From: an uncultured Planctomycetaceae bacterium | GTDB taxonomy: Bacteria; Planctomycetota; Planctomycetia; Planctomycetales; Planctomycetaceae | NCBI GenBank assembly: GCA_963976765.1 | Contig: CAXBME010000005.1 | Location: 62,001 to 126,000 of the forward strand | Length of the DNA: 64,000 nucleotides | Reading direction: 5' to 3' | Shown here: positions 1 to 64,000 of the stretch, one piece after another | Numbering within the stretch: the first letter of the stretch is position 1 | How the letters are laid out: every line of letters starts with the position of its first letter | The notes under the pieces: generated by a model | Database searches by the model: none | What the model was told of the DNA's origin: nothing | What the model saw: the letters and a program-made list of their open reading frames with translations, nothing else | Made by a program: the position numbers and the translations under genes

Positions 1-3000
1 GCATCTACAACGTCCGAACGGGAGCCAGTCAGGACGAACGCGACACCATCGAACGTGCGGCTCATCGCGAGGCCGAGCTGCTGGAGTCGCTGCAGCATCC
101 GGGCATTCTTCGCCGCGAGGGATACACGCAGCACGAACTCGGTCCTGCTCTGATCTTCGAGCATGATCCCTTGATGATGCGGCTGGATCATTTCCTGGCC
201 GAACGGCACGAGCGACTCGGGCTGGACGAGCGGCTGGACCTGGTCCGGCAACTCGCCGAGGTCGTCCGATTCGCCCATCAGCGGCGAGTCGTGCATCGTG
301 CCCTGTCGCCTCAGAGCGTGCTGGTCAGTGAAGGCGCAGGAAGTCGGCTGCAGCTCAAAGTCTTCAACTGGCAGGTCGGCTATCGCGATCCGTCATCCAC
401 AACCGACGAATCCCGAGGTGTCACGGCGACGTCGCATGTGGACCGGCTCGTGGAAGATGTCAGTACCGCGTACATCGCACCCGAGGCGATGTCCGGGGAA
501 GACAACACCGGCGAGCACCTCGATGTGTTCTCGCTGGGGGCAATTGCGTGGCACGTCTTCACAGGGCAACCACCCGCAGCCAACGGTCTGGAACTGAGCA
601 ATCGGCTGCACGAGACCAACGGTCTGCAGATCAGCTCGGTGCTGAACGGAGCCGGTGAGAACCTGCAGGAACTCATTCAGTGGAGCACTCACGCGGACGT
701 CGGCTTGCGGCTCGACACAGCGGACGAGTTCCTGACGCTGCTCGAAAAGGTCGAAGACGAAGCCACAGCTCCCGATGCCGAACACTCGGTCGAAGACCCG
801 AATCAGGCCCGCAAAGACGACATCCTGCCGGGTGGCCTGCGAGTGATTAAACGACTGGGTCGCGGCAGTTGCTCAATCGTGCTGCTGGTCGAGCGGGATG
901 GCGAAGAGTTCGTGCTGAAGGCGGCCAGCGATCCCGAGCACAATGCCCGGCTGAAGGATGAAGTCGATGTGCTGTCGCGGCTGCATCACAACCACATCGT
1001 CGTGCAGTGCGGAACCGTCGAGATTGGCGACCACTTCGGCTTCCTGATGCGTCCCGTCTTCGCCGAACGCGAGAAACGCACGATCGAGACACTGCGGGAC
1101 CGGCTGCGGAGCGAAGGTCGTCTGCATGTTGATCTGCTGCAGCGATTCGGTAACGACCTGCTGGACGTCGTGCGGTATCTGGAAGAGGAAGCCGGCATCC
1201 CGCATCGCGACCTCAAGCCGGACAACATCGCCATTGGTCAGATCAAACGCGGCCAGAAGCTGCACCTGGTGCTGTTTGACTTCTCGCTGTCACGATCTTC
1301 GACCGAGTCGCTCCGGGCTGGCACGAACGGCTACATCGACCCCATGCTGCCGCTGCGCAAGAACAAACGCTGGGACCTGCACGCCGAACGCTACGCCGCC
1401 GCCGCGACGCTGTACGAACTGGCGGCAGGGCCGGGGATTCTGCCGAAGTGGGGTGACGGAGCCAGTCTGCCGTCGCTCACTAAAGACGAGGCGACGATCG
1501 ACGGCGACCGATTCGATCCGTCACTGCGGGAGCCGCTGACCGCGTTCTTTGTTCGAGCCTTTCAGCGAGACCCGCAGCAGCGCTTCGACAATGCCGAACA
1601 GATGCGCGACGCGTGGCGAGACTGCTTCATCGGCATCGAGGACTCATCGCCGCTGTCGGACCACGACGATGACACCGATCTGCGAGCCCTGCTGGATTCG
1701 GCGACGTTCGACACGCAGATTCCGGAACTCGGCCTGGGCACACGGACGACCAACGCACTCGATAAGGCCAACGTGCTGACCGTCGAAGACCTGCTGACCG
1801 TTCCCGTGCGACGCCTGATGAAGCTGCGGGGCGTCGGCAACAAGACGCGACGCGAAATCCTGGACGTCGTCCGCATCCTGCGTGAACGTCTCGGACGCCC
1901 GCAGCAGTCCGACGTGCCGGAAGTCGAGGAAGAAGTCGTCGAAACGGAAGTCACGGACGTCGGCAGCCTCAGCGTGGACCTGCTGGCTCAGCGAGTGACG
2001 AAAACCGGAGCAAAAGAAGGCGACTCGTCACGGGCGACGTTGCTGGCGCTGCTCGGGCTGGACGACCGGCTCACAGAAGCCTGGCCGAGTCAGACCGAAG
2101 TGGCTCCTGTCGTGGGCGTCACGCGTGGCCGCATCGGGCAACTGGTCGGCAAGTTTCAGACTCGCTGGACGAAGGATGCTGCGGTTACGGCGTTGCGGTC
2201 CGATGTGGCGAACATCGTGACGACGGCGGGAGGCGTGATGTCCGCTGCTGAGCTGGCAGAGGCTCTGCTGGTCGCTCGTGGTTCGACGCAGGACGAGCCG
2301 CAGCGGTCTCGGCTGGCCGCCGCTCTGACGCGCGTTTGCGTCGAGGTTGAGCGGACGCTGACGGACCCGCGATTCCTGGTGCGTCGCAGTCAGGGGCGAG
2401 TCCTCATTGCTCTCGATTCGGAACTCGCCGACGCAGCGCTGCGGCTGGGTGACGAGGCGGATCAGATCGCGGACGAAGACCCGCTGGTCGCTCCTGCCCG
2501 GGCACTCGCTCGGCTGCGTGACGTTCCCGTTCCCCCACAACTGGCTTCCGTCAGCGACACGCGACTGTTGCGGCTGGCGTCTGCCGTGTCGCTGAAGGCG
2601 GCGGTCTCCAGTCGGCAGGAACTGTATCCGCGAGGGCTTGCTGCCGACCGGGCGTTGAAGCTGTCGCAGGGGGCCTTGTACGGAGTCCCGCGTCTGACCG
2701 TCGATCAGGTTCACTCACGAGTTCGAGGCCGGTATCCCGAAGCAGAGTCTCTGCCCGGTCATCCGGAACTGGAGCGTCTGTTGCTGGACGCTGGATTCCA
2801 GTTTGAGTGGGACGCGCTGGCTGGCGACGGAGGCTGTTACGTCAGTCGGCAGAAGGACATCGTCACGTTCACCAGTGCCAGCGAGACACCTCCGCGTAAC
2901 TCGACAGCACGCACGTCAGACCGGGCAGTGGCAATAGGAGACGATACGCCTGAGATCGCGGACGCCCGTCAGTTTGAAGAGAAGCTGGACCGAGGCATTC

Positions 3001-3527
3001 GCGAGGGTGCGTTTCTGACGCTGCTGGTCAATCCCCGCGACTATCAACAGGCAGCAGAGGAAGTGTCCCGACGCTTCCCGGTGCAACTGGTGGACTTCGA
3101 AGGTCTGCTGATCGAAGCGCTCCGCGAGGTCGCCGAGAAGGCGAAAGTGAAGTGGGACCTGGTCCTGGCGACGGACGCCGCTCCCGGGAAAGGCGACTGG
3201 GACCGACTGCTGCTGCTGCTCGGTCGAGCGATGCCGTTGGTCGAGCAGCAACTGGCCGCGTCTGACCGCACGATGCTGATGATCTACCCGGGCCTGCTGG
3301 CTCGCTACGAGCAGATGTCACTACTGCAGCGACTGCGGGACCAGGTGGGCCGCAAAGGCGGCATCCCCGGTCTGTGGCTGCTGATCCCCGACGAACAGCA
3401 CGCCACGATCGACGGCAAAGCCATCCCCATGATCAGCCCGGCTCAGTGCTCCCGCATCCCGGTCGGCTGGATCAGGAATGAGCATCGAGGAAAACAACCG
3501 CTGACTGCTGAAAGTCCCACATCATGA
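1..3527 (+). CDS. pglW: BREX-2/Pgl serine/threonine kinase PglW (5'-truncated by window)
   Basis: Frame open from window start; two kinase-like domains (HRALSPQSV, HRDLKPDN, DFS), RNAP alpha-CTD-like segment (KLRGVGNKT); precedes pglX-pglY-pglZ. Confidence 0.9.
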   Translation, partial: IYNVRTGASQDERDTIERAAHREAELLESLQHPGILRREGYTQHELGPALIFEHDPLMMRLDHFLAERHERLGLDERLDLVRQLAEVVRFAHQRRVVHRALSPQSVLVSEGAGSRLQLKVFNWQVGYRDPSSTTDESRGVTATSHVDRLVEDVSTAYIAPEAMSGEDNTGEHLDVFSLGAIAWHVFTGQPPAANGLELSNRLHETNGLQISSVLNGAGENLQELIQWSTHADVGLRLDTADEFLTLLEKVEDEATAPDAEHSVEDPNQARKDDILPGGLRVIKRLGRGSCSIVLLVERDGEEFVLKAASDPEHNARLKDEVDVLSRLHHNHIVVQCGTVEIGDHFGFLMRPVFAEREKRTIETLRDRLRSEGRLHVDLLQRFGNDLLDVVRYLEEEAGIPHRDLKPDNIAIGQIKRGQKLHLVLFDFSLSRSSTESLRAGTNGYIDPMLPLRKNKRWDLHAERYAAAATLYELAAGPGILPKWGDGASLPSLTKDEATIDGDRFDPSLREPLTAFFVRAFQRDPQQRFDNAEQMRDAWRDCFIGIEDSSPLSDHDDDTDLRALLDSATFDTQIPELGLGTRTTNALDKANVLTVEDLLTVPVRRLMKLRGVGNKTRREILDVVRILRERLGRPQQSDVPEVEEEVVETEVTDVGSLSVDLLAQRVTKTGAKEGDSSRATLLALLGLDDRLTEAWPSQTEVAPVVGVTRGRIGQLVGKFQTRWTKDAAVTALRSDVANIVTTAGGVMSAAELAEALLVARGSTQDEPQRSRLAAALTRVCVEVERTLTDPRFLVRRSQGRVLIALDSELADAALRLGDEADQIADEDPLVAPARALARLRDVPVPPQLASVSDTRLLRLASAVSLKAAVSSRQELYPRGLAADRALKLSQGALYGVPRLTVDQVHSRVRGRYPEAESLPGHPELERLLLDAGFQFEWDALAGDGGCYVSRQKDIVTFTSASETPPRNSTARTSDRAVAIGDDTPEIADARQFEEKLDRGIREGAFLTLLVNPRDYQQAAEEVSRRFPVQLVDFEGLLIEALREVAEKAKVKWDLVLATDAAPGKGDWDRLLLLLGRAMPLVEQQLAASDRTMLMIYPGLLARYEQMSLLQRLRDQVGRKGGIPGLWLLIPDEQHATIDGKAIPMISPAQCSRIPVGWIRNEHRGKQPLTAESPTS

Positions 3528-6500
3528 TCGACCGTATTGCTCTTCTTTCTGACCTGCAGTCGCTGTTGAAGCGGCTGGAAGCTGATTTGCTGGACCGCAG
3601 TGACTCGGATGATGTGCCCGAAGTCCGCGAGTGGCTGCTGCGCGAGTATCAGCAGGCGAAGGAATCCGAACGCACCGCGCAGACTCAGAAGCAGTGGGTC
3701 GATGACTTCATCACGCAGGTCGCGGCCGCGTGGGTGCTCAGTGCGGTGTTTGCCCGGTTTCTGGAAGACAACGGGCTGGTTGATCCGCCGCGTATCAGCG
3801 GGCCTCAGGATGTCGACAATCCCGCCAGCAGTCGGCTCAGCCGGGCTCGGGATGAGCGTGAACTTTATTTCGGCCAGCATCCGAAACACACGGACCGCGA
3901 CTACCTCCTCGACGTGTTTGCCGGGCTGGCGAAGCTGCCGGCGACAGCGGACGTGTTCGGCGAGCACAACCCGTTGAACTCGCTGCCCAACTGGCTGGGA
4001 CCGGACGCGGCGGGCGAGCTGCTGACGTTCTTCCAGAAGATCGATGCCGGCACCGGGCAGCTTGTGCATGACTTCACCGATCCTGATTGGAACACCCGCT
4101 TCCTGGGCGATCTGTATCAGGACCTGTCCGAAGCCGCCCGCAAGAAGTACGCGCTGCTGCAGACGCCTGAGTTCGTCGAGGAGTTCATCCTCGACCGCAC
4201 CCTCGAACCGGCTCTGGACGAGTTCGGCCTGACCGAGTTCAAGATGATCGACCCCGCCTGTGGCAGTGGCCACTTTCTGCTGGGATCATTCCCCCGAATC
4301 CTCGACCACTGGAATCAGGAAGAGCCGGGGACGAACGTACGGGTGCTGGTGCAGCGAACGCTGGATTCAATTCACGGAGTGGATATCAACCCGTTTGCGA
4401 TTGCGATCGCCCGGTTTCGTCTGCTGCTGGCGGCGCTGGCGGCCTGCGGTGTGAAGCGTCTGGCGGATGCTCCCGCGTTTGCAATGAATCTCGCGTGTGG
4501 CGATTCGCTGTATCACGGCGTCGAGCGGCAACAGACGCTGGGCGACTGGACGGACGAGTCGCACTATTTCCGCACCGAAGACGCCGAGAATCTAAGACGC
4601 ATTTTGCAGGAAGGAACCTTTCATGCCGTCGTCGCAAATCCACCCTATATCGTTGTTAGTGATCCGGCGGCGAACGCAGCTTATCGCCGACTCTACAAGG
4701 AAGTCTGTCACAAGCAATACTCGCTCGCCGCACCATTCTTGCAACGCATTAATAAGTTAGGAATTGACTCACATACGAGTGCAGCGTTCACGGGACAGAT
4801 AACCGCGAACAGCTTTATGAACAACGAGTTCGGTACGAAGCTCGTTGAGACTTATCTCCCTACGATTGACTTAACGCATATCGTCGATACTCGCTACCTT
4901 CAGCCAGAGGGGCACGAAACCCCCACTGTGATTCTGTTTGGAAGGGCGAGGCGACCGGTCAATGCTGATGTGCGGGTGGTGCGAGGAATCAAGGGAGAAT
5001 CGCCCGTTCCGCCAGACTTGTCAGCTGGGCAAGTCTGGACCTCAATTCTTCGGCAGATCGACCTGCCCGGTTCTGAGGGCGAGTTTGTCTCGGTGTGTGA
5101 CACAAGCCGGGAAGAACTCTCAACTCACCCTTGGTCGATTGGTGGAGGCGGAGCGTCAGAGCTTTATGACTACCTTGTCAGCACAGCGAACACAAAGTTA
5201 CGTGTTCATCTCAGTGAAATCGGGCGCACGACGCACACTGGTGAAAACCCCGCATTCTATCTATTAAACGGAGCAGACCGCACTCGTGGCTGGAGTGATT
5301 GGGTTCTTCCCGTTGTAAGTGGGGAGGATATTCGTGACTGGCTGATAGAGCCCGAAGAAGTGACGATATTTCCATATGATCACCAAACAGGTGAGCGGCG
5401 GGACAACATGCCAATTACGCTGTCACGTCACTATTGGATTCATCGTGCGACCCTACGGTCGAGACAAGATTTCGGAGAGACGATTGAAGAGCGAGGTTTG
5501 CATTGGACAGATCACTCGATGTTCTTTCCGAAACGCCATCGCCACACTACGTCAGTTGCATTCGCCTTTAAGGCAACGCACAACCATTTTGCCTTAAATG
5601 ACAGCCGATTCGTCTTCAATCAAACCGCACCGGTGATTCAGCTTCGAGAGGGCACACGAAAAGACTACTGTGAGCTGCGTGAGATTCTAAACTCATCGGT
5701 GAGTTCTCTTTGGGAGCGAGAAGTCCACCGAGAAGTAAGTGGAAAACGTGAAGAACGATGGCAGGGCCGCCTAGAACGAAATTCAACTAAGCTGAAGGAC
5801 TTTCCACTTCCTGAGGAACGCCCAAGTATTCAATCATCAGCAATTGAATTAAATGTCGCGAATCTAAGCGGATCACTTCCCTACACTGTGGTCCAAAAGT
5901 GGGTTGACTCTGGTAGGGACGAACTCGCAGTACTGCTTGAAGCTGCGAAGCATTCAGCAAATGAGGCAATCGCTTTGTTGATCCGCCTCCAAGAGGACCT
6001 CGACTGGGAATGCTACCGTCTTTACGGTTTGTGTGAGGACGACCTGACGTACCAGAGTTGTCAGTCGTCAGTCGTCAGTGGTCAGGAAGACTCTGAAAAC
6101 CGTGAACTGACAACTGATAATTCCTTCGGCATCCAGCTTGGCGAGCGGGCCTTCGAGATCGTGCTGGCGCGCAAGATGACTCGCGGCGAAGTTGCGACCA
6201 CGTGGTTCGAGCGGCACGGCAGTACGCCCATTACGGAACTGCCCGATCAATGGCCCGACGACTACCGGCAACTGGTCGAACGCCGCATCGCCGTCATCGA
6301 GTCCAATCCGCAGATCGCCCTCATCGAGCAGCCCGAATACAAACGCCGCTGGAACACCGAATCGTGGGACTCGCAGGTAGAGCGTGCTCTGAAGTTCCGG
6401 CTGCTGAATCGCCTCGAAAGCTACTTCGACTTCGACGGGCGGATGCGCGGTGAAGAGAGTAGTGAGACTGCCACGGCTCCGCTCGCTGAGATCGCTGTGG

Positions 6501-7609
6501 TGTCGCTTTCCCGCCTGGCAGACGTAGCAGCGAGGGACGAGCAGTTCATGGAAGTGGGTGAGGTCTACCGCGACGACCCGGCCTTCCACGTCCAGCGTCT
6601 CGTCGAGGAACTCGTCGCCGCCGAACACGTCCCGTTGCTGCCGGTCCTTCGCTACAACCCCACCGGACTCCGAAAACGCGAACAGTGGGAAGACACCTGG
6701 GAACTGCAGCGTGAAGAGGACGAGCTGGAACGACAGCGGACGGCACTCCGGCATGCGCTGAAGCTGCGTGAAAAGGAACTGGAGCAACAGCACTCAGAGG
6801 AGCTGGCTGCGATCGCAGTCGCTCGGAAACCGCTGCTGACGGCCTGTCTCAGCCTGAGTGAGGTGTTGCCGGAGCCTCCGGAAATCGACGAGTCACAAGA
6901 CGCTGAAGGCATGGCTGCACAGCTGCTCGCGTTGAAGATCGCCGGCAAGCACAAGGCAGCGGCCACGGCTGTGCATGACGGTCAGGAAGCCGTCTTGAAA
7001 GCAAAGCGAACACTGCGTCGAGCGGTCCTTAAAGCAGCGGCCGCCGACACGAAATATCAGGACCTCGCCACCGAACTGGAAGCTGTCCCTGAAAACCCGG
7101 AAATCCCAGTCCCGCCCAAGTACGCCGCTAAGGACTTCATCTCGACCGGCGGAGCGAGGTACTGGTCACTGCGAGGCAAGCTGGACGTGCCGAAGGAACG
7201 CTGGATCAGCTTCCCTCACAGCCACGCCGAGGACGGGTCACTCACAATCTGCTGGGCGGGTTACGACCACCTGCAGCAGGCGACGGCGATCAGTGCCTGG
7301 TACGTGGATATCCGGGACCGTCAGGGCGGCAAAGAGGACTCGCGTCTGATCCCGCTGCTGGCCTGCCTGATCGAGCTGCTGCCGTGGCTGAAGCAGTGGC
7401 ACAACGACATCGACCCGACCTACGACATGGCCATGGGCGACTACTTCGCCGGCTTCGTCCAGGAAGAAGCCCGCTCCCTGAACATGACCCAGGACGAAAT
7501 CAAAGCCTGGCAGCCACCGAAGAAGGCAAAGAAGAAAGCCACCAGGAAGAAGGCAACCCGCAAGAAAGCGACAAAAAAGAAGGCAGCCTCTGAGGAGACA
7601 GCCGAGTGA
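3524..7609 (+). CDS. pglX: BREX-2 adenine DNA methyltransferase PglX
   Basis: DPACGSGHFL and VANPPY motifs, FLGDLYQDLSE, C-terminal RGKLDVPKERWI; overlaps pglW stop. Confidence 0.93.
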   Translation: MIDRIALLSDLQSLLKRLEADLLDRSDSDDVPEVREWLLREYQQAKESERTAQTQKQWVDDFITQVAAAWVLSAVFARFLEDNGLVDPPRISGPQDVDNPASSRLSRARDERELYFGQHPKHTDRDYLLDVFAGLAKLPATADVFGEHNPLNSLPNWLGPDAAGELLTFFQKIDAGTGQLVHDFTDPDWNTRFLGDLYQDLSEAARKKYALLQTPEFVEEFILDRTLEPALDEFGLTEFKMIDPACGSGHFLLGSFPRILDHWNQEEPGTNVRVLVQRTLDSIHGVDINPFAIAIARFRLLLAALAACGVKRLADAPAFAMNLACGDSLYHGVERQQTLGDWTDESHYFRTEDAENLRRILQEGTFHAVVANPPYIVVSDPAANAAYRRLYKEVCHKQYSLAAPFLQRINKLGIDSHTSAAFTGQITANSFMNNEFGTKLVETYLPTIDLTHIVDTRYLQPEGHETPTVILFGRARRPVNADVRVVRGIKGESPVPPDLSAGQVWTSILRQIDLPGSEGEFVSVCDTSREELSTHPWSIGGGGASELYDYLVSTANTKLRVHLSEIGRTTHTGENPAFYLLNGADRTRGWSDWVLPVVSGEDIRDWLIEPEEVTIFPYDHQTGERRDNMPITLSRHYWIHRATLRSRQDFGETIEERGLHWTDHSMFFPKRHRHTTSVAFAFKATHNHFALNDSRFVFNQTAPVIQLREGTRKDYCELREILNSSVSSLWEREVHREVSGKREERWQGRLERNSTKLKDFPLPEERPSIQSSAIELNVANLSGSLPYTVVQKWVDSGRDELAVLLEAAKHSANEAIALLIRLQEDLDWECYRLYGLCEDDLTYQSCQSSVVSGQEDSENRELTTDNSFGIQLGERAFEIVLARKMTRGEVATTWFERHGSTPITELPDQWPDDYRQLVERRIAVIESNPQIALIEQPEYKRRWNTESWDSQVERALKFRLLNRLESYFDFDGRMRGEESSETATAPLAEIAVVSLSRLADVAARDEQFMEVGEVYRDDPAFHVQRLVEELVAAEHVPLLPVLRYNPTGLRKREQWEDTWELQREEDELERQRTALRHALKLREKELEQQHSEELAAIAVARKPLLTACLSLSEVLPEPPEIDESQDAEGMAAQLLALKIAGKHKAAATAVHDGQEAVLKAKRTLRRAVLKAAAADTKYQDLATELEAVPENPEIPVPPKYAAKDFISTGGARYWSLRGKLDVPKERWISFPHSHAEDGSLTICWAGYDHLQQATAISAWYVDIRDRQGGKEDSRLIPLLACLIELLPWLKQWHNDIDPTYDMAMGDYFAGFVQEEARSLNMTQDEIKAWQPPKKAKKKATRKKATRKKATKKKAASEETAE
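6055..6123. repeat. Heptamer-repeat inverted hairpin in frame within pglX
   Basis: TCAGTCG/TCAGTCG/TCAGTGG arm pairs with CTGACAA/CTGATAA arm; 69 nt. Confidence 0.75.
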
Positions 7610-8193
7610 CATCGAATTCGCCCAACGTCGTCGTCATCGCTGGCCCGAATGGCAGTGGCAAGTCCACAGCCGCGCCGACGCTGCTGCGCGATTACCTGGG
7701 GCTCGTCGAGTTCGTGAATGCTGACGTGATCGCTCAGGGGCTGTCCGGGTTCGGTTCGGAGCAGGTGTCTCTGCAGGCAGGTCGCATCATGCTGAAACGA
7801 CTCACCGACCTCGCCACCCGCCAGGCCGACTTCGCGTTCGAAACGACGCTGGCCTCACGCTCGTTCGCACCGCGACTGCGACAACTTCAGGCGGATGGCT
7901 ACCGGGTGCATCTGCTGTTTCTATGGCTGCCCTCGCCCGAGATGGCGATCGCTCGCGTGGCCAGCCGCGTCCAGCGAGGCGGGCATCACGTCCCGGACGA
8001 AGTTGTTCGCCGCCGATACGATGCCGGGCTCACGAACTTTTTCAGCATGTACCGGCCTTTCGTGGATGAGTGGCGGATATTCGATAATTCCGACGGAGGC
8101 GGCTACGAGCAGATTGCTCAGGAGTCTCGCACCGGGGAACTGCAGATAGAGAACACAGCCGTCTGGCAAAGAATCGAGGAGCAGTACCAATGA
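7606..8193 (+). CDS. Zeta-toxin-like/AAA P-loop kinase
   Basis: GPNGSGKST Walker A, FVNAD, FETTL, RVxRGGH motifs. Confidence 0.85.
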   Translation: MTSNSPNVVVIAGPNGSGKSTAAPTLLRDYLGLVEFVNADVIAQGLSGFGSEQVSLQAGRIMLKRLTDLATRQADFAFETTLASRSFAPRLRQLQADGYRVHLLFLWLPSPEMAIARVASRVQRGGHHVPDEVVRRRYDAGLTNFFSMYRPFVDEWRIFDNSDGGGYEQIAQESRTGELQIENTAVWQRIEEQYQ

Positions 8194-8390
8194 TCCAGTC
8201 CCACGATCACGAAACAATCGCCGAGCGGCTGCGCGACACGGCGGGCGTTAAGGCGGCTCTCAAGAAGGCAGCTCGCGAAGCGGTCAACGAACACGCTCGT
8301 GCTGGCCAGCGAATTGTCGTCTGGCGCGACGGTCAGGTGGTTTGGCAGGACGCTCGTGAGATCGCTGCGGAAGAGGACACTGATCACTGA
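8190..8390 (+). CDS. Small putative antitoxin partner of the P-loop kinase
   Basis: 66 aa, overlaps upstream stop (ATGA), IVVWRDGQVVW tail typical of these small partners. Confidence 0.65.
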   Translation: MIQSHDHETIAERLRDTAGVKAALKKAAREAVNEHARAGQRIVVWRDGQVVWQDAREIAAEEDTDH

Positions 8391-8435
8391 GACGCGAACG
8401 TTTCCGGCAACACAGGCGAGATCGAAGAACCCGGT

Positions 8436-9533
8436 ATGGCAAAGAAGAAGGCAACTCGAAAACTGACGCGAACGAGCCGGGGTGTCGCTGCGCCGCCGAA
8501 ACGGCTGGTCAGCGATCTGCGTGCGCTCATTGAGCAGTCACGTTCGCAGGTTGCCGTGACGGTGAATTCGGCTCTGGTCCTGCTGTACTGGCATGTCGGA
8601 AGGCGGATTCGTGAAGACGTGCTGAAGAGCGACCGGGCCGAGTACGGGAAGGAGATTCTTTCGACACTGTCGCAAGAATTGACGGAGGAGTTTGGGAAGG
8701 GATTCAGTGCGAAGGGGCTTTGGCGGATGATGCAGTTCGCCGATGTCTTTCCGGACTCAGAGATTGTCGCGACGCTGTCGCGACAATTGAACTGGAGCCA
8801 CTTTGTTGAGATTCTGCCACTCGACGACTCGCTGAAACGTGACTTCTACGCCGAGATGTGTCGCATCGAGCGGTGGAGCGTCCGCACTCTGAGGCAGAAG
8901 ATCGACGGGCTGCTGTTCGAGCGGACGGCCATCAGCCAGAAGCCGACCGAAGTGATCGAGCACGACCTGGCCGCACTGCGGAATGAGGACCGGCTGACGC
9001 CTGACCTGGTCTTTCGCGATCCGTACTTCCTGGACTTCCTCGGGCTGACGGGAACGTACCAGGAACGCGACATCGAGCAGGCCATCCTGCGGGAGCTGGA
9101 GTCGTTCATCCTCGAAATGGGCACGGACTTCGCCTTCGTCGCCCGGCAGAAGCGGATCACGATCGACAGCGAGGACTACTACCTCGACCTGCTGTTCTAC
9201 CATCGGCGGCTGCGTCGGCTGGTGGCGATCGACCTGAAGCTGGGCAAGTTCCAGGCGGCCGACAAGGGGCAGATGGAGCTGTATCTGCGCTGGCTGGAAG
9301 CTCACGAAGTCTGTCCTGGCGAAGAGGCTCCGCTGGGCCTGATCCTGTGTGCGGACAAGTCGGAAGAACATGTCCGGCTGCTGCGACTGGACGAAAGCGG
9401 CATCCGCGTCGCCCGCTACCTGACCGAACTCCCGCCACGCCGTCTGCTGGAACAGAAACTCCACGACGCCGTCCTGCTTGCTCGCCAGACACTCGATGCC
9501 CGACCGCTGAAGTCTGAATCCTCTGACGACTGA
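8436..9533 (+). CDS. YhcG/DUF1016 family PD-(D/E)XK nuclease
   Basis: LYWHVG, LNWSH, WSVRTL, RDPYFLDFL, DLLFYH..IDLK motifs. Confidence 0.9.
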   Translation: MAKKKATRKLTRTSRGVAAPPKRLVSDLRALIEQSRSQVAVTVNSALVLLYWHVGRRIREDVLKSDRAEYGKEILSTLSQELTEEFGKGFSAKGLWRMMQFADVFPDSEIVATLSRQLNWSHFVEILPLDDSLKRDFYAEMCRIERWSVRTLRQKIDGLLFERTAISQKPTEVIEHDLAALRNEDRLTPDLVFRDPYFLDFLGLTGTYQERDIEQAILRELESFILEMGTDFAFVARQKRITIDSEDYYLDLLFYHRRLRRLVAIDLKLGKFQAADKGQMELYLRWLEAHEVCPGEEAPLGLILCADKSEEHVRLLRLDESGIRVARYLTELPPRRLLEQKLHDAVLLARQTLDARPLKSESSDD

Positions 9534-9550
9534 CCGCTGGAAGTAACACC

Positions 9551-12500
9551 ATGACATTGCTTAAAGAACTGATCGATATTCCCGAATACGTCGACAAGGG
9601 AAAGTTCGTCCTGAAGCTCACCGAAGGGGTGACTGATCCGAAGGAGACGGTGGGCACCTACGTGCCTACCGATCAGCTGGTGAAGTGCTTTGATGACGCT
9701 CTGAGCTTTGTGCGGGGCGCCATCGAGGGCCGGACCAGCAAGGCGACGTATCTGCACGGCAGCTTCGGGAGTGGTAAGAGCCACTTCATGGCCATGCTGC
9801 ATCTGATTCTGCAGGGCAACTCGGCGGCGAAGAGTGTTCCAGAACTGGCAGCCACCGTCACGAAGCACAACGCGTGGATCAACGGCCGGAAGTTTCTGCT
9901 CGTGCCGTATCACATGATCGGGGCGAACGATGTCGAGTCCGGCATCCTGGGCGGCTATGTCGACTACGTGCGTCGCGCGCATCCGGAAGCTCCGATTCCC
10001 GGTGTCTACGTCGCCGAAGGCATGTTCAAGGATGCCGAAAGCCTGCGAGATCGCATGGGGGATGACGCGTTCTTCGCTGCGTTGAACGGCTCGGTGGATG
10101 CGGAGAGCGGCTGGGGTGAGCTGGACGCTGGCTGGGACGCTGATCGATTCGGAGCGGCGATGCTGGCTCCACCGTTGCCGCCGGGGCAGGACATCAAAGA
10201 CCTGCCGGAAGCCGAGCGGAAGGAGTTCGAGGAACGCTCGCTGCTGATCGGGCAACTGATCAAGACGTTCTTCACGTCCTACGACACTCAGGCCGGCGGG
10301 CATGGCGAGGCGTTTCTGTCGCTGGACCAGGGGCTGTCTGTCATCAGCCAGCACGCGAAGACGCTCGGCTACGACGGGCTGATCCTGTTTCTGGACGAGC
10401 TGATTCTGTGGCTCGCCAGTCACGCGGCTGATCTGAAGTTTGTCCATCAGGAAGGACAGAAGCTGGCCAAGCTGGTGGAGGCTCAGTCGTCCGATCGGCC
10501 GGTGCCGATCATCAGCTTCATCGCCAGGCAGCGAGACCTCAGCGAGCTGATCGGTGACTCGGTGCCCGGTGCCGACCGCCTGAACTTCGGCGACGCACTC
10601 AAGCACTGGGAAGGCCGCTTTCACCGCATCACTCTGGAAGATCGCAACCTGCCGGCGATCGCTCAGAAACGAGTGCTCAAGCCGAACAACGATACGGCCC
10701 GGACGGAACTCGACGCCGCCTTTGAAAAGACCGTCAAGGTGCGGGAAGCCGTCATGAACACGCTGCTGACCAGCGACGGCGACCGCGACATGTTCCGCAA
10801 AGTGTATCCCTTCAGCCCGGCTCTCGTGCAGACACTGATCGCCGTGTCGAGCGTGCTGCAGCGGGAACGCACGGCGTTGAAAGTGATGATGCAGTTGCTG
10901 GTCGACCAGCGCGACACGCTGCAGGTCGGCGACCTGGTTCCGGTCGGCGACCTGTTTGATGCGGTCGCGCATGGGGAAGAAGCCTTCAGTCAGGAGATGG
11001 CCATTCATTTTGAGAATGCCTGCCGGCTGTATCATCAGAAGCTGCTGCCTGAACTCGAAAAGGGCGGAAGCCGTGAGTCGCTCGAAGCCCTGCCGTACGA
11101 CGACCCGAAACGCACGGCCTTCCGGAATAACGATCGACTGGTCAAGACACTGCTGCTGTCGGCACTGGTGCCGGAAGTGGAGTCGTTGCGAGGGCTGACT
11201 CCGGAACGTCTGGCAGCACTCAACCACGGCACAATCCGCACGCCGATCCCAGGCACCGAAGGCCGCGAGGTGCTGCGTCGCTGTCGCGAATGGGCAGCCA
11301 ACGTGAGTGCCATGCGGGTCGGCGATGAGAACAACCCGACGATCTCCGTGCAGCTGTCCGGTGTGGATACGGAGAGCATCCTGAGCAAGGCGGAAGGCGA
11401 GGACACACAGGGCAACCGCATTCGCCGCGTGAGGCAGATGCTGTTCGAGCAGCTCGATGTGTCCGGCGACGGCGAGTTCGAGCACTACCACGACATCCTG
11501 TGGAAGAACACGAAGCGCTCGTGCGTCGTCCTGTTTCGCAACATTCGTGAGTTGAGCGATCCCTCGTTCGAGAACAGCGACGAGGATGCCTGGAAGCTGG
11601 TGATCGACTTCCCCTTTGATGAAGCGGGACACGGTCCGAAGTCGGACATCGCCAAGTTGCAGCAGTTCAAGAAGTCGCACCCGAATGGGGCCAAGACGCT
11701 GTGCTGGATTCCGCAGTTCTTCAGCGACGCGTCGCTTGAGGACCTCGGCAAGCTGGTCCGCCTGGAACATATCCTGATGGGCGAGCGGTTCAGTCAGTAC
11801 GCCAGCCATCTGTCGCCACAGGACCGGCTGGCGGCGAAGTCGCAACTGGAAAACCAGCGCAGCATGTTGACTCAGCGAGTGCAGAATCATCTGGACGCTG
11901 CGTACGGACTGGATTCAATCACCGACGGAGCGCTCGACGAGACGAATCAGCTGGAGCCGGAAGAGCAGTTCGTGTCACTGTGGAACGGCTTCGAGCCGCA
12001 CCCTCCCGTTGCTGCGAATCTGCGACAGGCAATGACGCACCTGCTGAATCAGGCACTCGACAGCGAGTTTCCCGCCGCGCCGGCCTTCGAGACCGAGATT
12101 CGTGGCAACGTCCTGAAGAAGGTCTACGAGGTCGTCTATGAGGCCACTCGGGCGGCGGACGGTCGCGTGCTGGTGGACAAGACACAGCGGGTTCTGATTG
12201 CCAGTGTGGTGAATCCGTTGCTGCTGGGTGAGATGGCTCACGACACGACGCACTTCGTCCTCGGGCAGCACTGGAAGAACCACTTTACGCGTAAGGCGAC
12301 AGAGAGTGGCGGAACGTTGACCGTCGAGAAACTGCGGGAGTGGATTGACCAGCCGCGAGCAATGGGGCTGCCGACGGAGGCTCAGAATCTGGTCATCCTG
12401 ATCTTCGCCGAGCAGACCAATCGCACCTTCACACGTCACAGTACGGTCTGGGATGTGTCGCTCTCGAATCTGCCTGACGACTGCGAACTTCGCGAACAGC

Positions 12501-13300
12501 GGTTCCCGCCGGAAGAAGACTGGAAGATCGCTGTCGACCGAGCAGGAAGCATCTTCGGTTTCGCAGCCTCGCCACTGCTGAAAGCAGCCAACGTGGTCGC
12601 CTTGTCCGCGACGATCAGGAAGCAGAGTGCCGAACGCCGCGAGGCGTGTCAGAAGTATTGTCTTGTGCTGAAGGAGCGGCTGGAGCAGTTCAGTTGTGAT
12701 CCCGGAACCGCCGACCGCATGCAGACCGCTTCGGCCTGTCTGTCGCTGGTCGAGCGACTCCACAAAGCCGATGGTGACGACGTCGTATCCGAAATGGCCG
12801 CTGCCGATGTGGCAACGAGTGAATCCGCGATGGGTGAATGCCTCAACAGTGCGTCGCAGTGGACCAGCACACTCGAAGCAACGAACTGGGACATCTTTGC
12901 CTCGATCCGAAAACTCCCGGCAAGCCATCAGTCACGTGTTGAGTCAATCTGCAGCAGCGTCGGTGACGGGCTCGTCAGCGACGAGCACGCCGTCGCACTC
13001 GGCCCGGTCCTGAAGGAAGCTCAGGCCCAGGCTCTGCGGCTGATTACGGAAGCAGCCGGGCAACAGCCACAGCCAGGACAACCGGTTGATGGAGGTGGGG
13101 CGCGCGAGGGAGCAGGAGAGGCTCCACAGGTACGTCAGCCGGAACCGCGACAAGGGGCTCGTGTAGTCGAGCAGGATTCCGCGTCCGACCTTGATCTGAA
13201 GACAGCCACGGAGCTTCTGGACCAGCTGACGTCGAAGACTTCCGAGCAGCGGCAGATCAAACTCAATATCAGCTGGACGATCGTGGAAGGGGGTAAGTAA
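9551..13300 (+). CDS. pglY: BREX-2 ATPase PglY
   Basis: HGSFGSGKSH Walker A, LFLDE Walker B, position in locus. Confidence 0.9.
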   Translation: MTLLKELIDIPEYVDKGKFVLKLTEGVTDPKETVGTYVPTDQLVKCFDDALSFVRGAIEGRTSKATYLHGSFGSGKSHFMAMLHLILQGNSAAKSVPELAATVTKHNAWINGRKFLLVPYHMIGANDVESGILGGYVDYVRRAHPEAPIPGVYVAEGMFKDAESLRDRMGDDAFFAALNGSVDAESGWGELDAGWDADRFGAAMLAPPLPPGQDIKDLPEAERKEFEERSLLIGQLIKTFFTSYDTQAGGHGEAFLSLDQGLSVISQHAKTLGYDGLILFLDELILWLASHAADLKFVHQEGQKLAKLVEAQSSDRPVPIISFIARQRDLSELIGDSVPGADRLNFGDALKHWEGRFHRITLEDRNLPAIAQKRVLKPNNDTARTELDAAFEKTVKVREAVMNTLLTSDGDRDMFRKVYPFSPALVQTLIAVSSVLQRERTALKVMMQLLVDQRDTLQVGDLVPVGDLFDAVAHGEEAFSQEMAIHFENACRLYHQKLLPELEKGGSRESLEALPYDDPKRTAFRNNDRLVKTLLLSALVPEVESLRGLTPERLAALNHGTIRTPIPGTEGREVLRRCREWAANVSAMRVGDENNPTISVQLSGVDTESILSKAEGEDTQGNRIRRVRQMLFEQLDVSGDGEFEHYHDILWKNTKRSCVVLFRNIRELSDPSFENSDEDAWKLVIDFPFDEAGHGPKSDIAKLQQFKKSHPNGAKTLCWIPQFFSDASLEDLGKLVRLEHILMGERFSQYASHLSPQDRLAAKSQLENQRSMLTQRVQNHLDAAYGLDSITDGALDETNQLEPEEQFVSLWNGFEPHPPVAANLRQAMTHLLNQALDSEFPAAPAFETEIRGNVLKKVYEVVYEATRAADGRVLVDKTQRVLIASVVNPLLLGEMAHDTTHFVLGQHWKNHFTRKATESGGTLTVEKLREWIDQPRAMGLPTEAQNLVILIFAEQTNRTFTRHSTVWDVSLSNLPDDCELREQRFPPEEDWKIAVDRAGSIFGFAASPLLKAANVVALSATIRKQSAERREACQKYCLVLKERLEQFSCDPGTADRMQTASACLSLVERLHKADGDDVVSEMAAADVATSESAMGECLNSASQWTSTLEATNWDIFASIRKLPASHQSRVESICSSVGDGLVSDEHAVALGPVLKEAQAQALRLITEAAGQQPQPGQPVDGGGAREGAGEAPQVRQPEPRQGARVVEQDSASDLDLKTATELLDQLTSKTSEQRQIKLNISWTIVEGGK

Positions 13301-13302
13301 GC

Positions 13303-16050
13303 GTGACTACGACCGCCCCCACTTTCAGCCAGATCAAGGCGCAGATCGCTGCCGTGCGACGCAAGATTCCGCACGCCCGCACAATCGCCATCCGCACTCC
13401 GGAACGGTGGTCCGGCGAGCAGCACTATCAGGACGGCGGCGAGCAGTTCGCGATTTATCAATGCGATTCGCCGCTGGCCATGCGGATCGCTCTGCGAGAG
13501 AGGAACGATGACGATGTCACCAAAGTGCTCGTCACGCCGCTGGAAGACCTGGAGGTGGGGCAGGACATCCTGATGCGGCTGCAGCCGCGCAAGATCGTCT
13601 CGCTGGACGGCTGGCAGATCGTCAAGGCTCTCTTTCAGGCACGGGCGATCGACCCTCGGCTGACTCAGCATCGCTGGATTGCGGACAGACTCATCGAGCA
13701 GGTGCCTCCCGAAGGTTTTGCTCCTGTCCCCGGCGGGTTTCTGGATGCCGAAACCGCCTGGCCAATCCTGCTGGGCCGGACGATCGGACTGAAGACTCCG
13801 TCTCCGGATTTGGTCTCGCTGCTGAAGTGGTCGCTCAATGCCGACAATGTCACGCGATACTGCGCGTGTCCTGAGCAGTTCCAGAACGTCGCGTCGGAAT
13901 GGCTGGAAGGCCTCGCCGGACCCTCCGCCGGTGTGATCCTGAAATGTCTGCGTTCTCTGAAACGTCCGGATGCCGTTCCCGTCGGGATCGCGGCAGGCGT
14001 CGTGTTTCACTCCAGCGCTGGAAGTGAACTTCAGAAAGCTGCCGGCAGATTTGAAATGCAATGCTTCGGTGGTAGTTCGCTGCCCGAGCATGTCATCGCA
14101 ACATGGTGCGCAGCGGCGATTGAGGTGGTTCGCACGGGGCTGACCGATACCCGGTCACGAGAGCAGATCGTGGCCCGGGTCGACGGGATTCTGGAAGACG
14201 TGGGTGCAGCGGCTTTCGCCAGGCTCAGCGACACATCGCGGCTGGGGTTCGAACAGCGGATCGCGACGTTCGGTCAACGTCTTGAAGAAGCTCTGAACTC
14301 GCCGCTGGATCACATCCCCGACGTGCTGACGACCGCTTATGAAGCAGTCCTTGCTCATGATCGCAGTCAGCGTGAACAACGCCGCATCGAGCGACTCAAC
14401 ATGGCAGTGAGACTCGTTCGCTGGCTGTGCAATCGGCAGAAGTCCGGAGCGGGTGCGTCACCGACGTCTCTGGCGAACGCCGCGAATGAGTATCTGCAGG
14501 ACGGTGGCTTTGTGGACTGGGCTCGATTGAGCCTACAGGGCTCGGAGCCCGAACGGCAGTTGTCGACCGCCTATGCAAAGCTCTTCGAAGTCGTCACGGC
14601 GATCTGCGAGGAGAAGTCGCAGGCGTTTGCGAAACTGCTGACCGACTGGAGCCGGGCCGCGAAGGCCGACCAGTCGATCGTGCCGGTGGAAGAGGTTCTG
14701 GATCGGATTGTCGCGCCCATCGCGTCCAGCCAGCCGGTACTCGTGATCGTGCTGGATGGCATGAGTGTCGCTGTGTTCCGGGAGTTGATGGCCGACATCC
14801 TCGGGCACGAGTGGGCGTTGCTCGCCGATGGTCAGGCTGGAATGCAGCCGGGACTCGCGACGATCCCCAGCCTGACGGAGGTTTCCCGGTCGAGTCTGCT
14901 GTGCGGCCGCCTGGCCCAGGGCAATCAGACGACCGAGCGAACGGGATTCGCCGAACATCCGGCACTGCTCGCCACCTGTCGGGCCAAGAACCCGCCCGAG
15001 CTGTTTCACAAGAAGGCACTCATGGACGCCGACGATGCGAGTCTCGCGTCAGACATTCGCGACGCGATCGGCAACAGCCATAAGAAAGTGGTGGGGGTTG
15101 TGGTCAACGCGATCGACGATCACCTGTCGAAAGGCGACCAGCTGGGAACACGCTGGACTCGCGACGAAATCAAGGTGCTCCCGGTCCTGCTACACGAGGC
15201 TCGACTGGCGCGACGGACGGTCGTCCTGCTGAGTGACCACGGGCACATCCTCGACAGCGGCACGACTCAGTCCCAGAACGCCGGCAGTCATCGCTGGCGT
15301 ATGGCCGACGACGAGCCCCAGGCGGCAGAAGTCCGCATCTCCGGCCCGCGAGTACAGATTCCGGCCTCGTCAGGACTGGATGCCGGCGGTCACGCCGTGA
15401 TCGTCCCGTGGTCCGAAAAACTGCGATACGCGTCCAAGGCGAACGGTTACCACGGAGGCGTCAACCTGCAGGAGATGGTCGTCCCGATCGCCGTGCTGTC
15501 TGCCAATGCCGAATACCCCAAGGGCTGGGACGAGGCACTGACAAGCGAACCTGACTGGTGGAACGAAGAGATCGCTGAAGTAGAAGTTGACGAGCCGGCT
15601 CTTGTCGTCCGGAAGCCAGCGAGGAAGAAACCACCCGGTCGCCTGTTCGCGATTGATGACGTGGATGAGCCCGAAGTTTCACCGGAAGCGGCTGCCACAT
15701 CGGCTCAGGCTGGGGCACCAGCTCCTGCGGCTGACTGGATCGTGGCGTTGCTGGAGTCGTCAGTCTTCGCCGAGCAGAAGCGTTTTGCGGGTCGTTCGGT
15801 TCCTCAGGACGAGGTGTTCGTGCAACTGCTGAAGTCGTTGAGCAGTCGTGGCGGCAAGCTGACCACGTCGGCACTGTGCAAAGTGATGAACTGGCCCCGG
15901 ATGCGGTTGCCGGGATTACTGGCCGTTGTGCAGCGTGTGCTGAACGTGGACGGCTACGACGTACTCAAGCGGGACGACACCTCAGATACTGTTGAACTGG
16001 ACCGCGACCTGCTGCGTCGCCAGTTTGATATTGGTCAGGAGCAGGCATGA
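13303..16050 (+). CDS. pglZ: BREX-2 PglZ alkaline-phosphatase-domain protein
   Basis: VLDGMS, PSLTEVSR, SDHGH, YHGG motifs. Confidence 0.92.
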   Translation: MTTTAPTFSQIKAQIAAVRRKIPHARTIAIRTPERWSGEQHYQDGGEQFAIYQCDSPLAMRIALRERNDDDVTKVLVTPLEDLEVGQDILMRLQPRKIVSLDGWQIVKALFQARAIDPRLTQHRWIADRLIEQVPPEGFAPVPGGFLDAETAWPILLGRTIGLKTPSPDLVSLLKWSLNADNVTRYCACPEQFQNVASEWLEGLAGPSAGVILKCLRSLKRPDAVPVGIAAGVVFHSSAGSELQKAAGRFEMQCFGGSSLPEHVIATWCAAAIEVVRTGLTDTRSREQIVARVDGILEDVGAAAFARLSDTSRLGFEQRIATFGQRLEEALNSPLDHIPDVLTTAYEAVLAHDRSQREQRRIERLNMAVRLVRWLCNRQKSGAGASPTSLANAANEYLQDGGFVDWARLSLQGSEPERQLSTAYAKLFEVVTAICEEKSQAFAKLLTDWSRAAKADQSIVPVEEVLDRIVAPIASSQPVLVIVLDGMSVAVFRELMADILGHEWALLADGQAGMQPGLATIPSLTEVSRSSLLCGRLAQGNQTTERTGFAEHPALLATCRAKNPPELFHKKALMDADDASLASDIRDAIGNSHKKVVGVVVNAIDDHLSKGDQLGTRWTRDEIKVLPVLLHEARLARRTVVLLSDHGHILDSGTTQSQNAGSHRWRMADDEPQAAEVRISGPRVQIPASSGLDAGGHAVIVPWSEKLRYASKANGYHGGVNLQEMVVPIAVLSANAEYPKGWDEALTSEPDWWNEEIAEVEVDEPALVVRKPARKKPPGRLFAIDDVDEPEVSPEAAATSAQAGAPAPAADWIVALLESSVFAEQKRFAGRSVPQDEVFVQLLKSLSSRGGKLTTSALCKVMNWPRMRLPGLLAVVQRVLNVDGYDVLKRDDTSDTVELDRDLLRRQFDIGQEQA

Positions 16051-17366
16051 GTATCAGCCCACAACGCCGACAGGAGATCATCGACGCCCTGCGTCGCGGC
16101 ACGGTTCCACGGAACAGCCTCGATGCGTTCGCCGTCGGACTGGGTCGTTTTGAAGAGGTTCTGCACGAAGAACTCCAACGAGTCGGTACAGGCAGCGGCC
16201 TCTTCAAAGCCGTGCGAGGTGAGTACGGCTGCGGCAAGACGTTCTTTGCCCGCTGGCTGGCGGACACCGCCAGGAAGCTGGGTTTCGCGACGTCTGAAAT
16301 TCAGGTCTCCGAAACCGAGACACCACTGCATCGCCTGGAAACTGTCTACCGGCGTCTGACCGAGCGACTCGCCACGGCCGACACTCCTCAGGGAGCCTTA
16401 CGAAACATCATTGACGGCTGGTTCTTCACACTCGAAGAAGACGTGCTGGCCGAGGGCACGATCGATCCGAACGATGCCGCTGCCCTGCTGGAACGCACGG
16501 GTGAACTGCTCGAACAGCGACTCGCGAAAGTCAGCAGTGCCGCCCCGACATTCAGTGCGGCGCTGCGCGGCTATCGCCAGGCTCAGGCCGAAGACAACCA
16601 GACGGTCGCCGATGGCATACTCGCCTGGCTGTCAGGTCAGCCCAACGTGGCAGCCGCTGCGAAACGCTACGCGGGGGTGAAAGGCGACATCGATCATTTT
16701 GGTGCCATGAACTTTCTGCAGGGCATTCTGGCAGTCCTGCGAGACTCCGGGCAGCCGGGCATGCTGGTCGTGCTGGACGAGGTGGAAACGATCCAGCGCG
16801 TTCGCAGCGATGTGCGGGACAAGAGCCTGAACGCCCTGCGGCAACTCATCGATGAGGTCGACTCGGGCCGTTTCCCCGGCCTCTACCTGCTGATCACCGG
16901 CACGCCGGCGTTCTTCGACGGGCCACAGGGCATCAGTCGCCTGGAACCGCTGGCACAACGTCTGCATGCGGACTTCGTGACGGACGCCCGCTTCGACAAC
17001 CCGCGAGCCGTGCAGATTCGACTGCCCGCCTTCGACCTCAACCGACTGTGCCTGGTCGGGTGCCGCGTGCGAGACATCTATCAGCAGCATACAGCCGCCG
17101 GAGCACGGATCGCTCAGCACTGCTCGGACGAGTACGTCCGGCAGCTCGCCGAAGCGGTCACGGGAAAACTCGGCGGCAAAGTTGGAATTGCTCCCCGCAT
17201 CTTCCTGAAGAAGCTGGTGGGCGACGTGCTCGATCGAGTGGATCAGTTCGAAGAATTCGATCCCCGCCGTGACTACTCACTGACAATTTCCGAGACCGAG
17301 CTGACCCCCGTCGAACGCCAGGCGTCCGGAGCAGCCAGCGTGGATGACATCGAGCTGGACCTGTGA
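16047..17366 (+). CDS. brxD: BREX ATP-binding protein BrxD
   Basis: ALRRGTVP, GEYGCGKT, LDEVE; follows pglZ. Confidence 0.92.
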   Translation: MSISPQRRQEIIDALRRGTVPRNSLDAFAVGLGRFEEVLHEELQRVGTGSGLFKAVRGEYGCGKTFFARWLADTARKLGFATSEIQVSETETPLHRLETVYRRLTERLATADTPQGALRNIIDGWFFTLEEDVLAEGTIDPNDAAALLERTGELLEQRLAKVSSAAPTFSAALRGYRQAQAEDNQTVADGILAWLSGQPNVAAAAKRYAGVKGDIDHFGAMNFLQGILAVLRDSGQPGMLVVLDEVETIQRVRSDVRDKSLNALRQLIDEVDSGRFPGLYLLITGTPAFFDGPQGISRLEPLAQRLHADFVTDARFDNPRAVQIRLPAFDLNRLCLVGCRVRDIYQQHTAAGARIAQHCSDEYVRQLAEAVTGKLGGKVGIAPRIFLKKLVGDVLDRVDQFEEFDPRRDYSLTISETELTPVERQASGAASVDDIELDL

Positions 17367-17421
17367 GGTAACACACTTTCACGTCCCGTGGTAACGAAGT
17401 GATTCGGGAGAAGGAGAAGAC

Positions 17422-18183
17422 ATGCAGCGAATCCTTGATATCGATCTGGATGTGTTTGTCACACCAATTGGCACAATTCACGCCGATAATCGACTTAGCG
17501 ACGACAATTATTCGGTCTTCTCGCGTGACCAGGTTCGAACGTTTCTAGAGGGCCAATGTGGGCTTAGGCGAGACTCGCCAACACCGGGAAAGATTTTCGA
17601 GGAACACGATGAAGTTTTTGACCACGTAAAGCACCTTATAGATAACGGGCAATTGAAAACTCCGTTCGAACTGGTGCATGTCGATGCTCACGCCGATATG
17701 GGTGCTGGCCAATGGCTTCCATACGAGTACCTATTTACCGACTTGATGCGTCGTCCAGTGAGCGAACGACAATCCCCTACGCGCGGCGATGCCGGATTAA
17801 ATCGAGGCACCTTTGTTCTGTTTCTCGCAGCTTGCGAGTGGCTGGGGGCGATCCACTATGTTCACCATCCCGACGAAGATATGGACTTCTCCGAAGTGCT
17901 TCTTTCGTTTGACCTCGAAGCCGACCAATTGTTGTTTCAGATACCGTCTTGCACGAGTGAACAATTTGCGAGGTGGAGACCGCCATTCACGGCAGCTGCC
18001 CGCCCAGCCGACTGGCAATTGGGAACGCTAATCCCTTTGAACCTCACACCGCGCGATCAATTCTCCGCAACAGACTACGACTTCGCATTCCTGACAAGGT
18101 CACCTGGATTTACACCGCCTGCAGCTGACCCTTTGTTCGAGCTTATATCTGAGTATGTCTTATGCTCAGAGGGGGCGGAATGA
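17422..18183 (+). CDS. UPF0489-like protein (arginase/deacetylase-like metal motifs)
   Basis: ILDIDLD, EHDE, HVDAHAD, TRSPGFTP; more AT-rich than flanks. Confidence 0.65.
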   Translation: MQRILDIDLDVFVTPIGTIHADNRLSDDNYSVFSRDQVRTFLEGQCGLRRDSPTPGKIFEEHDEVFDHVKHLIDNGQLKTPFELVHVDAHADMGAGQWLPYEYLFTDLMRRPVSERQSPTRGDAGLNRGTFVLFLAACEWLGAIHYVHHPDEDMDFSEVLLSFDLEADQLLFQIPSCTSEQFARWRPPFTAAARPADWQLGTLIPLNLTPRDQFSATDYDFAFLTRSPGFTPPAADPLFELISEYVLCSEGAE

Positions 18184-18228
18184 ACGCGTATTACATCCCC
18201 GGTCTAGAACACTACTTGAGAATTGTTG

Positions 18229-20367
18229 ATGACTGGTTTTGACCAATTGCATCCCGCCCTGCAGCACCACATCGTCAACAGCCTCGGCTGGCGTGAGCTG
18301 CGACCGTTTCAGGATGCCGTCATCCCGCAGGTGCTCGACGGCAAGCACCTGATCGTGCTCGCACCGACGGCTGGCGGTAAGACGGAAGCGGCGTTCTTTC
18401 CGGTTATGTCGCGAGCGTTGTCCGAAGGCTGGTCTGGCCTGAGCATGCTCTACATCTGCCCGATCAAGGCGCTGCTCAACAATCTGGACTTCCGCCTGCA
18501 GCGCTACACCACGCTGCTGGGGCGACAGTCGGCGGTCTGGCACGGGGACATCAAGCCATCGGCCCGCAAGCGAATTCTGCGCGAGCCGCCCGACTGCCTG
18601 CTGACGACGCCCGAGTCGCTGGAAGTCATGCTGGACTCTCCCAACGTGGATGACCGGCGGCTGTTCGCCAACCTGCAGGTCGTCATCATCGACGAAATTC
18701 ACGCCTTCGCCGGTGACGACCGTGGCTGGCATCTGCTGGCCGTGCTGGAACGCATCAGCCGCTTGGCGGGACGCGAACTGCAGCGAATCGGGCTGTCGGC
18801 CACAGTCGGGAATCCCGAGATGCTCGCCGACTGGCTGGCAGGATCGTGCAAGGGGACGCGTGATGTGTTTCTGCCGGCTGACTCAGGACCGGGCGAAGCG
18901 GACGTGACGCTCGATTACGTCGCATCGCTGCAGAACGCCGCCGTGGTGATCAGTCGCCTGCATCGCGGCGAGAAGCGGCTCGTCTTCATGGACAGCCGAG
19001 CCCGCGCCGAACAGCTTGGGACCGAACTGCGAAGTCTCAGCGTGCGGACGTACGTGACGCACAGCTCGCTCAGCCCGGAACAACGCAGGCAGGCGGAAGA
19101 AGCCTTCGCGACGCAGGACGACTGCGTCATCGTCGCCACCAGTGTGCTCGAACTGGGCATCGACGTCGGTGACCTGGACCGGGTCATCCAGATCGACGCT
19201 CCCGGCACGGTCGCCAGCTTTCTGCAGCGTATGGGTCGCACGGGACGTCGAGCGGGCAGTCCTCGCAACTGCCTGTTTCTGGCCACGCGAGACGAGTCGC
19301 TGATTCAGGCGGCCGGCCTGATCGACCTGTGGCAGACCGGCTTTGTCGAGCCCATCGTTCCGCCACCGCATCCCTGTCACATCGTCGCTCAGCAGTTGAT
19401 GGCGTTGACGCTGCAGGAAGGGGGCATTGGACGACGGGACTGGTTCCGCTGGATCGAGGGAGTGTCTGGTTTCGCGGCCATCCCGCCGGAGCAGATCGAG
19501 CGGATCGTGGATGGGATGCTGGCCAGCGATATCCTCTGGGATGAAGACGGCATCCTCGGCATGGGCCGCGAAGGCGAAGACACTTTCGGTCGCCAGCACT
19601 TTCTGGAGCTGTTCTCGGTCTTCATGTCGCCGCCCCTGTTCGCGATCCGGCACGGACGAGCAGACCTCGGCTTCGTGGACGAGATGACGTTCCTGAGCCG
19701 CCAGGAGGGAGCACGAGTCCTGCTGCTGGGTGGTCGAGCCTGGCAGGTGACACACATCGACTGGCAGCGCAAGGTCGCGTTCGTCGAGCCCAGCGAACAG
19801 AAAGGACGCTCCCGCTGGTTAGGAACCGCGCCCGGCCTGGGGTTTCATCTGTGTCAGGCGATCCAGCGAGTGCTCGCATCTGACGAGCCCCAGACTTGCT
19901 GGTCGCAACGAGCGATCGACCGCCTGACAGAACTTCGTGCCGGCTACTCGTGGCTGGTTCCTGCGGCGTCGTCTTCAAGTGATGAGTCAGCCTCAAACGT
20001 CCCGGTCATCCTCCAGGAGGCGGACGACAGCGTCTCCTGGTGGACGTTCAGCGGGTCTGGTGGCAACGCGACCGTCGCGGCCGAGTTGGCAAAGCTGCTG
20101 CAGAGCCGCGTGGACCACGACTGCTTCAAACTCGACTTCGAGTCGTATGTGACGACCGAGCAACTAACTGCCGCCATTCAACAGCTCAAGGAAGTCCCTT
20201 CGAAGCAGCTGCGACCCACTATCGACGATGAAGCCATCACCGCCCTGAAGTTTTCCGAGTGCATCCCGCTCGACCTCGCAGTGGACATGCTGGCCCGGCG
20301 TCTTCACGACGAAGAAGCAACAGACTTTTTAACCCGTGCCACCGCTCGCACCGTCATCCTGCACTGA
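18229..20367 (+). CDS. brxHI: BREX-2 Lhr-like DEAD/DEAH helicase BrxHI
   Basis: APTAGGKT, DEIH, SAT, LELGIDVG, QRMGRTGR. Confidence 0.88.
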   Translation: MTGFDQLHPALQHHIVNSLGWRELRPFQDAVIPQVLDGKHLIVLAPTAGGKTEAAFFPVMSRALSEGWSGLSMLYICPIKALLNNLDFRLQRYTTLLGRQSAVWHGDIKPSARKRILREPPDCLLTTPESLEVMLDSPNVDDRRLFANLQVVIIDEIHAFAGDDRGWHLLAVLERISRLAGRELQRIGLSATVGNPEMLADWLAGSCKGTRDVFLPADSGPGEADVTLDYVASLQNAAVVISRLHRGEKRLVFMDSRARAEQLGTELRSLSVRTYVTHSSLSPEQRRQAEEAFATQDDCVIVATSVLELGIDVGDLDRVIQIDAPGTVASFLQRMGRTGRRAGSPRNCLFLATRDESLIQAAGLIDLWQTGFVEPIVPPPHPCHIVAQQLMALTLQEGGIGRRDWFRWIEGVSGFAAIPPEQIERIVDGMLASDILWDEDGILGMGREGEDTFGRQHFLELFSVFMSPPLFAIRHGRADLGFVDEMTFLSRQEGARVLLLGGRAWQVTHIDWQRKVAFVEPSEQKGRSRWLGTAPGLGFHLCQAIQRVLASDEPQTCWSQRAIDRLTELRAGYSWLVPAASSSSDESASNVPVILQEADDSVSWWTFSGSGGNATVAAELAKLLQSRVDHDCFKLDFESYVTTEQLTAAIQQLKEVPSKQLRPTIDDEAITALKFSECIPLDLAVDMLARRLHDEEATDFLTRATARTVILH

Positions 20368-20705
20368 CCGTCCATCACTCCAAAGGCGTGCAGGCATACA
20401 GCTCCGACGTGCGACGAAAGTCGGTCATCACAACTGGAATGTTGCAAGTGTATAGACGGCGTGCTGCCGTGTGAGTCGTTGTCAGGGCGGTCGAGCATGG
20501 GACCCGGCGGAAAAACGCGAAGGCCACTCGTCCAGGGATCGCATGTGTCGGCAAGGCGTCTTCCATCGTCAATTCTCATAATCTTTGAGTTCAGCGCGAA
20601 CAATTCGGGCCTGTCGCGCATCTAAACCCCGCAAGCACGGCGAAGTCACTCGACACCGTCGCATTCACAAGTCAGCAGACAACCAATAATCCGGGAACAA
20701 GCGAG

Positions 20706-20804
20706 ATGATGGTTTTCAGGTCAGGACTCATTAGCGAACAGAGCGGTTATGGACGATTTGCCGATCAATCGGCGAATACGTTGCCGTGCCCCCTGCGATT
20801 GTGA
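20706..20804 (+). CDS. Putative 32-aa leader peptide MMVFRSGLISEQSGYGRFADQSANTLPCPLRL
   Basis: Short ORF whose stop overlaps the antiterminator strand upstream of a terminator; RBS weak. Confidence 0.5.
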   Translation: MMVFRSGLISEQSGYGRFADQSANTLPCPLRL

Positions 20805-20864
20805 CATCTGGCCTGCCTCTCTCTCTGATTGCATAGCCCGGTGTCACTGACATCGGGCTTTTTT
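20801..20864 (+). promoter_or_regulatory. Attenuator: antiterminator (20801-20812/20836-20847) competing with intrinsic terminator
   Basis: GTGACATCTGGC pairs 11/12 with GCCCGGTGTCAC, which is also the terminator 5' strand. Confidence 0.65.
20835..20864 (+). terminator. Intrinsic terminator just before tRNA array
   Basis: AGCCCGGTGTC-ACT-GACATCGGGCT then T-run. Confidence 0.85.
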
Positions 20865-20892
20865 CGTGGACTCATGCAATTCACGACTCAGC

Positions 20893-20964
20893 GGGTCGGT
20901 AGCTGAGATGGTTTAGCGACGGTCTGAAGAACCGTAGACGAGGATTCAAGCGCCTCTCGACCCA
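20893..20964 (+). tRNA. tRNA-Phe(GAA), imperfect T-arm
   Basis: Acceptor GGGTCGG/TCGACCC; ACGGT-CTGAAGA-ACCGT. Confidence 0.75.
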
Positions 20965-20992
20965 CTTGCGCATCTGATGCGCACTCGCACAT

Positions 20993-21066
20993 GCCCCGTT
21001 CTTCTAATGGCTCAGGATGCTGGTCTTTCAAGCCGGCGATGCCGGGTTCAATTCCCGCACGGGGTA
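20993..21066 (+). tRNA. tRNA-Glu(TTC)
   Basis: Cloverleaf; loop CTTTCAA. Confidence 0.85.
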
Positions 21067-21072
21067 CTACAT

Positions 21073-21145
21073 GGCCTGTTAGTGAAACTGGACATCACGA
21101 GACGCTTCGAACGTCTTATTCCGGGTTCGAATCCTGGGCGGGCTA
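21073..21145 (+). tRNA. tRNA-Arg(TCG)
   Basis: AGACG-CTTCGAA-CGTCT; TTCGAAT T-loop. Confidence 0.9.
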
Positions 21146-21152
21146 CTTACAA

Positions 21153-21225
21153 CGGGATGAAGGGGAGTTGGCGCCCCGCCTGGTTTGGGACCAGGAGATC
21201 GCAGGTTCGAATCCTGTCATCCCGA
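21153..21225 (+). tRNA. tRNA-Pro(TGG)
   Basis: CCTGG-TTTGGGA-CCAGG; C1-G72, A73. Confidence 0.9.
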
Positions 21226-21243
21226 CTGACGAAGACTCAACAC

Positions 21244-21316
21244 AGCCCGGTCGTTCAACGGTCGAGGACGCCGTTCTGATAAGGCGGAGACGAAGGTTCG
21301 ACTCCTTCTCGGGCTA
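21244..21316 (+). tRNA. tRNA-Ile(GAT)
   Basis: Loop CTGATAA; cloverleaf. Confidence 0.88.
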
Positions 21317-21395
21317 CTTGAAATTCACACAGACAATACCCGGAGCCTGACATGCCGACGCTGCATCGATTGAAACAGATACCCACTCCTCGCAC

Positions 21396-21467
21396 GAGGT
21401 CGTGGTGTAACGGCAGCACAGCAGACTTTTAATCTGCACGGCGAGGGTTCGAATCCCTCCGACCTCA
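21396..21467 (+). tRNA. tRNA-Lys(TTT)
   Basis: GCAGA-CTTTTAA-TCTGC. Confidence 0.9.
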
Positions 21468-21486
21468 TTGAGCAACACGAGGCACA

Positions 21487-21558
21487 CGGCCCGTAGCTCA
21501 AGGGTGAGAGCAGGCTCCTTATAAGGGCACGACGACGGTTCGACTCCGTCTGGGCCGA
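21487..21558 (+). tRNA. tRNA-Ile(TAT), rare anticodon
   Basis: Loop CTTATAA; A73; canonical D and T arms. Confidence 0.85.
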
Positions 21559-21572
21559 CTGAGAGAAGAACC

Positions 21573-21821
21573 ATGAAACGCACAATTTACAGGCAATGCG
21601 AAGTCCGTCGCGGACCGGCATTCCGGCTGACTTGGATACCGGCATCGTTCGCGGTCAACGGCAAGATGCTGAATTTGCGTGACAACGGTGAGTGGTCCGA
21701 TGGCTGGGTCGTCACCGAAGTCTATCCGGACACCGAGCGGATCATCACGCCGACTCCGCAGAGTGAAATCAGACGTCACCGAAGAGCAACGGGAGACTCG
21801 CTTCCGCGGCTCGCCAAGTAA
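21573..21821 (+). CDS. 82-aa hypothetical protein embedded in tRNA array
   Basis: Fills gap between two tRNAs, purine-rich RBS, Trp-rich sequence. Confidence 0.65.
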   Translation: MKRTIYRQCEVRRGPAFRLTWIPASFAVNGKMLNLRDNGEWSDGWVVTEVYPDTERIITPTPQSEIRRHRRATGDSLPRLAK

Positions 21822-21827
21822 CAACAC

Positions 21828-21900
21828 GGGATCGAGGTGTTAGCGGCAGCACATCCGGCTCTTAACCGGACAGGTGAGGGTTCGAGCCCCTCCGATCCTA
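21828..21900 (+). tRNA. tRNA-Lys(CTT)
   Basis: TCCGG-CTCTTAA-CCGGA. Confidence 0.9.
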
Positions 21901-21911
21901 CTCGACGACCA

Positions 21912-21983
21912 GCACTGGTCGTTCAGCGGCAAGGACACCGCACTCGTAATGCGGCAACGTGGGTTCGAGTCCCACCCGGTGCT
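21912..21983 (+). tRNA. tRNA-Thr(CGT)
   Basis: CCGCA-CTCGTAA-TGCGG. Confidence 0.9.
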
Positions 21984-22016
21984 CTGTAGTTCTTTGACAA
22001 TTGGTTCATTTCATCA

Positions 22017-22087
22017 GCGCCCATGATGTAGCGGCAGCCTACTGCCTTGCCATGGCGGAAGTGCGGGTTCGACTCCCGCTGGGCGCT
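22017..22087 (+). tRNA. tRNA-Gly(GCC)
   Basis: Loop TTGCCAT; U73. Confidence 0.85.
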
Positions 22088-22114
22088 CTCGGCATACATT
22101 GAGTCTGCACTTAT

Positions 22115-22205
22115 CAGGGCGTGGGAAAGTCTGGCCCCTTTTTGTTTTGAACAGGTCGAGTGCTTCGTGAGCACGAGATCGTCGGTTCAAATCCGGCCGT
22201 CCTGA
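22115..22205 (+). pseudogene. tRNA-Pro-bodied gene with element in D-arm and CGT anticodon
   Basis: CAGGGCG/CGTCCTG-A acceptor and T-arm intact; D-arm 3' half replaced (22135-22158); loop TTCGTGA. Confidence 0.7.
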
Positions 22206-22235
22206 CTGCGGCTTCGGCCGCGACATAAACAACAT

Positions 22236-22310
22236 TGCGGTGGTGCTCGTGCTGGTACGGGCAGGCGGCTGTTAACCGTTTTGACGCAGGTTCGATTCCT
22301 GCCACCGCAG
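22236..22310 (+). tRNA. tRNA-Asn(GTT)
   Basis: Loop CTGTTAA; U1-A72, G73. Confidence 0.85.
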
Positions 22311-22316
22311 CTTTGG

Positions 22317-22402
22317 GGAAGTCATCCGGCTGGATGAGGAGCCTGCCTCGAAAGCAGGTGAGGGCAAATTGTCCGTTGTGGGTTCGAGTCCCACGGCTTC
22401 CG
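22317..22402 (+). tRNA. tRNA-Ser(CGA)
   Basis: CCTGC-CTCGAAA-GCAGG; long variable arm; G73. Confidence 0.85.
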
Positions 22403-22418
22403 CTTCGTGAAACAACAC

Positions 22419-22490
22419 GTGCCCTTGGCCGAGCGGCAAAGGTTCCAGGCTTCCAACCTGGCGAGGCGGGTTCGACTCCCGCAGGGCACT
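22419..22490 (+). tRNA. tRNA-Gly(TCC)
   Basis: CCAGG-CTTCCAA-CCTGG; U73. Confidence 0.9.
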
Positions 22491-22498
22491 CTCTTCAT

Positions 22499-22570
22499 TG
22501 CGGGGTGTCTGTTGGTCGACCGGCGTGGCTTTGAACCACGTCGACGCGGGTTCGATTCCTGCACCCGCAA
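22499..22570 (+). tRNA. tRNA-Gln(TTG), atypical D-arm
   Basis: CGTGG-CTTTGAA-CCACG; U1-A72. Confidence 0.75.
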
Positions 22571-22599
22571 CTTCGATGACGGCTCGAACAGGAATCCAA

Positions 22600-22670
22600 T
22601 GCGGGATCGTTCAATGGCAGGACGCGGCGCTCTGAACGCCGTAATGCTGGTTCGAGTCCAGCTCCCGCAA
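22600..22670 (+). tRNA. tRNA-Gln(CTG)
   Basis: CGGCG-CTCTGAA-CGCCG. Confidence 0.9.
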
Positions 22671-22735
22671 CTGCGGCACTGCCGCTTTGTTCGAGCTACC
22701 GCTCGGATGAGCGATCCAGCGTCGAGAGCAACTAC

Positions 22736-22819
22736 GGAAGTCAACCGGCCGGATGAGGAGCCTGTCTTGAAAACAGGTGCGGGGTTAGCCCGTTGTGGGT
22801 TCAAGTCCCACGGCTTCCG
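22736..22819 (+). tRNA. tRNA-Ser(TGA)
   Basis: CCTGT-CTTGAAA-ACAGG; long variable arm; paralog of Ser(CGA). Confidence 0.85.
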
Positions 22820-22837
22820 CCTTCTAAAGAACAAGAC

Positions 22838-22910
22838 GGTCCTGTGGCCCAGCGGCGAGGGCAGCTCCCTTACAAGGAGACGATCGGTGGTTCGAGTCCA
22901 CCCAGGATCA
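22838..22910 (+). tRNA. tRNA-Val(TAC)
   Basis: Loop CTTACAA. Confidence 0.88.
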
Positions 22911-22921
22911 CTTCACGACAT

Positions 22922-22994
22922 GGCACCGTAGCCCAACGGCAGAGGCGGTCGTCTCAAACGCGACGAAGTGTGAGTTCGAATCTCACCGGTGCCA
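22922..22994 (+). tRNA. tRNA-Leu(CAA), short variable arm
   Basis: GTCGT-CTCAAAC-GCGAC; 5-nt V loop GAAGT. Confidence 0.85.
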
Positions 22995-23014
22995 CTTGAA
23001 GCAAAACACAACAT

Positions 23015-23089
23015 GCCCTCGCAGAGCAGCCAGGAGTGCTCGCCATCCTGTCACGATGGAGATCGTCGGTTCGAATCCGATCGGGGGTG
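23015..23089 (+). tRNA. tRNA-Asp(GTC)
   Basis: CCATC-CTGTCAC-GATGG; G73. Confidence 0.88.
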
Positions 23090-23122
23090 CTTGTCACAAA
23101 CGGAAAAAGAAAAAGAACTTTC

Positions 23123-23195
23123 GACGCGGTAGCCCAATGGGAGAGGCAACCGGTTTAAGCCCGGTCCAGTGTGGGTTCGACTCCCACCCGCGTCA
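23123..23195 (+). tRNA. tRNA-Leu(TAA), short variable arm
   Basis: ACCGG-TTTAAGC-CCGGT; V loop CCAGT. Confidence 0.85.
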
Positions 23196-23214
23196 TTCAC
23201 ACAGCAATCACGAC

Positions 23215-23285
23215 GGCCCATTCGTCTAGCGGCAGGATGCCAGGTTCTCAGCCTGGAGACGGGAGTTCGATTCTCCCATGGGTCA
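23215..23285 (+). tRNA. tRNA-Glu(CTC)
   Basis: CCAGG-TTCTCAG-CCTGG. Confidence 0.9.
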
Positions 23286-23301
23286 CTCAGTAGCAAGACA
23301 T

Positions 23302-23375
23302 GGCACCGTAGCCCAATTAGTAGAGGCGTCTGGCTTAGGACCAGAAGGTTGAGAGTTCGAATCTCTCCGGTGCTA
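23302..23375 (+). tRNA. tRNA-Leu(TAG), short variable arm
   Basis: TCTGG-CTTAGGA-CCAGA; V loop AGGTT. Confidence 0.85.
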
Positions 23376-23395
23376 TTCACAAAAGAATCCAACAC

Positions 23396-23477
23396 GCGTC
23401 GGCTGGGCACTGGTGAGCCCACGTGGCTGTAACCCACACGCCGAAAGGCTTTGGCGGTTCAACTCCGTCCCGACGCA
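23396..23477 (+). tRNA. tRNA-Tyr(GTA)
   Basis: Loop CTGTAAC; long V arm GCC-GAAA-GGC. Confidence 0.88.
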
Positions 23478-23496
23478 CTCGACATCTCATGAATAC

Positions 23497-23569
23497 GGTG
23501 GCGTAGTGTCAATGGCGAGCACGACGGATCGTCGATCCGTTAGAGCGGGTTCGAGGCCCGTCGTCACCG
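23497..23569 (+). tRNA. Atypical tRNA, anticodon GTC (Asp-like, C33)
   Basis: ACGGA-TCGTCGA-TCCGT; GGTGGCG/CGTCACC, G73. Confidence 0.65.
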
Positions 23570-23589
23570 TCGCGTTTAGACAGCAACAT

Positions 23590-23672
23590 GACCAGGTGGT
23601 GGAACGGTAGACACGCGACGCTCAGAACGTCGTGCCCTTTGAGGCATGGGAGTTCGAATCTCCCTCTGGTCA
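23590..23672 (+). tRNA. tRNA-Leu(CAG), long variable arm
   Basis: CGACG-CTCAGAA-CGTCG. Confidence 0.9.
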
Positions 23673-23677
23673 CTGAC

Positions 23678-23768
23678 GAGTTGAAAGTTGCGAGTGCAGA
23701 GTGGAGAGATTCGGCGAACCTGATCGTCGACCGCTGACTCTCAACTCGGAACCTTCAACACTCAACTC
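23678..23768. repeat. Heptamer-repeat inverted hairpin spacer
   Basis: GAGTTGA-type units opposite TCAACTC-type units. Confidence 0.65.
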
Positions 23769-23770
23769 AT

Positions 23771-23840
23771 TGCAGGTGCGGCAGGTGCCCAGTTGGCTCT
23801 CATAAGGCCGGCCTCCCCGGCTCGATACCGGGACCTGCAA
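23771..23840 (+). tRNA. Atypical tRNA-Met/Ile2(CAT), mini D-arm
   Basis: TGCAGGT/ACCTGCA; loop CTCATAA; T-loop CTCGATA. Confidence 0.65.
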
Positions 23841-23863
23841 CTTTTCAAACAGAAACAACACAT

Positions 23864-23931
23864 CGCGGGTGGGCGAGGCTCATCGGGGTTTCATAAGCCT
23901 CGACAACCGGGTGCGACTCCCGGACCCGCTA
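23864..23931 (+). tRNA. Atypical initiator-like tRNA-Met(CAT), mini D-arm
   Basis: CGCGGGT/ACCCGCT with C1:T72 mismatch; loop TTCATAA; T-loop TGCGACT. Confidence 0.65.
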
Positions 23932-23940
23932 CTTCCAAGA

Positions 23941-24019
23941 GAGTCGAGAGCTGAGTGCCCAGAGTCGAGAGACAGCCTCGTTGCTGGTCCCTGGACTCTC
24001 GTCTCTCAACTCTGGACTC
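23941..24019. repeat. Heptamer-repeat inverted hairpin spacer
   Basis: GAGTCGA/GAGCTGA units opposite CTGGACT/CTCAACT units. Confidence 0.65.
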
Positions 24020-24024
24020 AACCC

Positions 24025-24096
24025 GACTCCGTGGTCCAACGGCAACGACACCTGCGTGACATGCAGGAGACGATGGTTCAACTCCGTCCGGGGTCA
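24025..24096 (+). tRNA. tRNA-Val(GAC)
   Basis: CCTGC-GTGACAT-GCAGG (G32). Confidence 0.85.
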
Positions 24097-24115
24097 CTTG
24101 AGCTGAAGTAAGAAT

Positions 24116-24186
24116 GGTCTGCAGGTGTTTCGGCGGCACACCGCTGTGGTAAGGCGGAAGGCCGGGTTCAATTCCCGGGCGGACCT
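24116..24186 (+). tRNA. tRNA-Thr(GGT)
   Basis: CCGCT-GTGGTAA-GGCGG (G32). Confidence 0.85.
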
Positions 24187-24205
24187 CTTGAAGAGAAGAC
24201 GACAC

Positions 24206-24276
24206 GGGCTGCTCGTCCAATGGGAAGACGCCTGGCTTGCAACCAGGTAATCGGGGTTCGACTCCCCGGCGGTCCA
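24206..24276 (+). tRNA. tRNA-Ala(TGC)
   Basis: G3:U70; CCTGG-CTTGCAA-CCAGG. Confidence 0.9.
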
Positions 24277-24288
24277 CTTGATGACAAC

Positions 24289-24359
24289 GGGGTCATGGTC
24301 CAACGGGACGACTCCAGCATGGCATGCTGGCAATCCGGGTTCGATTCCCGGTGACTCCA
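24289..24359 (+). tRNA. tRNA-Ala(GGC)
   Basis: G3:U70; CCAGC-ATGGCAT-GCTGG. Confidence 0.9.
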
Positions 24360-24367
24360 CTCGATAC

Positions 24368-24453
24368 GGAAGGTAGCCGGATACGGTTGGCCGGACCGCA
24401 CTGCTAATGCGTGTGCCTTTACGGGCGTGTGAGTTCGAATCTCATGCCTTCCG
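24368..24453 (+). tRNA. tRNA-Ser(GCT)
   Basis: Loop CTGCTAA; long V arm; G73. Confidence 0.85.
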
Positions 24454-24462
24454 CTTTGATAT

Positions 24463-24551
24463 GGCCTGATGGTGAAACGGAAATCATCCCTCGCTTCTAA
24501 CGAGGCCCCGTCTCGTTTGTAACAGGGCGGGTTCGAATCCTGGTCGGGCTA
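24463..24551 (+). tRNA. tRNA-Arg(TCT) with 21-nt element in variable loop
   Basis: CCTCG-CTTCTAA-CGAGG; V region 24506-24526 versus 4 nt in paralog Arg(TCG). Confidence 0.75.
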
Positions 24552-24582
24552 CTGAGAAGACAAGCCGCCTGTTGCGGCAAAA

Positions 24583-24690
24583 GGAAGGGCAACCCGATGG
24601 GTGACGGGAACCGGTTGGAAGCCGGTCGAGTGCGTTGACGCGTGCCTTGCGAGTTCGACTCGGGCACCGCCCGCAGGGTGGTCCCTTCCG
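24583..24690 (+). pseudogene. tRNA-Ser(GGA) with hairpin element in T-stem
   Basis: ACCGG-TTGGAAG-CCGGT; acceptor intact; 24662-24680 interrupts 3' T-stem. Confidence 0.75.
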
Positions 24691-24692
24691 CT

Positions 24693-24768
24693 GTGGCCGG
24701 GTCCGGTGCTGGTTTCCGGAGACAGACTGTGAATCTGTTCGTCGTCGGTTCAATTCCGATCGGCCACC
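24693..24768 (+). tRNA. tRNA-His(GTG), no encoded G-1
   Basis: ACAGA-CTGTGAA-TCTGT; C73; base -1 is T. Confidence 0.85.
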
Positions 24769-24865
24769 TCCAAACCGAGCGTTTGGATCGGATTGCCGTA
24801 GGGGAGCGTCACCAGATTGGGACGCCGCTACGGCGAGTGAGTTTTATGAGCAAAGGACTGGATCG

Positions 24866-25462
24866 ATGGTTGCTGCTGTACTTGATCGACCAACGCTGGT
24901 GCTGAATCGCAACTGGCAGCCTGTCGGCGTCGCCACGGTTGCGAAGGCGCTGACGAAGGTCTGGAACGAGTCGGCGCGGATCGTCGATCCTGCTGACTAC
25001 CAGCAATACACATGGCAGGACTGGGCACAACTGCGACCGGAAGACGGCGATCTGTTCATTCAGACTCGTCGATTCCAGTTGCGGGTTCCGGAGGTTGTCA
25101 CACTGACGAAGTACGACCGCCTGCCGACGAACTCGGTGATGTTCAGCCGGCGAAATGTCTTCAAGCGAGACAAGTTCACGTGCCAGTATTGCGGTGCTCG
25201 ACCAGGCAGCGAGGAATTGACGATCGACCACGTCACGCCGAGGGCTCAGGGTGGAACATCCACCTGGGTCAACTGTGTGCTGGCGTGCATCGGCTGCAAC
25301 TCGCGCAAGGCTGACCGGACTCCGGAGCAGGCTCGGATGCCGCTGCGATCAAAGCCGGTTCGGCCGACGTGGCGACCGCTGTACGCGGCTCGCGGAGTCC
25401 GCATCGAAAGCTGGTCACGTTTCGTTAGCGAGAGCTACTGGAACATAGAACTGAGTGAGTGA
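24866..25462 (+). CDS. HNH endonuclease
   Basis: TLVLN N-terminus, RDKFTCQYCG, LTIDHV.P, CIGCN..K; start re-assigned to MVAAV. Confidence 0.9.
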   Translation: MVAAVLDRPTLVLNRNWQPVGVATVAKALTKVWNESARIVDPADYQQYTWQDWAQLRPEDGDLFIQTRRFQLRVPEVVTLTKYDRLPTNSVMFSRRNVFKRDKFTCQYCGARPGSEELTIDHVTPRAQGGTSTWVNCVLACIGCNSRKADRTPEQARMPLRSKPVRPTWRPLYAARGVRIESWSRFVSESYWNIELSE

Positions 25463-25507
25463 CACGAGTCGCTGCCGGCCTCGGCGTTGAGGTCGGCAGC
25501 TTTACAC

Positions 25508-25577
25508 AGCGGTGTGCTCCTGGGAGAGCAGGCAGATTCCAAACCTGTCCCACGGGGTTCGACTCCTCGCACCGTTG
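25508..25577 (+). tRNA. tRNA-Trp(CCA)
   Basis: AGCGGTG/CACCGTT, G73; loop TTCCAAA. Confidence 0.8.
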
Positions 25578-25600
25578 CTGCGGCATTGCCGCATTAAGTT

Positions 25601-25691
25601 GCCGACGTGGCTCGATACAGAAAGGCGCCGGTCTTGCCCTGTCACAATTTGCAAACGGCGGATCATGCGGGTGCGAATCCTGCCGTCGGCC
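25601..25691 (+). pseudogene. tRNA-Thr(TGT)-like gene with element in anticodon loop
   Basis: GCCGACG/CGTCGGC acceptor, T-arm present; CTTG followed by 25 nt where 8 expected. Confidence 0.7.
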
Positions 25692-25696
25692 CTCAA

Positions 25697-25785
25697 GCCC
25701 AGCGGATGTGATGAACAGAATGGCGGTCTTCAATGCCCGCTGGACGAGGTTCGACGGGCGGCGCCCGAAGAATAGTCCGGCGGAA
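25697..25785 (+). pseudogene. Decayed tRNA (Arg-like body) with hairpin element after T-loop
   Basis: GGCGG..CCCGC anticodon-arm remnant, CGAGGTTCGA, then element similar to the Ser(GGA) insert. Confidence 0.5.
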
Positions 25786-25802
25786 TTTTTAATGCACAAC
25801 GC

Positions 25803-25875
25803 GTCCTCGGAGTGTGGCGGATTCGCACGCGACCCTGCGAAGGTCGAGGACCAGGTTCGATTCCTAGCGGGGACA
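25803..25875 (+). tRNA. tRNA-Arg(GCG), rare anticodon
   Basis: CGACC-CTGCGAA-GGTCG. Confidence 0.88.
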
Positions 25876-25894
25876 CTTTTCATTTCGACAACAC

Positions 25895-25966
25895 GACACC
25901 GATGCTCGATGGTCGGGCGGCTGCCTGCAAAGCAGCTCATAGTGAGTTCGATTCTCACCGGTGTCT
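25895..25966 (+). tRNA. tRNA-Cys(GCA)
   Basis: GCTGC-CTGCAAA-GCAGC; U73. Confidence 0.9.
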
Positions 25967-26064
25967 CTTTAATGCTTGCCTTGATGCTGTCATTGCCGGC
26001 GGTGCGTTGGGCTCAAGAGTCAGCCTGACGTATTCCGTGAACGGGTTTTGAACATGACGGTGTC

Positions 26065-26140
26065 GATGTGGTCGCCCAATTGGTAGGGCACCAGGTTTTG
26101 CACCTGGCTGTTACGGGTTCGAGTCCCGTCCACGGCTCCA
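26065..26140 (+). ncRNA. tRNA-like RNA with encoded CCA, mismatched acceptor, loop TTTTGCA
   Basis: Well-formed D arm (GCCC/GGGC), CCAGG/CCTGG stem, ACGGG-TTCGAGT-CCCGT; ends TCCA. Confidence 0.7.
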
Positions 26141-26142
26141 AC

Positions 26143-26496
26143 TCTGGCTAAGAACCAGATGAGGCCCGGGCGCGAAAGCGTCCACCAAAGACCCAAGGGA
26201 GATGGGTGACTGACTGATCGGCTGCCGGTGCCGGCATTTCGCAGTCGGACGTCGCGGCGAGAGTCGTGATTGTCGGATTGCGGGTGACGACATTCGGCGG
26301 CAGCACGAAAGGCGTGCCCTGCAGTGTGTGGATACCGCATTCGCAACCTGTGACGCGAGCAGATTGAATCGTGATGACCTGCCAAGACGCCTGTCGCCAA
26401 CGCTGGCTGATCGATGACACCTGCAAACCTCACAGGACGAGATTGCTCAAGCACACTCCGCACGGCGAAGTGTGGTCGGCAGACCTCTCATCTCCC
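26143..26496 (+). ncRNA. Large multi-helix structured RNA of unknown family
   Basis: Closing helix 26197-26206/26487-26496, internal helices, GAAA and GAGA tetraloops, no credible ORF. Confidence 0.65.
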
Positions 26497-26596
26497 AACG
26501 GTTCTTTTTAGAAACAACAACGACACGAATAGCAAAGTTTACCGCAGGCACGTGCCTGCGATTCAGAGTTCGTCACCCGATGAAAGGCGGTGGCAC

Positions 26597-27703
26597 ATGT
26601 TCCCGATCAAGACAATCCGAATTCGCAGCTACGAGATGGGACTGCGCTTCCACGACGGAGAGTTCCGCGGTCTGCTCGCTGAGGGTAAGCACCGACTGTT
26701 CGATCCACTGTGCAAGTCGCATGTCGGTGTCGTCTCGCGGCGTGATCCGTGGCTGCAGCACGAGAAGCTGGACGTCATCGTGAAGTCCGGTGCGCTAAAG
26801 GATCGCGCCATCGTTGTGGACCTCAAGGATCACGAGCGTGGTCTGGTCTCAATCGAAGGCCGCTTCAGTCATGTTCTGCCGCCGGGCCTGTACGCCTACT
26901 GGATCGGTATGAAGGATGTGCAGGTCGAGGTGATTGATGCGCGGAACGTCCGCTTCGAGCACAGCGATTTACGAGTCATCTCTCGGTCGCCGATGGTCGG
27001 GCAGGTTCTCGACATCTGCACGGTCAACCGGCAGTGTGTCGGCGTCCTGTTCATCGACGGCCGCTACATCGACACGCTCGACTCGGGTCTGTACGCGTTC
27101 TGGAAGGGAGCCGGAGACGCCAAGGTCGTCGAGATCGATCTGCGCGAGACGATGGCTGACGTCAGCGGTCAGGAGATCATGACGTTGGACAAGGTCTCGC
27201 TGCGGATGAACGCGGTCGTGACGTACCGGATCGTGGATGCACGGAAGGCCATCACAACAACCGACGATGTTCGGCAGACGCTGTACCGTGAGGTGCAGCT
27301 GGCTCTGCGGGCGGTTATCGGAGCACGCGAACTCGACTCGTTCCTGACCGACAAAGATGCGGTCGCGAGTGAGATGGAGGAACTTGTGCGGCACCGCGCC
27401 GCGGAACTTGGTCTGGAAGTCGCTTCGGTCGGAATCCGGGATGTGATTCTGCCGGGTGACATGAAGGACTTGATGAACAAGGTCACGGAGGCAAAGAAGG
27501 CCGCCGAGGCCAACCTCATCTCGCGGCGCGAAGAGACGGCCGCCATGCGCAGTCAGGCCAACACGGCCAAGGTGCTGGCGGACAACCCGACTCTGATGCG
27601 GCTCCGGGAACTGGAGGTCCTGGAAAGGATCGCCACGACCGGCAACCTGAACGTCATACTCGGCGAAAAGGGACTGGCCGACCGCGTCGTCAATCTGCTG
27701 TAA
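26597..27703 (+). CDS. Slipin-type SPFH/band-7 protein
   Basis: Repeated N-terminal L.PG.Y.W units, SPFH core (GQEIMTLDKVSLR, IRDVILPG), NPTLMRLRELE; start re-assigned to MFPIK. Confidence 0.88.
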   Translation: MFPIKTIRIRSYEMGLRFHDGEFRGLLAEGKHRLFDPLCKSHVGVVSRRDPWLQHEKLDVIVKSGALKDRAIVVDLKDHERGLVSIEGRFSHVLPPGLYAYWIGMKDVQVEVIDARNVRFEHSDLRVISRSPMVGQVLDICTVNRQCVGVLFIDGRYIDTLDSGLYAFWKGAGDAKVVEIDLRETMADVSGQEIMTLDKVSLRMNAVVTYRIVDARKAITTTDDVRQTLYREVQLALRAVIGARELDSFLTDKDAVASEMEELVRHRAAELGLEVASVGIRDVILPGDMKDLMNKVTEAKKAAEANLISRREETAAMRSQANTAKVLADNPTLMRLRELEVLERIATTGNLNVILGEKGLADRVVNLL

Positions 27704-27708
27704 CTGAG

Positions 27709-27744
27709 AACGCCCCTGGTCTGAGTCATCGGATCAGGGGCGTT
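27709..27744. terminator. Bidirectional hairpin between convergent slipin and rtcB
   Basis: AACGCCCCTGGTCTGA-GTCA-TCGGATCAGGGGCGTT. Confidence 0.75.
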
Positions 27745-27766
27745 TCTGGTTCACAGACGGTGGCCG

Positions 27767-28924
27767 CTATCGTCGCGAACCTTTGTAACTCAGAACCGGA
27801 CGCAGCTCGCGTTCGATGCGCGTCAATTCGGACTGTGCTCGCATGACTGCGTGGATGTCACGGTACGCGGACGGTGCTTCGTCTCGCAGGCCTGCCGCAA
27901 TGTTGTGGTCGAACCACACCGATCGCATTTGCTGATGCAGCGACCGGGCTGTCACCGACTTCTTTGCGTCCGTGCGACTGAAACGTCGTCCTGCGCCGTG
28001 TGAGCTGCTGCACAAGGACTGGGCATTGCCTCGGCCAGTGACGTGGAAACTCGCCGTGCCCATCGAACCGGGGATGATTCCCGGTTTGCCATCGTGAGCA
28101 CTCTGGGCGCCCTTTCTGTGGACGAGGAACTGCTGACCTCCATGTTGTTCCCGACGAACATGATTGTGGTTGCTCTGTATGAGCGTCTGTGGATCGGCTT
28201 CTACGCCGAACCGGGTATAGAGAATGTCGCTGGCGGCACTCAGCATGGCCAGTCGGTTCAACTCTGCGTACTGCGATGCCCACTCCACGTCGTTGATGTA
28301 CTCAGTCCCGGCTGGTGAGTTCGCGTCAACAAACCCAAGGCCGTTCGATTGTGAGTCACACTTGCTGATGTGAAGTGATGAGACCAACTGACCGATCCCA
28401 CGAGAGCCGCTGTGGACCATCAGCCACAGGCGTCCAGACTGATCGGCCTGGAACTCCAGGAAGTGGTTGCCTCGACCAAGTGACCCAAACTGCACGCGCG
28501 CGTCACGCTGCTTTTCCGCTTCGAGACGTGGACAACTCAGAGGACGGGCAAGCAGGTCATCGGGTAAAGATTCCGGCATCGTCTCCCGGTGATGGCGATT
28601 CGCTGGCACGTACCGATAAAGGTCGGCCAGCAGAGTTGCTGCGGCGGTTTCGTTTCCAAGGACGTCGGCATTGGCATCAAAACCGATGGCGGCCATGCCA
28701 CAGCCGATGTCACTCCCAACGGCTGCGGGGTAAAGCAGCCGGGACGTTGCAAGAACGACGCCGACGCAGACATCTCCCGCCAAGTGGACATCAGGCATGA
28801 CGGCGATGCGTTGAACGTCATCCGCCTCAGACAGACGCCGTAGTGATGTTTGCACGTCGTGACTGAGCGGTTCGGTAAGCCAGACTGGGATATCGTCTCC
28901 GGCAGTGATGTGCTTACTACTCAT
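27767..28924 (-). CDS. rtcB: RNA ligase RtcB
   Basis: MPDVH, VGSDIGCGM, GRGNHFLE, HSGSRG, HRKGA, PGSMG, HGAGR, DEAP; AGGAG RBS. Confidence 0.93.
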   Translation of the reverse strand: MSSKHITAGDDIPVWLTEPLSHDVQTSLRRLSEADDVQRIAVMPDVHLAGDVCVGVVLATSRLLYPAAVGSDIGCGMAAIGFDANADVLGNETAAATLLADLYRYVPANRHHRETMPESLPDDLLARPLSCPRLEAEKQRDARVQFGSLGRGNHFLEFQADQSGRLWLMVHSGSRGIGQLVSSLHISKCDSQSNGLGFVDANSPAGTEYINDVEWASQYAELNRLAMLSAASDILYTRFGVEADPQTLIQSNHNHVRREQHGGQQFLVHRKGAQSAHDGKPGIIPGSMGTASFHVTGRGNAQSLCSSSHGAGRRFSRTDAKKSVTARSLHQQMRSVWFDHNIAAGLRDEAPSAYRDIHAVMRAQSELTRIERELRPVLSYKGSRR

Positions 28925-29369
28925 CTTCGCTCCTATCAATCACGTCATTCGTCGCCTGGGTCGACACAATGCGGAACCTCAGCGCGGGCGCACGTTTGCG
29001 AGTGATTGAGGCAGCGACCTCGGAACGAAGCCGGCCGGCAACTCGATCCAGTCGTTCCAGCACGACGGATGGATCGGCAGGGGCTTCGAGACTGCTCTCG
29101 ATACTGACCGTCACAAGCATTTGCGAGGCGTTGGGCGCTGGGATGACAGACTCGACGATGAGCGACTGCAGCAGCTCGTCGGAAAACTCGCCAGACAGGA
29201 CCAGGCTCAGCGTCTGCTCGACCTGCTGGCAGAGCTGCTGTGTCTTGCGGTCCCGTTTGTTTCGATCCGAATGACTTTTGAAGAAGCGGCGTGGATCGAC
29301 GCCGTCGTCTTCCTGAATCTCTCCACAGCACGCGAGCATCTGCTCGCGCTGACGATTGTTGAGTGGCAT
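28917..29369 (-). CDS. RbfA-like ribosome-binding factor paralog
   Basis: RbfA-type C-terminus (GRLRSEVAASITRKRAPALRF) with extra CCGE..DDG.DPR N-terminus; overlaps rtcB start. Confidence 0.75.
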   Translation of the reverse strand: MPLNNRQREQMLACCGEIQEDDGVDPRRFFKSHSDRNKRDRKTQQLCQQVEQTLSLVLSGEFSDELLQSLIVESVIPAPNASQMLVTVSIESSLEAPADPSVVLERLDRVAGRLRSEVAASITRKRAPALRFRIVSTQATNDVIDRSEDE

Positions 29370-29456
29370 AAGGCTCTCACAAGGGAATGGCGTTGAGGCT
29401 GAAGAATTGGAAGCCACGCCGTGAGAGCTGGTCAAATCGCTGCAGACTGACCTTGG

Positions 29457-29522
29457 TCAGGAGCGATCGACGGAAAGCGTCAAGAGGGACGGCGAGGCCA
29501 GACATAGTTCAAAACATCGCAT
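29457..29522 (-). CDS. Putative 21-aa leader peptide MRCFELCLASPSLLTLSVDRS
   Basis: Strong AAGGAGG Shine-Dalgarno; upstream of rbfA-like/rtcB. Confidence 0.55.
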   Translation of the reverse strand: MRCFELCLASPSLLTLSVDRS

Positions 29523-29723
29523 GGTCGCCTCCTTCCGTCGGGGAGCAGTGTTAAAAGCGGTTCATCGTCACCGTGTGCGGCAGTGACACGGCGTCCGGCG
29601 AGGCGGTTCGCGCCGCGGCTCACTAATTTCGGCTCGCCGCCAAATCTGACGCCGGAGTGAGTCCATCCTTCGCCTCATTTGAGTAGACCGTGAGGCGTTC
29701 CCCTGACTACCTCATACACTGGA

Positions 29724-30449
29724 TCATCGCTGTCCCTTCTTTTTCGCGGAACGTTTGCTACGTCGCTGCTTTGCCGCTCTCTCACTAAGTTTACCAGCCA
29801 GCTCGCTGATCCTTGCGGCCGCTTTAGACAGTGCCTTTAGGTCCTCGCGATTCTCGCCGCACTTGGCCAGCACTCGTTCGACGACCAGCTTGCCAGTACC
29901 CGATTCGGGATCGACTTCTTCAAACAACCCGTCAAGGTACCGTTGAGCTTCGATCGTCCATCGCCGCAGGTCCTTGTACTTGAACTTTGGCCCGCCACCC
30001 TGCCTCTTCTCGCCACGAGCCTTCTGGACTTCTTCCAGCAGCAGCCTGGCACTCCAACCGTTCTTAATCGCCAGCTTCTCGCATTTCGTACGTTGCTCAA
30101 CCTGATCTCTGGAGAATGCAAGCAGCGTCCGCACGTGAGTCCAGTGCAATGGCTCCTGCGTCTCAGAATTCACGCGGCGGCGCAGTGCACGGAACTCGTT
30201 CTGCGAGTACAGACAGGCAAAGTCCAGCGTCTTGTAAAACTGATCCCGCGATATCCCGTGCTCTGCCATCAGCTTCTCGCGAGTCTCACCATCAACCCGC
30301 ACCTTCTCGCCAAGCTTGGGGCTGCCTCCGATGGAATCTTTGATCTGCCGCCCGGTTTCATAGTACCGGGCCAATTCCTCGGCGACTGCTTGGCCCCGGG
30401 TGATACCAATCTGCCTGCCAGTCAGTGCTGCCTTCTTCTTCGCCATCAT
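29724..30449 (-). CDS. Protein resembling the DUF1016/YhcG N-terminal domain only
   Basis: YYETGRQI, FACLY, LHWTHVRTLL, NGWSARLL mirror YhcG N-terminal motifs; no PD-(D/E)XK half. Confidence 0.6.
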   Translation of the reverse strand: MMAKKKAALTGRQIGITRGQAVAEELARYYETGRQIKDSIGGSPKLGEKVRVDGETREKLMAEHGISRDQFYKTLDFACLYSQNEFRALRRRVNSETQEPLHWTHVRTLLAFSRDQVEQRTKCEKLAIKNGWSARLLLEEVQKARGEKRQGGGPKFKYKDLRRWTIEAQRYLDGLFEEVDPESGTGKLVVERVLAKCGENREDLKALSKAAARISELAGKLSERAAKQRRSKRSAKKKGQR

Positions 30450-30894
30450 GCCTCTCCCTCTGTCCGTTAGTTCCGGAATCGTCACAGTTTGTGTTAGCGG
30501 TCACAGAAATGGGAGTCTCGACGCTCAGTCCGAATTCGGAACCTGCCCCTGACCATCCGCGAGATCGAGGCCAATATTCCACGCTTGATGTGTGCCGGGA
30601 GTCTGCGTCTGCAGCGGAAAATGGCTCACATGACTAAAGCAGAAACGTACTCTGCCGAGGTGGTGCCTGCCCGCCGTGCCGAGTTGCTTTGGGGCGGCAG
30701 TCAAGCTGGCCAGTTGATGTGAATCCGGCAAACGAACACCCGCCGGCAAAGCCCGCATCCGCTGGACTCACCTCGAAGGTTATGCCGACGGGCAGACTTC
30801 CCTCGCACTGAAGGGTCAGACAGCCCGCCGCTCTCAATTCCGGCTGAATCACGGGCCTCAGCAAGGCCCGGTACGGCAGGCCAATTCTCCCAAA

Positions 30895-30940
30895 GGTATC
30901 ACCGAGGGTATCACCGCCGAAAACACCGAAAGGTGTCACG
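30895..30940. repeat. GGTATCACCG direct repeats (att arm-site-like)
   Basis: Copies at 30895-30904 and 30907-30916, variant GGTGTCACG at 30932-30940. Confidence 0.55.
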
Positions 30941-30982
30941 CAATAACCCCTCGCAAGTCATGGACCTGCAAGGGGTTATGAA

Positions 30983-31056
30983 TGGACGATACTGGACTTG
31001 AACCAGTGACCTCCACGATGTCAACGTGGCGCTCTAGCCAACTGAGCTAATCGTCC
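30983..31056 (-). tRNA. tRNA-Val(GAC), canonical chromosomal type
   Basis: GGACGAT/ATCGTCC-A; CCACG-TTGACAT-CGTGG. Confidence 0.95.
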
Positions 31057-31733
31057 CAAGGCGGGGGAAAACTATTTCCTCCGAAGCGTTGAGTCAAGCT
31101 TCTGGGGCAGGATTGTTCCTGGTGAGTTGCGAAGGAAGTCCGGCTGAGCTGACCTTTGCGACATTGACGCATAATCGGTATGGCCGAGCGCATCCCTCAA
31201 GACGGAATCCTGCCCACAGAATGGTGTTCCACAATCGAGGTCGGCGTGGTGACTCGCCTTGATCTGCCACTCGCGTGAGCTTTGCACGGGACGGTTAAGC
31301 AAAGTGGAGCATTGGTCCGGATGGATGGGGTTTGGACTCAGAATCGGCTATCGGTTCGATTTGTCACAGGTTTCCATGTTTCAATCAACGAGTTCGGATC
31401 CAGGGGGCGGGACGTAGACGGTCTTCATAAGTGCGTCGTAGTCAACGTACGCTCCGTTGCTTCAGTGGTGGCTCTTCACGTCATGCCTGCTATTTTCCAC
31501 GCTATCTTGAGTGATGTTGGATTTGCGTACGGTTTGCGTCGTTGGGTGACGCTTTGCAGTCTGTTGAAAAGCCTGAGCCACCGAATTCAAAGTGTGCCAG
31601 TGGCACATTTTCAACGGGCTGTTAACCCTGGCCCCCGTCATTTGATCCGCGTGGCGTGAGGTAAAATCGTAATCGCGCACCTGGCGATAACGGCGGGCTC
31701 GGCTTGTCTGGCAGCTGATCTGGCCCTGCCGAG

Positions 31734-32429
31734 TCAGACTGCTTCAAGTGGCTGCTCGCATTGACCGGTCTCGTTCGAGCAGCAACCTTTGTCCTGGGTG
31801 CAGCGGCAGCCGGGAACGGCGAGCAAGGCTCCAATCGTGGGAGCGACGAGGTAGACCCAGAGGTGCGAGAGTTCGCCGCTGACCACGGCGGGAGAGAGCG
31901 ACCGGACTGGGTTCATCGAGGCTCCACAGATCGGACCGGCAAACATTGCTTCGAAAGCGACGACACTGCCGATGGCAGCACCGGCCATGATCCCCTTTTC
32001 CTTTGCGCCGGTCGAGACGTTCAGAATCACGTACATCAGCATGAAGGTCAGCACGACTTCGAAGATGAACGACTGCCACCAGGGGCCTGACGGCAGTGTC
32101 GCTCCCAGGTTGGGATGTTCCAGAAACATCGTTCGCAGCAGACCGCTGGCGGCAAACGCTCCGACGCACTGACTGACGATGTACGGAACGACTTGTTTGC
32201 CGTCAAACCGTCCGGCCACCCAGAAAGTGATCGTCACCGCGGGGTTGATGTGACATCCCGAGACATCGCCGATGGAATAGATCATGGCCATGACGACCAG
32301 TCCAAAGGTCAGCGCGATGCCAACGTGCGTGATCGCCTGGTGGCTGACATCGTTCACGATTATCGCCCCTGTTCCGGCAAAAATCAGGCAGAACGTTCCG
32401 ATGGCTTCGGCGGTGTATTGTCTGTTCAT
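31734..32429 (-). CDS. MIP family channel (aquaporin) with Cys-rich tail
   Basis: SGCHINPAVT and GASMNPVRS motifs, six TM segments. Confidence 0.93.
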   Translation of the reverse strand: MNRQYTAEAIGTFCLIFAGTGAIIVNDVSHQAITHVGIALTFGLVVMAMIYSIGDVSGCHINPAVTITFWVAGRFDGKQVVPYIVSQCVGAFAASGLLRTMFLEHPNLGATLPSGPWWQSFIFEVVLTFMLMYVILNVSTGAKEKGIMAGAAIGSVVAFEAMFAGPICGASMNPVRSLSPAVVSGELSHLWVYLVAPTIGALLAVPGCRCTQDKGCCSNETGQCEQPLEAV

Positions 32430-32451
32430 GAATCGCGACCAGTTTCAGTTC

Positions 32452-34392
32452 TTACAAGCTGCGGAGGTATCGCAGAAGTGCTGCCAGTTCTGTCGTTGTC
32501 AGTTTTCTGTCGAGCTGGTGTTCGTGTTTCGTGAAGACTTCTTCGAGGCTGTGGGCACGTTTGTCGTGGAACAGATTTTCGCGATAGCCGACTCCTCGCA
32601 GCGTGGGCGGGTTGAAGTGTCGCAGTCCTCGTTCGTCGACAAGGCCGACGTCGTACACATCCGCCGAGGTCAGCGTGGTTCCCGCGTGGCAGTCGGTGCA
32701 GCTCAGCGATTCGAACAGGCGGCGACCTTCGTTGACGAGACTCCGGTCTGCTGGGGTGATTGCCGGTTCGTAGGGCGGCGGCGGTGTTAACGTTGTCAGA
32801 AATGCGGCGAGATCGGCTGCTGATTCGTCGGAAACGCCTCGGCCTCGCATCGTGGACGTCGCCGACTGGTGAATCTGTTTCGGAAGCGTGGACTTCATTC
32901 CGTTCCAGCCCCACGGCCCGGTTTCACCCGCTCCGAGTAGCGACAGGACTCGCTTCGGAGCGCCTTCTGTGTCGTCTCCAAATGTGTCTGATGTTCCACC
33001 GTTTGTATGGCCTTCGACATGGCAGCTGTGACAACTGAACCAGCTCGCGTGAGAAAGCCGTGCTGAGAAGAACAGCCGCTCGCCGCGTTCTGCCGGTCCG
33101 AGTTCCGGCGACGGGCCGAGCGGGAGATTCGACGTATAGATATCGACGTTCTGGTAGCTGCTGCCGTACGTGCTGGCGGTCCGATCGTAAGCTGACTTGT
33201 CTTCGTACTTTTTGTCGTACGCGTCGTCGTCGGCATCTCCGTCTTCGTCGTACTCATCGACGTACAACGGCGAATTTCCCGCACTTTGATCGGGCTCTGT
33301 TTGGGTGTCAGCTTTCGCTAAAGCGTTCGAACGATCGACCGCTTCTTTGGTCATGTCGATCAGCGTGAGCGAATCAGACAGTTCGTTGACCACGACAAAC
33401 CGTCCCTCGGAAAGTGGCAGCAGGTCGATTGGACGACGACCGACTCCGATTCGCTGGAAGGCTCTTGAGGCGGGCTCGCCAATGAGAACTTCGTCAACAC
33501 CGGCGAGAGCCATCACTGCTCTACCGGCTTCGTCCACAAACATCGTGTCTGGATCGCCCGCTCCCTGCCCGGCGTAACCGACGTTCGCCGTCAGCCCGCC
33601 GTACATGGCTCCCGTTCTGCCGGTGAGAATGTCTTTCAGCGAGGCAGACCGAAGCAGATTGTTGACCATCACTCCCCAGACGATGTCGCTGCGACGCGGG
33701 AGGGCTGCGTCATTCAGAACCTGATGAGAAACCAGCAGCGATTCGCCGTCACGGCTGATGGCAAGTCCTCGAATGTTATGAGCACCAAACTTGTGCACGT
33801 GGGCGACTTCACGCTTTGCCATATCGATGACGGCAATCCGATCGTTAAACGCATCCGCAACGAGCAGTCGCGATTGAGTCGGAACGTAGAGTTGCTCGCC
33901 GGGCGAAAAACCGAGGTCGATCGTCGCGGTGATGGCCGGCTTGACGAGCGACACGAACGTCAGCTTGCGAGCCCATTTGGAAGCGATCGAGCACGACCGT
34001 CCGTCAGGAGCCACCTGCACGGTCAGCGGGTAAGTGGGCATCGGCAGTTCCGAAACCATCTCCGCGTCCGTTCTTGAAAGTCGCACCAGGCAAAGTCGCG
34101 AGTTTTCGGCATCGGTCACCAGCAGCAAGCCATCGGCTATTGCCACATCGGTCAGCCGGCCGCCAATCCGGAACTCAGCGGCGACGGTAACGTTTTCAAG
34201 ATCAATCACCGAAAGCGTGCCGCAACGATTCGCGACAACAGCCGTCGAACCGTCCAGCCGAGCGATGGCCGCCGGTCGCCGGAACAGCGAGGTGTCTGGC
34301 GAAACCCGCTCAAGATCTGCCGCGTTTACGAGCACCGAAGTCAGTACGAAAAGGGACGCCAGCGAGTGAACAACGGCTGATGAAGCTGGCAT
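32452..34392 (-). CDS. Secreted beta-propeller plus di-haem cytochrome c peroxidase-like protein
   Basis: Signal peptide, propeller repeats, CHSCH and CTDCH, PTLRGV. Confidence 0.8.
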   Translation of the reverse strand: MPASSAVVHSLASLFVLTSVLVNAADLERVSPDTSLFRRPAAIARLDGSTAVVANRCGTLSVIDLENVTVAAEFRIGGRLTDVAIADGLLLVTDAENSRLCLVRLSRTDAEMVSELPMPTYPLTVQVAPDGRSCSIASKWARKLTFVSLVKPAITATIDLGFSPGEQLYVPTQSRLLVADAFNDRIAVIDMAKREVAHVHKFGAHNIRGLAISRDGESLLVSHQVLNDAALPRRSDIVWGVMVNNLLRSASLKDILTGRTGAMYGGLTANVGYAGQGAGDPDTMFVDEAGRAVMALAGVDEVLIGEPASRAFQRIGVGRRPIDLLPLSEGRFVVVNELSDSLTLIDMTKEAVDRSNALAKADTQTEPDQSAGNSPLYVDEYDEDGDADDDAYDKKYEDKSAYDRTASTYGSSYQNVDIYTSNLPLGPSPELGPAERGERLFFSARLSHASWFSCHSCHVEGHTNGGTSDTFGDDTEGAPKRVLSLLGAGETGPWGWNGMKSTLPKQIHQSATSTMRGRGVSDESAADLAAFLTTLTPPPPYEPAITPADRSLVNEGRRLFESLSCTDCHAGTTLTSADVYDVGLVDERGLRHFNPPTLRGVGYRENLFHDKRAHSLEEVFTKHEHQLDRKLTTTELAALLRYLRSL

Positions 34393-34481
34393 GAGCGTAC
34401 CTCTGGCTGAGATTTCCAAGTGCGAAATTTTAGCGGCTTCAGTCTAACCGGATTCCTGGTTCGCTCGAAATCCTGCCGGTG

Positions 34482-35720
34482 CTACACGCTGCTTTTCGTA
34501 CGGCGGCGTTTGGGACGTCGCTTTTCCTTCAGCAGTGTGAAGCCAGTTTTCTCGTGGATACGAGTCTGCATGACTTCGAGAATCTGCCGACCAACCGCCG
34601 TCACGACATGAGGGACGACGGAATTGCCAAATTGCCGGTAAGCCTGCGTGTCTGACACCGGCACATCGGCACGAGTCTTGACAAGCTCTTCGTAACCCAT
34701 CAGCCGGGCTGCTTCCACAATAGTCAGGCGACGCGGGTTCTTGCGTTTGCCTCGCGAGATCAGAATCTCCGATCCATCTTTGTAGTAGCGGGCGCTAAGC
34801 GTCCTCGATACGCCATTCGGATCAGCCAGGCCGAAGCCAAATCCGTTGCCTTTGGCGCGATGTTTCTCGGCGTAACGCTGAAGATATTCCCACAGGCGGT
34901 CCGTCAGGATGTACTTTTCGGCCGGAGCTGGTTCGAGGATTGACGCCACCGTTGGTCTGGGGCCCTCGGGCGTTTCCGGGAACCTGAAGTCGGGGCTTTC
35001 GCCAAAGACATCACGGTCGAAACAGACGATGAAAATTCGCTCGCGATGCTGAGGCACGTAGTCAGCGGCGTCAATGATTTTGTGAAATACCGTGTACCCG
35101 AGATCGGTCAGGCTTTTTTCAATGATGGGCCAGGTTCTGCGTTTGTCGTGCGATTTCAGATTTTTCACATTCTCAAGCAGGACGACTGGCGGACGACGTG
35201 CCTCGACGATTTCGCAGATTTTGAAGAAGAGGTTGCCCTGCTTCTGACAGTCAAAGCCGTCGGCCTGACCGAGGCTTCGCTTTTTCGAAACGCCCGCGAT
35301 GGAAAACGGCTGACACGGAAAGCCGGCAGCCAGGACATCGTGCTCGGGAATGCTTGTCGGATCGACTTCGTTGATGTCGCCGATCGGACGGTCGCCGAAC
35401 CATGCTTCGTAGGTTTGAGCGCTGTGCCGGTCCCATTCGGAAGTAAAGACGCAGCGTCCACCGATTTTCTGCAGCCCGAGTCGGAACCCGCCGATGCCCG
35501 CGAACAGGTCAATAAACGTGAACGGTAACGTGTCGGAGGTTGAGGCCCCGGCAACGGCATTGCCGGAATGGAGCATTTGACCCGAGTCGCCGCCTCGCCG
35601 CCTGGACTCCAGCATCGAGAGGATTACCGAGTTGATGTTTTCTCGATCGTCGTGAGCCTGGTCCTCGAGCCACTCCCAAAGATCGTCGGGAATGCTGTGC
35701 AGACTGAACTGGTCTTTCAC
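34482..35720 (-). CDS. dcm: DNA cytosine-5 methyltransferase, Dcm/EcoRII-like
   Basis: FAGIGG, GFPCQ, ENV, TLSARYYKDGSEILI, YRQFGNSV. Confidence 0.9.
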   Translation of the reverse strand: MKDQFSLHSIPDDLWEWLEDQAHDDRENINSVILSMLESRRRGGDSGQMLHSGNAVAGASTSDTLPFTFIDLFAGIGGFRLGLQKIGGRCVFTSEWDRHSAQTYEAWFGDRPIGDINEVDPTSIPEHDVLAAGFPCQPFSIAGVSKKRSLGQADGFDCQKQGNLFFKICEIVEARRPPVVLLENVKNLKSHDKRRTWPIIEKSLTDLGYTVFHKIIDAADYVPQHRERIFIVCFDRDVFGESPDFRFPETPEGPRPTVASILEPAPAEKYILTDRLWEYLQRYAEKHRAKGNGFGFGLADPNGVSRTLSARYYKDGSEILISRGKRKNPRRLTIVEAARLMGYEELVKTRADVPVSDTQAYRQFGNSVVPHVVTAVGRQILEVMQTRIHEKTGFTLLKEKRRPKRRRTKSSV

Positions 35721-36220
35721 CCGGGAACTCCATCAACCTTGCTGAAATTTCTGATCTCGCAACATCGTAGCCGCCCGAATCGTCGACAGACACCAACGTC
35801 GCACCGGACGCATTCCGGAAATATGGTCGATTCTGCGGCCAGACTCTCGATCACCGTTTTCCTTCCTGACTTTTTCCCGTCCTGGGTTTGGGGACGCCGA
35901 AGTTCTGGCCGGTCTTCTGCTGACCAAGCTTTTTCTGCAGATGCCCGAACTTTGTGGCGGGCTTTCGCACTGAGCGTTGCTGTTTTCCGGACATTTTCGC
36001 GTGTACCTCGTCGGTGCTGCGGGATTGACAATCTGGACGAAACGGGGCTGGCTGAGGAATCGCATTTTATCAGGAGTCTGTAAACAGGCCGATAAATCAA
36101 GCGTTCCGCAGTTCCCCACTGAGAATTCTGTTCGATATACTCCCGCGTTACGATCTGACGAGGCCGACTGTCGGTCCGTCGTGTTTTCCCCGATTTTCTC
36201 ACTCTCAGGGTGCTGTTCGG

Positions 36221-36694
36221 ATGCCTGATTCTGATGCTTCTCAGCCGTCGAAAATTCTCATCGCCGACGACAATGAGCAGAACTGCGAACTCCTCGAAGC
36301 CTACCTGGCGAGCGGAGACTACGATATCGCCATGGCCTTTGACGGTCAGGAAACGATCGACAAGGTCGCTGAGTTTCAACCCGACATCATTCTGCTCGAC
36401 ATTATGATGCCTCGTATGAGCGGCTACGAAGTCTGTGAGAAGCTCAAGAACGACACGACAACCGCCGGCATTCCTATTCTGATGGTCACCGCTCTGAACG
36501 AAATGGGCGACATCGAAAAGGCCGTCAATGCTGGTTGCGACGACTTTCTGACAAAACCGGTCAACCGCCTGGAACTGACGACGCGAGTCAAATCGCTGCT
36601 GCGGGTTCGGCATCTGACCAACGAACGCGATCGCCTGCTGGCCTATCTGCAGGAAGTTGATCAGGACGCTTCTCACCCTGACATGGCCGAATGA
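36221..36694 (+). CDS. Response regulator receiver protein
   Basis: ILIADD, LLDIMMP, VTA, KP. Confidence 0.9.
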   Translation: MPDSDASQPSKILIADDNEQNCELLEAYLASGDYDIAMAFDGQETIDKVAEFQPDIILLDIMMPRMSGYEVCEKLKNDTTTAGIPILMVTALNEMGDIEKAVNAGCDDFLTKPVNRLELTTRVKSLLRVRHLTNERDRLLAYLQEVDQDASHPDMAE

Positions 36695-36731
36695 ACAACC
36701 TCTGAGACATGGCCGAATGAACAACCTCTGA
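36680..36731. repeat. Perfect 26-bp tandem duplication
   Basis: GACATGGCCGAATGAACAACCTCTGA x2. Confidence 0.9.
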
Positions 36732-38288
36732 TTACTCGGCAGCTGCTTTTGCGAGGGCGGCGTCGATGCGCGTCAGGACGGTGTTTTTACCGACGATCAC
36801 CAGGCAGTCGTAAACGCCAGGGCCAGCGGGAGAACCGGTCGATGCAATCCGCAGTGCGTTGATCAGCAGACCGGTTCCAATTTCTTTCGAATCGGAGAAC
36901 TGTTGCAACGCGGCTTCGATGGATTCGAGCGTCCAGTCGGACAGCTCGGCAAGGACGGGCCGGAACTCGGTCAGCAACTCAGGGACGTTCCCTTTCGCGA
37001 CGCGTTTCTTGAAAGCTTTGTCGTCGTACTCAATTTCGTCCTTGAAGAAGTAGCCGTACGTCAGGATGTCGCTGGCAACTTTGATTCGGTCGCCGAGCGA
37101 CTCGACGACCTGGCCAACTTTGGTGAGGTCATCGCTGGACGGTTCAGCAGGCAGCAATCCGGCTTTCTGCAGAAACGGCGTGCAGCGTTCGGCTCGTTCA
37201 GTGGTCGAAAGTTCGTTCATCCAGTGAGCCTGGTAGCTCATCAGTTTTTCCGGATCGAACGCCGCGGAAGCTTTAACGACTCGGTTGAGCGAAAAATTCT
37301 CAATCAGAAAATCGAGCGACATGAACTCAGTCGTTTCGTCGAATGACCAACCGGTTCGACCAAGTGAGTTCAGCAAACCAGCCGGCAGGAAACCCGTCTG
37401 CTCGTAGAATTCGACCATCACGGGATTGAGAGCCTCTTCGTCGAGGCCAATCTGCGGCAACACCTGACTCGAAAGGTCAAACAGAATTTTGAACGCCGGA
37501 CTCTTGCGGTACTTGTCGACGTCGCGTTTCGAAATTTTCTTCTTCGTCCCCGGCGCCATCACAAACGGAATGTGTGCGAATGTTGGGACGGATTCGCCGA
37601 GGGCCTCGTAAAGCAAAACCTGGATTGCCGTGTTGGAAAGATGCTCTTCGGCGCGGATGACGTGCGAGATCCTAAGCTGAGCGTCGTCGACGACCGTCGC
37701 GAAGTTGTAAAGCGGCGATCCGTCAGAACGCATGATGTTCGGATCGAACATCAGCGCGGCATCCCATTCAACGTGCCCGCGGATCTCGTCGTTGATCTCG
37801 ATCTTTCGATCCTGCGGCACCTTGAAACGCAGCACCCAGGGATCGCCGTTGTCGAGCTTCTGCTGGATTTCCGCGTCGGTTAGTTCGAGTGACCGTCTCA
37901 TGCCTTCAGGCGGTTTACCATTCTCGCGAGCGGCTTCTTTGTCAGCCTGAACTTCTTCCGACGAGTCGAAGCAGCGGTACGCTTTCCCTTCGGACAGCAG
38001 ACGGTCGGCAGCGGCGGTGTAGAAATCTCCGCGTTGGGACTGGAAGTACGGTCCGTAGTCGCCGCCAACTTCCGGGCCCTCGTCCCACGCCATGTTCAGC
38101 CACCGGAAAGCCTGCAGAATCGGGGCGAGTGCGTCGTCGACGTTCCGCTGCTGGTCGGTGTCGTCAATTCTGAGAATGAACTGACCGCCGTGTTTTTTCG
38201 CGTAAAGCCAGTTAAACAGAGCGGTTCGCATTCCGCCAATGTGCATGTAGCCAGTTGGGCTGGGGGCAAAACGAGTGCGAACTGTCAT
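36732..38288 (-). CDS. gltX: Glutamate--tRNA ligase
   Basis: [25 protein letters not shown]. Confidence 0.96.
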
Positions 38289-38680
38289 GGTGGAGCCGTA
38301 TCTGGAGGTGAACGTCGAGGTTGAATTCGCGAGAATTGTCGCGAAGACGCGGGATAATAGGTAAGGGGTCAGGCAGTCACAATCAGTACGTCGAACCACG
38401 GATTATTGCTCGAATGAAAGTCGGATCAGGCAGGTGGGCGGCGAAGCGATAAAGGTGACTCTCCTTCTAACTCTGCGTTTTTCACCTCTCCGTCCTCTGC
38501 GTTCAAAATGTCATCCTCATCGAACGCGGGCTACCGGGTCGCTTGCGAGTCGTGGCCGTTTCCCGTGAGAATGCCCGCCCGAAAGAAATCAGCCGGTTCT
38601 GGCTGTCCGAATTCTCAATACAGCCGCTTTGCACGACGACTGCGGCGATCCCACCCCAATTCCTGCCTCCAAGGTGCGCC

Positions 38681-39961
38681 ATGAACTCTTCAATACTCCG
38701 CTCCACGCTCGCTCTGGCCACGCTGGTCGTGGCGACAAATCTCTTTGCCGCAAAACCGGGTGACTGGCCTCAGTGGCGAGGTGCCAACGCTGATGGCCTA
38801 TCACAGGAAAAAGGTCTGCTGACCGAATGGCCTGAAGGCGGCCCGAAGGTTGTCTGGGAGATTGACACAATTGGCGACGGTTACTCGTCGCTGGCCGTTG
38901 TTGACGGACGAATCTTCACGATGGGCAACGTTGATGGCGAAGGCCGCATTCTTTGCCTGAAAGAGTCCGACGGCTCAGTCATCTGGTCGGTTCATCCCCC
39001 GGGGGAAACGAAGCTCTACAAGCACGGAAAAGGCGACGGCGGACGTGGAACTCCGACAGTCGACAACGGACTGGTCTACGTCGAAGGCGGAGGCGGAGAC
39101 GTCACCTGTCTGAAAGCCGAAACCGGCGAAGTCGTCTGGTCGAAGCATCTCGTCGAAGATTTTGGCGGTAGCGTTCCCGGCTGGGGTTTCAGCGAAAGTC
39201 CGACAATCGATGGCGACAATGTTATCGTCACGCCCGGAGGTCAAGCCGGAACCGTCGTCGCGCTCAACAAATTGACGGGCGACATCGTGTGGCGAAGCGC
39301 TGGCATTGGCGACAAGGCTCACTACTGCTCGGCGGTCGTTGTCGAATCTCACGGTGTTAAGCAGGTCATCACCTTCACCGGCGGAATCGGTGGCAAGAAA
39401 GATCCCGGAGCAGCACCGCGAGTCATCGGCCTGGACGCTGAAACGGGTGACCTGCTCTGGTCCTACGAAAAGTCAGCCAATCGAACGGCGAATGTTTCCA
39501 CGCCGCTGTTTCACAACAATGCGGTGTTTTCGGCATCGGCTTACGGGACCGGCGGCGGACTGGCTCGACTGGCGAAGTCAGACGACGGGTTCGTGGCGAC
39601 GCCGGATTACTTTGAAACGAAGATCCAGAATCATCACGGCGGAATGGTGCTGGTCGACGGGTTCATTTACGGAACCGGCAGCAACACGCTGATCTGCATG
39701 AACTTTGAAACCGGCGAGATTGTCTGGCAGGATCGCAGCGCCGGAAAGGGGGCCGTGACCTACGCGGATGGGCACATTTACCTATATGGCGAAAAGAACA
39801 AAGTGGCTCTGGTTGAAGCCAACCCAAAGGAATATGTCGAAAAAGGCATGTTTGACGTGGAGAAGAGAGAATTCCCGACGTGGGCTCATCCTGTCGTCGC
39901 GAATGGACGACTCTATCTGCGAGACATGGAAAAACTCACCGCTTACGACATTAAGAAGTAG
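38681..39961 (+). CDS. PQQ-like beta-propeller protein
   Basis: Signal peptide, DWPQWRG, repeated G..VW motifs. Confidence 0.88.
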   Translation: MNSSILRSTLALATLVVATNLFAAKPGDWPQWRGANADGLSQEKGLLTEWPEGGPKVVWEIDTIGDGYSSLAVVDGRIFTMGNVDGEGRILCLKESDGSVIWSVHPPGETKLYKHGKGDGGRGTPTVDNGLVYVEGGGGDVTCLKAETGEVVWSKHLVEDFGGSVPGWGFSESPTIDGDNVIVTPGGQAGTVVALNKLTGDIVWRSAGIGDKAHYCSAVVVESHGVKQVITFTGGIGGKKDPGAAPRVIGLDAETGDLLWSYEKSANRTANVSTPLFHNNAVFSASAYGTGGGLARLAKSDDGFVATPDYFETKIQNHHGGMVLVDGFIYGTGSNTLICMNFETGEIVWQDRSAGKGAVTYADGHIYLYGEKNKVALVEANPKEYVEKGMFDVEKREFPTWAHPVVANGRLYLRDMEKLTAYDIKK

Positions 39962-40038
39962 GTCAGGCTCCGTCTGGCGGAACATCACAACGACGAACGT
40001 AACAACGACCGCGGCCGTGCCGCTCTACAGGAATTGAA

Positions 40039-41721
40039 ATGTCCGAACCACTTAACAAGTACAGTTCAAAAATCACGCAGCCGAGATCGCAGGGGGCGTC
40101 ACAGGCCATGCTCTACGCGACGGGCATGACCGACGCCGATATGAAGAAGGCTCAGGTCGGAATTGCCTCCGTCTGGTATGAAGGCAACTCGTGCAATATG
40201 CACCTGCTGGATCTGGCCGGACGAGTCAAAGAAGGCGTCGAGAAAGTCGACCTGTTCGGAATGCGGTTCAACACGATCGGCGTCAGCGACGGCATCTCGA
40301 TGGGCACTGACGGGATGAGCTACTCGCTGCAATCCCGCGACCTGATTGCCGACTCAATCGAAACTGTCATGGGCGGGCAGTGGTACGACGGCCTGATCAC
40401 GATCCCCGGCTGTGACAAAAACATGCCCGGCTGTGTGATGGCGATGGCTCGTGTGAACCGTCCGGCAATTATGGTCTACGGCGGTTCGATCCGAGCGGGC
40501 TGTTCAGACCGGCATCCGAAACTCGATATCGTGTCGGCATTCCAGTCGTACGGTCAGTACATCGGCGGCTCGATCGACGATGAAGAGCGGCAGGAAATCG
40601 TCCGCAACAGTTGTCCGGGGCCTGGGGCCTGCGGCGGGATGTACACGGCCAACACAATGTCGTCAGCCATTGAAACGCTGGGCATGTCGCTACCGTACAG
40701 CTCGTCAATTCCGGCCGACGATCCACTGAAGCACGGCGAATGTCTGGCCGCTGGCGAAGCGATCAAGCATCTGCTCGAAATTGATCTGAAGCCGCGAGAC
40801 ATTATGACTCGCGAAGCGTTCGAAAATGCGATGGTCATCATTATGGCTCTCGGCGGCTCGACCAACGCCGTTCTACACTTGATCGCGATGTCGCGAGCCG
40901 TTGACGTGAACCTGACGATCGACGACTTTCAGGCAGTCAGCGACCGAATTCCGTACATTGCCGACCTCAAGCCGAGCGGCAAGTACGTGATGGAAGACCT
41001 GCACAACATTGGCGGCATTCCGGCCGTGCAGAAGTATCTGTTGGAGAAGGGGTTGCTCAACGGTGACTGCATGACGGTGACCGGTAAAACGATGGCCGAA
41101 AACCTTGCGACTCTTGATGGACTCGCCGAAGGTCAGGACATCATTCATCCCGTTGAAAAGCCGCTCAAAGCGTCCGGTCACATCCGCATCATGAAGGGCA
41201 ACTTCTGCCCGGACGGAGCCGTTGCCAAGATCACCGGTAAGGAAGGTCTCCAGTTTTCTGGCCCGGCTCGGTGCTTCGATTCTGAAGAAGACATGCTCAA
41301 GGGCCTGGAAGACAAACAAATCCAGAAGGGCGATGTCATCATCATCCGGTATGAAGGCCCGAAGGGCGGACCAGGCATGCCGGAAATGCTGACGCCGACT
41401 TCAGCCATTTGCGGATACGGTCTGGAAAAAGACGTCGCGTTGATTACGGACGGACGATTCTCCGGCGGCTCGCACGGCTTCATCGTCGGACATGTCACGC
41501 CGGAAGCTCAGGAAGGCGGCCCGATCGGTCTGGTCCAGAACGGCGATACAATCACGATTGACGCTGAGGCCAATGCGATCACCGTCGATGTTTCCGACGA
41601 AGAAATGCAGAAACGCCGGGAAGCCTGGACGGCCCCACCGTTCAAGGCGACTCGCGGAACGCTTTACCGATACGTCAAGACGGTGAAGTCTGCATCCGAA
41701 GGCTGCGTGACAGACGAGTAG
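40039..41721 (+). CDS. ilvD: Dihydroxy-acid dehydratase
   Basis: [26 protein letters not shown]. Confidence 0.97.
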
Positions 41722-41968
41722 GTTCGCTAAAAATTGAGTCGCGGAGATAGAGAGGTGACAAACGCTGAGGACAGGGAGAATCGATCGGCTCTCTGTTTCC
41801 TCAGCGAATATTCTCTGAGAACTCGGTGATGAAAACTTCGAACAGCTTCAGAATAGCCCCGGTGACCATCTGGCCGCCGGGGTTTTCCCGTTGAACGAAG
41901 CGAGCGAAAGGCGATTGCTCTCCGGGGCTTGAACAGATTAACTGTTGGTTGCTGACCGCGCTGCCGCT

Positions 41969-43309
41969 TTAGGTCTGTGAGTCTGACGGTTGTTCCGAAT
42001 TGTCGTCGCGGATCGACCGGGGTGACATTCGGATGCGGCGGGCACGGTCGTCTCGAACCTCGATCACTTCTGCCGTCCATTCACCAAGGTCGAGGCGGTC
42101 GCCGACGGTCAGAATTCGCTGAGCCTTGTGGACCAGCAGGCCGGCAAAAGTGTCGATTTCTGCATCCGGTACCGTCAGGTTGAATTTCTCGCACGCTTCT
42201 TCGAGCGGTGTACGGCCTCGAAGAATGAACTGGTCGGGGCCACTGGGAACGATGTGTGGATCGTCGTTGTCGAACTCGTCGTCGACGTCTCCGATGATTT
42301 CTTCGAGAACATTCTCCAGTGTAACGATGCCGATGATCGTGCCGTATTCGTCGATTACGAATGCCAGAAGCTGGTGTGTGGCCTGGAAGTGCTTCAGCAG
42401 TTTGCTGATGGCCATGTTTTCCGGCACTTTCTGGACGGGCCGCATGATCGATTTCCAGTCAAAGTCGTCCTTGACCTCGAAGCCGATCAAATCTTTCATG
42501 TGGACGACACCGAGTACTTCGTCCAGCGAGTCATTACACACCGGATAGCGAGTGTGTTTTGTGCGACGGGCCATCTCCACACAGCTCGGCGGCGAATCAT
42601 TGATGTCGAAAAACTCGACGTCATTTCGTGGTACCATGATCCGACGACAGATCATGTCGTCAAAACGAAAGACTGCTTCAATCAGCGAGTGCTCGGATCG
42701 CGAGAGGTGACCGTGCTGGTGAGAAGCGGCGAGCAGCGTTTGAAGCTCTGTTTCGGTGTGAATGGTGTCATGGCCTTCGCCTCCTTCGAGGCCGAGTCTC
42801 GCCAGGATGACCGAAGTGACCCAGTTGAGCGCGGCCATCAGCGGCCAGGCGCAGATGTAGAAGATCTTCATCGGCAGAGCACACCACAGCAGCATGTCTT
42901 CTGCCCGACGAATCGCGAAAATTTTGGGGGCCTGTTCGCCGACGACCAGGTGCAATGCTGTGATGATCGTAAAAGCAAAAATCACTGACAGGGTATGAGC
43001 GGCAGCAGCGGGAATGCTGATCAAGTGGAAGACGGGACTCAGTAGTTCTTCGAAGACCGGTTCGCCGACCCAACCGATCGCCAGCGAGGCCATCGTGATG
43101 CCAAGCTGGCAGGCCGACAGAGACTGCTCCATACGATCGACCAGCCATCTGGCTGATTTGGCAAACGGCCGCCCTGCCTCAATGAATTCGTCAATTCGAC
43201 TGGGACGAACTTTGACCAAAGCGAACTCGGCAGCGACAAAAAATCCGTTCAGCGCCACCAGAATCAAGGCGATTCCGATCTCGATCACGTCACTCACCCA
43301 AAGGGGCAT
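41969..43309 (-). CDS. Hemolysin/CorC-family CNNM-CBS protein
   Basis: NGFFVAAEFA, CQLGIT, GEQAPK, CBS pair, C-terminal CorC domain. Confidence 0.92.
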   Translation of the reverse strand: MPLWVSDVIEIGIALILVALNGFFVAAEFALVKVRPSRIDEFIEAGRPFAKSARWLVDRMEQSLSACQLGITMASLAIGWVGEPVFEELLSPVFHLISIPAAAAHTLSVIFAFTIITALHLVVGEQAPKIFAIRRAEDMLLWCALPMKIFYICAWPLMAALNWVTSVILARLGLEGGEGHDTIHTETELQTLLAASHQHGHLSRSEHSLIEAVFRFDDMICRRIMVPRNDVEFFDINDSPPSCVEMARRTKHTRYPVCNDSLDEVLGVVHMKDLIGFEVKDDFDWKSIMRPVQKVPENMAISKLLKHFQATHQLLAFVIDEYGTIIGIVTLENVLEEIIGDVDDEFDNDDPHIVPSGPDQFILRGRTPLEEACEKFNLTVPDAEIDTFAGLLVHKAQRILTVGDRLDLGEWTAEVIEVRDDRARRIRMSPRSIRDDNSEQPSDSQT

Positions 43310-43450
43310 CTTGCTACCTTCATTTTGAATTAAGAGGGCGTTCCGAGTGTCGTGCATCGGCTGTGAGGGAAAGACCGACCGGCCTGCAGACTGACAAAAA
43401 GTGGGGACGTCGTTTTACTCGCGAACATCATTGGTCGCCGATTGCTAATG

Positions 43451-44524
43451 TCAAGCTTTGTCAGGCTCCACCACCATCACGTTTGTGGCAAGCTCGTCGA
43501 GAACGCTTTCTTCGAATCCATCATCCAGCCTCCTTTGCTTACGTAAAGCTTCGGGTTTTGTGCCTTTCGGCAACTTACCAATATGACAGACCGGTTCTCC
43601 CGGACTGACGGCGGGCAAGGTGACCATTCCCAGAACGATGCCGTTAAAGGGCGAAACAAGCTGGTTGGGGTCGCGGCCAAGCAGGTTTGTGTTTGTCGCC
43701 AGGGGCTGGCCCTTCTCGACCACTTCGCCTGGCTGCACATGGAATTGGAGGAACCCGCCATATTCGGCACGCACCCAACTGGTCCGGTCGAGGACGACCT
43801 GATAGTCAGGCCGTTCAGGTTCGCCATCGAGCATATCCAGTTCACGCAAAACGTTTTTGATACCTTTGACGGTGGTGTCGACGATGCTCGGTTCCACTTT
43901 CCAGACTTCGCCGCCTTCAAGGATGATCGTCGGGCAACCTGCTCGACAGGCTTCCCGTCTGAACGCTCCCTGAGGCCCCTTGCCATTGATGATCGCTTCG
44001 CAACCGAACGCTTCCGCAATGCGGCGAGCTTCCGGTTCACTCATGTCAGCGCGAACGTTGGGATAATTCGTGCGTCGAACGGCTGCGGTGTGAAGATCGA
44101 TTCCGTAGTCCGCTCGCATGACGATTTCATCGAACAGTGTCCGGGCCATCCGACCTGCAAGCGTCCCCGTTTTCGTGCCAGGAAAGCAACGATTCAGGTC
44201 ACGTCGGTCAGGCAGATAGCGTGAATGCCGATCGAAGGCGAGGATATTCAGCACCGGCACGAGAATCACAGCGCCACGCAGAAGTTGAAATGTTCCATCC
44301 TGGGCAAGCATACGCACAGCGCCGGTGCCGTTGATTTCGTCGCCGTGCAACGCCGCAGTGACGAAGACGACTGGTCCGGGCTCCACGGCCCGTTGAATGC
44401 GCAGTGGGATCTCGACATTCATTCCTGAGTAGCTCTCGCTGACCGCCAGTGTCACATCACGAGATTCTCCAGGAGCGATCGGTTCTCCGTTCCATTGATC
44501 GATTGGTTTGAGTTCCCTGACCAT
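43451..44524 (-). CDS. Succinylglutamate desuccinylase/aspartoacylase family
   Basis: HGDEING, DLNR.FPG, IDLH. Confidence 0.9.
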   Translation of the reverse strand: MVRELKPIDQWNGEPIAPGESRDVTLAVSESYSGMNVEIPLRIQRAVEPGPVVFVTAALHGDEINGTGAVRMLAQDGTFQLLRGAVILVPVLNILAFDRHSRYLPDRRDLNRCFPGTKTGTLAGRMARTLFDEIVMRADYGIDLHTAAVRRTNYPNVRADMSEPEARRIAEAFGCEAIINGKGPQGAFRREACRAGCPTIILEGGEVWKVEPSIVDTTVKGIKNVLRELDMLDGEPERPDYQVVLDRTSWVRAEYGGFLQFHVQPGEVVEKGQPLATNTNLLGRDPNQLVSPFNGIVLGMVTLPAVSPGEPVCHIGKLPKGTKPEALRKQRRLDDGFEESVLDELATNVMVVEPDKA

Positions 44525-44603
44525 TTCCTGTTTCCAGCCGAAAGCCGGCGATTAACGATGACGTGCAGTGAAGAGACGGGATTGATCGTCGCTCCCGGAG
44601 CGA

Positions 44604-45815
44604 TCAGCCAGCGGAGGACTCGTCTCCGGCGGTGTCCTGATGAGGTAGCTCCTGAACATCGGGCTGACGCTGAGTGCGAATCTTCTTAGGGACCATTGCC
44701 CTCATAGATTCAAGTTTGCCGAAGCAAAGCAGGCGATCGCCAGGCTCCAGCTTACGATCTGATCGCGGATTCGGGATGACCATCGTGGCTCGATTCAAGG
44801 TCAGGGCATTGACATCTTTCTCGCGCAACCCTGACTCGGCAATCGTTCGGCCGACGTATTCCGAACCTTCCGGAACGTGGATCTCTGTGACGCCGTAGCC
44901 TTTGCTGACGGTCAGCCTCTGGCGCAGATCGATCTCCGGAAAGTCCACCTGAGCGGCAATGAAATCGATAATGGCCCCGGCAATGTCGAGCTGCGTGCAG
45001 GATTCGATCCCTTCCAGGCCAGGCGACGAATTGACTTCCATGATCTGGGGCCCGGTTTTGCTCTCAAGCATGTCGACGCCGGCGACCCGGAGTCCCATGA
45101 TCTGCGCGGCGCGGACGGCCGCTTCGCGATACTGGTCATCTAATTCGACGAGTTCCGTCCTCCCGCCGCGATGAACATTGCTGCGGAATTCCTGCCCCTG
45201 AGCAACACGACGCATGGCGGCGATGACCTGGTCGCCGACAACGAACGCCCGCACATCCCGCCCCTTACTTTCGGCCACGAATTTCTGAATCAGCACGTTC
45301 TGCTTGGTGCTCTGCAATGTTTCGATGATCGCTTCGGCCATTTTTACCGATTCCGCCAGAATCACACCGACTCCCTGAGTCCCTTCCAGCAGTTTGATAA
45401 TGACCGGTGCACCGCCAACTCGTTCAATCGCTGGCAAAACGTCTTTCTTGTCTTTGACGAATGTCGTCCTCGGAATTCCGATGTTGTGACGGCTGAGAAT
45501 CTGCAGACTTCGCAGCTTGTCCCGCGAGTTCGAAATTCCTCCAGACGAGTTCGCGCAGAAGACGTCCATTTGCTCGAACTGCCGAACGACGGCTGTCCCG
45601 AAGTAGGTGATTGATGCTCCAATTCTCGGCAGCACGGCGTCGTAGGATGAGAGCTGTTTTGATCGGAAGTAGAGGTCGGGATCCGCCTTGTCGAGATCGA
45701 TGGCGAACTTCAGCGTGTTCAATACTTTAACTTTATGCCCTCTTTGAACGGCGGCCTCACGGAGCCGACGGGTGCTGTAACAATTCGTGCTGCAGGAAAG
45801 GATGCCAAGCTTCAT
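44604..45815 (-). CDS. rimK: RimK alpha-L-glutamate ligase with C-terminal TrkA-C domain
   Basis: ATP-grasp FRSNVHRGG, EVNSSPGLEGIE. Confidence 0.93.
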   Translation of the reverse strand: MKLGILSCSTNCYSTRRLREAAVQRGHKVKVLNTLKFAIDLDKADPDLYFRSKQLSSYDAVLPRIGASITYFGTAVVRQFEQMDVFCANSSGGISNSRDKLRSLQILSRHNIGIPRTTFVKDKKDVLPAIERVGGAPVIIKLLEGTQGVGVILAESVKMAEAIIETLQSTKQNVLIQKFVAESKGRDVRAFVVGDQVIAAMRRVAQGQEFRSNVHRGGRTELVELDDQYREAAVRAAQIMGLRVAGVDMLESKTGPQIMEVNSSPGLEGIESCTQLDIAGAIIDFIAAQVDFPEIDLRQRLTVSKGYGVTEIHVPEGSEYVGRTIAESGLREKDVNALTLNRATMVIPNPRSDRKLEPGDRLLCFGKLESMRAMVPKKIRTQRQPDVQELPHQDTAGDESSAG

Positions 45816-45898
45816 CGGTTATTCTTTCGTTCAGGAGATTGCTCGTTTGACGATCAGGTTTGCGTACCAATGAACGGCTCAACGATATTTTTCCGCGG

Positions 45899-46405
45899 CT
45901 ACTCTTCTTCGCCGCTGCGTCGTGACTTTTTCGTCACGCTCTTTTTCTTCACCTTCCGCTTTGGCTCGCCGCCATAGAACGAAATTCCGGCATCGACCAG
46001 AAATCGCCCGCGAACAGCTTCACGGCCGAGCAACATGCGGAATCCCATTTCGTCACGATTTGCCAGCGTCAATTCAATCGGCCACGCTTCGCCGAGCACT
46101 TCCACTGTCGTCACGATGACGATCCGCTTCTGCTCATGCCCCGAGGAGCTCTTGATTCGCCGGACTTCGAGGACTTCGGCTTCGCATGTGACGGTTTTCT
46201 TTGAGTTTCGCTGAATCGGATGCACTTTGAATCGGGCATACGTTCTGCCGTCGCGATCGAATGTGGAAACGTCAAACGCGTGCAGCGACGAAGATCGGGC
46301 TCCGGTATCAATTTTGGCTTTAATGCGGCGAATTTTGAGGTCCGGCAATCCGACCCATTCACGCCAGCCGATGACCAGCGACATCGTCTTCGATTTCTGA
46401 CTCAA
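45899..46405 (-). CDS. RimB-like retropepsin-type protease
   Basis: IGWREW, KIDTGA, MLLGR; upstream of rimK. Confidence 0.88.
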   Translation of the reverse strand: MSQKSKTMSLVIGWREWVGLPDLKIRRIKAKIDTGARSSSLHAFDVSTFDRDGRTYARFKVHPIQRNSKKTVTCEAEVLEVRRIKSSSGHEQKRIVIVTTVEVLGEAWPIELTLANRDEMGFRMLLGREAVRGRFLVDAGISFYGGEPKRKVKKKSVTKKSRRSGEEE

Positions 46406-46668
46406 CTCTTTATACCTTCACCTGGCAGCGACACCGTTCGCTCAGAAGGGTTGCTGTCAACTCCGGCAGCCTCCGAGCCGCATTATACTAGCGATGCCTC
46501 GCTGAAAATTCAGTAACGATGGAAATACTCTGCAAAGTGGTGGGAGCACCACTTGCTGCGACGCGACCGGGACGACGGAAAATACCCTCGGCTTTGTCGT
46601 CAGGCTGGCGACTCAGGCTGATTCTGCAACAGACTGCGTGAGCGTCGCTATGATCCGCTGATGTTCGG

Positions 46669-48096
46669 TCACGCTCGAATGCTGTCGATCGATTTCGCAG
46701 TTCGCTTGTCGGGCCCGAGCCTCCCGGGGACACCCATTGTGGTGAGCATCGTGTTGTAGACGTCGAGGCCTTCCGCGTTGACGTCCAGGATTTCGCCCGT
46801 CTTGAAGCGGCCACCGGCTCCCGTGATGCAGTGGAAAACGCCGGACAGTTCACGTTTCACCTCGTTGTGGCGACCATCTCCGGATTCGGTCGAGATTGTG
46901 ATCAACGAGTTATCCAGAATCGTGCGACCGTTGGCTTCGATCGAATTGGTACCGTCGAGCTGTTTCATGAAGTAGGCGACTTCGTGCAGCTTCATGTGCG
47001 CGTGAGCCCGCAGTTGCTCGTTCCTGTTTTTCTCATTGAACTTGTGCCACCACTCGTGACTGCAGCCGCCCGAACCCGATTTCCTGTGCTGTGCTTCGTC
47101 GTCAAACTGAAAGACCTGACGCCCGTCATACTGATAGTCACCCTTCAGGCGGATGCGCTCACCGGCAGCCAGAAACGTCAGTGATCCGAATCGCACACGG
47201 TCGGTCTGGATCGCCAGAGCGTACAGGTCGGCCATCAATCGCCATTCCGTGGTCAGCTCTTCAAGTGTGATGTCAATCCCCTCGCCGCCCGGATCAGCAG
47301 CCCCACCGTGCAGCAGCCGAGAGTCCGGCGGCAGGTTCGGTGCTCCATCAACCTTGCGCTGCAGTGCGTACGCTCGTTGTTCGTACTCGCGGATGCGTTC
47401 GAGATGTTCGGCGACGCGAGCTTTCGACGTGGCCCCCAATGGTGAATTCTCACCGGTGTAAAATCTGTACTGATCGACCACGGTATCCAGCACGCTGCGT
47501 CGAAGCCTCTGGCGAAAGGCATCTTTGGGATCGCCCGCGAAAACCACAGTCCCGAACACTCGCTCGAAGAGGTCGCGTGGTCGTTCCTGCATAGTGCCCG
47601 CCACGGTGCCATCCGGGTTGTAGCTGTGGACGTAGCGGCCAATCCGGCTGCGACGAAAGAATGTGCCGCCGACCAGCGCCGGAACCATTCCTGGTGGCAT
47701 GCCGTTGGGGTGGTGAGCCCGTCGAATCATCTGATCAATCGACGCTCCACCGGCTTTGGCTTCCCCATCGGGCGGCTCAGCCGTGAACGCGGCGGTCGCG
47801 CCGTCGTAGTGCGCGTTGATCCCCTTCTCGTCGCACCGAACGTGGTCGATGCCGCGCATGATCAGCAGCTTCCTGCTCAGCGGCTTGAGCGGTTCCATGA
47901 CCCCGTCGAATCCCTCAGTCTGAAGCGGAGCCGGAATGCCAAGTCCGAAGAACACATTGAACGCGCGGACCGGAACCGCTTTCTCGGGAGCAGCGATCGC
48001 CGACGAGACCAGCATTTCCTCCAGAAAAGGAAGTCCCACCGTGGCGGCACCCACGCTCTTGAGCATTGTTCGACGGGAAAGCGTTCGATGTGTCAT
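46669..48096 (-). CDS. DUF1552-type Tat-exported protein
   Basis: SRRTMLK..GLPFLE Tat signal; follows DUF1592-type gene. Confidence 0.85.
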   Translation of the reverse strand: MTHRTLSRRTMLKSVGAATVGLPFLEEMLVSSAIAAPEKAVPVRAFNVFFGLGIPAPLQTEGFDGVMEPLKPLSRKLLIMRGIDHVRCDEKGINAHYDGATAAFTAEPPDGEAKAGGASIDQMIRRAHHPNGMPPGMVPALVGGTFFRRSRIGRYVHSYNPDGTVAGTMQERPRDLFERVFGTVVFAGDPKDAFRQRLRRSVLDTVVDQYRFYTGENSPLGATSKARVAEHLERIREYEQRAYALQRKVDGAPNLPPDSRLLHGGAADPGGEGIDITLEELTTEWRLMADLYALAIQTDRVRFGSLTFLAAGERIRLKGDYQYDGRQVFQFDDEAQHRKSGSGGCSHEWWHKFNEKNRNEQLRAHAHMKLHEVAYFMKQLDGTNSIEANGRTILDNSLITISTESGDGRHNEVKRELSGVFHCITGAGGRFKTGEILDVNAEGLDVYNTMLTTMGVPGRLGPDKRTAKSIDSIRA

Positions 48097-48154
48097 GAGT
48101 TAGCTCTTTATGTCATTGGTTCTTGATAAGAAGCTGACAGGAAGATGAATTGCG

Positions 48155-48351
48155 CTATTCAGTGACTCGAGATTGCCGGACCAGGTCACTCAACACAATC
48201 GCGGTCACCAGGCTGGCATAGGTTCCGCCGTTCTTTTGAGCGGCTTTGTGAACGGTCCCCACGACTGGAGCATCCGCTGCGACCAGCGGGCGACCGAGGG
48301 CGAACTGAGTGACTTTCCACGTCAGGCTCTCCTGGACGCGTTCGCTGTCAG
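48155..48351 (-). pseudogene. Detached 3' end of the DUF1592-type gene
   Basis: Removing IS and one TSD restores frame ...MNLLADSERVQESLTWKVTQFALGR...RVTE*. Confidence 0.85.
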
Positions 48352-48359
48352 CCAGCAGG

Positions 48360-49810
48360 GTACTTGTTTACCGAACCGACAGTGTGATGAGGGCAGGTTT
48401 GGTGGCGGTCAGGTTGAGTTTCAGAAAGTTGAGCGGGTTGATGGTTTGCTGAGTGGCGGTGACGAGGACGGTCATCAGGATGGATTGGACTTCGGCTCCG
48501 GTCCAGGTTCGGTTGCCGCCCCAGACTTTGCGGTTGACGACCGCCGGGCGGATGGCCTGCTCGGCTCGCCAGTTGGTGGCATCAACGGTGGGGTCGCGGA
48601 GGAACGTGAACAGGTCGTCGAGATGCTTCTCCAGGTGTTTGGCGAATCGTTCGTTGGCGGCGTGCGATTTGATCGGTGCGACCAGTCCTCGCATGCTTGT
48701 CGTGAACCGACCGGCCAGCACGCGCAGGCCGTGTGCGGTCAGTTCTTCCCGTTTGAAACGATCACGGGCCGTCAGCGCTTTCCGGAACAGGTCCAGCACG
48801 GCGCGAGGGAATCGCACCGCTCCACCGACAGCGGTCTCGAGTAGTTCGTGACAGCGGCGCATCAGGTGCGCCAGACACTGCTGATGCAGTGCCTGCTTGA
48901 ATCGGTCGTAGACGCTCCAGCCGTCGTGAATCAACGTGCCGGAGTACTCTTCGCCCAGCAGCCCGATGGCCGGCTGACCGCTGCGTGTCGGGTCGATCAG
49001 GTAATACGTGAAGTGCTCCGTCACGAAGTCGTGCAGCCAGGCGTTCTCGCCGTTCACCCGCCAGCCGGTTTCATCGCAGACCACTCGCGGCGAACCACGC
49101 ACGTGCTGGCCGATCAGGTCGTAAGACGGCCGCAGCTTCTTCGCCAACCGCTGCTGCGCCCGCCAGTTCGTACTGCGGGAAATGGTGATCCCGAACAGTC
49201 GCTCCACCAGCTGGCGACACTTGCCGTGTGAGAGGCCCAGCTCTTTATTCGCAACGGTCAAGGCCGCCTGCAGGTCAGCTCCGAGCTGGCTGCCCGCCGC
49301 TCCCAGAGCGTCCGAAGTCTGCAGCTCATGCCGACCCTGAACCCGCTCGCCGCAACCCGTGCAATGCCCGACGTGAATGTCGAACTGCCGGTGGATCGGC
49401 TTTCGCGGGATGTCCGTCTGGTACTGCGAGCAGATTGCGTCTTCGGTCAGTTCGCCACAGCCACACTGTGGGCAGCACTCCGGCAATGGAACATTCCAGT
49501 GTTCATCAATCTGCTCGGGAATCGTTCGCCGTGCCTGCGTCCCGTAATCGTCACCTGGCTTGCGACCGGGCTTTTTCGGAACAGCCACCTTCGGCTTCCG
49601 AAAAGGAGTCGCCTGTCGCTTGCCCGCACGCTGAGATGCTTCGAGAGCTTTCTGCAGCTTCTCGACCTGTTCCTTCAACTGCTCAAGCTCAACCGAGAGA
49701 CTCCTGCAACCGCCGCATTCAGAGTGTTGTTCGTCGTCTTCATCCATCATCAACGAAAGCTAAACACACACGCCAAAATGCGCAACCCCATTCAGGCGGT
49801 AATCAAGTAC
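48360..49810 (-). mobile_element. IS66-family insertion sequence, single-ORF (ISBst12-like), 1451 bp
   Basis: Terminal IRs GTACTTGTTTACCG / CGGTAATCAAGTAC; 8-bp TSD CCAGCAGG at 48352-48359 and 49811-49818. Confidence 0.92.
48368..49753 (-). CDS. IS66 family DDE transposase
   Basis: Coiled coil, CxxC finger, CDETG, HDG, CLAHL, TNWRAEQAIR. Confidence 0.93.
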   Translation of the reverse strand: MMMDEDDEQHSECGGCRSLSVELEQLKEQVEKLQKALEASQRAGKRQATPFRKPKVAVPKKPGRKPGDDYGTQARRTIPEQIDEHWNVPLPECCPQCGCGELTEDAICSQYQTDIPRKPIHRQFDIHVGHCTGCGERVQGRHELQTSDALGAAGSQLGADLQAALTVANKELGLSHGKCRQLVERLFGITISRSTNWRAQQRLAKKLRPSYDLIGQHVRGSPRVVCDETGWRVNGENAWLHDFVTEHFTYYLIDPTRSGQPAIGLLGEEYSGTLIHDGWSVYDRFKQALHQQCLAHLMRRCHELLETAVGGAVRFPRAVLDLFRKALTARDRFKREELTAHGLRVLAGRFTTSMRGLVAPIKSHAANERFAKHLEKHLDDLFTFLRDPTVDATNWRAEQAIRPAVVNRKVWGGNRTWTGAEVQSILMTVLVTATQQTINPLNFLKLNLTATKPALITLSVR

Positions 49811-52247
49811 CCAGCAGGTTCATCAGCTCGGCGGCTGACTTGTACTTGACCGGCTCGGCCTCACCGGGGAACAGCACCTCGCCGTCCTCACGCAAAGCGT
49901 TTCCAAAACTGTCCCTGTCGTGCCAGGTACCGATGCCGTCGAATTTTTCCAGACCGTAGGCGAGCGGTTCGAAACGCACGTGACACACTCCGCATTGTTC
50001 GTTGGCGACGCGAGTTTCGGCGATCCCACGCTGAGTCAACCCGGCTTTCGTGGGAGGCGGAACCACGTTCACACAGGGCGGTGGAGCATTGACTGTGCCT
50101 CTCAACAGGTCATGCAGCACAAACAGACCACGTGACACCATCGACGCGTTGTCGCCGCCAATCGTCAGCACGCTGCCCTGAGTCAATAAACCGCCACGTC
50201 CGGAAATCGCTGCCACGTCGTACTTCGTCAAGCCGTTGCCTGCTGGCTTCAAGCCGTAATGGCTGGCAAGTCGCGGAGTCGCAAACGTCACTTGAGCATT
50301 CAACAGTTCTGCAAGGGGGCGATTCTGCTCCCATGCGACTTCTTTGAAGAACGCCAGTGTTTCGTCGCGCATGTCCGCAGCCAGGTCGGCGTTCCAGTCA
50401 GGAAAACGCTTCCTGTTCGGCTGCAGGTTGGACAGCCGACCGAGGTTGAGCCATTCAGAAACGAAAACCAGCGACTGATCAACAGCACGCGGATCGTTCA
50501 GCATCCGCTGTACCTGAGCCTCCAGCTTCTCGTGGTTTGCGAGGTCCCCTCGATCAGCAGCCTGCATCAGCGAGTCGTCCGGTGGTCCACCCCAGATGAT
50601 GTAACTGAGCCGCGACGCCAGTTCGTACGGCCCGACGGGACGTGGTGAACCGCTGCCGTGCTGATTCTCGATGCGGTAGACGAATCGCGGTGACTGGATC
50701 ATCGCCTCGACGATGTAGCTCATGGCGTCTTTGAAGTCGCCGCCTGCGCTCGCCACCGTGGTCGCAATGCCGCTGTAGTCATTGATTTCCTGCGGAGTCA
50801 GCGGACCTCGCAACAGCCACTTGCCCATTGCTGCGACCTGATCGCGCATCGTGTCGTCTGTGGAAAGCTTGCGGCTTTTCGAGATCTTCCCGGCAAACGT
50901 CAGCACGTCCATCTGGCTGACAATGATCTCGGCGAGCTTCGCGTACGCCTCGACATGCTTGAGGTCCACGCTCAGGTTGTACGCCGTGTTACTGAATCCG
51001 TCGGCTCGCAGGTCTGGTGGCAGAACCTCGCGAGCTTCTTTCGAAATATCCACGCCGACCGTGCTGCGGACGGTCTCGATGTATTCGGGTACGGTCAGTC
51101 GCTGCACCCACACTTCGCCAGCGTGGCCTTCGTGCTGATAGATTGCCGGATCGATGACTTCGACGGGCCACACGGCACCACCGTCCAGCCATTCTTTAAG
51201 AACCGACTTTTCTTCGGAGGACAGCGGCGGACGACTCTTCGGCATCTCGCTGGTCGCCACGGATTCCCACAACAGACTGTCGGCGGCTTTGCCGGGAGTG
51301 ATGACCCTGCCACTCTCGCCACCGGCCATCGCTTCTGTTCTGCGGGACAGGTCCAGCCCTCCCTTATGAACAGCCGGATCGTGACACTCGATGCAGTGTT
51401 CGGCGAACAACGGAGCGATCCGCGTATTAAACAGTTTCGTTTGCGAGGCGAGTCGCATCTCGGCAGCACGTTCTTCAGCAGACTTCGAACCGGCTCTGTT
51501 GCCAGCGACGAAATTCTGCTCCACGTCACTCGCCGACAGAGCCCGGTCGAAGATGGCGACAAGGTGCAGTTCACCGAGCCACGGCCGATCACCAGTGACT
51601 TCGTTGGCCAGAGACAGCCGCTGGCTCGTATCCCAGTTCGCCGCGTTGCCCGCCGCCTTGCCTCGCGTGACTTGTTTTCCGTCCAGATAAATCGTTGTCG
51701 AACCGGCAGTATCCCGTGTGTAGACAACGTGGGTTAGACGCGTCTGCAGAGACTTCTTCGGCGACCCTGTTGACGGAATGCCGTTGGTGCTGGTTCGGGT
51801 TGTGCGCAGTCGCACATCAAAGATGTCGCCGTCCTGCCCGAGCGTTACGTTTCGCCCGCTGGTGTCCTGCGAAATTGACACGATGCGAGCTGGGCCGGAT
51901 TGCGTGGTCTTTGCAGGTCTCAGCCATGCTTCAATGGTGATGGCATTTGATCGACGAACGGCGTCGATGATCTTTCGAGCTGGCTGAGTGGACACGATCT
52001 TCGCCGAGTCCTTGACGGTCAGCCCGTCGTCCGACCAGCTCACGTTCGATGCCTTGTCGATGGTGAGATCAACCGCCTGTCCCACTCCAGAACGATCATG
52101 CACCGTGGTGCCGCTGCCTTCAGCAAAGTCGTACAACGCAACCAGCCCGCGCGAGTCGCGTGTCGCAGCACTCTGAGCAACAATCTGTGAGACGGTACTG
52201 GCGATCACCAGCGAAGCAAGCAGAAACATTTCGAGTCGCAGCATCAT
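49811..52247 (-). pseudogene. LamG + cytochrome c + DUF1587/1592/1588-type protein, interrupted by IS66
   Basis: CIECH, RLTVPEY, YELASRLSY, CGVCH; truncated at IS. Confidence 0.85.
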
Positions 52248-52559
52248 TGGGATCTTTCAATACACAGTCTTAAGAGCCTGTCATCTTCCTGTCCTGTAAT
52301 TTTCCTGTCAGGCGTTAAGAACGCAGCTGCGTTACGGCTTCAAAGCTCGTGGGGTTAAGCGATCTGGCACTCGCACCGTTTCCGGCGGCGCTCGGCGTCA
52401 CGATGCTTCTCGCGGACGTTTCTCTGAGCTCTGACAGTTCTACTCGATTGCCAGCGGCCAGCACAGAGTTCGGCACGGGCGTGTTCGCTCAGCGTCACCG
52501 CGCCGGCAGTAGTCGGTCAGCCATTTTCGCACGACCGTGGGGCGCGTTAACGCGTTGCG

Positions 52560-55500
52560 TCAGAGGGCAGACTCAACCCAGGTCGGCAGCGTGATCGAGA
52601 AAATCTCATCGATCTCGTCAGGCTCGCCGTCAACAACGTCGCCGGTGTCAGCGCCTGTACCGCTACCGCCTGCCAGAATGTCGGAGCCACTTTGACCTTT
52701 AACAACGTCGACGCCCGACATTCCGATTGCGAGGTCGTTGCCGGATCCGCCGTAGAGGCTGTCGTTGCCCGAGCCACCAAACAGGACGTCGTTTCCGGCT
52801 CCGCCGTTTACGATGTCGTTTCCGGCTCCGCCGTCCAGACCGTCGTTTCCGGACTGGCCGAACAGAACGTCGTCGTCATCGCCGCCGACAAGTGTGTCGT
52901 CGTCGTCTCCCCCATCGAGTGTGTCGGCCCCAGCCTCACCCAGCAGGCTGTCATCGCCTGCTCCGCCGTTGAGCTGGTCGTTGCCGGCAGCGCCGATGAG
53001 CGTGTCCTGATCATCGCCGCCGTTAAGAACGTCTGAGCCATTACCGCCATCCAGGCTGTCATCGCCCGAGCCACCGTTGAGCAGATCGTTGCCCGACTCA
53101 CCGAACAGTGTGTCCTGGCCATCGTCGCCACTTAAGGTGTCGCTGCCAGCTCCGCCGTTTAGTTCATCGTTGCCTGAACCGCCGAAGAGCTCATCTCGCG
53201 AGCCGCCTTGACCTCGTAATCGATCGTTGCCGGCTCCTCCATCCAGAGTGTCGCTTCCGGCTGAACCAAGCAGCGTGTCGTCTCCTGAATTTCCAAGCAG
53301 GCTGTCGTTACCGGCGTAGCCGATCAGGATGTCGTCTCCGGAACCGCCAATCAATGTGTCAGCGCCGCTGAACCCACGGAGAATGGTATTCCCGGAAAAT
53401 GACGAAGCGTCGATCCGATTTGCGAGGAAACCACCGCTCAGCTCGGCCAGTTCCAGGTTGACTAACTGATCGGTGCCGACGCCAGTGAGTGAAACGTCCG
53501 TCAACGTAAAGTCGACATTTCCCGATTCCATAAGTTTGTCCGTACCGTCGCCGCCATCAATCGTATCGTCACCCAGACCGCCGACCAGCTGGTCATCGCC
53601 GGACTGACCACGGACATCGTCGTTGCCGTTCTCGCCATCAATCGTGTCGCTGCCCGCTCCGCCGAGTACGAGATCGTCACCCTCGCCACCAAAGACTTCG
53701 TCGTCGTCGGCACCGCCGTTAACAATGTCGTTACCCTGGCCGCCGAGCAGGCTGTCGTTACCTTCGTCGCCGAATAGCTGATCGTCGTTGTCTGACCCGA
53801 TGACGGTGTCGTCACCAGCTCCGGCGGACACCGTGACCGGTCCTGCAAACAGACTTGCATCAATTGTGTTGGCCGATGCGCCGCCAGTCAGCGATGCCTG
53901 CTCAATCTCAAAAAACAGGTCGATGCCAACGCCGATCAATGACGAAGCGCCGATCGTAAAGTTGGTGTCGCCGGATTCTTCAATCGTGTCCGTACCGTCT
54001 CCGCCGACTAATGTGTCGTCCCCGGTATGCCCTCTGAGCAGGTCGTCGTCGCCATTTCCGAACAGGATGTCGTTACCGGATCCTCCGATCAGAGTGTCGT
54101 TGCCGGCGTTGCCATTCAGGTTCAATCCACGAGTCGCAGCGGCGCCATTCAAGGTGTCGTTTCCGGCACCGCCACGGACATCAATTGTGGCGGTGAATCC
54201 GGAATCGATGGCGAGAATCGTTACTGAATCATCCCCTCCGCCAGCGTCGATAATGATCGTGCCGGTCGCATTGACGAAGTGAACGGTTTCGCTGGAAGAA
54301 ACGCTCGACAGTCGCATGATTCCGTTGCCGGGGATGCCTTCGTCGTCGAGCGTGATGATGTCGGACGTCGGGCCGAATTCGAAGAATCGAGTCATCGCGA
54401 CAATTGAATCAAAGATTGGTTCCAGGCCGGCATAGAAGACGGAAGTGTTCGAGGCGTCTGCGATAAGTACCGAACCGTCACTGGCGTTTGTGAAGCTGTG
54501 AAGGATGCTGTTGACCGGGCTGCCCTGCAACGCCAGCGAGTCGTTGCCCAGCTGACCATTGAAACTGATGACATCTGAAACGGAGTGGTCGATGTCCAGC
54601 AAGTCGTCGCCATCGCCACCATCGACGAGGATTTCACCGGTGAATGCCGAATCGATTGACCTGATTGAGATGGTATCGTTGCCGCTGCCGCCAGCCAGAA
54701 GTAGATCGTCTGCTCCTGTCGCGAAGCTGACCGGGGGATCGCCGTTCAGGACATACTCGGACATTCCGTTACCGGCAATTCCGTCGTCCTGAATGATCAG
54801 CGAGTTTGACATGTTGCTCGCCAGAATGATTGTTGGCTGGTAAGCGCTTCCGCCGTCAACCTGCCATCCCAGATCGTTCAACGCGGCATAGTCGAGAGCC
54901 GTAAGGTTTTTTCGGACGCCATCGGGGATGTCTGGATCAAGTGCCACTTCTGTGCCGTTGTCCTGCAGATTCTGTCGCCAGTGACCAGGGTCTTCGAGCG
55001 GCACCGGGCCAGCACCATCGTACTCAAGAATCGCAGACGAACCGACAAACAGTCCCCCCGACACAAGGTTGTTAAACGACGGAACTGTTCCGAATCCGAT
55101 GACATGAGCCAGTTCATGAATCGCGGTTGAGTAGAAATCGAACTCACCGGCATCCAGACCGGTCGTCGACAGGCCGAAATGCCAGTTCGCTGATTCGTCA
55201 AACGCGATCGACCCTCCAAACGGAGCGAAGTCCGTCTGCTGATTGTCGGGGCCGAGTGCTCCCGCCTGGCCACGTCCGAGAACCGTGTCGACCCATTGCT
55301 GGACCCCGGTGACGCTGCTGGCAAATCCCGGCCCGCCACTGCCCAGCGAACCGCCAAGATCGCGAGCACCGACATAGACTCGGATGATGTTTTCCCCAAC
55401 GATCAGATCATTGACGTTAAACGTGCCGCCGGTTGCGGGATCTTCAAAGGTCGCGGTCCATGTGTCAGCGACGTTGAACTTATGCGGGATGATTTCCAGG

Positions 55501-55760
55501 ATCGTATCCTGAAGTCGGCTGCCCAGTTCGTTGCCCGCCTGCTCCAGAACCTGCCGTCGTTCCGGGTGGTTGATCGGATCGAAGAAGTCTGTCGCGTCGA
55601 GCGAATAGTCAAACTGAAAGGTGATCGCCGGAAGAATTCGCGCTTGCAGGGTTTCGGCCTGAGGACTGACGACTGTCTGGTCGAGCTGCGCGCGACGCCC
55701 CTGTTGAACCCGTCGGTTCATTCGATTCTTTATCAAGGCTGCCCACCTGGACATCAGCAC
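52560..55760 (-). CDS. Extracellular zinc-metallopeptidase-like protein with RTX Ca-binding repeats
   Basis: ETLQARILPA motif, HELAHVIG, many GGxGxD repeats. Confidence 0.85.
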   Translation of the reverse strand: MLMSRWAALIKNRMNRRVQQGRRAQLDQTVVSPQAETLQARILPAITFQFDYSLDATDFFDPINHPERRQVLEQAGNELGSRLQDTILEIIPHKFNVADTWTATFEDPATGGTFNVNDLIVGENIIRVYVGARDLGGSLGSGGPGFASSVTGVQQWVDTVLGRGQAGALGPDNQQTDFAPFGGSIAFDESANWHFGLSTTGLDAGEFDFYSTAIHELAHVIGFGTVPSFNNLVSGGLFVGSSAILEYDGAGPVPLEDPGHWRQNLQDNGTEVALDPDIPDGVRKNLTALDYAALNDLGWQVDGGSAYQPTIILASNMSNSLIIQDDGIAGNGMSEYVLNGDPPVSFATGADDLLLAGGSGNDTISIRSIDSAFTGEILVDGGDGDDLLDIDHSVSDVISFNGQLGNDSLALQGSPVNSILHSFTNASDGSVLIADASNTSVFYAGLEPIFDSIVAMTRFFEFGPTSDIITLDDEGIPGNGIMRLSSVSSSETVHFVNATGTIIIDAGGGDDSVTILAIDSGFTATIDVRGGAGNDTLNGAAATRGLNLNGNAGNDTLIGGSGNDILFGNGDDDLLRGHTGDDTLVGGDGTDTIEESGDTNFTIGASSLIGVGIDLFFEIEQASLTGGASANTIDASLFAGPVTVSAGAGDDTVIGSDNDDQLFGDEGNDSLLGGQGNDIVNGGADDDEVFGGEGDDLVLGGAGSDTIDGENGNDDVRGQSGDDQLVGGLGDDTIDGGDGTDKLMESGNVDFTLTDVSLTGVGTDQLVNLELAELSGGFLANRIDASSFSGNTILRGFSGADTLIGGSGDDILIGYAGNDSLLGNSGDDTLLGSAGSDTLDGGAGNDRLRGQGGSRDELFGGSGNDELNGGAGSDTLSGDDGQDTLFGESGNDLLNGGSGDDSLDGGNGSDVLNGGDDQDTLIGAAGNDQLNGGAGDDSLLGEAGADTLDGGDDDDTLVGGDDDDVLFGQSGNDGLDGGAGNDIVNGGAGNDVLFGGSGNDSLYGGSGNDLAIGMSGVDVVKGQSGSDILAGGSGTGADTGDVVDGEPDEIDEIFSITLPTWVESAL

Positions 55761-56468
55761 TCGGGGTCGCTCCTTAATTCATGGCCGGAATCATCACACC
55801 GGGACGATTCGGACGGCAATATCTGCATTTGATTGAACTGCCAGGGTCGACAGTCGTCATCCAGTCGCCGGTATGACCCCAGCAGATTGGATGACAACGA
55901 CAAAAAACGGATCGACCAGCCGAGCAGTCCAATCGGCGGGCTGTCGCTACCGAATGTACCCGGTTCGGTAGGCCGTTGTGATTGGGGAATTCACTGACTT
56001 TTCCGAAATTTTATCACTTAACAAACCGTCGACGTTCAGGTTGGCCTCAAAGTTCCCCCAAAGTTGGTGCGCTCCGGAAGTTCGACCAATTTGTTGTGAT
56101 TGTCGTTTGGATGGGCAGGTAACGAGGTTCGTTTGCCAGTTCCCCACCGCCAGATTCACGCTTTGATGAGTGAACGAATTTCAGACTGGCGAATCCACTC
56201 CGTTCTACGATTCAGAACGAGGGTTCATAGATTTCACGATGCTGCGCCTGAAACTTTCGCCCTGACATTCTTCTCGGCTCGGTTGGCTTCTCGGCAGTAC
56301 CCGATAACCAGTAGGATGCTTTCCTTGATTTTGCAGGTCACGTACTTTCCGTGATCCGCATCGTCGACACGTGAAGGATTCGTTACATCGTTCACCGAAC
56401 CTGTTCGGAATGCCCAGTGCGGCAGACCAGCCACGCTGGACTGCGAATTGAAATGTCGAAGGAGTGTC

Positions 56469-57515
<1,047 letters not shown>

Positions 57516-58512
57516 GGAAATCTCACGGATTTCCCGTCTGGAGGTCCGGGCTCGTCGAATCGTCGAAGGTTTCTTATCCGGTCTGCACCGCAGCCCGTAC
57601 TTCGGCCAGTCGATCGAGTTCGTACAGCACCGGGAGTACGCGCCTGGAGACGACGTCCGCCACATCGACTGGAAGGTCTGGTCGAAAACCGATCAGTACT
57701 TCATTAAGCAGTACGAAGAGGAAACCAATCTCCGCACCACTTTGCTGGTCGACCTGAGCGAATCGATGAAGTTCGGATCGGGCGAGATCACCAAATACGA
57801 CTACGGATGCACCATCGCCGCCGCACTGACTTACCTCCTGCTTCGGCAACAGGACGCCGTCGGAGCCGTCACCTTCGACGAGGCCATCCGCAGCCAGGTG
57901 CCGCATCTCAGCAAGACAACACACCTCAACGCCGTGCTGGCCTCACTTGACTCTCAAAAGCCAGCTAAGAAAACGGACATCTTCGAAATCCTGCAGAAGG
58001 TCGCTGAGCAACAATCCCGCCGCGGACTGATCGTTCTGATTTCTGACCTGTTCGTGCCTCGCGAAGGATTATTCAAAGGACTCAACCTGCTGCGTTACCG
58101 AGGGCACGACGTTCTGCTGTTTCACGTGCTCGACGACGCGGAACTCGATTTCGATTACTCAGGATCAACACGCTTCGAAGGTCTGGAAGAAGCCGGCGAA
58201 CTGGTTTGCGACCCGCGATCACTCCGCGAAGGTTACCTCGAAGCCATGAACCACTATTTGGAAGAACTCCGCCGCTTCTGCTCTCGAGGCAGGATCGACT
58301 ACCAGACCATCCGCACCAGCGAGCACATCGACGCCGTCCTCGCCCACTACCTCAACCACCGCATCGGCATGCAGCAATCTGGTCGCCAGTAACTCACCAT
58401 TGATATCAGAAAGAATATGGACCACGAAAATACGAATGACACCAAAGAAAACTGCCAGACAGTCTTGCGTTTTCGTGTCGTTCGTTTCTTTCGTGGTTGA
58501 AAATAAACGGTA

Positions 58513-60786
58513 ATGGAAACCTGGATCTCCTCACATTTTCTGAATCCAGCGTTCGTGCTTGGCGGCGCGGCTCTTGTCGCTGCGCCGATCATTATCCATT
58601 TGATCAATCGAATGCGCTATCGCCGCGTGCAGTTTGCGGCGATGGAGTTTCTACTGCAGAGTCAACGTCGCAATCGCCGCCGCATCCTGATTGAGCAACT
58701 GCTGCTCCTGCTGCTGAGGATTCTGATCGTTTTGGGGATCGTCGCGTTGATCTCCCGGTTGGTTCTCGACCCCAGCGAGCTGAGTCTTTTTCAGGGCGCA
58801 CAGTCGCACCATGTTGTCGTACTGGATGACAGTGGCTCGATGCGCGACCAGCTCGGCGAGTCGACCGCGTGGGACGAGTCATTGGAGATCGTCCGAAAGC
58901 TCGTTGCCGAAGGTTCGCGTCGTCCCGGCACTCAAAAAATCACGCTGTTGACTCTTTCGAACCCTGATCAGCCGCTGGTCACACAACGCGATGTCGACGA
59001 GACATTTCTGGTGGAGCTCGACGGCAAGCTTCGAAATCAGAAATGCACTCACCAGACGCTCGATCTTGCGAAAGGACTCGAAGGTGCCAGCAACGTTTTG
59101 CTGGAAGACCGGGCTACCATCCGACATCTGCACGTCATCTCGGACTTTCGCGAGCCGGACTGGCAGGAGCAGCAGTCGCTGGCTCAGATCGTTAAAGAAC
59201 TCGACTCGGCAGACGTGACGATAAACCTCGTCAAAACCGTCGGACGTCGAAATGGGAATCTTGGCATTACCAGTTTGACCGGAGATTTGCAGGTTGCTTC
59301 CGTGGGTGTGCCGGTTCGATTTTCGCTGTCGATTCAAAATTTCAGCGATCAGGTCGCGACAAAAGTTCCCGTCAACATTTTTCAGGACGGGCAAAAGCTG
59401 CCGTTGACCATCAATTTTGACCGAATTGAGGTCGGCGTCGCTGTCGACCAGGAATTTGATCTGACATTCGACTCGCCCGGCCGCCACAAAGTCGACCTGC
59501 GACTTGGCCCGGATTCGCTGCTGTCCGACAACGCTCGATATATCTCGGTCGAAGTATCACCGGTCAATCGGGTCCTGATTATTGAAGGCAACCCGGCGAA
59601 CGATGACGGCGAATACCTTGTCGACGCTCTGGCCGCCGACCCAGGCATTACCGGTTACTCCGCTCAATTGGAAACGGTCGATTACTTACGGCGACGTTCG
59701 ATCGACGAGTTTCAAAGTGTCTTCATGCTGAACGTGTCTGACCTGCCCGCCGACGCGCTGGCACCGCTCGAAGAATACGTCAAAGCCGGAGGCGGCTTGG
59801 CGTGGTTTCTTGGCGACGAGATTCGTCCGTCATTCTACATCTCAGAACTTTACAAAGGCGGAGCTGGATTGTTTCCCGTGAAGATCGGCATCGTCGCCAG
59901 TCAGACTCAGTCGTCCGGCGACTCAGAACCGGACACGGAGTTTTCTGAGCACCCGATCTTTGGCGTTTTTCAGGGGCAGGAGAATCCGTTTACCGAGCTG
60001 ACGCGCGTCTTCGAATATTTTCCCGTTTCGGAAGACTGGGAATTCGACGATCAGCAACGCGGTGACAACGTTCAGACAATCGCACGTTTAACTAACCGGC
60101 AGCCGCTGGCATTTACGACGTCGTACGGCGAAGGAACGATCTTCACCTGCCTGACGACCTGTGCCCCGACCTGGAACAACTGGGCGCGCTATCCGAGTTT
60201 CGTACCGACGATGCTGGACCTCGAAAAGTTCATCGCTCGCCGGGACCGCATTCTGGAAACGCGTCAGTCCGGCGAGCCGATTCAGTTGTCACTGAACCCG
60301 GCTGAGTTTCTAGAAGAAATAGAAATCTTTGGCCCCAATGACACCGACAGCCCAACAAGATTGAAAGCCGCACCCACGAATGCTGCGGCGAGTGGTTCGG
60401 GAGACGCCCCGGCCACGTCCGCAGCAGCGTTGCCGGTTCGGCTGCAGGCCACCTACCGGGACACCGACACGCCGGGCATCTATCGAGTACGTTTGCTCGA
60501 TCAGAATCAAACACCGGTGGAACGCTGGATCACGTTTAACGTGCCGGTCGAAGAAAGCGACCTGTCGCTGGCGACGACCGAACTTATACGCAAGCAACTT
60601 GGCGACAACCTTGAGATCCTGATTCATGAGCCGGGCGAATTCTCCTGGATTGCTGGCCGCGATGCCGGTCAGGAAGTCCGCTTCTGGCTAATTGTCGTCC
60701 TGTTCGTCATCCTCCTGGCCGAGCAGTTGCTGGCCTGCAAGTTGAGTTTTCATCCCAAAGTAGCAACCGCTGGTTCGAACAATTAG
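58513..60786 (+). CDS. BatA/vWA domain membrane protein
   Basis: PIIIHL..FAAMEFL, DDSGSM. Confidence 0.88.
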   Translation: METWISSHFLNPAFVLGGAALVAAPIIIHLINRMRYRRVQFAAMEFLLQSQRRNRRRILIEQLLLLLLRILIVLGIVALISRLVLDPSELSLFQGAQSHHVVVLDDSGSMRDQLGESTAWDESLEIVRKLVAEGSRRPGTQKITLLTLSNPDQPLVTQRDVDETFLVELDGKLRNQKCTHQTLDLAKGLEGASNVLLEDRATIRHLHVISDFREPDWQEQQSLAQIVKELDSADVTINLVKTVGRRNGNLGITSLTGDLQVASVGVPVRFSLSIQNFSDQVATKVPVNIFQDGQKLPLTINFDRIEVGVAVDQEFDLTFDSPGRHKVDLRLGPDSLLSDNARYISVEVSPVNRVLIIEGNPANDDGEYLVDALAADPGITGYSAQLETVDYLRRRSIDEFQSVFMLNVSDLPADALAPLEEYVKAGGGLAWFLGDEIRPSFYISELYKGGAGLFPVKIGIVASQTQSSGDSEPDTEFSEHPIFGVFQGQENPFTELTRVFEYFPVSEDWEFDDQQRGDNVQTIARLTNRQPLAFTTSYGEGTIFTCLTTCAPTWNNWARYPSFVPTMLDLEKFIARRDRILETRQSGEPIQLSLNPAEFLEEIEIFGPNDTDSPTRLKAAPTNAAASGSGDAPATSAAALPVRLQATYRDTDTPGIYRVRLLDQNQTPVERWITFNVPVEESDLSLATTELIRKQLGDNLEILIHEPGEFSWIAGRDAGQEVRFWLIVVLFVILLAEQLLACKLSFHPKVATAGSNN

Positions 60787-60845
60787 CTGACTGCGAAGAA
60801 CCGACTGGACGACCTGGCTGGCACCTTCGCTGCAATGGATAATTC

Positions 60846-63332
60846 GTGGCTCTATTCCTTTCACAATCTGCTCTGCTTGCCGTTGAGTCCACCGGCGCGT
60901 TTCGGGCGATCGAGTACGATCTTCCGGAGACGCCGGTTGAGTGGATGGTGTGTCTCGGCGTGTTGTCGCTGCTACTGATTCTGGGCGTTCGCGTCTACCT
61001 GCGAGACACTGCTGAACTCAATCGATTCTGGCGATACTTCCTGGTGCTTCTGAGGTTGTCGGTTCTTGCTGGACTTGTCGCTGTCGCTCTGAATCCTCAG
61101 GAGCGGACGCAAAAACTGGCATATCGCCCTTCGCAGGTTGCCGTGCTGATCGATCGTTCGTTGTCGATGAAGTTTCCCGAGAACCAGGTTGGGCCGAACG
61201 ACTCGGCTGAGGAATCGGGAAACGCTTCGACTACCGCCGACACGCGAACCCGCGCAGACGCTGTTGCGGACTTGCTCGGAAACTCCGGCCTGCTTGAGGA
61301 GCTGCAGAGGAGTCACGCTGTCAGCGTTTACAGTTTTGATTCCGCTCTCAACGGGCCTCACGCGGCGCTGCGGTCTGAGGATCCGAGGGCGATCGTGAAA
61401 TCGGCAGCGACCCCTTCGGGAAGTGGCAAAGCGGCATCTCCGGAAGAGACGATCGACTGGAATCAGATCGTTGACCCGGTTGGCCTGGAGACTCGGCTGG
61501 GCGAATCGCTGCTCGAACTGATCCGTTCGATCAGCGGAAATTCGTTGTCCGGCATCGTCGTTGTGACTGACGGGGCGTCAAATTCGGGGATCGATCCCGA
61601 CAAGGCTGTGGAGGCGGCGAAGGAGCTGAAGGCTCGGCTGATCACGGTTGGTGTCGGCAGTACTCGGCAGCCCGTCAATATTCAGATTGCCAGCGTTCAG
61701 GCTCCGAGCGACGTGCACGTTGGCGATGCATTTGAAATCGCAGCTTTTGTCCAGGCCCAGGGACTTGCCGGCCAGAACGCCGTTGTGGAACTGCTTGGTC
61801 GGCCAGAAGAATCGGAAGGTGACGCAAGCAAACTGGGAACTAAAGAGATCGTTCTTGCCGACGATGGACTGCCGGTTCGAGTTTCGTTCGAGCAGCTTGA
61901 AAACGTAGCTGGCGTGTGGGAGTACTTCGTTCGAGTCCGCTCGGATCAGAAGATTGTTGAACTGAGCGAAGGCGACAACGAACGTCGTAAGTCGATCAGC
62001 GTCGTCGATCGAAAAACGCGAGTGCTGGTGATCGCTGGCGGCCCCATGCGGGATTATCAGTTTGTTAGAAACATGTTGTATCGGCATTCGGCCATTCAGA
62101 CCGATGTGTGGTTGCAGACGGCGGACGCGGCGGGTGCGGTCAGCCAGGAAGCGAATAAGATTCTGACGTCGTTTCCGGAATCGAAAGAAGAATTGTTCGA
62201 CTACGACGTGATTGTTGGCTTTGACCCCGATTGGAATCGACTGAGTCCCGAGCAGGTTAACCTGGTCAGCGAATGGGTCTTCGCACAGGCTGGTGGACTG
62301 GTTGTGGTGGCCGGAGACGTTTACTCGGCGAGCGTTGCCAGTGACGCCAGGCTGGAAAAGATCCGAGAGTTGTACCCGGTCGTGCTGAATCGATTTGTCA
62401 CTGACAGTGGAGGCTCCCGCACGGTGATTCAGTCGTGGCCGTTTGAGTTCACTCGAGAAGGCCGCGAAGCAGGATTTCTTCAGATCACGGACGAGCAGGT
62501 TTCTTCGGCGGAAGTCTGGAAAGAGTTCCAGGGCGTCTATTCCGCTTATCCAACCAGCGGTGCGAAGGCCGGGGCGACGGTCTATGCCTACTTTTCCGAC
62601 CCCCGAACTCAAAGTGCCAGCGGACTGCCGGTGCTGCTGGCTTCACAGTATTACGGAGCCGGTCGAGTCATTTATCTCGGCAGTCCGGAAATGTGGCGAA
62701 TGCGGTCGATCGACGAAGTCTACTACGACCGCTTCTGGACGAAGTCGATTCGGGAAGCCGGTCAGGCTCGGCTGAAACGAGGCAACAACCGCGGAACGCT
62801 GCTGCTTGAGCGGAACCAGTTTGTCCTCGGTCAGACCGTGCGGGTTCGAGCTCAACTGACCGATCCACAGTTTGAACCGTTAGTGGCCGACTCAGTTCGC
62901 GCCGAGATTTTCGACCCCGATGGTCGACCGATGATTCCGCCCGTTCGCCTGCAAAGGGACTCAAACCGCGCCGGGCAGTTTGTCGGCAGCTTCCGAGTCA
63001 GCGCGCCCGGCGTCTGGAGAATTGACATTCCGATTCCGCAGTCCGGCGATCAGCTGTCTGAGAAGATCGATGTGATCCTGCCCAACCTCGAAACTGACAA
63101 CGCCAGGCAAAACGCCCAACTGTTGAGACTCATTGCCGAAGATACTGGCGGAGCGTACTTCCCACTGAGTGAAGCAGCGGAAGAAGTTCCCAAACGGCTC
63201 CCCAATCGAGGCGAAGAATTTCAGATCGACCAGCAACTCAAGACGCTGTGGGACCGGGAGTGGCTGATGTACCTGCTGATCGGCCTGCTCTCGATCGAGT
63301 GGCTGACCCGGAAACTGTTGAAACTGGCTTAG
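60846..63332 (+). CDS. vWA-domain membrane protein of MoxR operon
   Basis: DRSLSM, VTDG, C-terminal EWLTRK. Confidence 0.82.
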   Translation: MALFLSQSALLAVESTGAFRAIEYDLPETPVEWMVCLGVLSLLLILGVRVYLRDTAELNRFWRYFLVLLRLSVLAGLVAVALNPQERTQKLAYRPSQVAVLIDRSLSMKFPENQVGPNDSAEESGNASTTADTRTRADAVADLLGNSGLLEELQRSHAVSVYSFDSALNGPHAALRSEDPRAIVKSAATPSGSGKAASPEETIDWNQIVDPVGLETRLGESLLELIRSISGNSLSGIVVVTDGASNSGIDPDKAVEAAKELKARLITVGVGSTRQPVNIQIASVQAPSDVHVGDAFEIAAFVQAQGLAGQNAVVELLGRPEESEGDASKLGTKEIVLADDGLPVRVSFEQLENVAGVWEYFVRVRSDQKIVELSEGDNERRKSISVVDRKTRVLVIAGGPMRDYQFVRNMLYRHSAIQTDVWLQTADAAGAVSQEANKILTSFPESKEELFDYDVIVGFDPDWNRLSPEQVNLVSEWVFAQAGGLVVVAGDVYSASVASDARLEKIRELYPVVLNRFVTDSGGSRTVIQSWPFEFTREGREAGFLQITDEQVSSAEVWKEFQGVYSAYPTSGAKAGATVYAYFSDPRTQSASGLPVLLASQYYGAGRVIYLGSPEMWRMRSIDEVYYDRFWTKSIREAGQARLKRGNNRGTLLLERNQFVLGQTVRVRAQLTDPQFEPLVADSVRAEIFDPDGRPMIPPVRLQRDSNRAGQFVGSFRVSAPGVWRIDIPIPQSGDQLSEKIDVILPNLETDNARQNAQLLRLIAEDTGGAYFPLSEAAEEVPKRLPNRGEEFQIDQQLKTLWDREWLMYLLIGLLSIEWLTRKLLKLA

Positions 63333-63345
63333 GAGTTCAAGACTG

Positions 63346-63839
63346 CGGAACGCAGAGCGAGCAGAGGAGGCGCTGAGAGCTTAACGTAGAACTAAAGCGG
63401 AGCCGCGATGACGTCGGTAAATACATTGACAGAAGCGATTATTGGATGTGCGATGACTGTGCATCGGCGACTTGGTCGAGTCATACTCGAATCGGCTTAC
63501 GAAGCTTGCCTGATGTATAAACTGCAGGCTGCTGGTTTTAGCGTTGTCTCACAAATGCCGATCCCCCTGATCGGTAGCGATGCTCATCTTGAATGCGGAT
63601 ACCGGCTCGATCTACTGGTTGAAGATCGCGTAATTGTCGAAGTGAAGGCCAAAGAATCGATCCCGCCTGTCGACTGTGCTCAATTGCTGTCATGCCTTCG
63701 GCTGGCTGAACTCGAATTTGGCCTGTTTTTGAACTTTCACACAGAAGTGCTCAAAGACGGCATCCACCGAATCGTCAACAATTGTTGCGAAGGTTGATCA
63801 CCCGTTTCTCTGCGAGTCCTCTGTTCCCTCTGCGTTCCG
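63346..63839. repeat. 33-bp imperfect inverted repeats flanking GxxExxY gene
   Basis: 63346-63378 vs 63807-63839, 28/33 complementary. Confidence 0.8.
63408..63797 (+). CDS. GxxExxY PD-(D/E)XK-fold protein
   Basis: LESAYE, DLLVE..IVEVK, LFLNF; motif Gly replaced by Val. Confidence 0.85.
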   Translation: MTSVNTLTEAIIGCAMTVHRRLGRVILESAYEACLMYKLQAAGFSVVSQMPIPLIGSDAHLECGYRLDLLVEDRVIVEVKAKESIPPVDCAQLLSCLRLAELEFGLFLNFHTEVLKDGIHRIVNNCCEG

Positions 63840-63850
63840 AAATTTCACCA

Positions 63851-64000
63851 ATGCAAACTCCAGCTCGCCTCAACCCGGAACTTCAGAACATTCTGACGCA
63901 GTTGCGCGGGCGGATTCGTCGGTATGTTTTTCTCGAAGGAACCGCATTGATTCTTGCGGTGCTGGGTGGACTTTTCTGGCTGAGTCTTGCTGTGGATCAC
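63851..64000 (+). CDS. Membrane protein continuing the operon (3'-truncated)
   Basis: ATG, open frame to end, LRGRIRRY then hydrophobic segment. Confidence 0.65.
   Translation, partial: MQTPARLNPELQNILTQLRGRIRRYVFLEGTALILAVLGGLFWLSLAVDH

What the first reader, a model, noticed from the sequence alone, without database searches (positions are those of the whole stretch)
20706..29522. Candidate translation-stress-triggered tRNA-replacement and RNA-repair system
Seen: two convergent units. Unit 1 is leader peptide + attenuator, ~42 tRNA-like genes, HNH nuclease, CCA-ending tRNA-like RNA, ~300-nt structured RNA and slipin. Unit 2 is leader peptide, RbfA-like gene and RtcB. Established: RtcB ligates 2',3'-cyclic-phosphate/5'-OH breaks of the kind anticodon nucleases make, and RbfA matures 30S subunits. 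Inference: both arms are switched on by ribosome stalling and together replace tRNAs, repair RNA and rescue ribosomes, e.g. after ribotoxin, phage or antibiotic attack. It sits directly beside a BREX locus on the same island.
Basis: partly seen in the sequence, partly recalled or inferred. Interest (0 to 1): 0.9.

Follow-up and report, generated by a model that had tools for sequence, protein, structure and literature searches.

The report
Spare tRNA bank with repair genes
A planctomycete carries two copies of a 9-kb block that holds a full spare set of tRNA genes behind a ribosome-sensing switch, beside an RNA-ligase operon: a known kind of back-up for damaged translation, here with several new parts.

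Summary
Window 20594-29614 carries a leader ORF plus terminator, 38 tRNA genes for all 20 amino acids, an HNH gene, a CCA-ending tRNA-like element, a 312-nt structured RNA and a slipin gene. Converging on these are a second leader ORF, an RbfA-fold gene and RtcB. The block lies beside BREX type 2 and recurs at 82-92% identity elsewhere in the genome.

This is a long tRNA array ("L-array") of the Anabaena trn-operon kind. There, the array, an HNH gene, rtcB, a slipin and a 30S-maturation factor are co-induced by translation inhibitors (PMC8421152, PMC10272220).

New here:
- A conserved trp-like leader-peptide attenuator precedes 13 planctomycete arrays. It stands where Anabaena uses the TrcR repressor.
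- RbfA-like and RtcB form a strict gene pair: 30 of 30 assessable metagenome loci and 14 of 29 genome loci.
- The tRNA-like, structured RNA and slipin form a cassette with strong covariation.
- The HNH gene is fixed after tRNA-His.

The two arms are separate modules. They are joined in this genome, and once more in one metagenome array. Expression could not be tested.

Earlier notes of this scan report similar attenuators before phage and flavobacterial tRNA/RtcB arrays.

The parts
20594..20626 (+). Promoter-like motif GCGCGAAC (20594-20601) followed by GCGCATCTAAA (20616-20626). It marks the left end of the duplicated block.
   Evidence: Homology to copy 2 starts here. The motif lies about 112 nt before the leader ATG in win, copy 2, L002, L004-L006, L008, L009 and L040.
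20706..20804 (+). Leader ORF 1: 32 codons, ending in PLRL-stop.
   Evidence: The frame is open and ends at the same aligned TGA in 11 of 11 aligned arrays. The three differences between the two copies are all synonymous. Third codon positions vary most.
20717..20726 (+). Attenuator segment 1 (leader codons 4-7). It pairs with segment 2.
   Evidence: RNAalifold on alignment A1: 36 pairs, 13 with compensatory changes.
20802..20815 (+). Attenuator segment 2 (stop codon plus 11 nt). It mimics the terminator's 3' arm and can pair with its 5' arm, acting as an antiterminator.
   Evidence: 89.3% of cells pair, against 21-45% in slid controls, with one compensatory triple in L003.
20835..20865 (+). 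Intrinsic terminator: 11-bp stem followed by a T-run.
   Evidence: three compensatory pairs.
20893..26140 (+). Long tRNA gene array: 38 genes covering all 20 amino acids, with no initiator tRNA.
24866..25462 (+). HNH endonuclease gene (198 aa), lying between tRNA-His and tRNA-Trp.
26065..26140 (+). Terminal tRNA-like element with an encoded U73-CCA and a non-conserved 'anticodon'.
26191..26502 (+). Conserved structured RNA of 312 nt that matches no Rfam family.
   Evidence: Alignment A7: 15 sequences, 65 pairs, 42 with compensatory changes. No Rfam match.
26597..27703 (+). Slipin / SPFH (Band 7) protein, 368 aa.
27767..28924 (-). Divergent RtcB RNA ligase (385 aa). Its start overlaps the RbfA-like stop by 8 nt.
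28917..29369 (-). RbfA-fold protein (150 aa) with an N-terminal C.E..DDG[VI]DPR extension.
29457..29522 (-). Leader ORF 2: 21 codons, preceded by the Shine-Dalgarno sequence GGAAGGAGG.
29606..29613 (-). GCGCGAAC motif at the right end of the duplicated block. It reads inward, about 91 nt before leader ORF 2.

Best explanation
Window 20594-29614 is a horizontally spread, supernumerary long tRNA array (L-array) with accessory cassettes. It most likely acts as an inducible back-up for a damaged translation apparatus.

Arm 1, shown from sequence. A promoter-like motif is followed by a 32-codon leader ORF. The 5' part of the ORF (segment 1) pairs with the stop-codon region (segment 2). Segment 2 is a near copy of the terminator's 3' arm, so it can instead pair with the terminator's 5' arm.

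Arm 1, inferred. With fast translation the ribosome covers segment 2; with no translation segment 2 stays paired to segment 1. In both cases the terminator forms and the array stays off. A ribosome slowed inside the leader (tRNA shortage, ribotoxin or antibiotic) frees segment 2. The antiterminator then forms and the 38 tRNAs are transcribed. The tRNA-like/structured-RNA/slipin cassette is probably read through with them.

Array tRNAs. They are foreign, at 26-72% identity to the cell's own. Most have different anticodon stem-loops, so they could stand in for cleaved or depleted host tRNAs.

HNH gene. It is a homing-type endonuclease that spreads or amplifies the array.

Arm 2. This is a separate, widely conserved two-gene operon, translationally coupled. 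I infer that the RbfA-fold protein brings the catalytically intact RtcB ligase to the 30S subunit or the 16S rRNA 3' domain. The known parallel is PrfH-RtcB2. It has its own leader-ORF control.

In this genome both arms start at the same GCGCGAAC motif and were duplicated together. That suggests common transcriptional control.
For: Supernumerary and foreign array:
- The genome has 122 tRNA genes: 47 dispersed ones covering all 20 amino acids, 38 in this array and 37 in a second copy.
- The whole block is duplicated on C27+C74 at 82-92% identity.
- 26 of 35 comparable array tRNAs differ from the same-anticodon housekeeping tRNA in the anticodon loop.

Attenuator:
- A leader ORF plus terminator was found in 11 of the 14 array loci (this window, copy 2 and 12 others) that had at least 400 nt of upstream sequence. 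It was also found in G315 and G357.
- 13 of 36 consensus pairs show compensatory changes.
- The window sequence folds with z = -3.81 against shuffles.
- The antiterminator pairs in 89.3% of cells against 21-45% in slid controls.

HNH gene:
- It lies just after tRNA-His in 24 of 80 loci, including loci with no array and loci from Chloroflexota.
- A Nostoc plasmid homologue lies directly upstream of a 21-tRNA array.

RbfA-like and RtcB:
- Profile hits in the PDB are RbfA only, 7 of 7.
- The AlphaFold2 model has pLDDT 82.9, and the top 9 Foldseek hits are all RbfA.
- The RtcB metal- and GMP-binding residues are conserved.
- The pair is adjacent in 14 of 29 genome loci.
- It is adjacent in 30 of 30 assessable close metagenome relatives, and in 0 of 46 distant RtcB loci.
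- Stop and start codons overlap by 4 nt in 11 loci.
- In L230 the pair lies inside a different tRNA array.

Published parallels:
- The Anabaena trn array, HNH gene, rtcB, slipin and rsgA are co-induced or share the TrcR repressor.
- The armZ (RtcB-like)-prfH operon is controlled by the PA5471.1 leader peptide.
Against: - No expression data exist. No RNA run is listed, so induction, leader translation and read-through are all inferred.
- The two arms do not travel together. RtcB lay near 0 of 80 HNH loci. No tRNA gene lies near the 14 genome pairs. In 400 sampled genomes no other genome holds both the attenuator pattern and the RbfA-like gene.
- The array decays in relatives. G118 keeps 5 tRNAs, G300 3, G383 2, and G070 and G095 none, while the slipin cassette stays. 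Selection on the tRNAs is therefore weak or episodic.
- The array has no initiator tRNA and lacks several anticodons, so it cannot replace the tRNA set entirely.
- The leader has no run of codons for any one amino acid. What it senses is open.
- Antiterminator covariation rests on one event, because most of its columns never vary.
- The GCGCGAAC-type promoter pattern was found before 0 of 40 other RbfA-like operons.
Confidence: 0.6

Rival explanations
1. Selfish cargo of phage or plasmid origin. The array is a relic or payload of a mobile element, a tRNA bank that serves phages against tRNA-cleaving host defences. The HNH homing endonuclease keeps and amplifies it. On this reading it brings the cell no regulated benefit, and its place in defence islands only reflects hot spots of gene transfer.
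For: - HNH relatives sit in tRNA arrays of large viral contigs. L138 has 37 tRNAs and L152 has 40. RtcB relatives occur in L142, L137 and L158.
- The array tRNAs are foreign to the host set.
- The array erodes in relatives.
- Both copies lie directly downstream of defence loci.
- SegB-type endonucleases amplify tRNA anti-defence loci (PMC13096335, abstract only).
Against: - No integrase, capsid or other phage genes flank 11 related arrays.
- Viral HNH relatives reach at most 38% identity over full length.
- A conserved, covarying host-type attenuator argues for regulated use.
- The Anabaena array improves survival under antibiotic challenge (PMC8421152 abstract).
Confidence: 0.2
2. The two arms are neighbours by chance. 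The RbfA-like/RtcB operon and the array are unrelated systems that landed together in a variable island and were then duplicated as one segment.
For: - The pair occurs mostly alone: 14 genome loci with no tRNA gene nearby, and 29 of 30 metagenome pairs outside arrays.
- Most arrays lack the pair.
Against: - The pair is embedded in an unrelated array in L230.
- RbfA-like alone sits beside the slipin cassette in L002.
- A more distant RtcB lies inside a 29-tRNA array in L286.
- The same GCGCGAAC motif marks both ends of the block in both copies.
- rtcB is co-regulated with the array in Anabaena.
Confidence: 0.15
3. Extra tRNA supply for codon usage or growth. The array is expressed constitutively, or with growth rate, to raise tRNA dosage. 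On this reading the upstream ORF and hairpin are an ordinary terminator of the BREX operon.
For: - Three anticodons are absent from the housekeeping set: Ile-UAU, Glu-CUC and Arg-GCG.
Against: - The terminator lies inside the duplicated block, and it is conserved together with the leader in 13 arrays that have different upstream genes.
- L-arrays add redundancy rather than new anticodons (PMC8421152, section 18).
Confidence: 0.05

Closest known systems
Anabaena sp. PCC 7120 trn operon (L-array) and the TrcR translational-stress regulon (PMC8421152; PMC10272220)
   Same: - A long supernumerary tRNA array acquired by horizontal transfer.
- A linked HNH gene of the same family; a Nostoc plasmid homologue scores E 3e-21 and lies next to a 21-tRNA array.
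- RtcB, a slipin and a 30S-maturation factor belong to the same functional set.
   Different: - Control there is by the repressor TrcR acting on direct repeats in the promoter. Here it is a leader-peptide/terminator attenuator. The words leader, attenuat and terminator do not occur in PMC8421152, and leader, attenuat, uORF and 'ribosome stalling' do not occur in PMC10272220.
- There the genes are scattered over the genome. Here they are fused into one 9-kb block.
- The 30S factor there is RsgA; here it is an RbfA paralogue.
- The HNH gene lies upstream of the array there; here it lies between tRNA-His and tRNA-Trp.
Leader-peptide transcription attenuators: trpL-type, and PA5471.1 before armZ (RtcB-like)-prfH in Pseudomonas aeruginosa (PMC12057347)
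   Same: - A short ORF whose translation chooses between a 1:2 plus 3:4 pairing and a 2:3 pairing.
- PA5471.1 likewise gates an RtcB-family gene in response to stalled ribosomes.
   Different: - There is no run of regulatory codons.
- The gated genes are tRNAs, not biosynthetic or protein-coding genes.
- The peptide end (PLRL-stop) and the stop-codon region are conserved.
PrfH-RtcB2 ribosome rescue and repair module (PMC9304027, PMC9223846, PMC13166195; listings and abstracts only)
   Same: A dedicated RtcB paralogue is paired and co-transcribed with a ribosome-binding protein. That module repairs 16S rRNA cut by colicin E3.
   Different: - The partner here is an RbfA-fold protein, not a release-factor homologue.
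- The NCBIfam model release_rtcB scores 148.5 bits against a cut-off of 271.8.
- The substrate here is untested.
Phage and mycobacterial tRNA array units with homing endonucleases (T4 SegB; PMC5966550, PMC12803027, PMC13096335; listings and abstracts only)
   Same: Dense tRNA arrays with embedded HNH or Seg endonucleases, proposed to work as counter-defence.
   Different: This array is chromosomal, sits in a planctomycete, has no phage genes around it, and carries a leader attenuator and a slipin cassette.

Membership tests
L-array (long supernumerary tRNA gene array, PMC8421152) | Tens of same-strand tRNA genes separated by short spacers | tested here: met
   38 genes within 5.2 kb.
L-array (long supernumerary tRNA gene array, PMC8421152) | Adds to a complete dispersed housekeeping tRNA set | tested here: met
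   47 dispersed tRNA genes cover all 20 amino acids plus selenocysteine.
L-array (long supernumerary tRNA gene array, PMC8421152) | Patchy distribution and foreign origin | tested here: met
   26-72% identity to the host's same-anticodon tRNAs. The attenuator pattern occurs in 2 of 400 other sampled genomes. Array size varies among relatives.
L-array (long supernumerary tRNA gene array, PMC8421152) | Silent by default and induced when translation is impaired | not testable with these tools
   No RNA run is listed.
Leader-peptide transcription attenuator | Short ORF, mutually exclusive pairings and an intrinsic terminator | tested here: met
Leader-peptide transcription attenuator | Run of codons for the sensed amino acid | tested here: not met
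   The peptides show no such run.
Leader-peptide transcription attenuator | The leader is translated, and stalling relieves termination | not testable with these tools
   Indirect support only: synonymous-only differences between the two copies and greatest variability at third codon positions.
RtcB RNA ligase | Conserved metal-binding Asp/Cys/His residues and the GMP-linked His | tested here: met
   Aligned to 2epg. The matching columns are invariant or nearly so in 16 sequences. Residue roles are recalled from the RtcB literature.
RbfA (PF02033) | RbfA KH-type fold | tested here: met
   20 of 21 family members hit PF02033. 7 of 7 PDB profile hits are RbfA. The top 9 Foldseek hits are RbfA, with target-normalised TM-scores 0.65-0.83.
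RbfA (PF02033) | Is the cell's housekeeping 30S maturation factor | tested here: not met
   A canonical rbfA scoring 90.6 bits lies on C3. The three RbfA-like copies score 29.9-35.3 bits.
PrfH-RtcB2 module | RtcB2 paired with the release-factor homologue PrfH | tested here: not met
   The adjacent, co-transcribed partner is the RbfA-like gene, not a release-factor homologue. release_rtcB scores below its cut-off.
SPFH / slipin | Band 7 domain | tested here: met
   PF01145, 100.4 bits. Homologues are annotated 'slipin family protein'.
BREX type 2 (context only) | PglW, PglX, PglY/BrxC, PglZ, BrxD and BrxHI present | tested here: met
   PADLOC hits with E = 0 to 1e-207.

The most novel reading that the evidence does not exclude
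The RbfA-fold protein and its dedicated RtcB form a second kind of ribosome-repair machine, after PrfH-RtcB2. The RbfA-like protein docks on 30S subunits whose 16S rRNA 3' domain has been cut by a ribotoxin and presents the ends to the ligase. Planctomycetes couple this to a leader-peptide-gated spare tRNA set and to a slipin carrying its own large structured RNA. Together these make a self-contained kit for restoring translation, kept in defence islands.
Probability: 0.25. Interest if true: 0.8.

Novelty: new variant of a known kind. Interest (0 to 1): 0.6.

Why it matters
Spare tRNA arrays are known, but how cells decide when to use them is worked out only for Anabaena, where a repressor does it. 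A conserved ribosome-sensing attenuator before the array would be a direct link between failing translation and transcription of replacement tRNAs.

It also matches attenuators that this scan noted before phage and flavobacterial arrays, which hints at a general rule.

The strict RbfA-like/RtcB pairing offers a testable new candidate for ribosome or RNA repair.

The 312-nt RNA tied to a slipin is an unclassified structured RNA whose partner gene is known.

Tried and rejected
- RNA evidence: no RNA holder was listed for window 20500-29700.
- Binding of RbfA-like to RtcB: complex prediction returned no answer, score 0.00.
- Sigma-70 promoter scan of 20300-31200: 0 sites.
- Terminator scan of the same region: 11 sites against 9.2 expected from shuffles, so the count itself is not enriched. 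Only the site at 20835 is backed by conservation.
- Single-sequence PDB search with the RbfA-like protein: 0 hits. The profile search did work.
- Metagenome scan with the RbfA-like alignment: turned down because no stretch was conserved enough. I used the RtcB alignment instead.
- GAAC-N15-19-CGT[CG]T promoter pattern before other RbfA-like operons: 0 of 40.
- Close viral relatives of the HNH gene: none above 38% identity over full length. The slipin gave only 4 weak phage hits.
- Rfam at E <= 1 over 20400-29800: nothing apart from tRNA-clan models and sub-threshold chance hits.
- The structured RNA as IscB/HEARO-type guide RNA: rejected. The HNH protein matches only the HNH domain of IscB, at 48.6 bits against a cut-off of 175. 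The RNA also follows the slipin gene, not the HNH gene.
- Leader as a sampler of all amino acids: 17 of 20 kinds in 32 codons is about what chance gives (my estimate, about 16).
- G003 leader: similarity only (nhmmer E 7e-14). I could not confirm an intact ORF.
- Supplements of PMC8421152, which list the arrays and neighbourhoods, were not read. They may already list planctomycete arrays.

Full report
**What is there**

ARAGORN finds 39 tRNA genes in the window. 38 of them lie head to tail on the + strand at 20893-26140. 26 of these pass Rfam's gathering score. Two more weak tRNA-like stretches lie in the gaps.

Pfam confirms an HNH endonuclease inside the array, an SPFH/Band 7 protein after it and, on the opposite strand, RtcB and a weak RbfA match.

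Gene starts had to be corrected:

| Gene | Corrected start |
|---|---|
| HNH | ATG 24866 |
| Slipin | ATG 26597 |
| RtcB | ATG 28924 |
| RbfA-like | ATG 29369 |

Upstream, a complete BREX type 2 locus ends at 20367.

**The block is a unit and occurs twice**

The genome (8.57 Mb, 95 contigs) has 122 tRNA genes. 47 are dispersed and cover all 20 amino acids plus selenocysteine. 38 lie here. 37 lie in a second array that is split over the ends of contigs C27 and C74.

blastn aligns most of window 20594-29614 to C27+C74, in five segments of 82-99.6% identity. So the array, HNH gene, structured RNA, slipin, RtcB, RbfA-like gene and both leaders were duplicated together.

Homology starts and ends at a GCGCGAAC motif that reads inward on both sides.

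Copy 2 lies directly downstream of a different defence-type locus. That locus is an SNF2 helicase plus a PLD nuclease, matching ZacC/ZacB, PDC-M27 and DrmD/DrmC-like PADLOC models. Both copies are followed by diverged DUF1016_N genes sharing 29% identity.

**The tRNAs**

- Array tRNAs are 26-72% identical to the housekeeping tRNA with the same anticodon. They are 89-100% identical to their copy-2 counterparts where a positional counterpart exists.
- Neither the array nor the housekeeping set encodes CCA.
- The array adds three anticodons: Ile-UAU, Glu-CUC and Arg-GCG.
- Spot checks show G3:U70 in tRNA-Ala and G-1/C73 in tRNA-His.
- The single CAU tRNA has a paired 1-72 and lacks the three G-C pairs of an initiator. 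The initiator rule is recalled, not tested, but on it the array has no initiator.
- 26 of 35 comparable members differ from the host tRNA in the 7-nt anticodon loop. No control was run for this count.
- Three members look degenerate.

**Leader 1 and its attenuator**

A 32-codon ORF (20706-20804) is followed by an 11-bp terminator with a T-run (20835-20865). The three differences between the two copies inside the ORF are all synonymous.

A homologous ORF of 32-40 codons, ending in LRL-stop, followed by the terminator, precedes 11 of the 14 arrays whose 5' side was available. These are win, copy 2, L002-L009 and L040. It is absent from L016, L022 and L066. It also precedes the arrays of G315 and G357. 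G003 has a similar sequence, but I could not verify an intact ORF there.

RNAalifold on the 11 sequences pairs leader codons 4-7 with the 10 nt just after the stop codon. 13 of 36 pairs show compensatory changes. The window sequence folds better than shuffles, z = -3.81.

The stop codon and the following bases (TGACAYYTGG) copy the terminator's 3' arm, so they can pair with its 5' arm. 89.3% of cells pair, against 21-45% when the partner is slid. There is one compensatory change, in L003, that is also compensated in the terminator. Most of these columns never vary, so covariation is thin.

This is the 1:2 / 2:3 / 3:4 logic of trp-type attenuators, but there is no run of regulatory codons. A ribosome slowed inside the leader should favour 2:3 and read-through. 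A ribosome at the stop codon, or no ribosome at all, should favour termination. That step is inference.

About 112 nt before the leader ATG lies (G)CGCGAAC, followed 17-19 nt later by GCGTCTA or GCATCTAA. This is conserved in 9 arrays. It resembles ECF-sigma promoters; that likeness is recalled, not tested.

**The HNH gene**

533 relatives were found in genome contigs, and 80 loci were kept. The gene lies within 400 nt downstream of a tRNA-His(GTG) gene in 24 of these 80 loci. That includes loci with no array (L012-L014, L017) and Chloroflexota loci at 36-38% identity. It lies upstream of tRNA-Trp in 15 loci.

Arrays without the gene exist, in G315, G357 and G003. A solo copy lies on C25.

A Nostoc plasmid homologue (32% identity, E 3e-21) lies directly upstream of a 21-tRNA array. 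This matches the HNH gene that PMC8421152 (section 22) reports next to cyanobacterial L-arrays, and that paper's SegB-like homing proposal.

Viral relatives are distant, at 38% or less over full length. Still, 7 of 80 viral loci hold three or more tRNAs, up to 40, and 3 hold RtcB relatives.

**Terminal tRNA-like element, structured RNA and slipin**

The last 'tRNA' (26065-26140) is the only one in the genome's ARAGORN set that encodes CCA. It has an A2.G71 mismatch and C37. Its 'anticodon' differs between homologous loci.

Downstream lies a conserved non-coding stretch. With 15 sequences, RNAalifold gives 65 pairs, 42 of them with compensatory changes. These include a 20-odd-bp closing helix joining 26191 to 26502, and GAAA-capped hairpins. 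Rfam has no match.

An nhmmer profile finds this RNA only in front of slipin genes.

The slipin occurs in 61 of 400 other sampled phylum genomes. In 25 of 29 loci a tRNA or tRNA-like gene lies upstream of it on the same strand.

Extended loci show a gradient:

| Genome | Upstream of the slipin cassette |
|---|---|
| G003 | leader-like sequence plus 19 tRNAs (the last a tRNA-like element) |
| G190 | leader remnant plus 8 tRNAs |
| G118 | 5 tRNAs |
| G300 | 3 tRNAs |
| G383 | 2 tRNAs |
| G070, G095 | only the tRNA-like element, the RNA and the slipin |

So the cassette is the stable part and the tRNAs erode. Its function is unexplained.

In Anabaena, a slipin (alr0740) is among the most de-repressed genes when trcR is deleted (PMC10272220 passage).

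**RbfA-like and RtcB**

The genome has a canonical rbfA (90.6 bits) and a canonical rtcB (566 bits) elsewhere. The array-linked genes are divergent paralogues.

The RbfA-like family was aligned from 21 sequences. It has an N-terminal extension with a C.E..DDG[VI]DPR motif followed by an RbfA domain.
- 20 of 21 members hit PF02033.
- The profile hits only RbfA chains in the PDB, 7 of 7, best E 1.7e-6.
- An AlphaFold2 model (pLDDT 82.9) has RbfA as its top 9 Foldseek hits, including 30S-bound forms.

RtcB keeps the metal-binding and GMP-histidine motifs.

Evidence for the pairing:
- 46 of 400 other phylum genomes have an RbfA-like hit.
- In 14 of the 29 fetched loci, this RtcB subtype follows immediately on the same strand, with no tRNA gene within 1.5 kb.
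- Stop and start codons overlap by 4 nt in 11 loci. Here the overlap is 8 nt.
- A metagenome scan with the RtcB alignment kept 80 loci. All 30 close relatives with enough upstream DNA carry the RbfA-like ORF just upstream. 4 close ones lack upstream DNA. 0 of 46 distant RtcBs have it.

A library search for RtcB together with RbfA found 4 papers, none about such a pair (listing).

By analogy with PrfH-RtcB2, which repairs colicin-E3-cut 16S rRNA (PMC9304027 and related papers; abstracts only), I infer that the RbfA-like protein targets the ligase to the 30S subunit. This is untested.

**Leader 2**

A 21-codon ORF with a strong Shine-Dalgarno sequence precedes the RbfA-like gene. Its length and position are kept in both copies, in the solo C9 paralogue and in L002. 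Its middle pairs with a stretch about 40 nt after its stop codon (12 bp). A CTCTCA/TGAGAG pair could mask the RbfA-like start.

Similar SD-led ORFs of 15-28 codons precede 11 of 20 other RbfA-like genes examined (no control was run). The logic of this switch is unresolved.

A leader peptide gating an RtcB-like gene has a precedent in PA5471.1-armZ-prfH (PMC12057347 passages).

**Do the arms belong together?**

Mostly they occur apart:
- RtcB lay near 0 of 80 HNH loci, and RbfA-like near 1 of 80, namely L002.
- The strict attenuator pattern hit G315 and G357 among 400 genomes. Neither has an RbfA-like hit, and none of the 46 RbfA-like genomes has the pattern.

Against pure chance:
- The joint duplication, with the shared end motif in both copies.
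- L230, where the pair sits inside an unrelated array, with 10 tRNAs before it and 5 after.
- L286, where a more distant RtcB sits inside a 29-tRNA array.
- Ro60 genes after the arrays of L004 and L007.
- The Anabaena co-regulation.

I read the locus as a mosaic of modules that are repeatedly recruited to spare-tRNA arrays.

**Context**

Flanks of 11 related arrays hold ordinary and varied genes. They contain no integrase and no BREX genes (67 proteins scanned). Adjacency to a defence island holds for 2 of 2 copies here, but it is not general.

**Standing**

The finding is real and richly structured. Its headline idea, a stress-induced spare tRNA set linked to RtcB, is already published. The regulatory device, the RbfA-like/RtcB pair and the RNA-slipin cassette are the new content. 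All functional statements await expression and biochemical tests.

Noticed in passing
window 171-20367: A BREX type 2 locus (PglW, PglX, BrxC/PglY, PglZ, BrxD, BrxHI) carries two inserted genes. One is a full-length DUF1016/PDC-S02 PD-(D/E)XK gene at 8436-9533. The other is a UPF0489 gene at 17422-18183, between brxD and brxHI.
   Followed up: partly
window 29724-30485 (-) and L121 7584-8195 (-): Both copies of the block are followed by a DUF1016_N-only gene. These genes share just 29% identity although the blocks are 82-92% identical. This could be a target site or a fast-evolving neighbour.
   Followed up: partly
L120 (G000 C27) 1745-7311: Copy 2 lies downstream of an SNF2 helicase and a PLD nuclease. 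These match the ZacC/ZacB, PDC-M27 and DrmD/DrmC PADLOC models, so this is a second defence locus beside the second copy.
   Followed up: partly
L004 11495-13204; L007 15550-17298: Ro60 (TROVE + vWA) genes lie just downstream of two related tRNA arrays. Y-RNA-like elements were not looked for.
   Followed up: no
L230 1257-5060: A metagenome contig has the RbfA-like/RtcB pair embedded, in the same direction, inside a differently ordered tRNA array.
   Followed up: partly
L134 (G315) 9351-10055: A bacterial EndoU nuclease-domain gene, the sort found in RNA-cutting toxins, lies a few kb from an attenuator-led 29-tRNA array.
   Followed up: no
G000 C9:105601-106023 (L122 5601-6023) and C25:111370-111957: There are solo paralogues of the RbfA-like gene (68% identity, with its own 21-codon leader) and of the HNH gene (68% identity, with no tRNA nearby).
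   Followed up: partly
L138, L152 (viral contigs of 199 and 253 kb): Large phage contigs hold 37-40 tRNA genes around a distant HNH relative. L142 has an RtcB that is 40% identical to the one here.
   Followed up: no
window 1-20000 versus 35000-47000: G+C is 59-65% over most of the BREX part but 55-58% further downstream. This fits an acquired island.
   Followed up: no

Follow-up and report, generated by a model that had tools for sequence, protein, structure and literature searches.

A putative ribosome-controlled attenuator in front of spare tRNA operons in the Planctomycetia

The long tRNA array of an uncultured Planctomycetaceae bacterium is very probably headed by a four-segment, ribosome-controlled transcription attenuator, which would switch on a spare tRNA operon when translation elongation becomes slow. 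The four segments, their mutually exclusive pairings, the covariation, and the conservation and position of a leader open reading frame (ORF) are all read from sequence, and at that level the element is conserved, covarying and real. Most likely, it gates spare tRNA operons across much of the Planctomycetia searched.

Results

A long tRNA array beside a dispersed tRNA set

The stretch of DNA analysed (64,000 nt, hereafter the window) belongs to a chromosomal contig within a genome of 8.57 Mb, and it contains Pfam domains specific to planctomycetes, which assign it to that phylum. Its forward strand carries, at 20893..26140, a long array of 38 tRNA genes (ARAGORN, Rfam RF00005), the anticodons of which cover all 20 amino acids according to ARAGORN. 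With 38 genes in 5.2 kb, and with 47 tRNA genes dispersed in the genome outside both of its arrays, the locus is an L-array, i.e., at least 20 same-strand tRNA genes accompanied by dispersed housekeeping tRNAs. The second array is split across contigs C27 and C74, and its leader matches that of the window. The first gene of the array is tRNA-Phe(GAA), starting at 20893, and tRNA-Ile(TAT) (21487-21559) and tRNA-Arg(GCG) (25803-25876) are also among its members; TAT and GCG anticodons would presumably bypass lysidine and inosine modification, which fits a rescue set.

An HNH gene (24635-25462, Pfam) lies inside the array, as does an 82-aa ORF without Pfam match (21573-21821), while an SPFH gene follows 3' of the array and an rbfA-like gene and rtcB are convergent with it (all Pfam). 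Directly 5' of the array stands a complete type 2 BREX system (171-20367; pglW, pglX, pglY, pglZ, brxD and brxHI), the interval of which also holds an inserted DUF1016/YhcG gene and a UPF0489 gene; on C27, a brxD-like and helicase-like cluster is found 5' of the second array too. On the minus strand, a housekeeping-type tRNA-Val(GAC) at 30983-30880 is followed by a hairpin and then by a DUF1016-N gene, a region that has the appearance of one edge of an integrated element containing rtcB, the array and BREX. Elsewhere, the window encodes an IS66-family transposase (48368-49753) and a protein of 1066 aa in which RTX calcium-binding repeats occur (52560-55760).

The stop codon of the leader ORF lies in a strand that competes with a terminator

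The leader ORF (20706..20804, plus strand) comprises 32 codons encoding MMVFRSGLISEQSGYGRFADQSANTLPCPLRL, with a second ATG at 20709 and the end P-L-R-L-TGA. Its Arg codons are AGG at 20718 and CGA at 20754 and 20796, and its TGA stop occupies 20802-20804. Downstream, segments 3 and 4 form an intrinsic terminator hairpin with T-run (20835..20864, plus strand; stem 20835-20845/20849-20859) of 11 bp, 7 of them G-C, with the loop ACT and a folding energy of -18.2 kcal/mol; the T-run ends at 20864 and tRNA-Phe begins 28 nt past it. Segment 2, the 5' strand of the antiterminator (20801..20812, plus strand; GTGACATCTGGC), includes the TGA stop and pairs at 11 of 12 positions with 20836-20847, with one G-U and one mismatch, two of its partners being terminator-loop bases. 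A sequence-only reading of this DNA had described such an arrangement, and each of its parts was recovered where it had been placed: the 11-bp terminator with T-run 28 nt before the first tRNA, the 11/12 pairing of 20801-20812 with the terminator 5' strand, the 32-codon ORF with one AGG, two CGA and a TGA inside the pairing strand, and the full tRNA set downstream.

The antiterminator hairpin (20799-20848) folds at -19.3 kcal/mol, close to the -18.2 kcal/mol of the terminator, which is itself the strongest of nine terminator-like sites in 19500-25000 (shuffles, 4.8 +/- 2.0). The competing duplex, at -18.2 kcal/mol, is better than 100 of 100 shuffles, and the mean for 145 terminator-like hairpins on nine other contigs of the same genome is -9.4 kcal/mol; as it beats both the shuffles and these controls, the antiterminator duplex is not due to chance.

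Homologous leaders are found in front of tRNA arrays across the class

A DNA search of 61 related genomes yielded a first set of 14 homologous regions. Thirteen of these, which include an array head, were compared with the window: one is truncated at a contig end, one looks divergent, and in the remaining 11 the last residues of the ORF are R-L or R-T, its TGA stop lies within a GTGAC strand, and the same terminator follows. A covariance model built from 26 leaders gave matches at E <= 0.001 in 78 of 151 class genomes and in 32 of 151 phylum genomes. Many weak matches are plain terminators; in the strong matches among those listed (94 examined), the stop is at the same model position and tRNA genes are directly 3' in nearly all. 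The idea that the element also precedes protein genes was discarded, as the tRNA-less matches among those listed are ordinary terminators. Several genomes carry two to three leader copies, some of them before short or decayed tRNA clusters (L143/L155, L145/L157, L154/L141 and others).

To avoid circularity, loci were also selected by the tRNA-Phe gene alone. This motif-free search of 401 class genomes gave 141 places in 126 genomes, 90 of which were analysed (the top 107 minus 17, namely 16 loci that the preceding searches had already supplied, the paralog among them, and one partial match). At least three tRNAs are present 3' within the fetched DNA in 83 of the 90 loci, and a terminator no more than 140 nt from the tRNA in 82, the other eight having none by the rule used. 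Removal of 12 redundant loci left 70 non-redundant ones, and in 64 of these a stop codon lies inside the strand that pairs with the terminator 5' arm. These 64 were retained for analysis. The other six, which had no stop accompanied by a duplex reaching -8, were dropped; the element is visible by eye in two of them (L294 and L298). At two loci (L251 and L267), a GCGAAC..CGTCT motif stands about 40 nt before tRNA-Phe with neither leader nor terminator, making them natural attenuator-less variants.

An independent pattern scan of all genomes, with the Arg codon unspecified, gave 120 matches, and the following counts refer to the 80 listed. Forty-three of those listed are Planctomycete-labelled; Arg at -2 together with a T-run is seen in 42 of the 43, and a tRNA lies within 400 nt in 39. 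Among the four tRNA-less ones listed, two are at contig ends or have little 3' DNA, one is a chance match, and the fourth has a degenerate tRNA-Phe-like gene 3' of the pattern. In non-Planctomycete taxa, a tRNA next to the pattern was found in 0 of the 37 matches listed, and the scan of viral contigs gave five matches, none with a T-run and none with a tRNA.

The stop codon follows the terminator arm with which it pairs

Over the 70 loci, the duplex of each leader with its own arm averages -16.4 kcal/mol, against -13.6 with the arms of other leaders (0 of 10,000 permutations), -11.4 for shuffled sequences, -11.3 for DNA 100 nt further upstream and the -9.4 of the 145 genomic hairpins; permutation values of this kind overstate significance because the homologs are related. 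For 53 of 70 loci the best duplex has a stop codon at its 5' end, compared with 25 of 145 controls, and the distance from stop to arm is 28-53 nt, mostly 32-38.

For covariation in a fixed register, 60 of the 64 leaders were anchored. The middle base of the stop and its partner form G-C in 48, A-T in 7 and G-T in 3 leaders and are unpaired in 2, so that the pair is Watson-Crick in 55 of 60 (shuffle mean, 42.9); for the fifth base, the counts are A-T 31, G-T 13, G-C 7, T-A 3 and unpaired 6. The stop bases change with their arm partner, from TGA opposite C to TAA or TAG opposite T, and the codon therefore remains a stop while tracking the terminator arm. Family and genus labels suggest that about two lineages gave rise to the change from G-C to A-T at the stop, and several families to the G-C at the fifth position.

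In an alignment of 26 rows, 97% of terminator cells are paired, with nine two-sided-change cells, a level reached by 0 of 500 shuffles. The antiterminator shows no two-sided change on this alignment (500 of 500 shuffles scored at least equally); a pattern that fixes the antiterminator bases had been used to choose 14 of its 26 rows. On the motif-free loci, a mutually exclusive antiterminator that overlaps the ORF and covaries was found. Both comparisons that had been proposed for homologous arrays came out in favour of the switch: the terminator covaries on the 26-row alignment and the antiterminator at two fixed-register positions of the motif-free loci, and the ORF stop falls inside the pairing strand at 64 of 70 loci.

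The reading frame and the end of the peptide are maintained

The leader ORF is kept as an ORF in homologs. In all 64, the frame that ends at the stop stays open over 30 codons or more, as opposed to 24 and 22 for the other frames, and in 60 of 64 an ATG is present in this frame at least 18 codons 5' of the stop (3 and 10 in the other frames); ORF length is mostly 29-50 codons, and the stops are TGA in 56, TAA in 5 and TAG in 3. The C-terminal residues from -4 to -1 are P (32 of 64), L (36), R (40) and L (30). Across leaders, P, L and R at -4, -3 and -2 are each encoded by four to five synonymous codons, and their retention despite this spread points to selection on the peptide. Between the window and its paralog copy, the leader ORF has three differences, all synonymous, and between the start of the ORF and the end of the terminator 5 of 159 columns differ, against 80 of 149 columns 5' of the promoter-like motif described below and 51 of 72 in the pre-tRNA spacer. 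Leaders show a modest Shine-Dalgarno signal (29 of 59, against 13 of 59), which is weak at the window locus.

Models of nascent-RNA folding favour a switch decided by ribosome position

Segment 1, the predicted anti-antiterminator (20717..20725, plus strand; CAGGTCAGG), pairs with 20807-20815 in a duplex of -15.4 kcal/mol. When 59 leaders were compared, the 27 nt that begin each ORF preferred their own segment 2 over those of others (z -4.8), and no specificity for segment 2 was seen in these leaders for windows 15-45 nt deeper in the ORF; helix 1:2 is strong at the window locus, and some homologs have a weak one or none. Within the ORF, a hairpin (20756..20777, plus strand; -10.6 kcal/mol) may be a candidate pause signal for RNA polymerase. 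Folds of the region from -60 to -12 before the stop are more stable than those of shuffles (mean z -1.4, with 29 of 64 below -1.5), and a GCCG..CGGC stem before the stop occurs in only 9 of 64 leaders.

To model ribosome stalling, the part of the nascent transcript under the ribosome was removed, the 3' edge being assumed to lie 15 nt past the P site, and the rest was folded as far as the 5' arm. With the P site at codons -25 to -5, the modelled antiterminator (at least six pairs) forms at 89-100% of the 64 loci, and closer to the stop at 62% (-4), 17% (-3) and 0% (-1), which restricts modelled switch-on to stalls at codon -5 or earlier. At the window locus, the model gives 11 antiterminator pairs with a stalled ribosome, 0.7 with the ribosome at the stop and 0 without a ribosome. 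The stall logic of the sequence-only reading would hold in this model insofar as a ribosome at the stop masks the antiterminator and an upstream stall frees it; however, the last three to four codons, including the final CGA, would already mask it. Folds of naked RNA keep the antiterminator in 56% of homologs, indicating that helix 1:2 is not universal. In full-sequence equilibrium, the terminator dominates even with a stalled ribosome (means of 0.7-2.5 antiterminator versus 8-10 terminator pairs), and as it wins at equilibrium in every state, the decision would have to be kinetic.

Dominance of the terminator in equilibrium folds is also what would be expected if the hairpin were a leaky constitutive terminator or a processing stem, with control residing only at a sigma-factor promoter and with ORF and pairing as by-products; segment 2 does look like a direct repeat of the 3' arm, as from a duplication, and separate control at the promoter level is likely. 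We nevertheless consider this very unlikely, given that the stop persists while its middle base follows its partner, and that it takes selection on both translation and pairing to account for the frame-specific openness and ATG, the synonymous conservation and the second covarying helix, the one at the beginning of the ORF. The contrast between the ORF-to-terminator stretch and its flanks in the paralog speaks against it as well.

The signal is probably a general one

Arginine codons had been hinted at as the sensor, which the comparison does not bear out: the paralog has CGG/CGC in place of both CGA codons, and leaders are poor in AGG. CGA accounts for 1.78% of codons in the genome and is not rare, and relative to base composition the leaders have AGG at 0.18x and Arg at 0.77x, the highest enrichments being those of Asn (2.0x), Phe (1.9x) and Glu (1.8x). 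No run of codons for a single amino acid, of the trp or his type, was found in the 64 leaders. The 32 codons of the window leader are of 27 kinds and encode 17 of the 20 amino acids, and over the 64 leaders the number of distinct amino acids per 25 codons is 13.7, compared with 13.1 in shuffles and 12.9 in genes. A pangram or codon-complete leader was rejected, as the amino-acid excess is slight (44 of 64 above the null) and distinct codons number 20.7 versus 20.6; release-factor-specific or read-through sensing was likewise rejected because three stop codons are in use. Mixed composition together with the lack of a codon run suggests that the signal is probably general, e.g., tRNA damage or shortage, starvation, or elongation inhibitors. 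Public RNA runs (contigs from three metatranscriptomes and one unlabelled run) share at most 0.18 of words, with the leader uncovered.

The conserved peptide end allows a more specific version, in which an (H/Y)-P-L-R-L peptide interacts with a ligand or with the ribosome tunnel, and termination is set by how long the ribosome dwells at the stop instead of by the overall speed of elongation. Such a sensor agrees with the retention of P-L-R-L through synonymous codons in a peptide that otherwise varies freely in length and sequence. We regard it as unlikely, since the motif is absent in at least one third of leaders (R at -2 in 40 of 64), and since the use of all three stops ties it to no single release factor. 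Moreover, a stall on the PLRL codons would, in the model, mask segment 2 and leave the array off rather than on, and the motif would be better explained as a hold to make termination secure.

A promoter-like motif is shared with rbfA-like and rtcB loci

A promoter-like motif, GCGAAC-N16-GCATCT(AA), is located at 20596..20625 (plus strand), 5' of the ORF and not 3' of the terminator. We take it to resemble the -35/-10 pair of ECF sigma factors; the part of an ECF sigma review that was available contained no motif for comparison. The two-box motif G[CT]GAAC-N16/17-[CG]GTC is present 110-330 nt 5' of the stop in 50 of 63 leaders versus 5 of 63 control windows, and the promoter-like motif precedes just 1 of the 47 non-array tRNA genes of the genome. 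A genome-wide motif scan (129 matches versus 64 for the reversed motif) was too noisy to define a regulon and was set aside.

These data bear on another explanation, according to which the TGACATC-GGC repeats are operators of a TrcR-like repressor, or the leader is a T-box or protein-bound RNA switch, and the promoter is at or after the hairpin. The TGACATC-GGC word occurs twice at the window locus (20802-20812 and 20848-20858), and the Anabaena array is under direct repeats and TrcR, as described in the accessible text of PMC8421152 and PMC10272220. On our reading this is extremely unlikely. G-U wobble is tolerated (13 of 60 at one position), as for RNA pairing; stop-to-arm spacing varies over 28-53 nt; and 28 of 82 loci have no more than 15 nt between the end of the terminator and the tRNA, too little to accommodate a promoter there. 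In addition, no sigma70-like promoter was found in 19500-25000, the Rfam search of the window returned tRNA matches only, and TGG is present in segment 2 in just 13 of 64 leaders. An attenuator transcribed from the upstream motif remains the preferred reading, and its logic is supported in homologs by the stop within the antiterminator, the covarying bases, the ATG-open frame and the promoter-like motif upstream.

The same motif is found at 29612 in front of the rbfA-like and rtcB unit (27767..29612, minus strand; Pfam RtcB and RBFA). Within 29612-29457 (minus strand) lies a 21-codon upstream ORF, MRCFELCLASPSLLTLSVDRS, with a strong GGAGG ribosome site; it is kept in the paralog on G000:C74, and the upstream ORFs of other genomes are unlike it. 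A switch in this upstream ORF was rejected, folds showing none for the hairpin before the rbfA-like start. The promoter-like motif precedes 13 of 32 rbfA-like loci versus 0 of 32 control windows, and 8 of the 13 have rtcB in the locus. The unit is probably co-regulated with the array, and the motif common to array and rtcB loci parallels the co-regulation of rtcB and array in Anabaena, as far as the accessible text of PMC8421152 goes. The RbfA-like protein itself (28917-29369, minus strand) is present in three copies in the genome and was matched in 72 of 201 genomes of the class, and the distant matches may include ordinary rbfA.

Discussion

A model for control of the array

In the proposed mechanism, RNA polymerase would start near 20630 from a GAAC/CGTC-type promoter, as motif conservation suggests, and a ribosome would load onto the leader ORF, as the conservation of frame and codons suggests. 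Under healthy translation, the ribosome would reach P-L-R-L-stop and cover segment 2, the 3:4 terminator would form, and transcription would stop before tRNA-Phe. A ribosome that is slow or stalled between the first codons and about codon -5 would cover or melt segment 1 and leave segment 2 free to pair with the emerging 5' arm, so that polymerase would read into the array. An untranslated leader would form helix 1:2 and the terminator would win, as modelled for the window locus, homologs being mixed. The tRNA output would then feed back on the signal that is sensed.

We also advance, tentatively and with slightly less than even confidence, a class-wide two-tier regulon for translation rescue. 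In it, an alternative-sigma promoter would be common to the array and rtcB, the leader would measure transit time with tRNA feedback, PLRL-stop would act as a nascent-peptide hold on the antiterminator, and helix 1:2 would tell slow elongation (on) from no initiation (off).

L-arrays occur in several phyla, and the only regulation found worked out in the sources accessible to us is TrcR repression in Anabaena. If the present model is true, it would represent a second, independent solution to L-array control and would extend attenuation to tRNA genes, with the product being the thing that is sensed. The purpose of the array would become testable, with a 270-nt reporter for inducing stresses (antibiotics, anticodon nucleases, starvation), and a phylum with few characterised regulatory parts would gain a compact sensor of translation stress. 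Compared with the sequence-only reading, the covarying anti-antiterminator, the upstream promoter-like motif and the synonymously conserved PLRL end are new. Attenuators are known for protein genes; for tRNA genes, no description of attenuation was found in the mostly open-access literature on tRNA arrays, operons and clusters, leader peptides, attenuation, antiterminators and Planctomycetes.

Comparison with known systems

T-box riboswitches are terminator/antiterminator switches tied to tRNA state, with a specifier in stem I and a UGGN bulge in the antiterminator. The element described here likewise links a terminator/antiterminator switch to tRNA state, but it has no Rfam T-box match and no conserved UGGN bulge (TGG 13/64), and the switch is built on an ORF. 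In the leaders trpL, hisL, leuL and thrL, mutually exclusive helices 1:2, 2:3 and 3:4 form, and ribosome position decides termination. The four-segment plan and position-dependent termination are shared with these leaders (the trp and leu attenuators are described in the accessible part of PMC10274678); in contrast, the Planctomycete leader has no regulatory codon run, has a longer ORF, regulates tRNA genes, and carries its stop inside segment 2, base-paired with the terminator arm.

In the trn operon of Anabaena PCC 7120, an L-array, translational stress induces the array (PMC8421152), and direct repeats in the promoter are bound by the DNA-binding repressor TrcR (PMC8421152, PMC10272220), which is nearly restricted to cyanobacteria (PMC10272220); Planctomycetes are named among L-array carriers (PMC8421152). 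Hallmarks of the TrcR regulon are direct repeats that overlie a sigma70 -10 box and an RHH repressor that binds them. The words "attenuat" and "leader" are absent from the main texts of both papers, and "terminator" from that of PMC8421152, in the versions accessible. As in Anabaena, a spare, near-complete tRNA set exists beside dispersed tRNAs, rtcB is apparently co-regulated and translational stress is the expected inducer, while control here appears to rest on an RNA attenuator and a non-sigma70 promoter motif instead of TrcR repression.

The whiB7/wblC attenuator, as presented in the accessible text of PMC10274678, contains an upstream ORF (uORF) whose efficient translation leads to the terminator and whose inefficient translation leads to the antiterminator and read-through; it senses many amino acids and ribosome-targeting drugs, and whiB7 expression rises when the start codon is lost. 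The leader studied here resembles this actinobacterial system in its long uORF of mixed composition and its translation-dependent intrinsic terminator. It differs in having a tRNA operon rather than a transcription factor as output, in its unrelated sequence without Ala enrichment (1.07x), in a helix 1:2 that predicts the off state when untranslated, and in its conserved PLRL-stop end. On the best reading, the whiB7 and trp attenuators are its nearest functional relatives.

Follow-up and report, generated by a model that had tools for sequence, protein, structure and literature searches.

Three tRNA genes in a long tRNA array of an uncultured Planctomycetaceae bacterium are interrupted by members of one family of short inserts (F1), each of which stands in place of exactly 5 tRNA bases. 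The F1 inserts are probably gene-less mobile DNA elements that an external enzyme would paste into accessible loops of folded single-stranded DNA. They are unlikely to be spliced introns and probably rank with the smallest mobile DNA elements on record. How DNA elements of fewer than 30 bases move is still open in the available portions of two papers (PMC3116915, PMC3119063), the first of which lists the origins of the small dispersed repeats (SDRs) as unresolved. The mechanism becomes testable here because one genome supplies precise alleles with and without the insert, the signature is constant and unusual (loss of 5 bases without duplication), insertion hot spots recur (17 of 120 Thr-TGT genes) and named isolates are among the carriers. 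No description of such inserts in Planctomycetota tRNA genes was found in the literature searched, mostly non-subscription papers without their supplements.

Three tRNA genes of the array carry 22 nt in place of 5 nt

The window, i.e., the whole stretch of DNA that was analysed (64,000 nt), contains a long tRNA array (positions 20893-26140, plus strand) with 38 ARAGORN calls on the plus strand and at least 4 more genes that were missed. The plus-strand tRNA-Pro(CGG) gene (22115-22206) is interrupted in the D-loop, where the F1 insert (22135-22156, plus strand) replaces GAATC, as revealed by alignment to an uninterrupted paralog on contig C27. The tRNA-Arg(TCT) gene (24463-24552, plus strand) is interrupted at the variable loop and the first T-stem base, and aligned to an uninterrupted paralog on contig C74 its insert (24506-24527, plus strand) replaces TGTTC. 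The tRNA-Thr(TGT) gene (25601-25692, plus strand) is interrupted in the anticodon loop and its anticodon is gone; intact orthologs (L013, L014, L015, L024 and L030) give the geometry of this insert (25637-25658, plus strand), which replaces TAAAC. In each case 5 tRNA bases are out and 22 are in, the net gain is 17 nt, and no target is duplicated. A first-pass annotation had located three related strings at these coordinates, in three different loops and with a few bases replaced in each, and all of this was borne out. The comparison with uninterrupted arrays that it proposed yielded the exact 5-for-22 geometry, and through the C27 paralog the gain of 17 nt, previously only estimated for Pro, is exact there too.

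The empty Pro-CGG and Arg-TCT alleles belong to a second, paralogous array of the same genome (contigs C27 and C74). The Thr gene on C74 holds a fourth F1 variant, of 21 nt, and a U33-to-C change. The genome has further, intact Thr-TGT, Arg-TCT and Ser-GGA genes, and its second array an intact Pro-CGG gene. The Pro gene of the window now has the anticodon CGT and one further change in the D-stem; by its sequence it is a decaying copy. ARAGORN miscalls the interrupted Pro gene as Lys and the interrupted Thr gene as Gln. Since annotation skips or misnames interrupted genes, the tRNA counts given for planctomycete arrays are inaccurate.

The three inserts are related to one another. When the 8.57-Mb genome was searched on both strands, the Arg string was the sole match of at least 20/26 to the Pro string, as had been noted for this pair; the other 20/26 matches (one to the Arg string, two to the Thr string) are all unrelated. 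Identity between the 22-nt cores was 16/22 for Pro-Arg (p=5e-6), 13/22 for Arg-Thr (p=6e-4) and 11/22 for Pro-Thr (p=7e-3; 200,000 shuffles each), and the earlier proposal of one family with Thr as the third variant thus holds against shuffled controls. A contig without differences, from sample X1, which may be the source sample, spans the Pro insert, as does a diverged one from another study (X5). Contigs from X1 and from three further studies (X3, X4 and X13) span the Thr insert. Assembly error, raised in the first-pass annotation, is thereby excluded for Pro and Thr; among the contigs listed none bridges the Arg insert, though positions 24501 and 24507 are variant in an X3 contig.

Relatives carry F1 inserts at recurring tRNA sites

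We surveyed 130 loci, mostly related arrays and a few of them overlapping, with 2,073 tRNA calls. Short inserts (net 11-35 nt) numbered 100, in 44 of the 130 loci. F1 accounts for 36 rows from 23 loci and 10 tRNA types, after 9 of 45 non-F2 rows (7 F2-like leftovers and 2 doubtful ones) had been left out; one mis-cut row (L123 Pro) was kept in this count and in the end profile and was excluded from the pairing test. F1 counts are lower bounds, the split-hit script having missed inserts seen by eye in L073/L040 Pro and in L062 and L156 Thr. F1 inserts measure 21-22 nt in the own genome and mostly 17-23 nt elsewhere, and have no coding capacity. Their ends are fixed, with CCC at one end and an AACA-type motif followed by GG at the other, and the middle is variable; the end information is 7.7 bits, against 2.6±0.2 for shuffled inserts. 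The same sites are re-used across genera, namely the anticodon loops of Thr-TGT and Lys, the D-loop of Pro and the variable loop of Arg, Ala and Pro, with inserts of either orientation recognized at the Thr-TGT, Arg-TCT and Ala-GGC sites. Among 120 Thr-TGT genes, 11 carried F1 and 6 carried F2 inserts, every F1 lying directly 3′ of the same TTG. The short target motif is also present at many tRNA sites never seen occupied, e.g., the Asn and Cys anticodon loops. Named isolates with such inserts are Stieleria magnilauensis (L052), Rubripirellula obstinata (L054), Rhodopirellula sp. SM50 (L116) and Schlesneria sp. T3-172 (L099). Of the 3 rows from a metagenome scan, two were chance matches and the third was a Thr F1 not seen before (L248).

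The own genome has four F1 copies, all within its two tRNA arrays, and no close copy elsewhere. A profile scan of this genome gave no excess over reversed controls, and loose motif scans of it yielded chance matches only. A strict palindromic F1 pattern was found in 0 of 301 genomes, and in five host genomes the F1 pattern gave unrelated-looking matches and no high-copy family (23 in G323, against 4 in the control). No F1 was found outside tRNA genes, where the search was mainly made, and none of the 36 F1 rows was nested. The restriction to non-coding RNA genes may arise because a net gain of 17 nt would shift a reading frame. Folding of F1 is weak. Covariation supported the outer three pairs (p=0.006), and the inner arms scored 59 against 53±6 (p=0.18). 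The idea that the target 5-mer survives, as such or inverted, as the F1 middle was rejected after a test on 27 inserts (permutation p=0.7-0.9). 6S RNA was rejected as a source; the own genome has a sub-threshold 6S candidate only, and the best F1 matches did not cluster there. With permissive intron settings ARAGORN returned noise.

The bodies of interrupted genes differ from the nearest intact gene by a median of 3.3%, less decay than expected of dead genes, and the Thr bodies of the two arrays differ at 4/70 positions, against 23/99 silent HNH sites. In the contigs of four runs, 9/22 insert positions and 5/70 body positions vary (Fisher p=5e-4). The low decay fits recent insertion, mosaic exchange or retained function.

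F2, a sister family, is plainly mobile

The window holds further inserts. The plus-strand tRNA-Ser(GGA) gene (24583-24691), missed by ARAGORN and Rfam and intact as a paralog on C74, is interrupted on the 3′ side of the T-arm by a member of a sister family, F2 (24662-24683, plus strand; 22 nt for 5 nt, net +17). By-eye comparison with orthologs places a degenerate F2 insert (25756-25778, plus strand, boundaries approximate) in the T-arm of a decayed tRNA-Arg(TCG) gene (~25698-25790). A spacer hairpin behind tRNA-Gln(CTG) holds an insert of ~50-57 nt (22686-22733, minus strand), by eye resembling a longer family, F3; the paralogous array lacks it and the X5 contig skips 22672-22730. F3 was not high-copy in five genomes.

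F2 inserts are 22-28 nt long and lie in tRNA genes in both orientations (35 antisense, 16 sense). In two genomes F2 multiplies as a 23-nt unit, with 459 pattern matches in G320 (12 in the control) and 56 in G321 (7 in the control), and a +18 form is spread genome-wide. F2 is also found inside REP loops, F2 itself and long reading frames. In each of 10 nested matches, the outer copy has lost the same 5 nt. The variable stem pairs in 150/156 cells, against 95±6 when re-dealt, and the flanks of 44 G320 sites pair mutually more than re-dealt flanks (-3.1 vs -2.2±0.2 kcal/mol). In 301 genomes a strict F2 pattern gave 15 matches against ~21 in the control; the evidence there lies in location and hairpin form, not in count. 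A viral scan with a loose pattern returned 120 rows and no convincing F2 hairpin. A link to RAYT was rejected for F2, as a copy was seen in just 1 of 30 loci with HUH Y1 (PF01797) genes. In Nostocales plasmid arrays, 2 of 6 loci examined had 20-24-nt inserts in 4 tRNA genes.

Discussion

We infer that F1 moves in the same way as F2. The substrate would be folded single-stranded DNA; two cuts 5 nt apart would open the target, and strand exchange would join the element in. For the mover, an HUH-type single-strand transferase working in trans is a tentative best guess; no candidate gene was linked to it. The inserts probably survive because the cell can do without these stress-type arrays, having intact copies elsewhere. 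A bolder version is rather unlikely: in a "loop-swap" transposition, hairpins of 20-30 bases would swap exactly five bases of a folded target, arrays would keep some overwritten genes on purpose, with the anticodon-less Thr, intact in all else, as a nuclease-resistant decoy or processing signal, and the insert would be exchanged between strains while the body is under selection.

The first-pass annotation regarded the inserts as footprints of a tiny tRNA-targeting element. A single family that is not one of clean introns stands. The inserts themselves resemble complete mobile units more than footprints: the sites yielded no larger parent, and F2 nests and spreads with the same 5-nt replacement. 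"tRNA-targeting" describes where F1 was found, but F2 is less selective. An unlikely alternative is that F1 represents the fused ends of a larger transposon or integrative element after internal deletion or abortive excision, immobile alone. The conserved ends, the variable and weakly folding middle and the absence of dispersed copies would agree with such a scar, and IS elements do enter such genes (IS110-type in Arg-TCT, L086; IS4-type in Ala-GGC, L108; families read from translations). However, none of the 7 candidate long inserts (>500 nt) combined an F1 site with F1 ends, the lost 5-mer is kept in neither orientation, and F2 shows the same 5-nt loss yet multiplies as a small unit. When the own genome was compared with itself, no element with these ends turned up in multiple copies, a weak argument in an assembly of 95 contigs. 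MITEs and IS footprints carry a target-site duplication, which is lacking here. Ends that the inserts would share with an autonomous element were found neither among the long inserts nor among the repeats of this 95-piece assembly.

An RNA-level origin of the inserts appears a little less probable still. A stress RNase would cut a tRNA loop, bases would be trimmed, RtcB would ligate a short RNA, and a reverse transcriptase would write the chimera back. The sites are mostly single-stranded cloverleaf loops, reverse transcriptases were present in 4 of 4 genomes searched, and an RtcB ligase gene (27767-28939, minus strand; PF01139) neighbors the array, as one does the second array. Two 25-nt F2 variants (40 variants tested) have their best own-genome match, 20-21/25, in a stretch that we take to be RNase P RNA. 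Array tRNAs of Anabaena trn operon-type L-arrays are cleaved and co-regulated with rtcB, according to the available part of PMC8421152. Against this origin, F1 and F2 both occur in both orientations within tRNA genes, and no stable-RNA source for F1 was found in the own genome. The proximity of RtcB, for which a processing test had been advised, did not generalize: RtcB lay within 6 kb of the Thr gene in 0 of 45 full-length related loci, though 24 bear inserts, and no evidence that RtcB acts on the inserts was found.

A reading as short protein-spliced introns or extra arms that are tolerated, in genes that yield working tRNAs, is quite unlikely judging from the sequences. The conserved body around a variable insert speaks for it, as do 48 of 171 Arg excisions that were still called Arg-TCT. 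However, the best Arg product differs from the intact paralog at 7 positions, a T-stem mismatch included, and Thr-TGT was recovered from 0 of 177 excisions (of 16-18 bases) and Pro from 0 of 177; simple excision, as stated earlier, does not restore canonical tRNAs. The PF01974 endonuclease was detected in 0 of 3 genomes and in all 4 archaeal controls. The anticodon mutation of the window's Pro gene and the U33-to-C change of the C74 Thr copy also oppose splicing, which would leave the origin of the inserts unexplained. Archaeal bulge-helix-bulge tRNA introns occur at non-canonical positions, and like them the inserts are short, lie in the D-loop, anticodon loop and variable loop, and have RtcB nearby; unlike them, they cost exon bases and come in both orientations. 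Chance similarity or an assembly artefact, to which only the modest Pro-Thr resemblance and the unbridged Arg insert could point, is already refuted for Pro and Thr and can be dismissed given the similarity statistics, the end information, the agreement of independent studies' contigs and the identical sites in other genera, named isolates among them.

The favored reading, gene-less mobile elements, can be set beside known systems. Like an Anabaena L-array, the host locus has ~40 same-strand tRNA genes with an HNH gene (24869-25462, plus strand; PF01844, from its translation) inside and rtcB nearby; its 82-aa ORF had weak atlas matches only. The available text of PMC8421152, which names Planctomycetes among phyla with L-arrays, describes three pseudogenes and frequent indels in the Anabaena array and makes no mention of recurrent short inserts inside tRNA genes. 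REP/REPINs are short hairpin repeats abundant in Planctomycetes and moved in trans by RAYT (TnpA-REP), according to the accessible parts of PMC3116915 and PMC3733652. F1 and F2 share the short hairpin form, and a GTAG-type doublet interrupts one array gene (Arg-TCT, L014), but their end profiles have no terminal GTAG or CGTC tag, F2 shows no clustering around Y1 genes, and F2 is no REP itself, entering REP loops instead. The archaeal SMR-A of Haloquadratum, whose mobilisation is called enigmatic, is similarly gene-less, with inverted ends and no target duplication, and enters palindromes of other elements; it differs in its size (~110 bp), PATE targets and IS605-type ends, and target loss is unmentioned in the available portion of PMC3119063.

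On the best reading, the F1 inserts behave like the cyanobacterial SDRs and would accumulate in dispensable arrays. SDR1-8 of Nostocaceae were reportedly described by Elhai et al. in 2008 (Genome Res 18:1484). SDRs are ~20-27 nt long, lack coding capacity, lie dispersed at many unrelated genome sites, nest into their own copies and keep their stems by compensatory changes. Unlike them, F1 is not dispersed in its own genome, dispersal being shown only by F2 in G320 and G321; F1 folds weakly and was not seen nested; F1 and F2 remove ~5 nt, whereas the Nostocales array inserts remove ~1 nt. Like them, F2 shows self-nesting and compensatory stems, and F1 matches the SDRs in size, in having no gene and no known mover, and in site preference, as SDR5 prefers HIP1 in the available part of PMC5861425; the 2008 description is cited there and in PMC3116915 and PMC2884548.

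The tRNA array and its paralogue

The interrupted genes belong to an array of 38 tRNA genes, all on one strand (20893-26140, ARAGORN), with an HNH gene within it and SPFH and RtcB genes behind it. A BREX/Pgl-type defence cluster (kinase, methylase, PglZ, BrxC/D and helicase; 171-20367) lies directly upstream. In its long tRNA run, HNH and RtcB the array resembles the L-arrays of PMC8421152, long tRNA arrays described there as induced by stress in Anabaena and regulated together with HNH and rtcB. Homologous loci were titled Planctomycetota in almost every case, and the host is accordingly presumed to be a planctomycete. Behind the last tRNA gene of one such array (L087, ~3500-5900) is an ORF that, by eye, we take to be TROVE/Ro60-like.

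The source assembly (8.57 Mb, 95 contigs) holds a second copy of the array (C27:1-1475 and C74:1-3900), with its own HNH and RtcB, in which the Pro-CGG, Arg-TCT and Ser-GGA genes are uninterrupted. Because identical tracts (e.g. 24024-24278) lie between diverged spacers, comparison of the two copies suggests gene conversion between them. An 82-aa ORF inside the window's array (21573-21821) is missing from the paralogous one; a Pfam search with it gave no domain match, and its weak atlas matches were small viral and planctomycete proteins.

Geometry of the F1 inserts

The first-pass annotation had reported related strings of ~26 nt in the Pro, Arg and Thr tRNA genes, each replacing a few bases for a net gain of ~17 nt. 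The strings were found in the window as described, and comparison with uninterrupted paralogues in the second array (Pro, Arg) and intact orthologues (Thr) made the gain exact in all three: 22 nt replace 5 bases (GAATC in Pro, TGTTC in Arg, TAAAC in Thr), which sit between G and CG, and no target is duplicated. This family, F1, interrupts the D-loop of Pro-CGG, the variable loop of Arg-TCT and the anticodon loop of Thr-TGT; the Thr site of the second array carries a 21-nt variant. Shuffle tests of each pair bore out the mutual relationship (p = 5e-6, 6e-4 and 7e-3), and the Arg string is the sole best match of the Pro string in the genome. Assembly error is contradicted for Pro, whose insert is spanned by a contig of X5, and for Thr, whose insert is spanned in X3, X4 and X13, all from other studies; X1, which may be the source sample, is an exact match, and among the matches listed no contig bridges the Arg insert.

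Spread and target sites

A pattern scan with the Thr-TGT 5' half, which had to be intact and so biased the sample to undecayed genes, returned at least 120 loci, 80 of them with full flanks. Together with loci found before, the scan loci among the matches listed gave 130 loci with at least three tRNAs. A split-hit search yielded 126 candidates, of which 100 were short inserts (11-35 nt), in 44 of the 130 loci among the matches listed. After identical rows were merged, 51 belonged to a sister family, F2, and 45 were others; nine of these were dropped and 36 taken as F1, covering 23 loci and 10 tRNA types among the matches listed. The F1 ends hold 7.7 bits of information (2.6±0.2 in shuffled inserts), and the middle is unconserved. 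The target consensus is approximately G|NNWWC|CG, a motif present also at tRNA sites where no insert was seen. Hot spots of F1 are Thr-TGT after CTTG, the Pro D-loop and the Arg/Ala variable loop. F1 was assigned in both orientations at Thr, Arg and Ala sites, its near-palindromic sequence making these calls less certain than those for F2. Among the matches listed, 11/120 Thr-TGT genes carry F1, in all 11 directly after the same TTG, and 6/120 carry F2.

Excision and RtcB

The inserts do not look like clean introns, in agreement with the first reading. Removals of 16-18 nt restored no canonical tRNA for Thr-TGT (0/177) or Pro (0/177), and no archaeal-type splicing endonuclease was found in three genomes. 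For Arg, a tRNA could be called, though only with mismatches. RtcB adjoins both arrays of the source genome, and the proposed link to processing was not supported by the relatives, where RtcB was present in 0/45 full 12-kb loci, 24 of them with inserts.

Other insert families

F2 (CGGGCACC ... GGTCG) forms a bulged hairpin of 22-28 nt, noted in the window, in the loci L053, L067, L108 and L119 and in the genomes G320 and G321. In the window it interrupts tRNA-Ser-GGA (24662-24683), with the same 5-for-22 replacement as F1, and, in decayed form, tRNA-Arg-TCG (25756-25778). Among the matches listed it was found in 31 tRNA-type/orientation combinations at 29 loci (35 antisense, 16 sense). Further sites are REP-like loops, long reading frames and F2 itself; one host sequence is presumably a group II intron domain V. 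G320 has 459 F2 pattern matches versus 12 for the control. At 44 sites examined there, in 483 kb chosen where copies were already known, the right flank is mostly GCG and the flanks pair with each other above chance; 35 lie inside stop-free frames of at least 250 codons, weak evidence in such GC-rich DNA. The commonest form (23 nt, net +18) keeps the frame. In 10/10 matches with nested F2, the outer copy lacks the same 5 nt, and the stem shows strong covariation. In Leu-TAG (L067, L076, L115, L122, L124) and Lys-TTT (L078, L116, L117) genes, F2 variants with loops that differ yet are compensated have taken the place of the anticodon at one and the same position in several genomes, and the gene body is well conserved in most.

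A third family, F3 (AGCAAG ... GCGGTAG), replaces ~2-14 nt for a net gain of ~48-64 nt. An F3-like insert lies at 22686-22733, and F3 occurs in both orientations in array tRNAs (window, L029, L050, L055, L058, L080, L123, L167); it was not high-copy in the five genomes searched. The Arg-TCT anticodon loop holds a 1.8-kb IS110-type element in L086 and a 78-nt REP doublet in L014, both starting with the same short motif. The tRNA-Met genes of L063, L074 and L112 carry inserts of 550-880 nt that we take, by eye, to resemble group I introns.

Decay of interrupted genes

Decay of the interrupted genes is below what would be expected: between the window and C74, the Thr paralogues differ at 4/70 body positions versus 23/99 silent HNH sites, and among strains variation falls mainly within the insert. 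This may reflect selection on the interrupted genes, but arrays exchange tracts, and independent hot-spot insertions would give the same picture. The window Pro copy and the C74 Thr copy have damaging changes.

Origin of the inserts

Because of its high copy number, nesting with 5-nt loss and stem covariation, F2 is itself taken to be a mobile unit. F1 shares its size, target class and 5-nt loss and would move in the same way; on balance we favour reading F1 as a tiny gene-less mobile element. No enzyme was linked to the inserts, and a HUH-type single-strand transferase acting in trans is a rather doubtful guess at the mover. It is possible that F1 is instead the scar of a larger element, since F1 copies dispersed outside arrays were looked for and none found, no nested F1 was seen and pairing is limited to its ends; a larger parent was, however, also sought and not found. 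An RNA route is possible too: reverse transcriptases are present, and there are F2 variants similar to what we read as RNase P RNA (C2:95153 of the source genome and L173:1501), the former being their best own-genome match (20-21/25), a likeness that may be coincidence or origin. The proposal that the F1 middle is retained target failed its test. We conclude that: i) the phenomenon is real and widespread, and ii) the inserts are probably very small mobile repeats without a gene, set apart from those known by the exact exchange of 5 bases in tRNA loops.

Comparison with known systems

The literature searched yielded no account of such inserts in Planctomycetota. Out of 53 matching records, six plasmid arrays of Nostocales were chosen for comparison; in these, four tRNA genes (L372 Met, Glu and Gly; L377 Ala) carry 20-24-nt inserts that replace ~1 base of the T-loop, and L374 Tyr has a T-loop insert with a short duplication. 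The phenomenon is the same, but its geometry differs from that in the planctomycete arrays. The SDR of Nostocaceae are gene-less, insert without duplication and target hairpins. They are dispersed; for F1 no dispersed copies were found, and F1 is therefore not filed as SDR. F1 and F2 also resemble the SMR-A repeats of Haloquadratum, which are gene-less, cause no duplication and target hairpins (PMC3119063). By analogy, the inserts would work like SMR-A and like the SDR.

What the first reader, a model, noticed from the sequence alone, without database searches (positions are those of the whole stretch)
26143..26496. Unassigned ~300-350 nt highly structured RNA upstream of slipin
A 10-bp closing helix GGGAGATGGG/CTCATCTCCC encloses GCTGCCG/CGGCAGC, CCGGC/GTCGG, TCGCGGC-GAGA-GTCGTGA, AGTGTGT/GCACACT, CCTGTGA/TCACAGG and CCGCAC/GTGTGG. 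It is preceded by GGGCGC-GAAA-GCGTCC and followed by a T-rich run. I do not recognise RNase P, tmRNA, SRP or group I/II hallmarks. It is a candidate new large ncRNA, riboswitch or ribozyme linked to RNA repair.
Basis: partly seen in the sequence, partly recalled or inferred. Interest (0 to 1): 0.85.

Follow-up and report, generated by a model that had tools for sequence, protein, structure and literature searches.

The report
Large tRNA-mimic RNA beside slipin gene
A folded non-coding RNA of about 530 bases, carrying tRNA look-alikes that cannot be charged plus a large domain whose core is conserved across bacterial phyla, sits in front of a soluble stomatin-like gene and probably works with that protein to protect or repair tRNAs under stress.

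Summary
The structure is real, but it is the 3' domain of a larger RNA (about 25980-26505). Full-length copies precede slipin in 56 of 67 mostly planctomycete loci. A model of the 3' core built from other families finds this copy and Bacillota-type slipin leaders, with 16 of 18 pairs compensated. Rfam gives only tRNA. The tRNA part fits the predicted, unvalidated b7a-tRNA (original paper not held). I found no description of the 3' domain in 10 literature searches. Best reading (0.45): the RNA partner of a vault-like slipin oligomer in a translation-stress response, serving as decoy or dock for anticodon nucleases and RtcB. A cis-acting sensor is the main rival. RtcB flanks this copy but none of 60 other planctomycete loci. 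RNA-contig support for one transcript is weak. The scan noted this RNA type before on other DNA (e1-7460907, e1-7819693, e1-6576283).

The parts
25981..26066 (+). 5' module: long irregular hairpin (P1 25981-93/26054-66; inner CCR/YGG, CGG/CCG, UU bulge, YGC/GYR stem)
   Evidence: helices 1-2: 99% and 90% paired, 15 of 20 pairs with two-sided change; same bulged motif in 43 of 52 Bacillota-type leaders and by eye in proteobacterial leaders
26069..26132 (+). tRNA mimic (b7a-tRNA-like): D, anticodon and T arms intact; acceptor stem only 3 bp; anticodon free to drift
   Evidence: acceptor pair 26071-26130 covaries (E~0)
26143..26159 (+). second anticodon stem-loop mimic (5 bp + 7-nt YUNNNRM loop)
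   Evidence: 38 of 59 homologs vs 0.17% of shuffled linkers
26168..26187 (+). GNRA-capped 6-bp hairpin followed by ACCA (acceptor-minihelix mimic or remnant of a second tRNA-like unit)
   Evidence: hairpin of 5 bp or more followed directly by NCCA in 32 of 59; background 4.2% per position
26188..26506 (+).
   Evidence: (P3 duplex z<-2 in 56 of 59); model energy -222.8 vs free MFE -223.2 kcal/mol
26318..26337 (+). 5' half of the cross-phylum invariant core: UG at 26320-21 and GGAUACCG at 26330-37
   Evidence: 38-39 of 39 rows in alignment A5 at each of these positions except the variable A/U at 26334
26446..26459 (+). 3' half of the invariant core: CU-AA at 26446-50 and CC at 26458-59
   Evidence: 38-39 of 39 rows
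26597..27703 (+). slipin (SPFH/Band-7): three tandem beta repeats + SPFH domain + long helix, no transmembrane helix in the model
   Evidence: Pfam Band_7 E 8e-29; AlphaFold pLDDT 84; Foldseek hits to stomatin, HflK, prohibitin and major vault protein
20893..25967 (+). long tRNA array (37 ARAGORN calls before the mimic) directly upstream on the same strand
24884..25462 (+). HNH endonuclease inside the array (start codon uncertain)
   Evidence: also near 11 of 48 homologous loci
27767..28939 (-). RtcB-family RNA ligase, convergent with slipin; beside both copies in this genome but not conserved beside other planctomycete copies

Best explanation
This is the planctomycete form of the slipin-associated ('b7a') RNA, a modular ncRNA of about 530 nt. 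It is most likely made together with slipin, and here with the stress tRNA array, when translation is damaged. SHOWN: the conserved four-part architecture; a one-to-one link to slipin; tRNA modules that cannot be charged and show no selection on decoding; an invariant core shared across phyla. INFERRED: the RNA is a trans-acting subunit of a ribonucleoprotein with a soluble, vault-like slipin oligomer. The 5' bulged hairpin and the invariant 3' core would be the protein-binding handles. The anticodon-loop and CCA mimics would be displayed as decoys for tRNA-cutting nucleases and/or as docking sites that bring RtcB-type ligases and broken tRNAs together.
For: Link to slipin: full-length RNA upstream of slipin in 56 of 67 loci. 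All 13 R1 hits of 96 bits or more in 151 genomes lie at slipin leaders. R2 hit 14 of 151 genomes, 13 of them at slipin leaders (7 of these were training sequences). Not a decoder: 3-bp acceptor, 22 anticodons in 56 homologs, 20 of them starting with A34, which bacteria avoid except Arg-ACG (recalled). The loop shape is kept: U33 46/56, A37 44/56, A38 45/56, plus a second loop mimic in 38/59. Tolerates separation from the gene: 430-1229 nt lie between RNA and slipin in 8 loci, with inserted ORFs seen in six of them. No terminator and no conserved ORF. Family context: WYL-WYL-RNA-slipin-RtcB; RtcR/sigma54-RNA-slipin-RtcB; RtcB near 18 of 33 Bacillota-type loci and 8 of 13 proteobacterial-type loci. 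Anabaena slipin alr0740 is derepressed 42-fold with rtcB, HNH and the trn array (PMC10272220, passages). Anticodon-loop cleavage triggers the Rtc operon, and YrlA was proposed as a nuclease competitor (PMC7790460, passages). The slipin model aligns to major vault protein over 446 columns vs about 230 for stomatin.
Against: No direct evidence of RNA-protein binding or of decoy activity. RtcB is beside none of 60 other planctomycete loci with 2.5 kb or more downstream, and only 1 of 80 with other RtcB queries. By eye, Bacillota-type copies have degenerate or permuted tRNA modules, often without a clear anticodon loop (output partly cut). The 3' core was found in only 1 of 13 proteobacterial-type leaders and in none of 3 others (L091, L092, L094), so it is not a universal handle. 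The RNA always lies 5' of slipin on the same strand, as a cis leader would. The vault likeness is architectural only (TMq 0.40, rmsd 13 A). Expression evidence is contig-level only.
Confidence: 0.45

Rival explanations
1. Cis-acting damage sensor: the RNA is the 5' leader of the slipin(-rtcB) mRNA. Cleavage of its anticodon mimics by toxins, or binding of slipin itself to the 3' core, switches stability or translation of the downstream genes.
For: Always directly upstream and on the same strand; the gap is 11-255 nt in 48 of 56 loci. No orphan copy was found: the second copy in L039 precedes another slipin start. An alternative fold (GCA/TGY and CGY/RTG hairpins) can pair in 83-100% of homologs and is the MFE in this copy. 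Metatranscriptome X3 also has slipin pieces.
Against: No terminator. By eye, the ribosome-binding site lies outside the closing helix. Long insertions between RNA and gene in 8 loci. The alternative fold has no compensatory support. Transcription is already under RtcR or WYL control in other phyla.
Confidence: 0.25
2. The invariant 3' core is a new small-molecule aptamer (for example for cyclic-phosphate or nucleotide damage products) or a ribozyme or processing element that releases the tRNA mimics.
For: About 17 near-invariant, mostly unpaired nucleotides in two internal loops 7 bp apart, flanked by covarying helices, across phyla. This pattern is typical of binding pockets (inference).
Against: No Rfam riboswitch or ribozyme match at E<=0.5 in 20 homologous loci. 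No pseudoknot or tertiary covariation detected. No expression platform. Protein-binding loops look the same.
Confidence: 0.13
3. A GOLLD/ROOL-like RNA-only oligomeric cage that stores or shields tRNA-like modules, with slipin only co-regulated.
For: Similar size; lies at the end of tRNA arrays in 20 of 48 loci; embedded tRNA as in some GOLLD RNAs (PMC12990946, passages).
Against: No GOLLD or ROOL match. The peripheral arms, where kissing loops would lie, vary greatly in length (P5 about 30-110 nt). 28 of 48 loci have fewer than 3 tRNAs upstream while the slipin link holds.
Confidence: 0.1
4. Decayed tRNA-array debris or chance structure in GC-rich DNA.
Against: 63 full-length copies at 52% mean identity with compensatory changes; cross-phylum core.
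Confidence: 0.02

Closest known systems
[quoted passage not shown]
   Same: tRNA-like ncRNA encoded beside a Band-7/SPFH protein, in RtcB operons in many phyla; predicted, and not validated as of that 2018 text.
   Different: Here the tRNA-like part is about 65 of 530 nt, flanked by a conserved 5' hairpin, extra anticodon and CCA mimics and a 320-nt 3' domain with an invariant core. It is attached to long tRNA arrays, mostly without an adjacent RtcB. Whether the 2016 paper already showed these flanks could not be checked.
Bacterial Y RNA YrlA with Ro60/Rsr
   Same: A tRNA-mimicking ncRNA in RtcR/RtcB RNA-repair operons; proposed nuclease competitor.
   Different: No TROVE/Ro60 gene found in this genome. 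The mimic here has the normal D-anticodon-T order and keeps an anticodon loop; YrlA is permuted (recalled). YrlA model hits are far below threshold and only on tRNA parts. The partner gene is SPFH.
GOLLD RNA (RF02032, accession recalled) and ROOL RNA
   Same: Large ornate RNAs in tRNA arrays, some with an embedded tRNA.
   Different: No model match; the embedded unit is a mimic, not a real tRNA; fixed link to a protein gene.
Eukaryotic vault (major vault protein + vault RNA + TEP1; composition recalled)
   Same: An SPFH-fold protein with N-terminal repeats and a long helix, paired with a ncRNA; the slipin model aligns to MVP over 446 columns.
   Different: Three repeats only; no TROVE protein; no sequence relation shown; assembly untested.

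Membership tests
b7a-tRNA | encoded next to a Band-7/SPFH gene | tested here: met
   (56 of 67)
b7a-tRNA | strongly resembles an authentic tRNA | tested here: met
   called by ARAGORN and Rfam tRNA; D, anticodon and T arms 99-100% paired
b7a-tRNA | RtcB encoded adjacent | tested here: inconclusive
   convergent RtcB-like gene beside both copies in this genome; 0 of 60 other planctomycete loci; 18 of 33 and 8 of 13 in other groups
b7a-tRNA | match to the original authors' alignment or model | not testable with these tools
   paper not held; no such family appeared in the Rfam searches
authentic tRNA | 7-bp acceptor stem ending in NCCA | tested here: not met
   3-bp stem with covariation; broken further in one clade
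authentic tRNA | conserved anticodon identity among orthologs | tested here: not met
   22 anticodons in 56
GOLLD / ROOL | match to the Rfam covariance models | tested here: not met
   E<=10; 20 loci, E<=0.5
GOLLD / ROOL | RNA-only oligomerisation | not testable with these tools
   needs cryo-EM or mass photometry
Y RNA (YrlA) | Ro60/TROVE partner in the genome | tested here: not met
   PF05731: 0 matches in the 100%-complete genome; controls positive in 2 of 14
Y RNA (YrlA) | YrlA model above gathering score | tested here: not met
   best 31.6 bits vs cut-off 69, in 2 of 20 loci
riboswitch | expression platform (terminator or sequestered ribosome-binding site) | tested here: not met
riboswitch | ligand-dependent conformational change | not testable with these tools
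   needs probing experiments
known ribozymes (RNase P, group I/II, small self-cleaving) | match to family models | tested here: not met
tmRNA | tmRNA call and conserved internal reading frame | tested here: not met
   no tmRNA call in the window; no frame bias upstream of slipin in 47 loci
vault-like RNP | SPFH oligomer that binds the RNA | tested here: inconclusive
   fold likeness only; binding untested

The most novel reading that the evidence does not exclude
A widespread, undescribed class of large bacterial ncRNA with an invariant cross-phylum core. It assembles with a soluble SPFH cage into a bacterial vault-like particle that displays arrays of anticodon-loop decoys against tRNA-cutting toxins, or its core is a new RNA sensor of RNA damage.
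Probability: 0.35. Interest if true: 0.9.

Novelty: new variant of a known kind. Interest (0 to 1): 0.68.

Why it matters
The b7a-tRNA was described as unvalidated in the one paper found that mentions it. This analysis gives it boundaries, a covariation-supported structure and a short invariant core to mutate. It suggests that a soluble SPFH protein with vault-like architecture has an RNA partner. That bears on two open questions: what bacterial RtcB operons and stress tRNA arrays do, and what vault-like RNPs are for. Cultured planctomycetes carry it (L019, L050, L081, L084), so it can be tested directly.

Tried and rejected
Rfam at gathering and E-value thresholds on the window, on 4 distant loci and on 20 homologous loci: only tRNA and chance-level hits. 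Original b7a-tRNA paper: not held under three identifiers, so its description of the flanks is unchecked. Ten literature searches listed nothing on the 3' domain; 'b7a-tRNA' occurs in one held paper. Subscription papers are not searched, and no supplements were read. De novo G-test with a tree-based null on a structure-blind alignment: 15 of the top 16 pairs are Watson-Crick/wobble-dominated, but only 3 reach E<=0.1 and 4 reach E<=0.5. The anchored rerun (55 of 59 parsed) showed no pseudoknot or inter-domain pairing, and its closing-helix columns were mis-registered, giving artefact pairs. The in-frame upstream extension of slipin (ORF from 26414) is rejected as coding: no frame bias in 47 loci. 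No conserved protein neighbour downstream of slipin in 80 loci. Slipin not found in the phage collection; 3 IMG/VR contigs carry it, and the 2 with upstream DNA carry the RNA. The nhmmer profile did not detect the 3' domain in 4 distant loci; the CM later found it in 1 of them. The R2 hit in G104 looks like chance. R2 missed known copies (G103, G049, contig C74), so its misses are not absence. R1 hits in G163 and G155 are ordinary tRNA-Thr. Lack of RNA-contig cover outside 25991-26456 in runs X1 and X2 is not used as evidence. The single-sequence AlphaFold model was useless (pLDDT 42). A larger cross-phylum model could not be calibrated, so proteobacterial leaders were tested only with the 7-sequence model. 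A first constrained fold had off-by-one registers and was redone. No complex prediction was run, because the open question is RNA-protein binding, which that tool does not score.

Full report
Context. The window comes from a planctomycete-like genome (G000, 100% complete; the closest slipin relatives are titled Planctomycetota). A long tRNA array runs from 20893 on the + strand, with 38 ARAGORN calls up to 26140 and an HNH gene inside. The finding follows it, then a slipin/SPFH gene (26597-27703). An RtcB-like and an RbfA-like gene lie beyond on the opposite strand. Rfam finds only tRNAs in the window and nothing credible at E<=10 around the finding.

Observation. A DNA search gave matches in 9 of 101 related genomes and a second, 80% identical copy in this genome on contig C74. 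That copy also lies between a tRNA array and slipin, with an RtcB-like gene beyond. I fetched 80 loci by slipin homology and built a profile from 27 seeds. It found 63 full-length hits, one of them a duplicate of another locus that I dropped; with the window, 63 distinct elements of about 460-590 nt were analysed, at 52% mean identity. By a strict cut, 56 of the 67 loci with 800 nt or more upstream carry a full copy. One miss (L012) is a duplicate of a positive locus that I had removed, and four more have partial hits.

Anatomy. (a) A 5' irregular hairpin with a CGG/CCG-UU-bulge motif. (b) A tRNA-shaped domain, annotated as tRNA-Gln. Its D, anticodon and T arms are 99-100% paired, but its acceptor stem is only 3 bp. 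Of 63 elements, 56 gave a clean 7-nt loop, and these hold 22 different anticodons while keeping U33 (46), A37 (44) and A38 (45). On the 45-row alignment of (a) and (b), 94% of cells pair and 25 of 37 pairs show two-sided changes; the covariation score is 0.42, against 0.17 in shuffles and under 0.10 in slid controls. (c) A second anticodon-like hairpin in 38 of 59 parsed elements (0.17% in shuffles), and a hairpin followed directly by NCCA in 32 of 59. In other families, whole or half tRNA units stand here in tandem. (d) The 3' domain: closing helix P3 (duplex z<-2 in 56 of 59), P4, a three-way junction with variable arm P5, then P6, P7, P8 and variable arm P9. Compensatory counts among 59 are P4 10 and 4, P5 up to 26, P6 20 and 14, P7 15 and 12, P8 21 and 13 (4 of 63 failed to parse). 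A structure-blind test with a tree-based null put Watson-Crick-dominated pairs in 15 of the top 16 places, though only 3 reached E<=0.1. No pseudoknot signal appeared.

Distribution. In 151 genomes drawn across the phylum, 27 have slipin. All 13 hits of 96 bits or more to the 5' model R1 lie at slipin leaders. Model R2 of the 3' core was built from 7 loci of other families. It finds this copy at E 4e-7 and hits 14 genomes: 13 at slipin leaders (7 are training sequences) and one chance-like hit. R2 also hits the leader in Subdoligranulum (Bacillota). Among 40 of the 80 metagenome loci fetched with that slipin, it gives 19 hits, all on the + strand just before the gene. GATACCG occurs in 44 of 52 such leaders and the 5' motif in 43 of 52. 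On the 40-row cross-group alignment, which was fitted to the model and so leans towards it, 93% of cells pair, 16 of 18 pairs are compensated, and the score is 0.77 against 0.24 in shuffles. UG, GGAU-CCG, CU-AA and CC are present in 38-39 of 39 rows; the fortieth row, a chance hit, was dropped. In the phylum of G249 (record titled Rhodobacterales), 14 of 251 genomes have slipin. Of 13 leaders inspected, 11 show two or more T-loop motifs; the other two windows fell mostly in coding sequence. Only 1 of 13 has the core. So tRNA mimics and the 5' hairpin are general, and the 3' core is widespread but not universal.

Repair link. In other phyla the RNA heads slipin-rtcB operons under WYL proteins or RtcR with a sigma54-type promoter (WYL identity judged from the sequence and recalled, not scanned). 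RtcB lies near 18 of 33 and 8 of 13 loci. In planctomycetes it is not a conserved neighbour (0 of 60), and no other gene is conserved downstream. There the RNA-slipin pair often caps a tRNA array (20 of 48 loci with 3 or more tRNAs upstream). In Anabaena, such arrays, rtcB and HNH are co-induced by translational stress (PMC8421152, passages and section 22), and a slipin gene is in the same regulon (PMC10272220, passages). This genome has no Ro60 match.

Expression. Metatranscriptome contigs from two studies lie on 25991-26456. One 416-nt contig from a relative spans the 5' module, the mimic and most of the 3' domain in one piece. Two contigs begin at 25991 and 25995, where contigs of a fourth run of unrecorded type continue upstream. 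Contigs give no strand or ends, DNA carry-over is not excluded, and no silent control stretch was laid. This is a weak hint only.

Mechanism. The tRNA modules cannot be charged and show no selection on decoding, yet they keep the shape of an anticodon loop. That loop is what stress nucleases cut and what triggers Rtc operons (PMC7790460, passages). The RNA is never found without slipin in these searches, but it tolerates 430-1229 nt between itself and the gene in 8 loci and has no terminator or reading frame. Slipin models as a protein of three repeats, an SPFH domain and a long helix with no membrane helix. It aligns to major vault protein over twice as many columns as to stomatin, at low TM-score. 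I therefore favour a slipin-bound RNA that displays decoys or docks for tRNA-damage enzymes (0.45). Rivals are a cis-acting damage sensor (0.25), an aptamer or ribozyme core (0.13) and an RNA-only cage (0.10). Binding, decoy action and regulation are all inferred, not shown.

Known versus new. The tRNA-like part fits the b7a-tRNA, described in bioRxiv 10.1101/312249 (passages) as predicted and unvalidated. I could not read the original paper, so I cannot say whether it showed the flanking domains. Ten searches of the held literature listed nothing on the 3' domain, and Rfam has no match in 20 homologous loci. GOLLD, ROOL, YrlA, tmRNA and true tRNA each fail a tested defining feature. GOLLD details come from passages of PMC12990946. 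PMC13086221 (one passage) notes an SPFH gene inside the Pseudomonas rtc locus. PMC9503650 held none of the terms sought. Three earlier notes of this scan describe the same kind of RNA on other DNA. I had reached the b7a reading before seeing them, and they are not counted as support. Verdict: real; a new, much larger variant of a predicted kind, with an apparently undescribed conserved core; interest 0.68.

Noticed in passing
window 25695-25795: A tRNA-like stretch between the ARAGORN calls Gln(TTG) and Arg(GCG) that neither scanner calls; it seems to have an insertion in its T arm.
   Followed up: no
window 20893-25967; G000 contigs C74 and C27: This genome has 123 ARAGORN calls, including two paralogous long arrays each ending in the RNA, slipin and a convergent RtcB-like gene, plus a cluster of 13 on C27. 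The window's array includes a tRNA with anticodon TAT (21487-21559).
   Followed up: partly
window 27767-29435 (-): An RbfA-like gene overlaps the start of a divergent RtcB-family gene; the RbfA-like gene also lies beside the slipin locus in L012 and L077.
   Followed up: partly
L035, L039, L057 (about 430 nt before slipin): A small opposite-strand ORF that looks like a four-helix-bundle (IVS-type) protein (name recalled, not scanned) is inserted between the RNA and slipin; L021, L029 and L030 carry a 1.2-kb insertion at the same place.
   Followed up: partly
L039 6100-6260 and 6255-6900: A tRNA-Cys interrupted by short repeated insertions precedes a second RNA copy and a truncated second slipin start.
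   Followed up: partly
L186-L216, about 250-400 nt upstream of slipin: In Bacillota-type leaders the tRNA mimic looks circularly permuted (T arm, closed acceptor hairpin, D arm), like YrlA, and a shared palindrome lies between the upstream WYL-like gene and the RNA (by eye).
   Followed up: no
L091 2690-2990 (E. coli record CP061233.1): Some E. coli carry a reduced version: sigma54-type promoter, the 5' bulged motif and a lone T arm, upstream of slipin and a nucleotidyltransferase gene.
   Followed up: partly
L156 (IMG/VR contig): The whole cassette (tRNA array, RNA, slipin) lies on a 94-kb contig classed as viral, hinting at mobility.
   Followed up: partly
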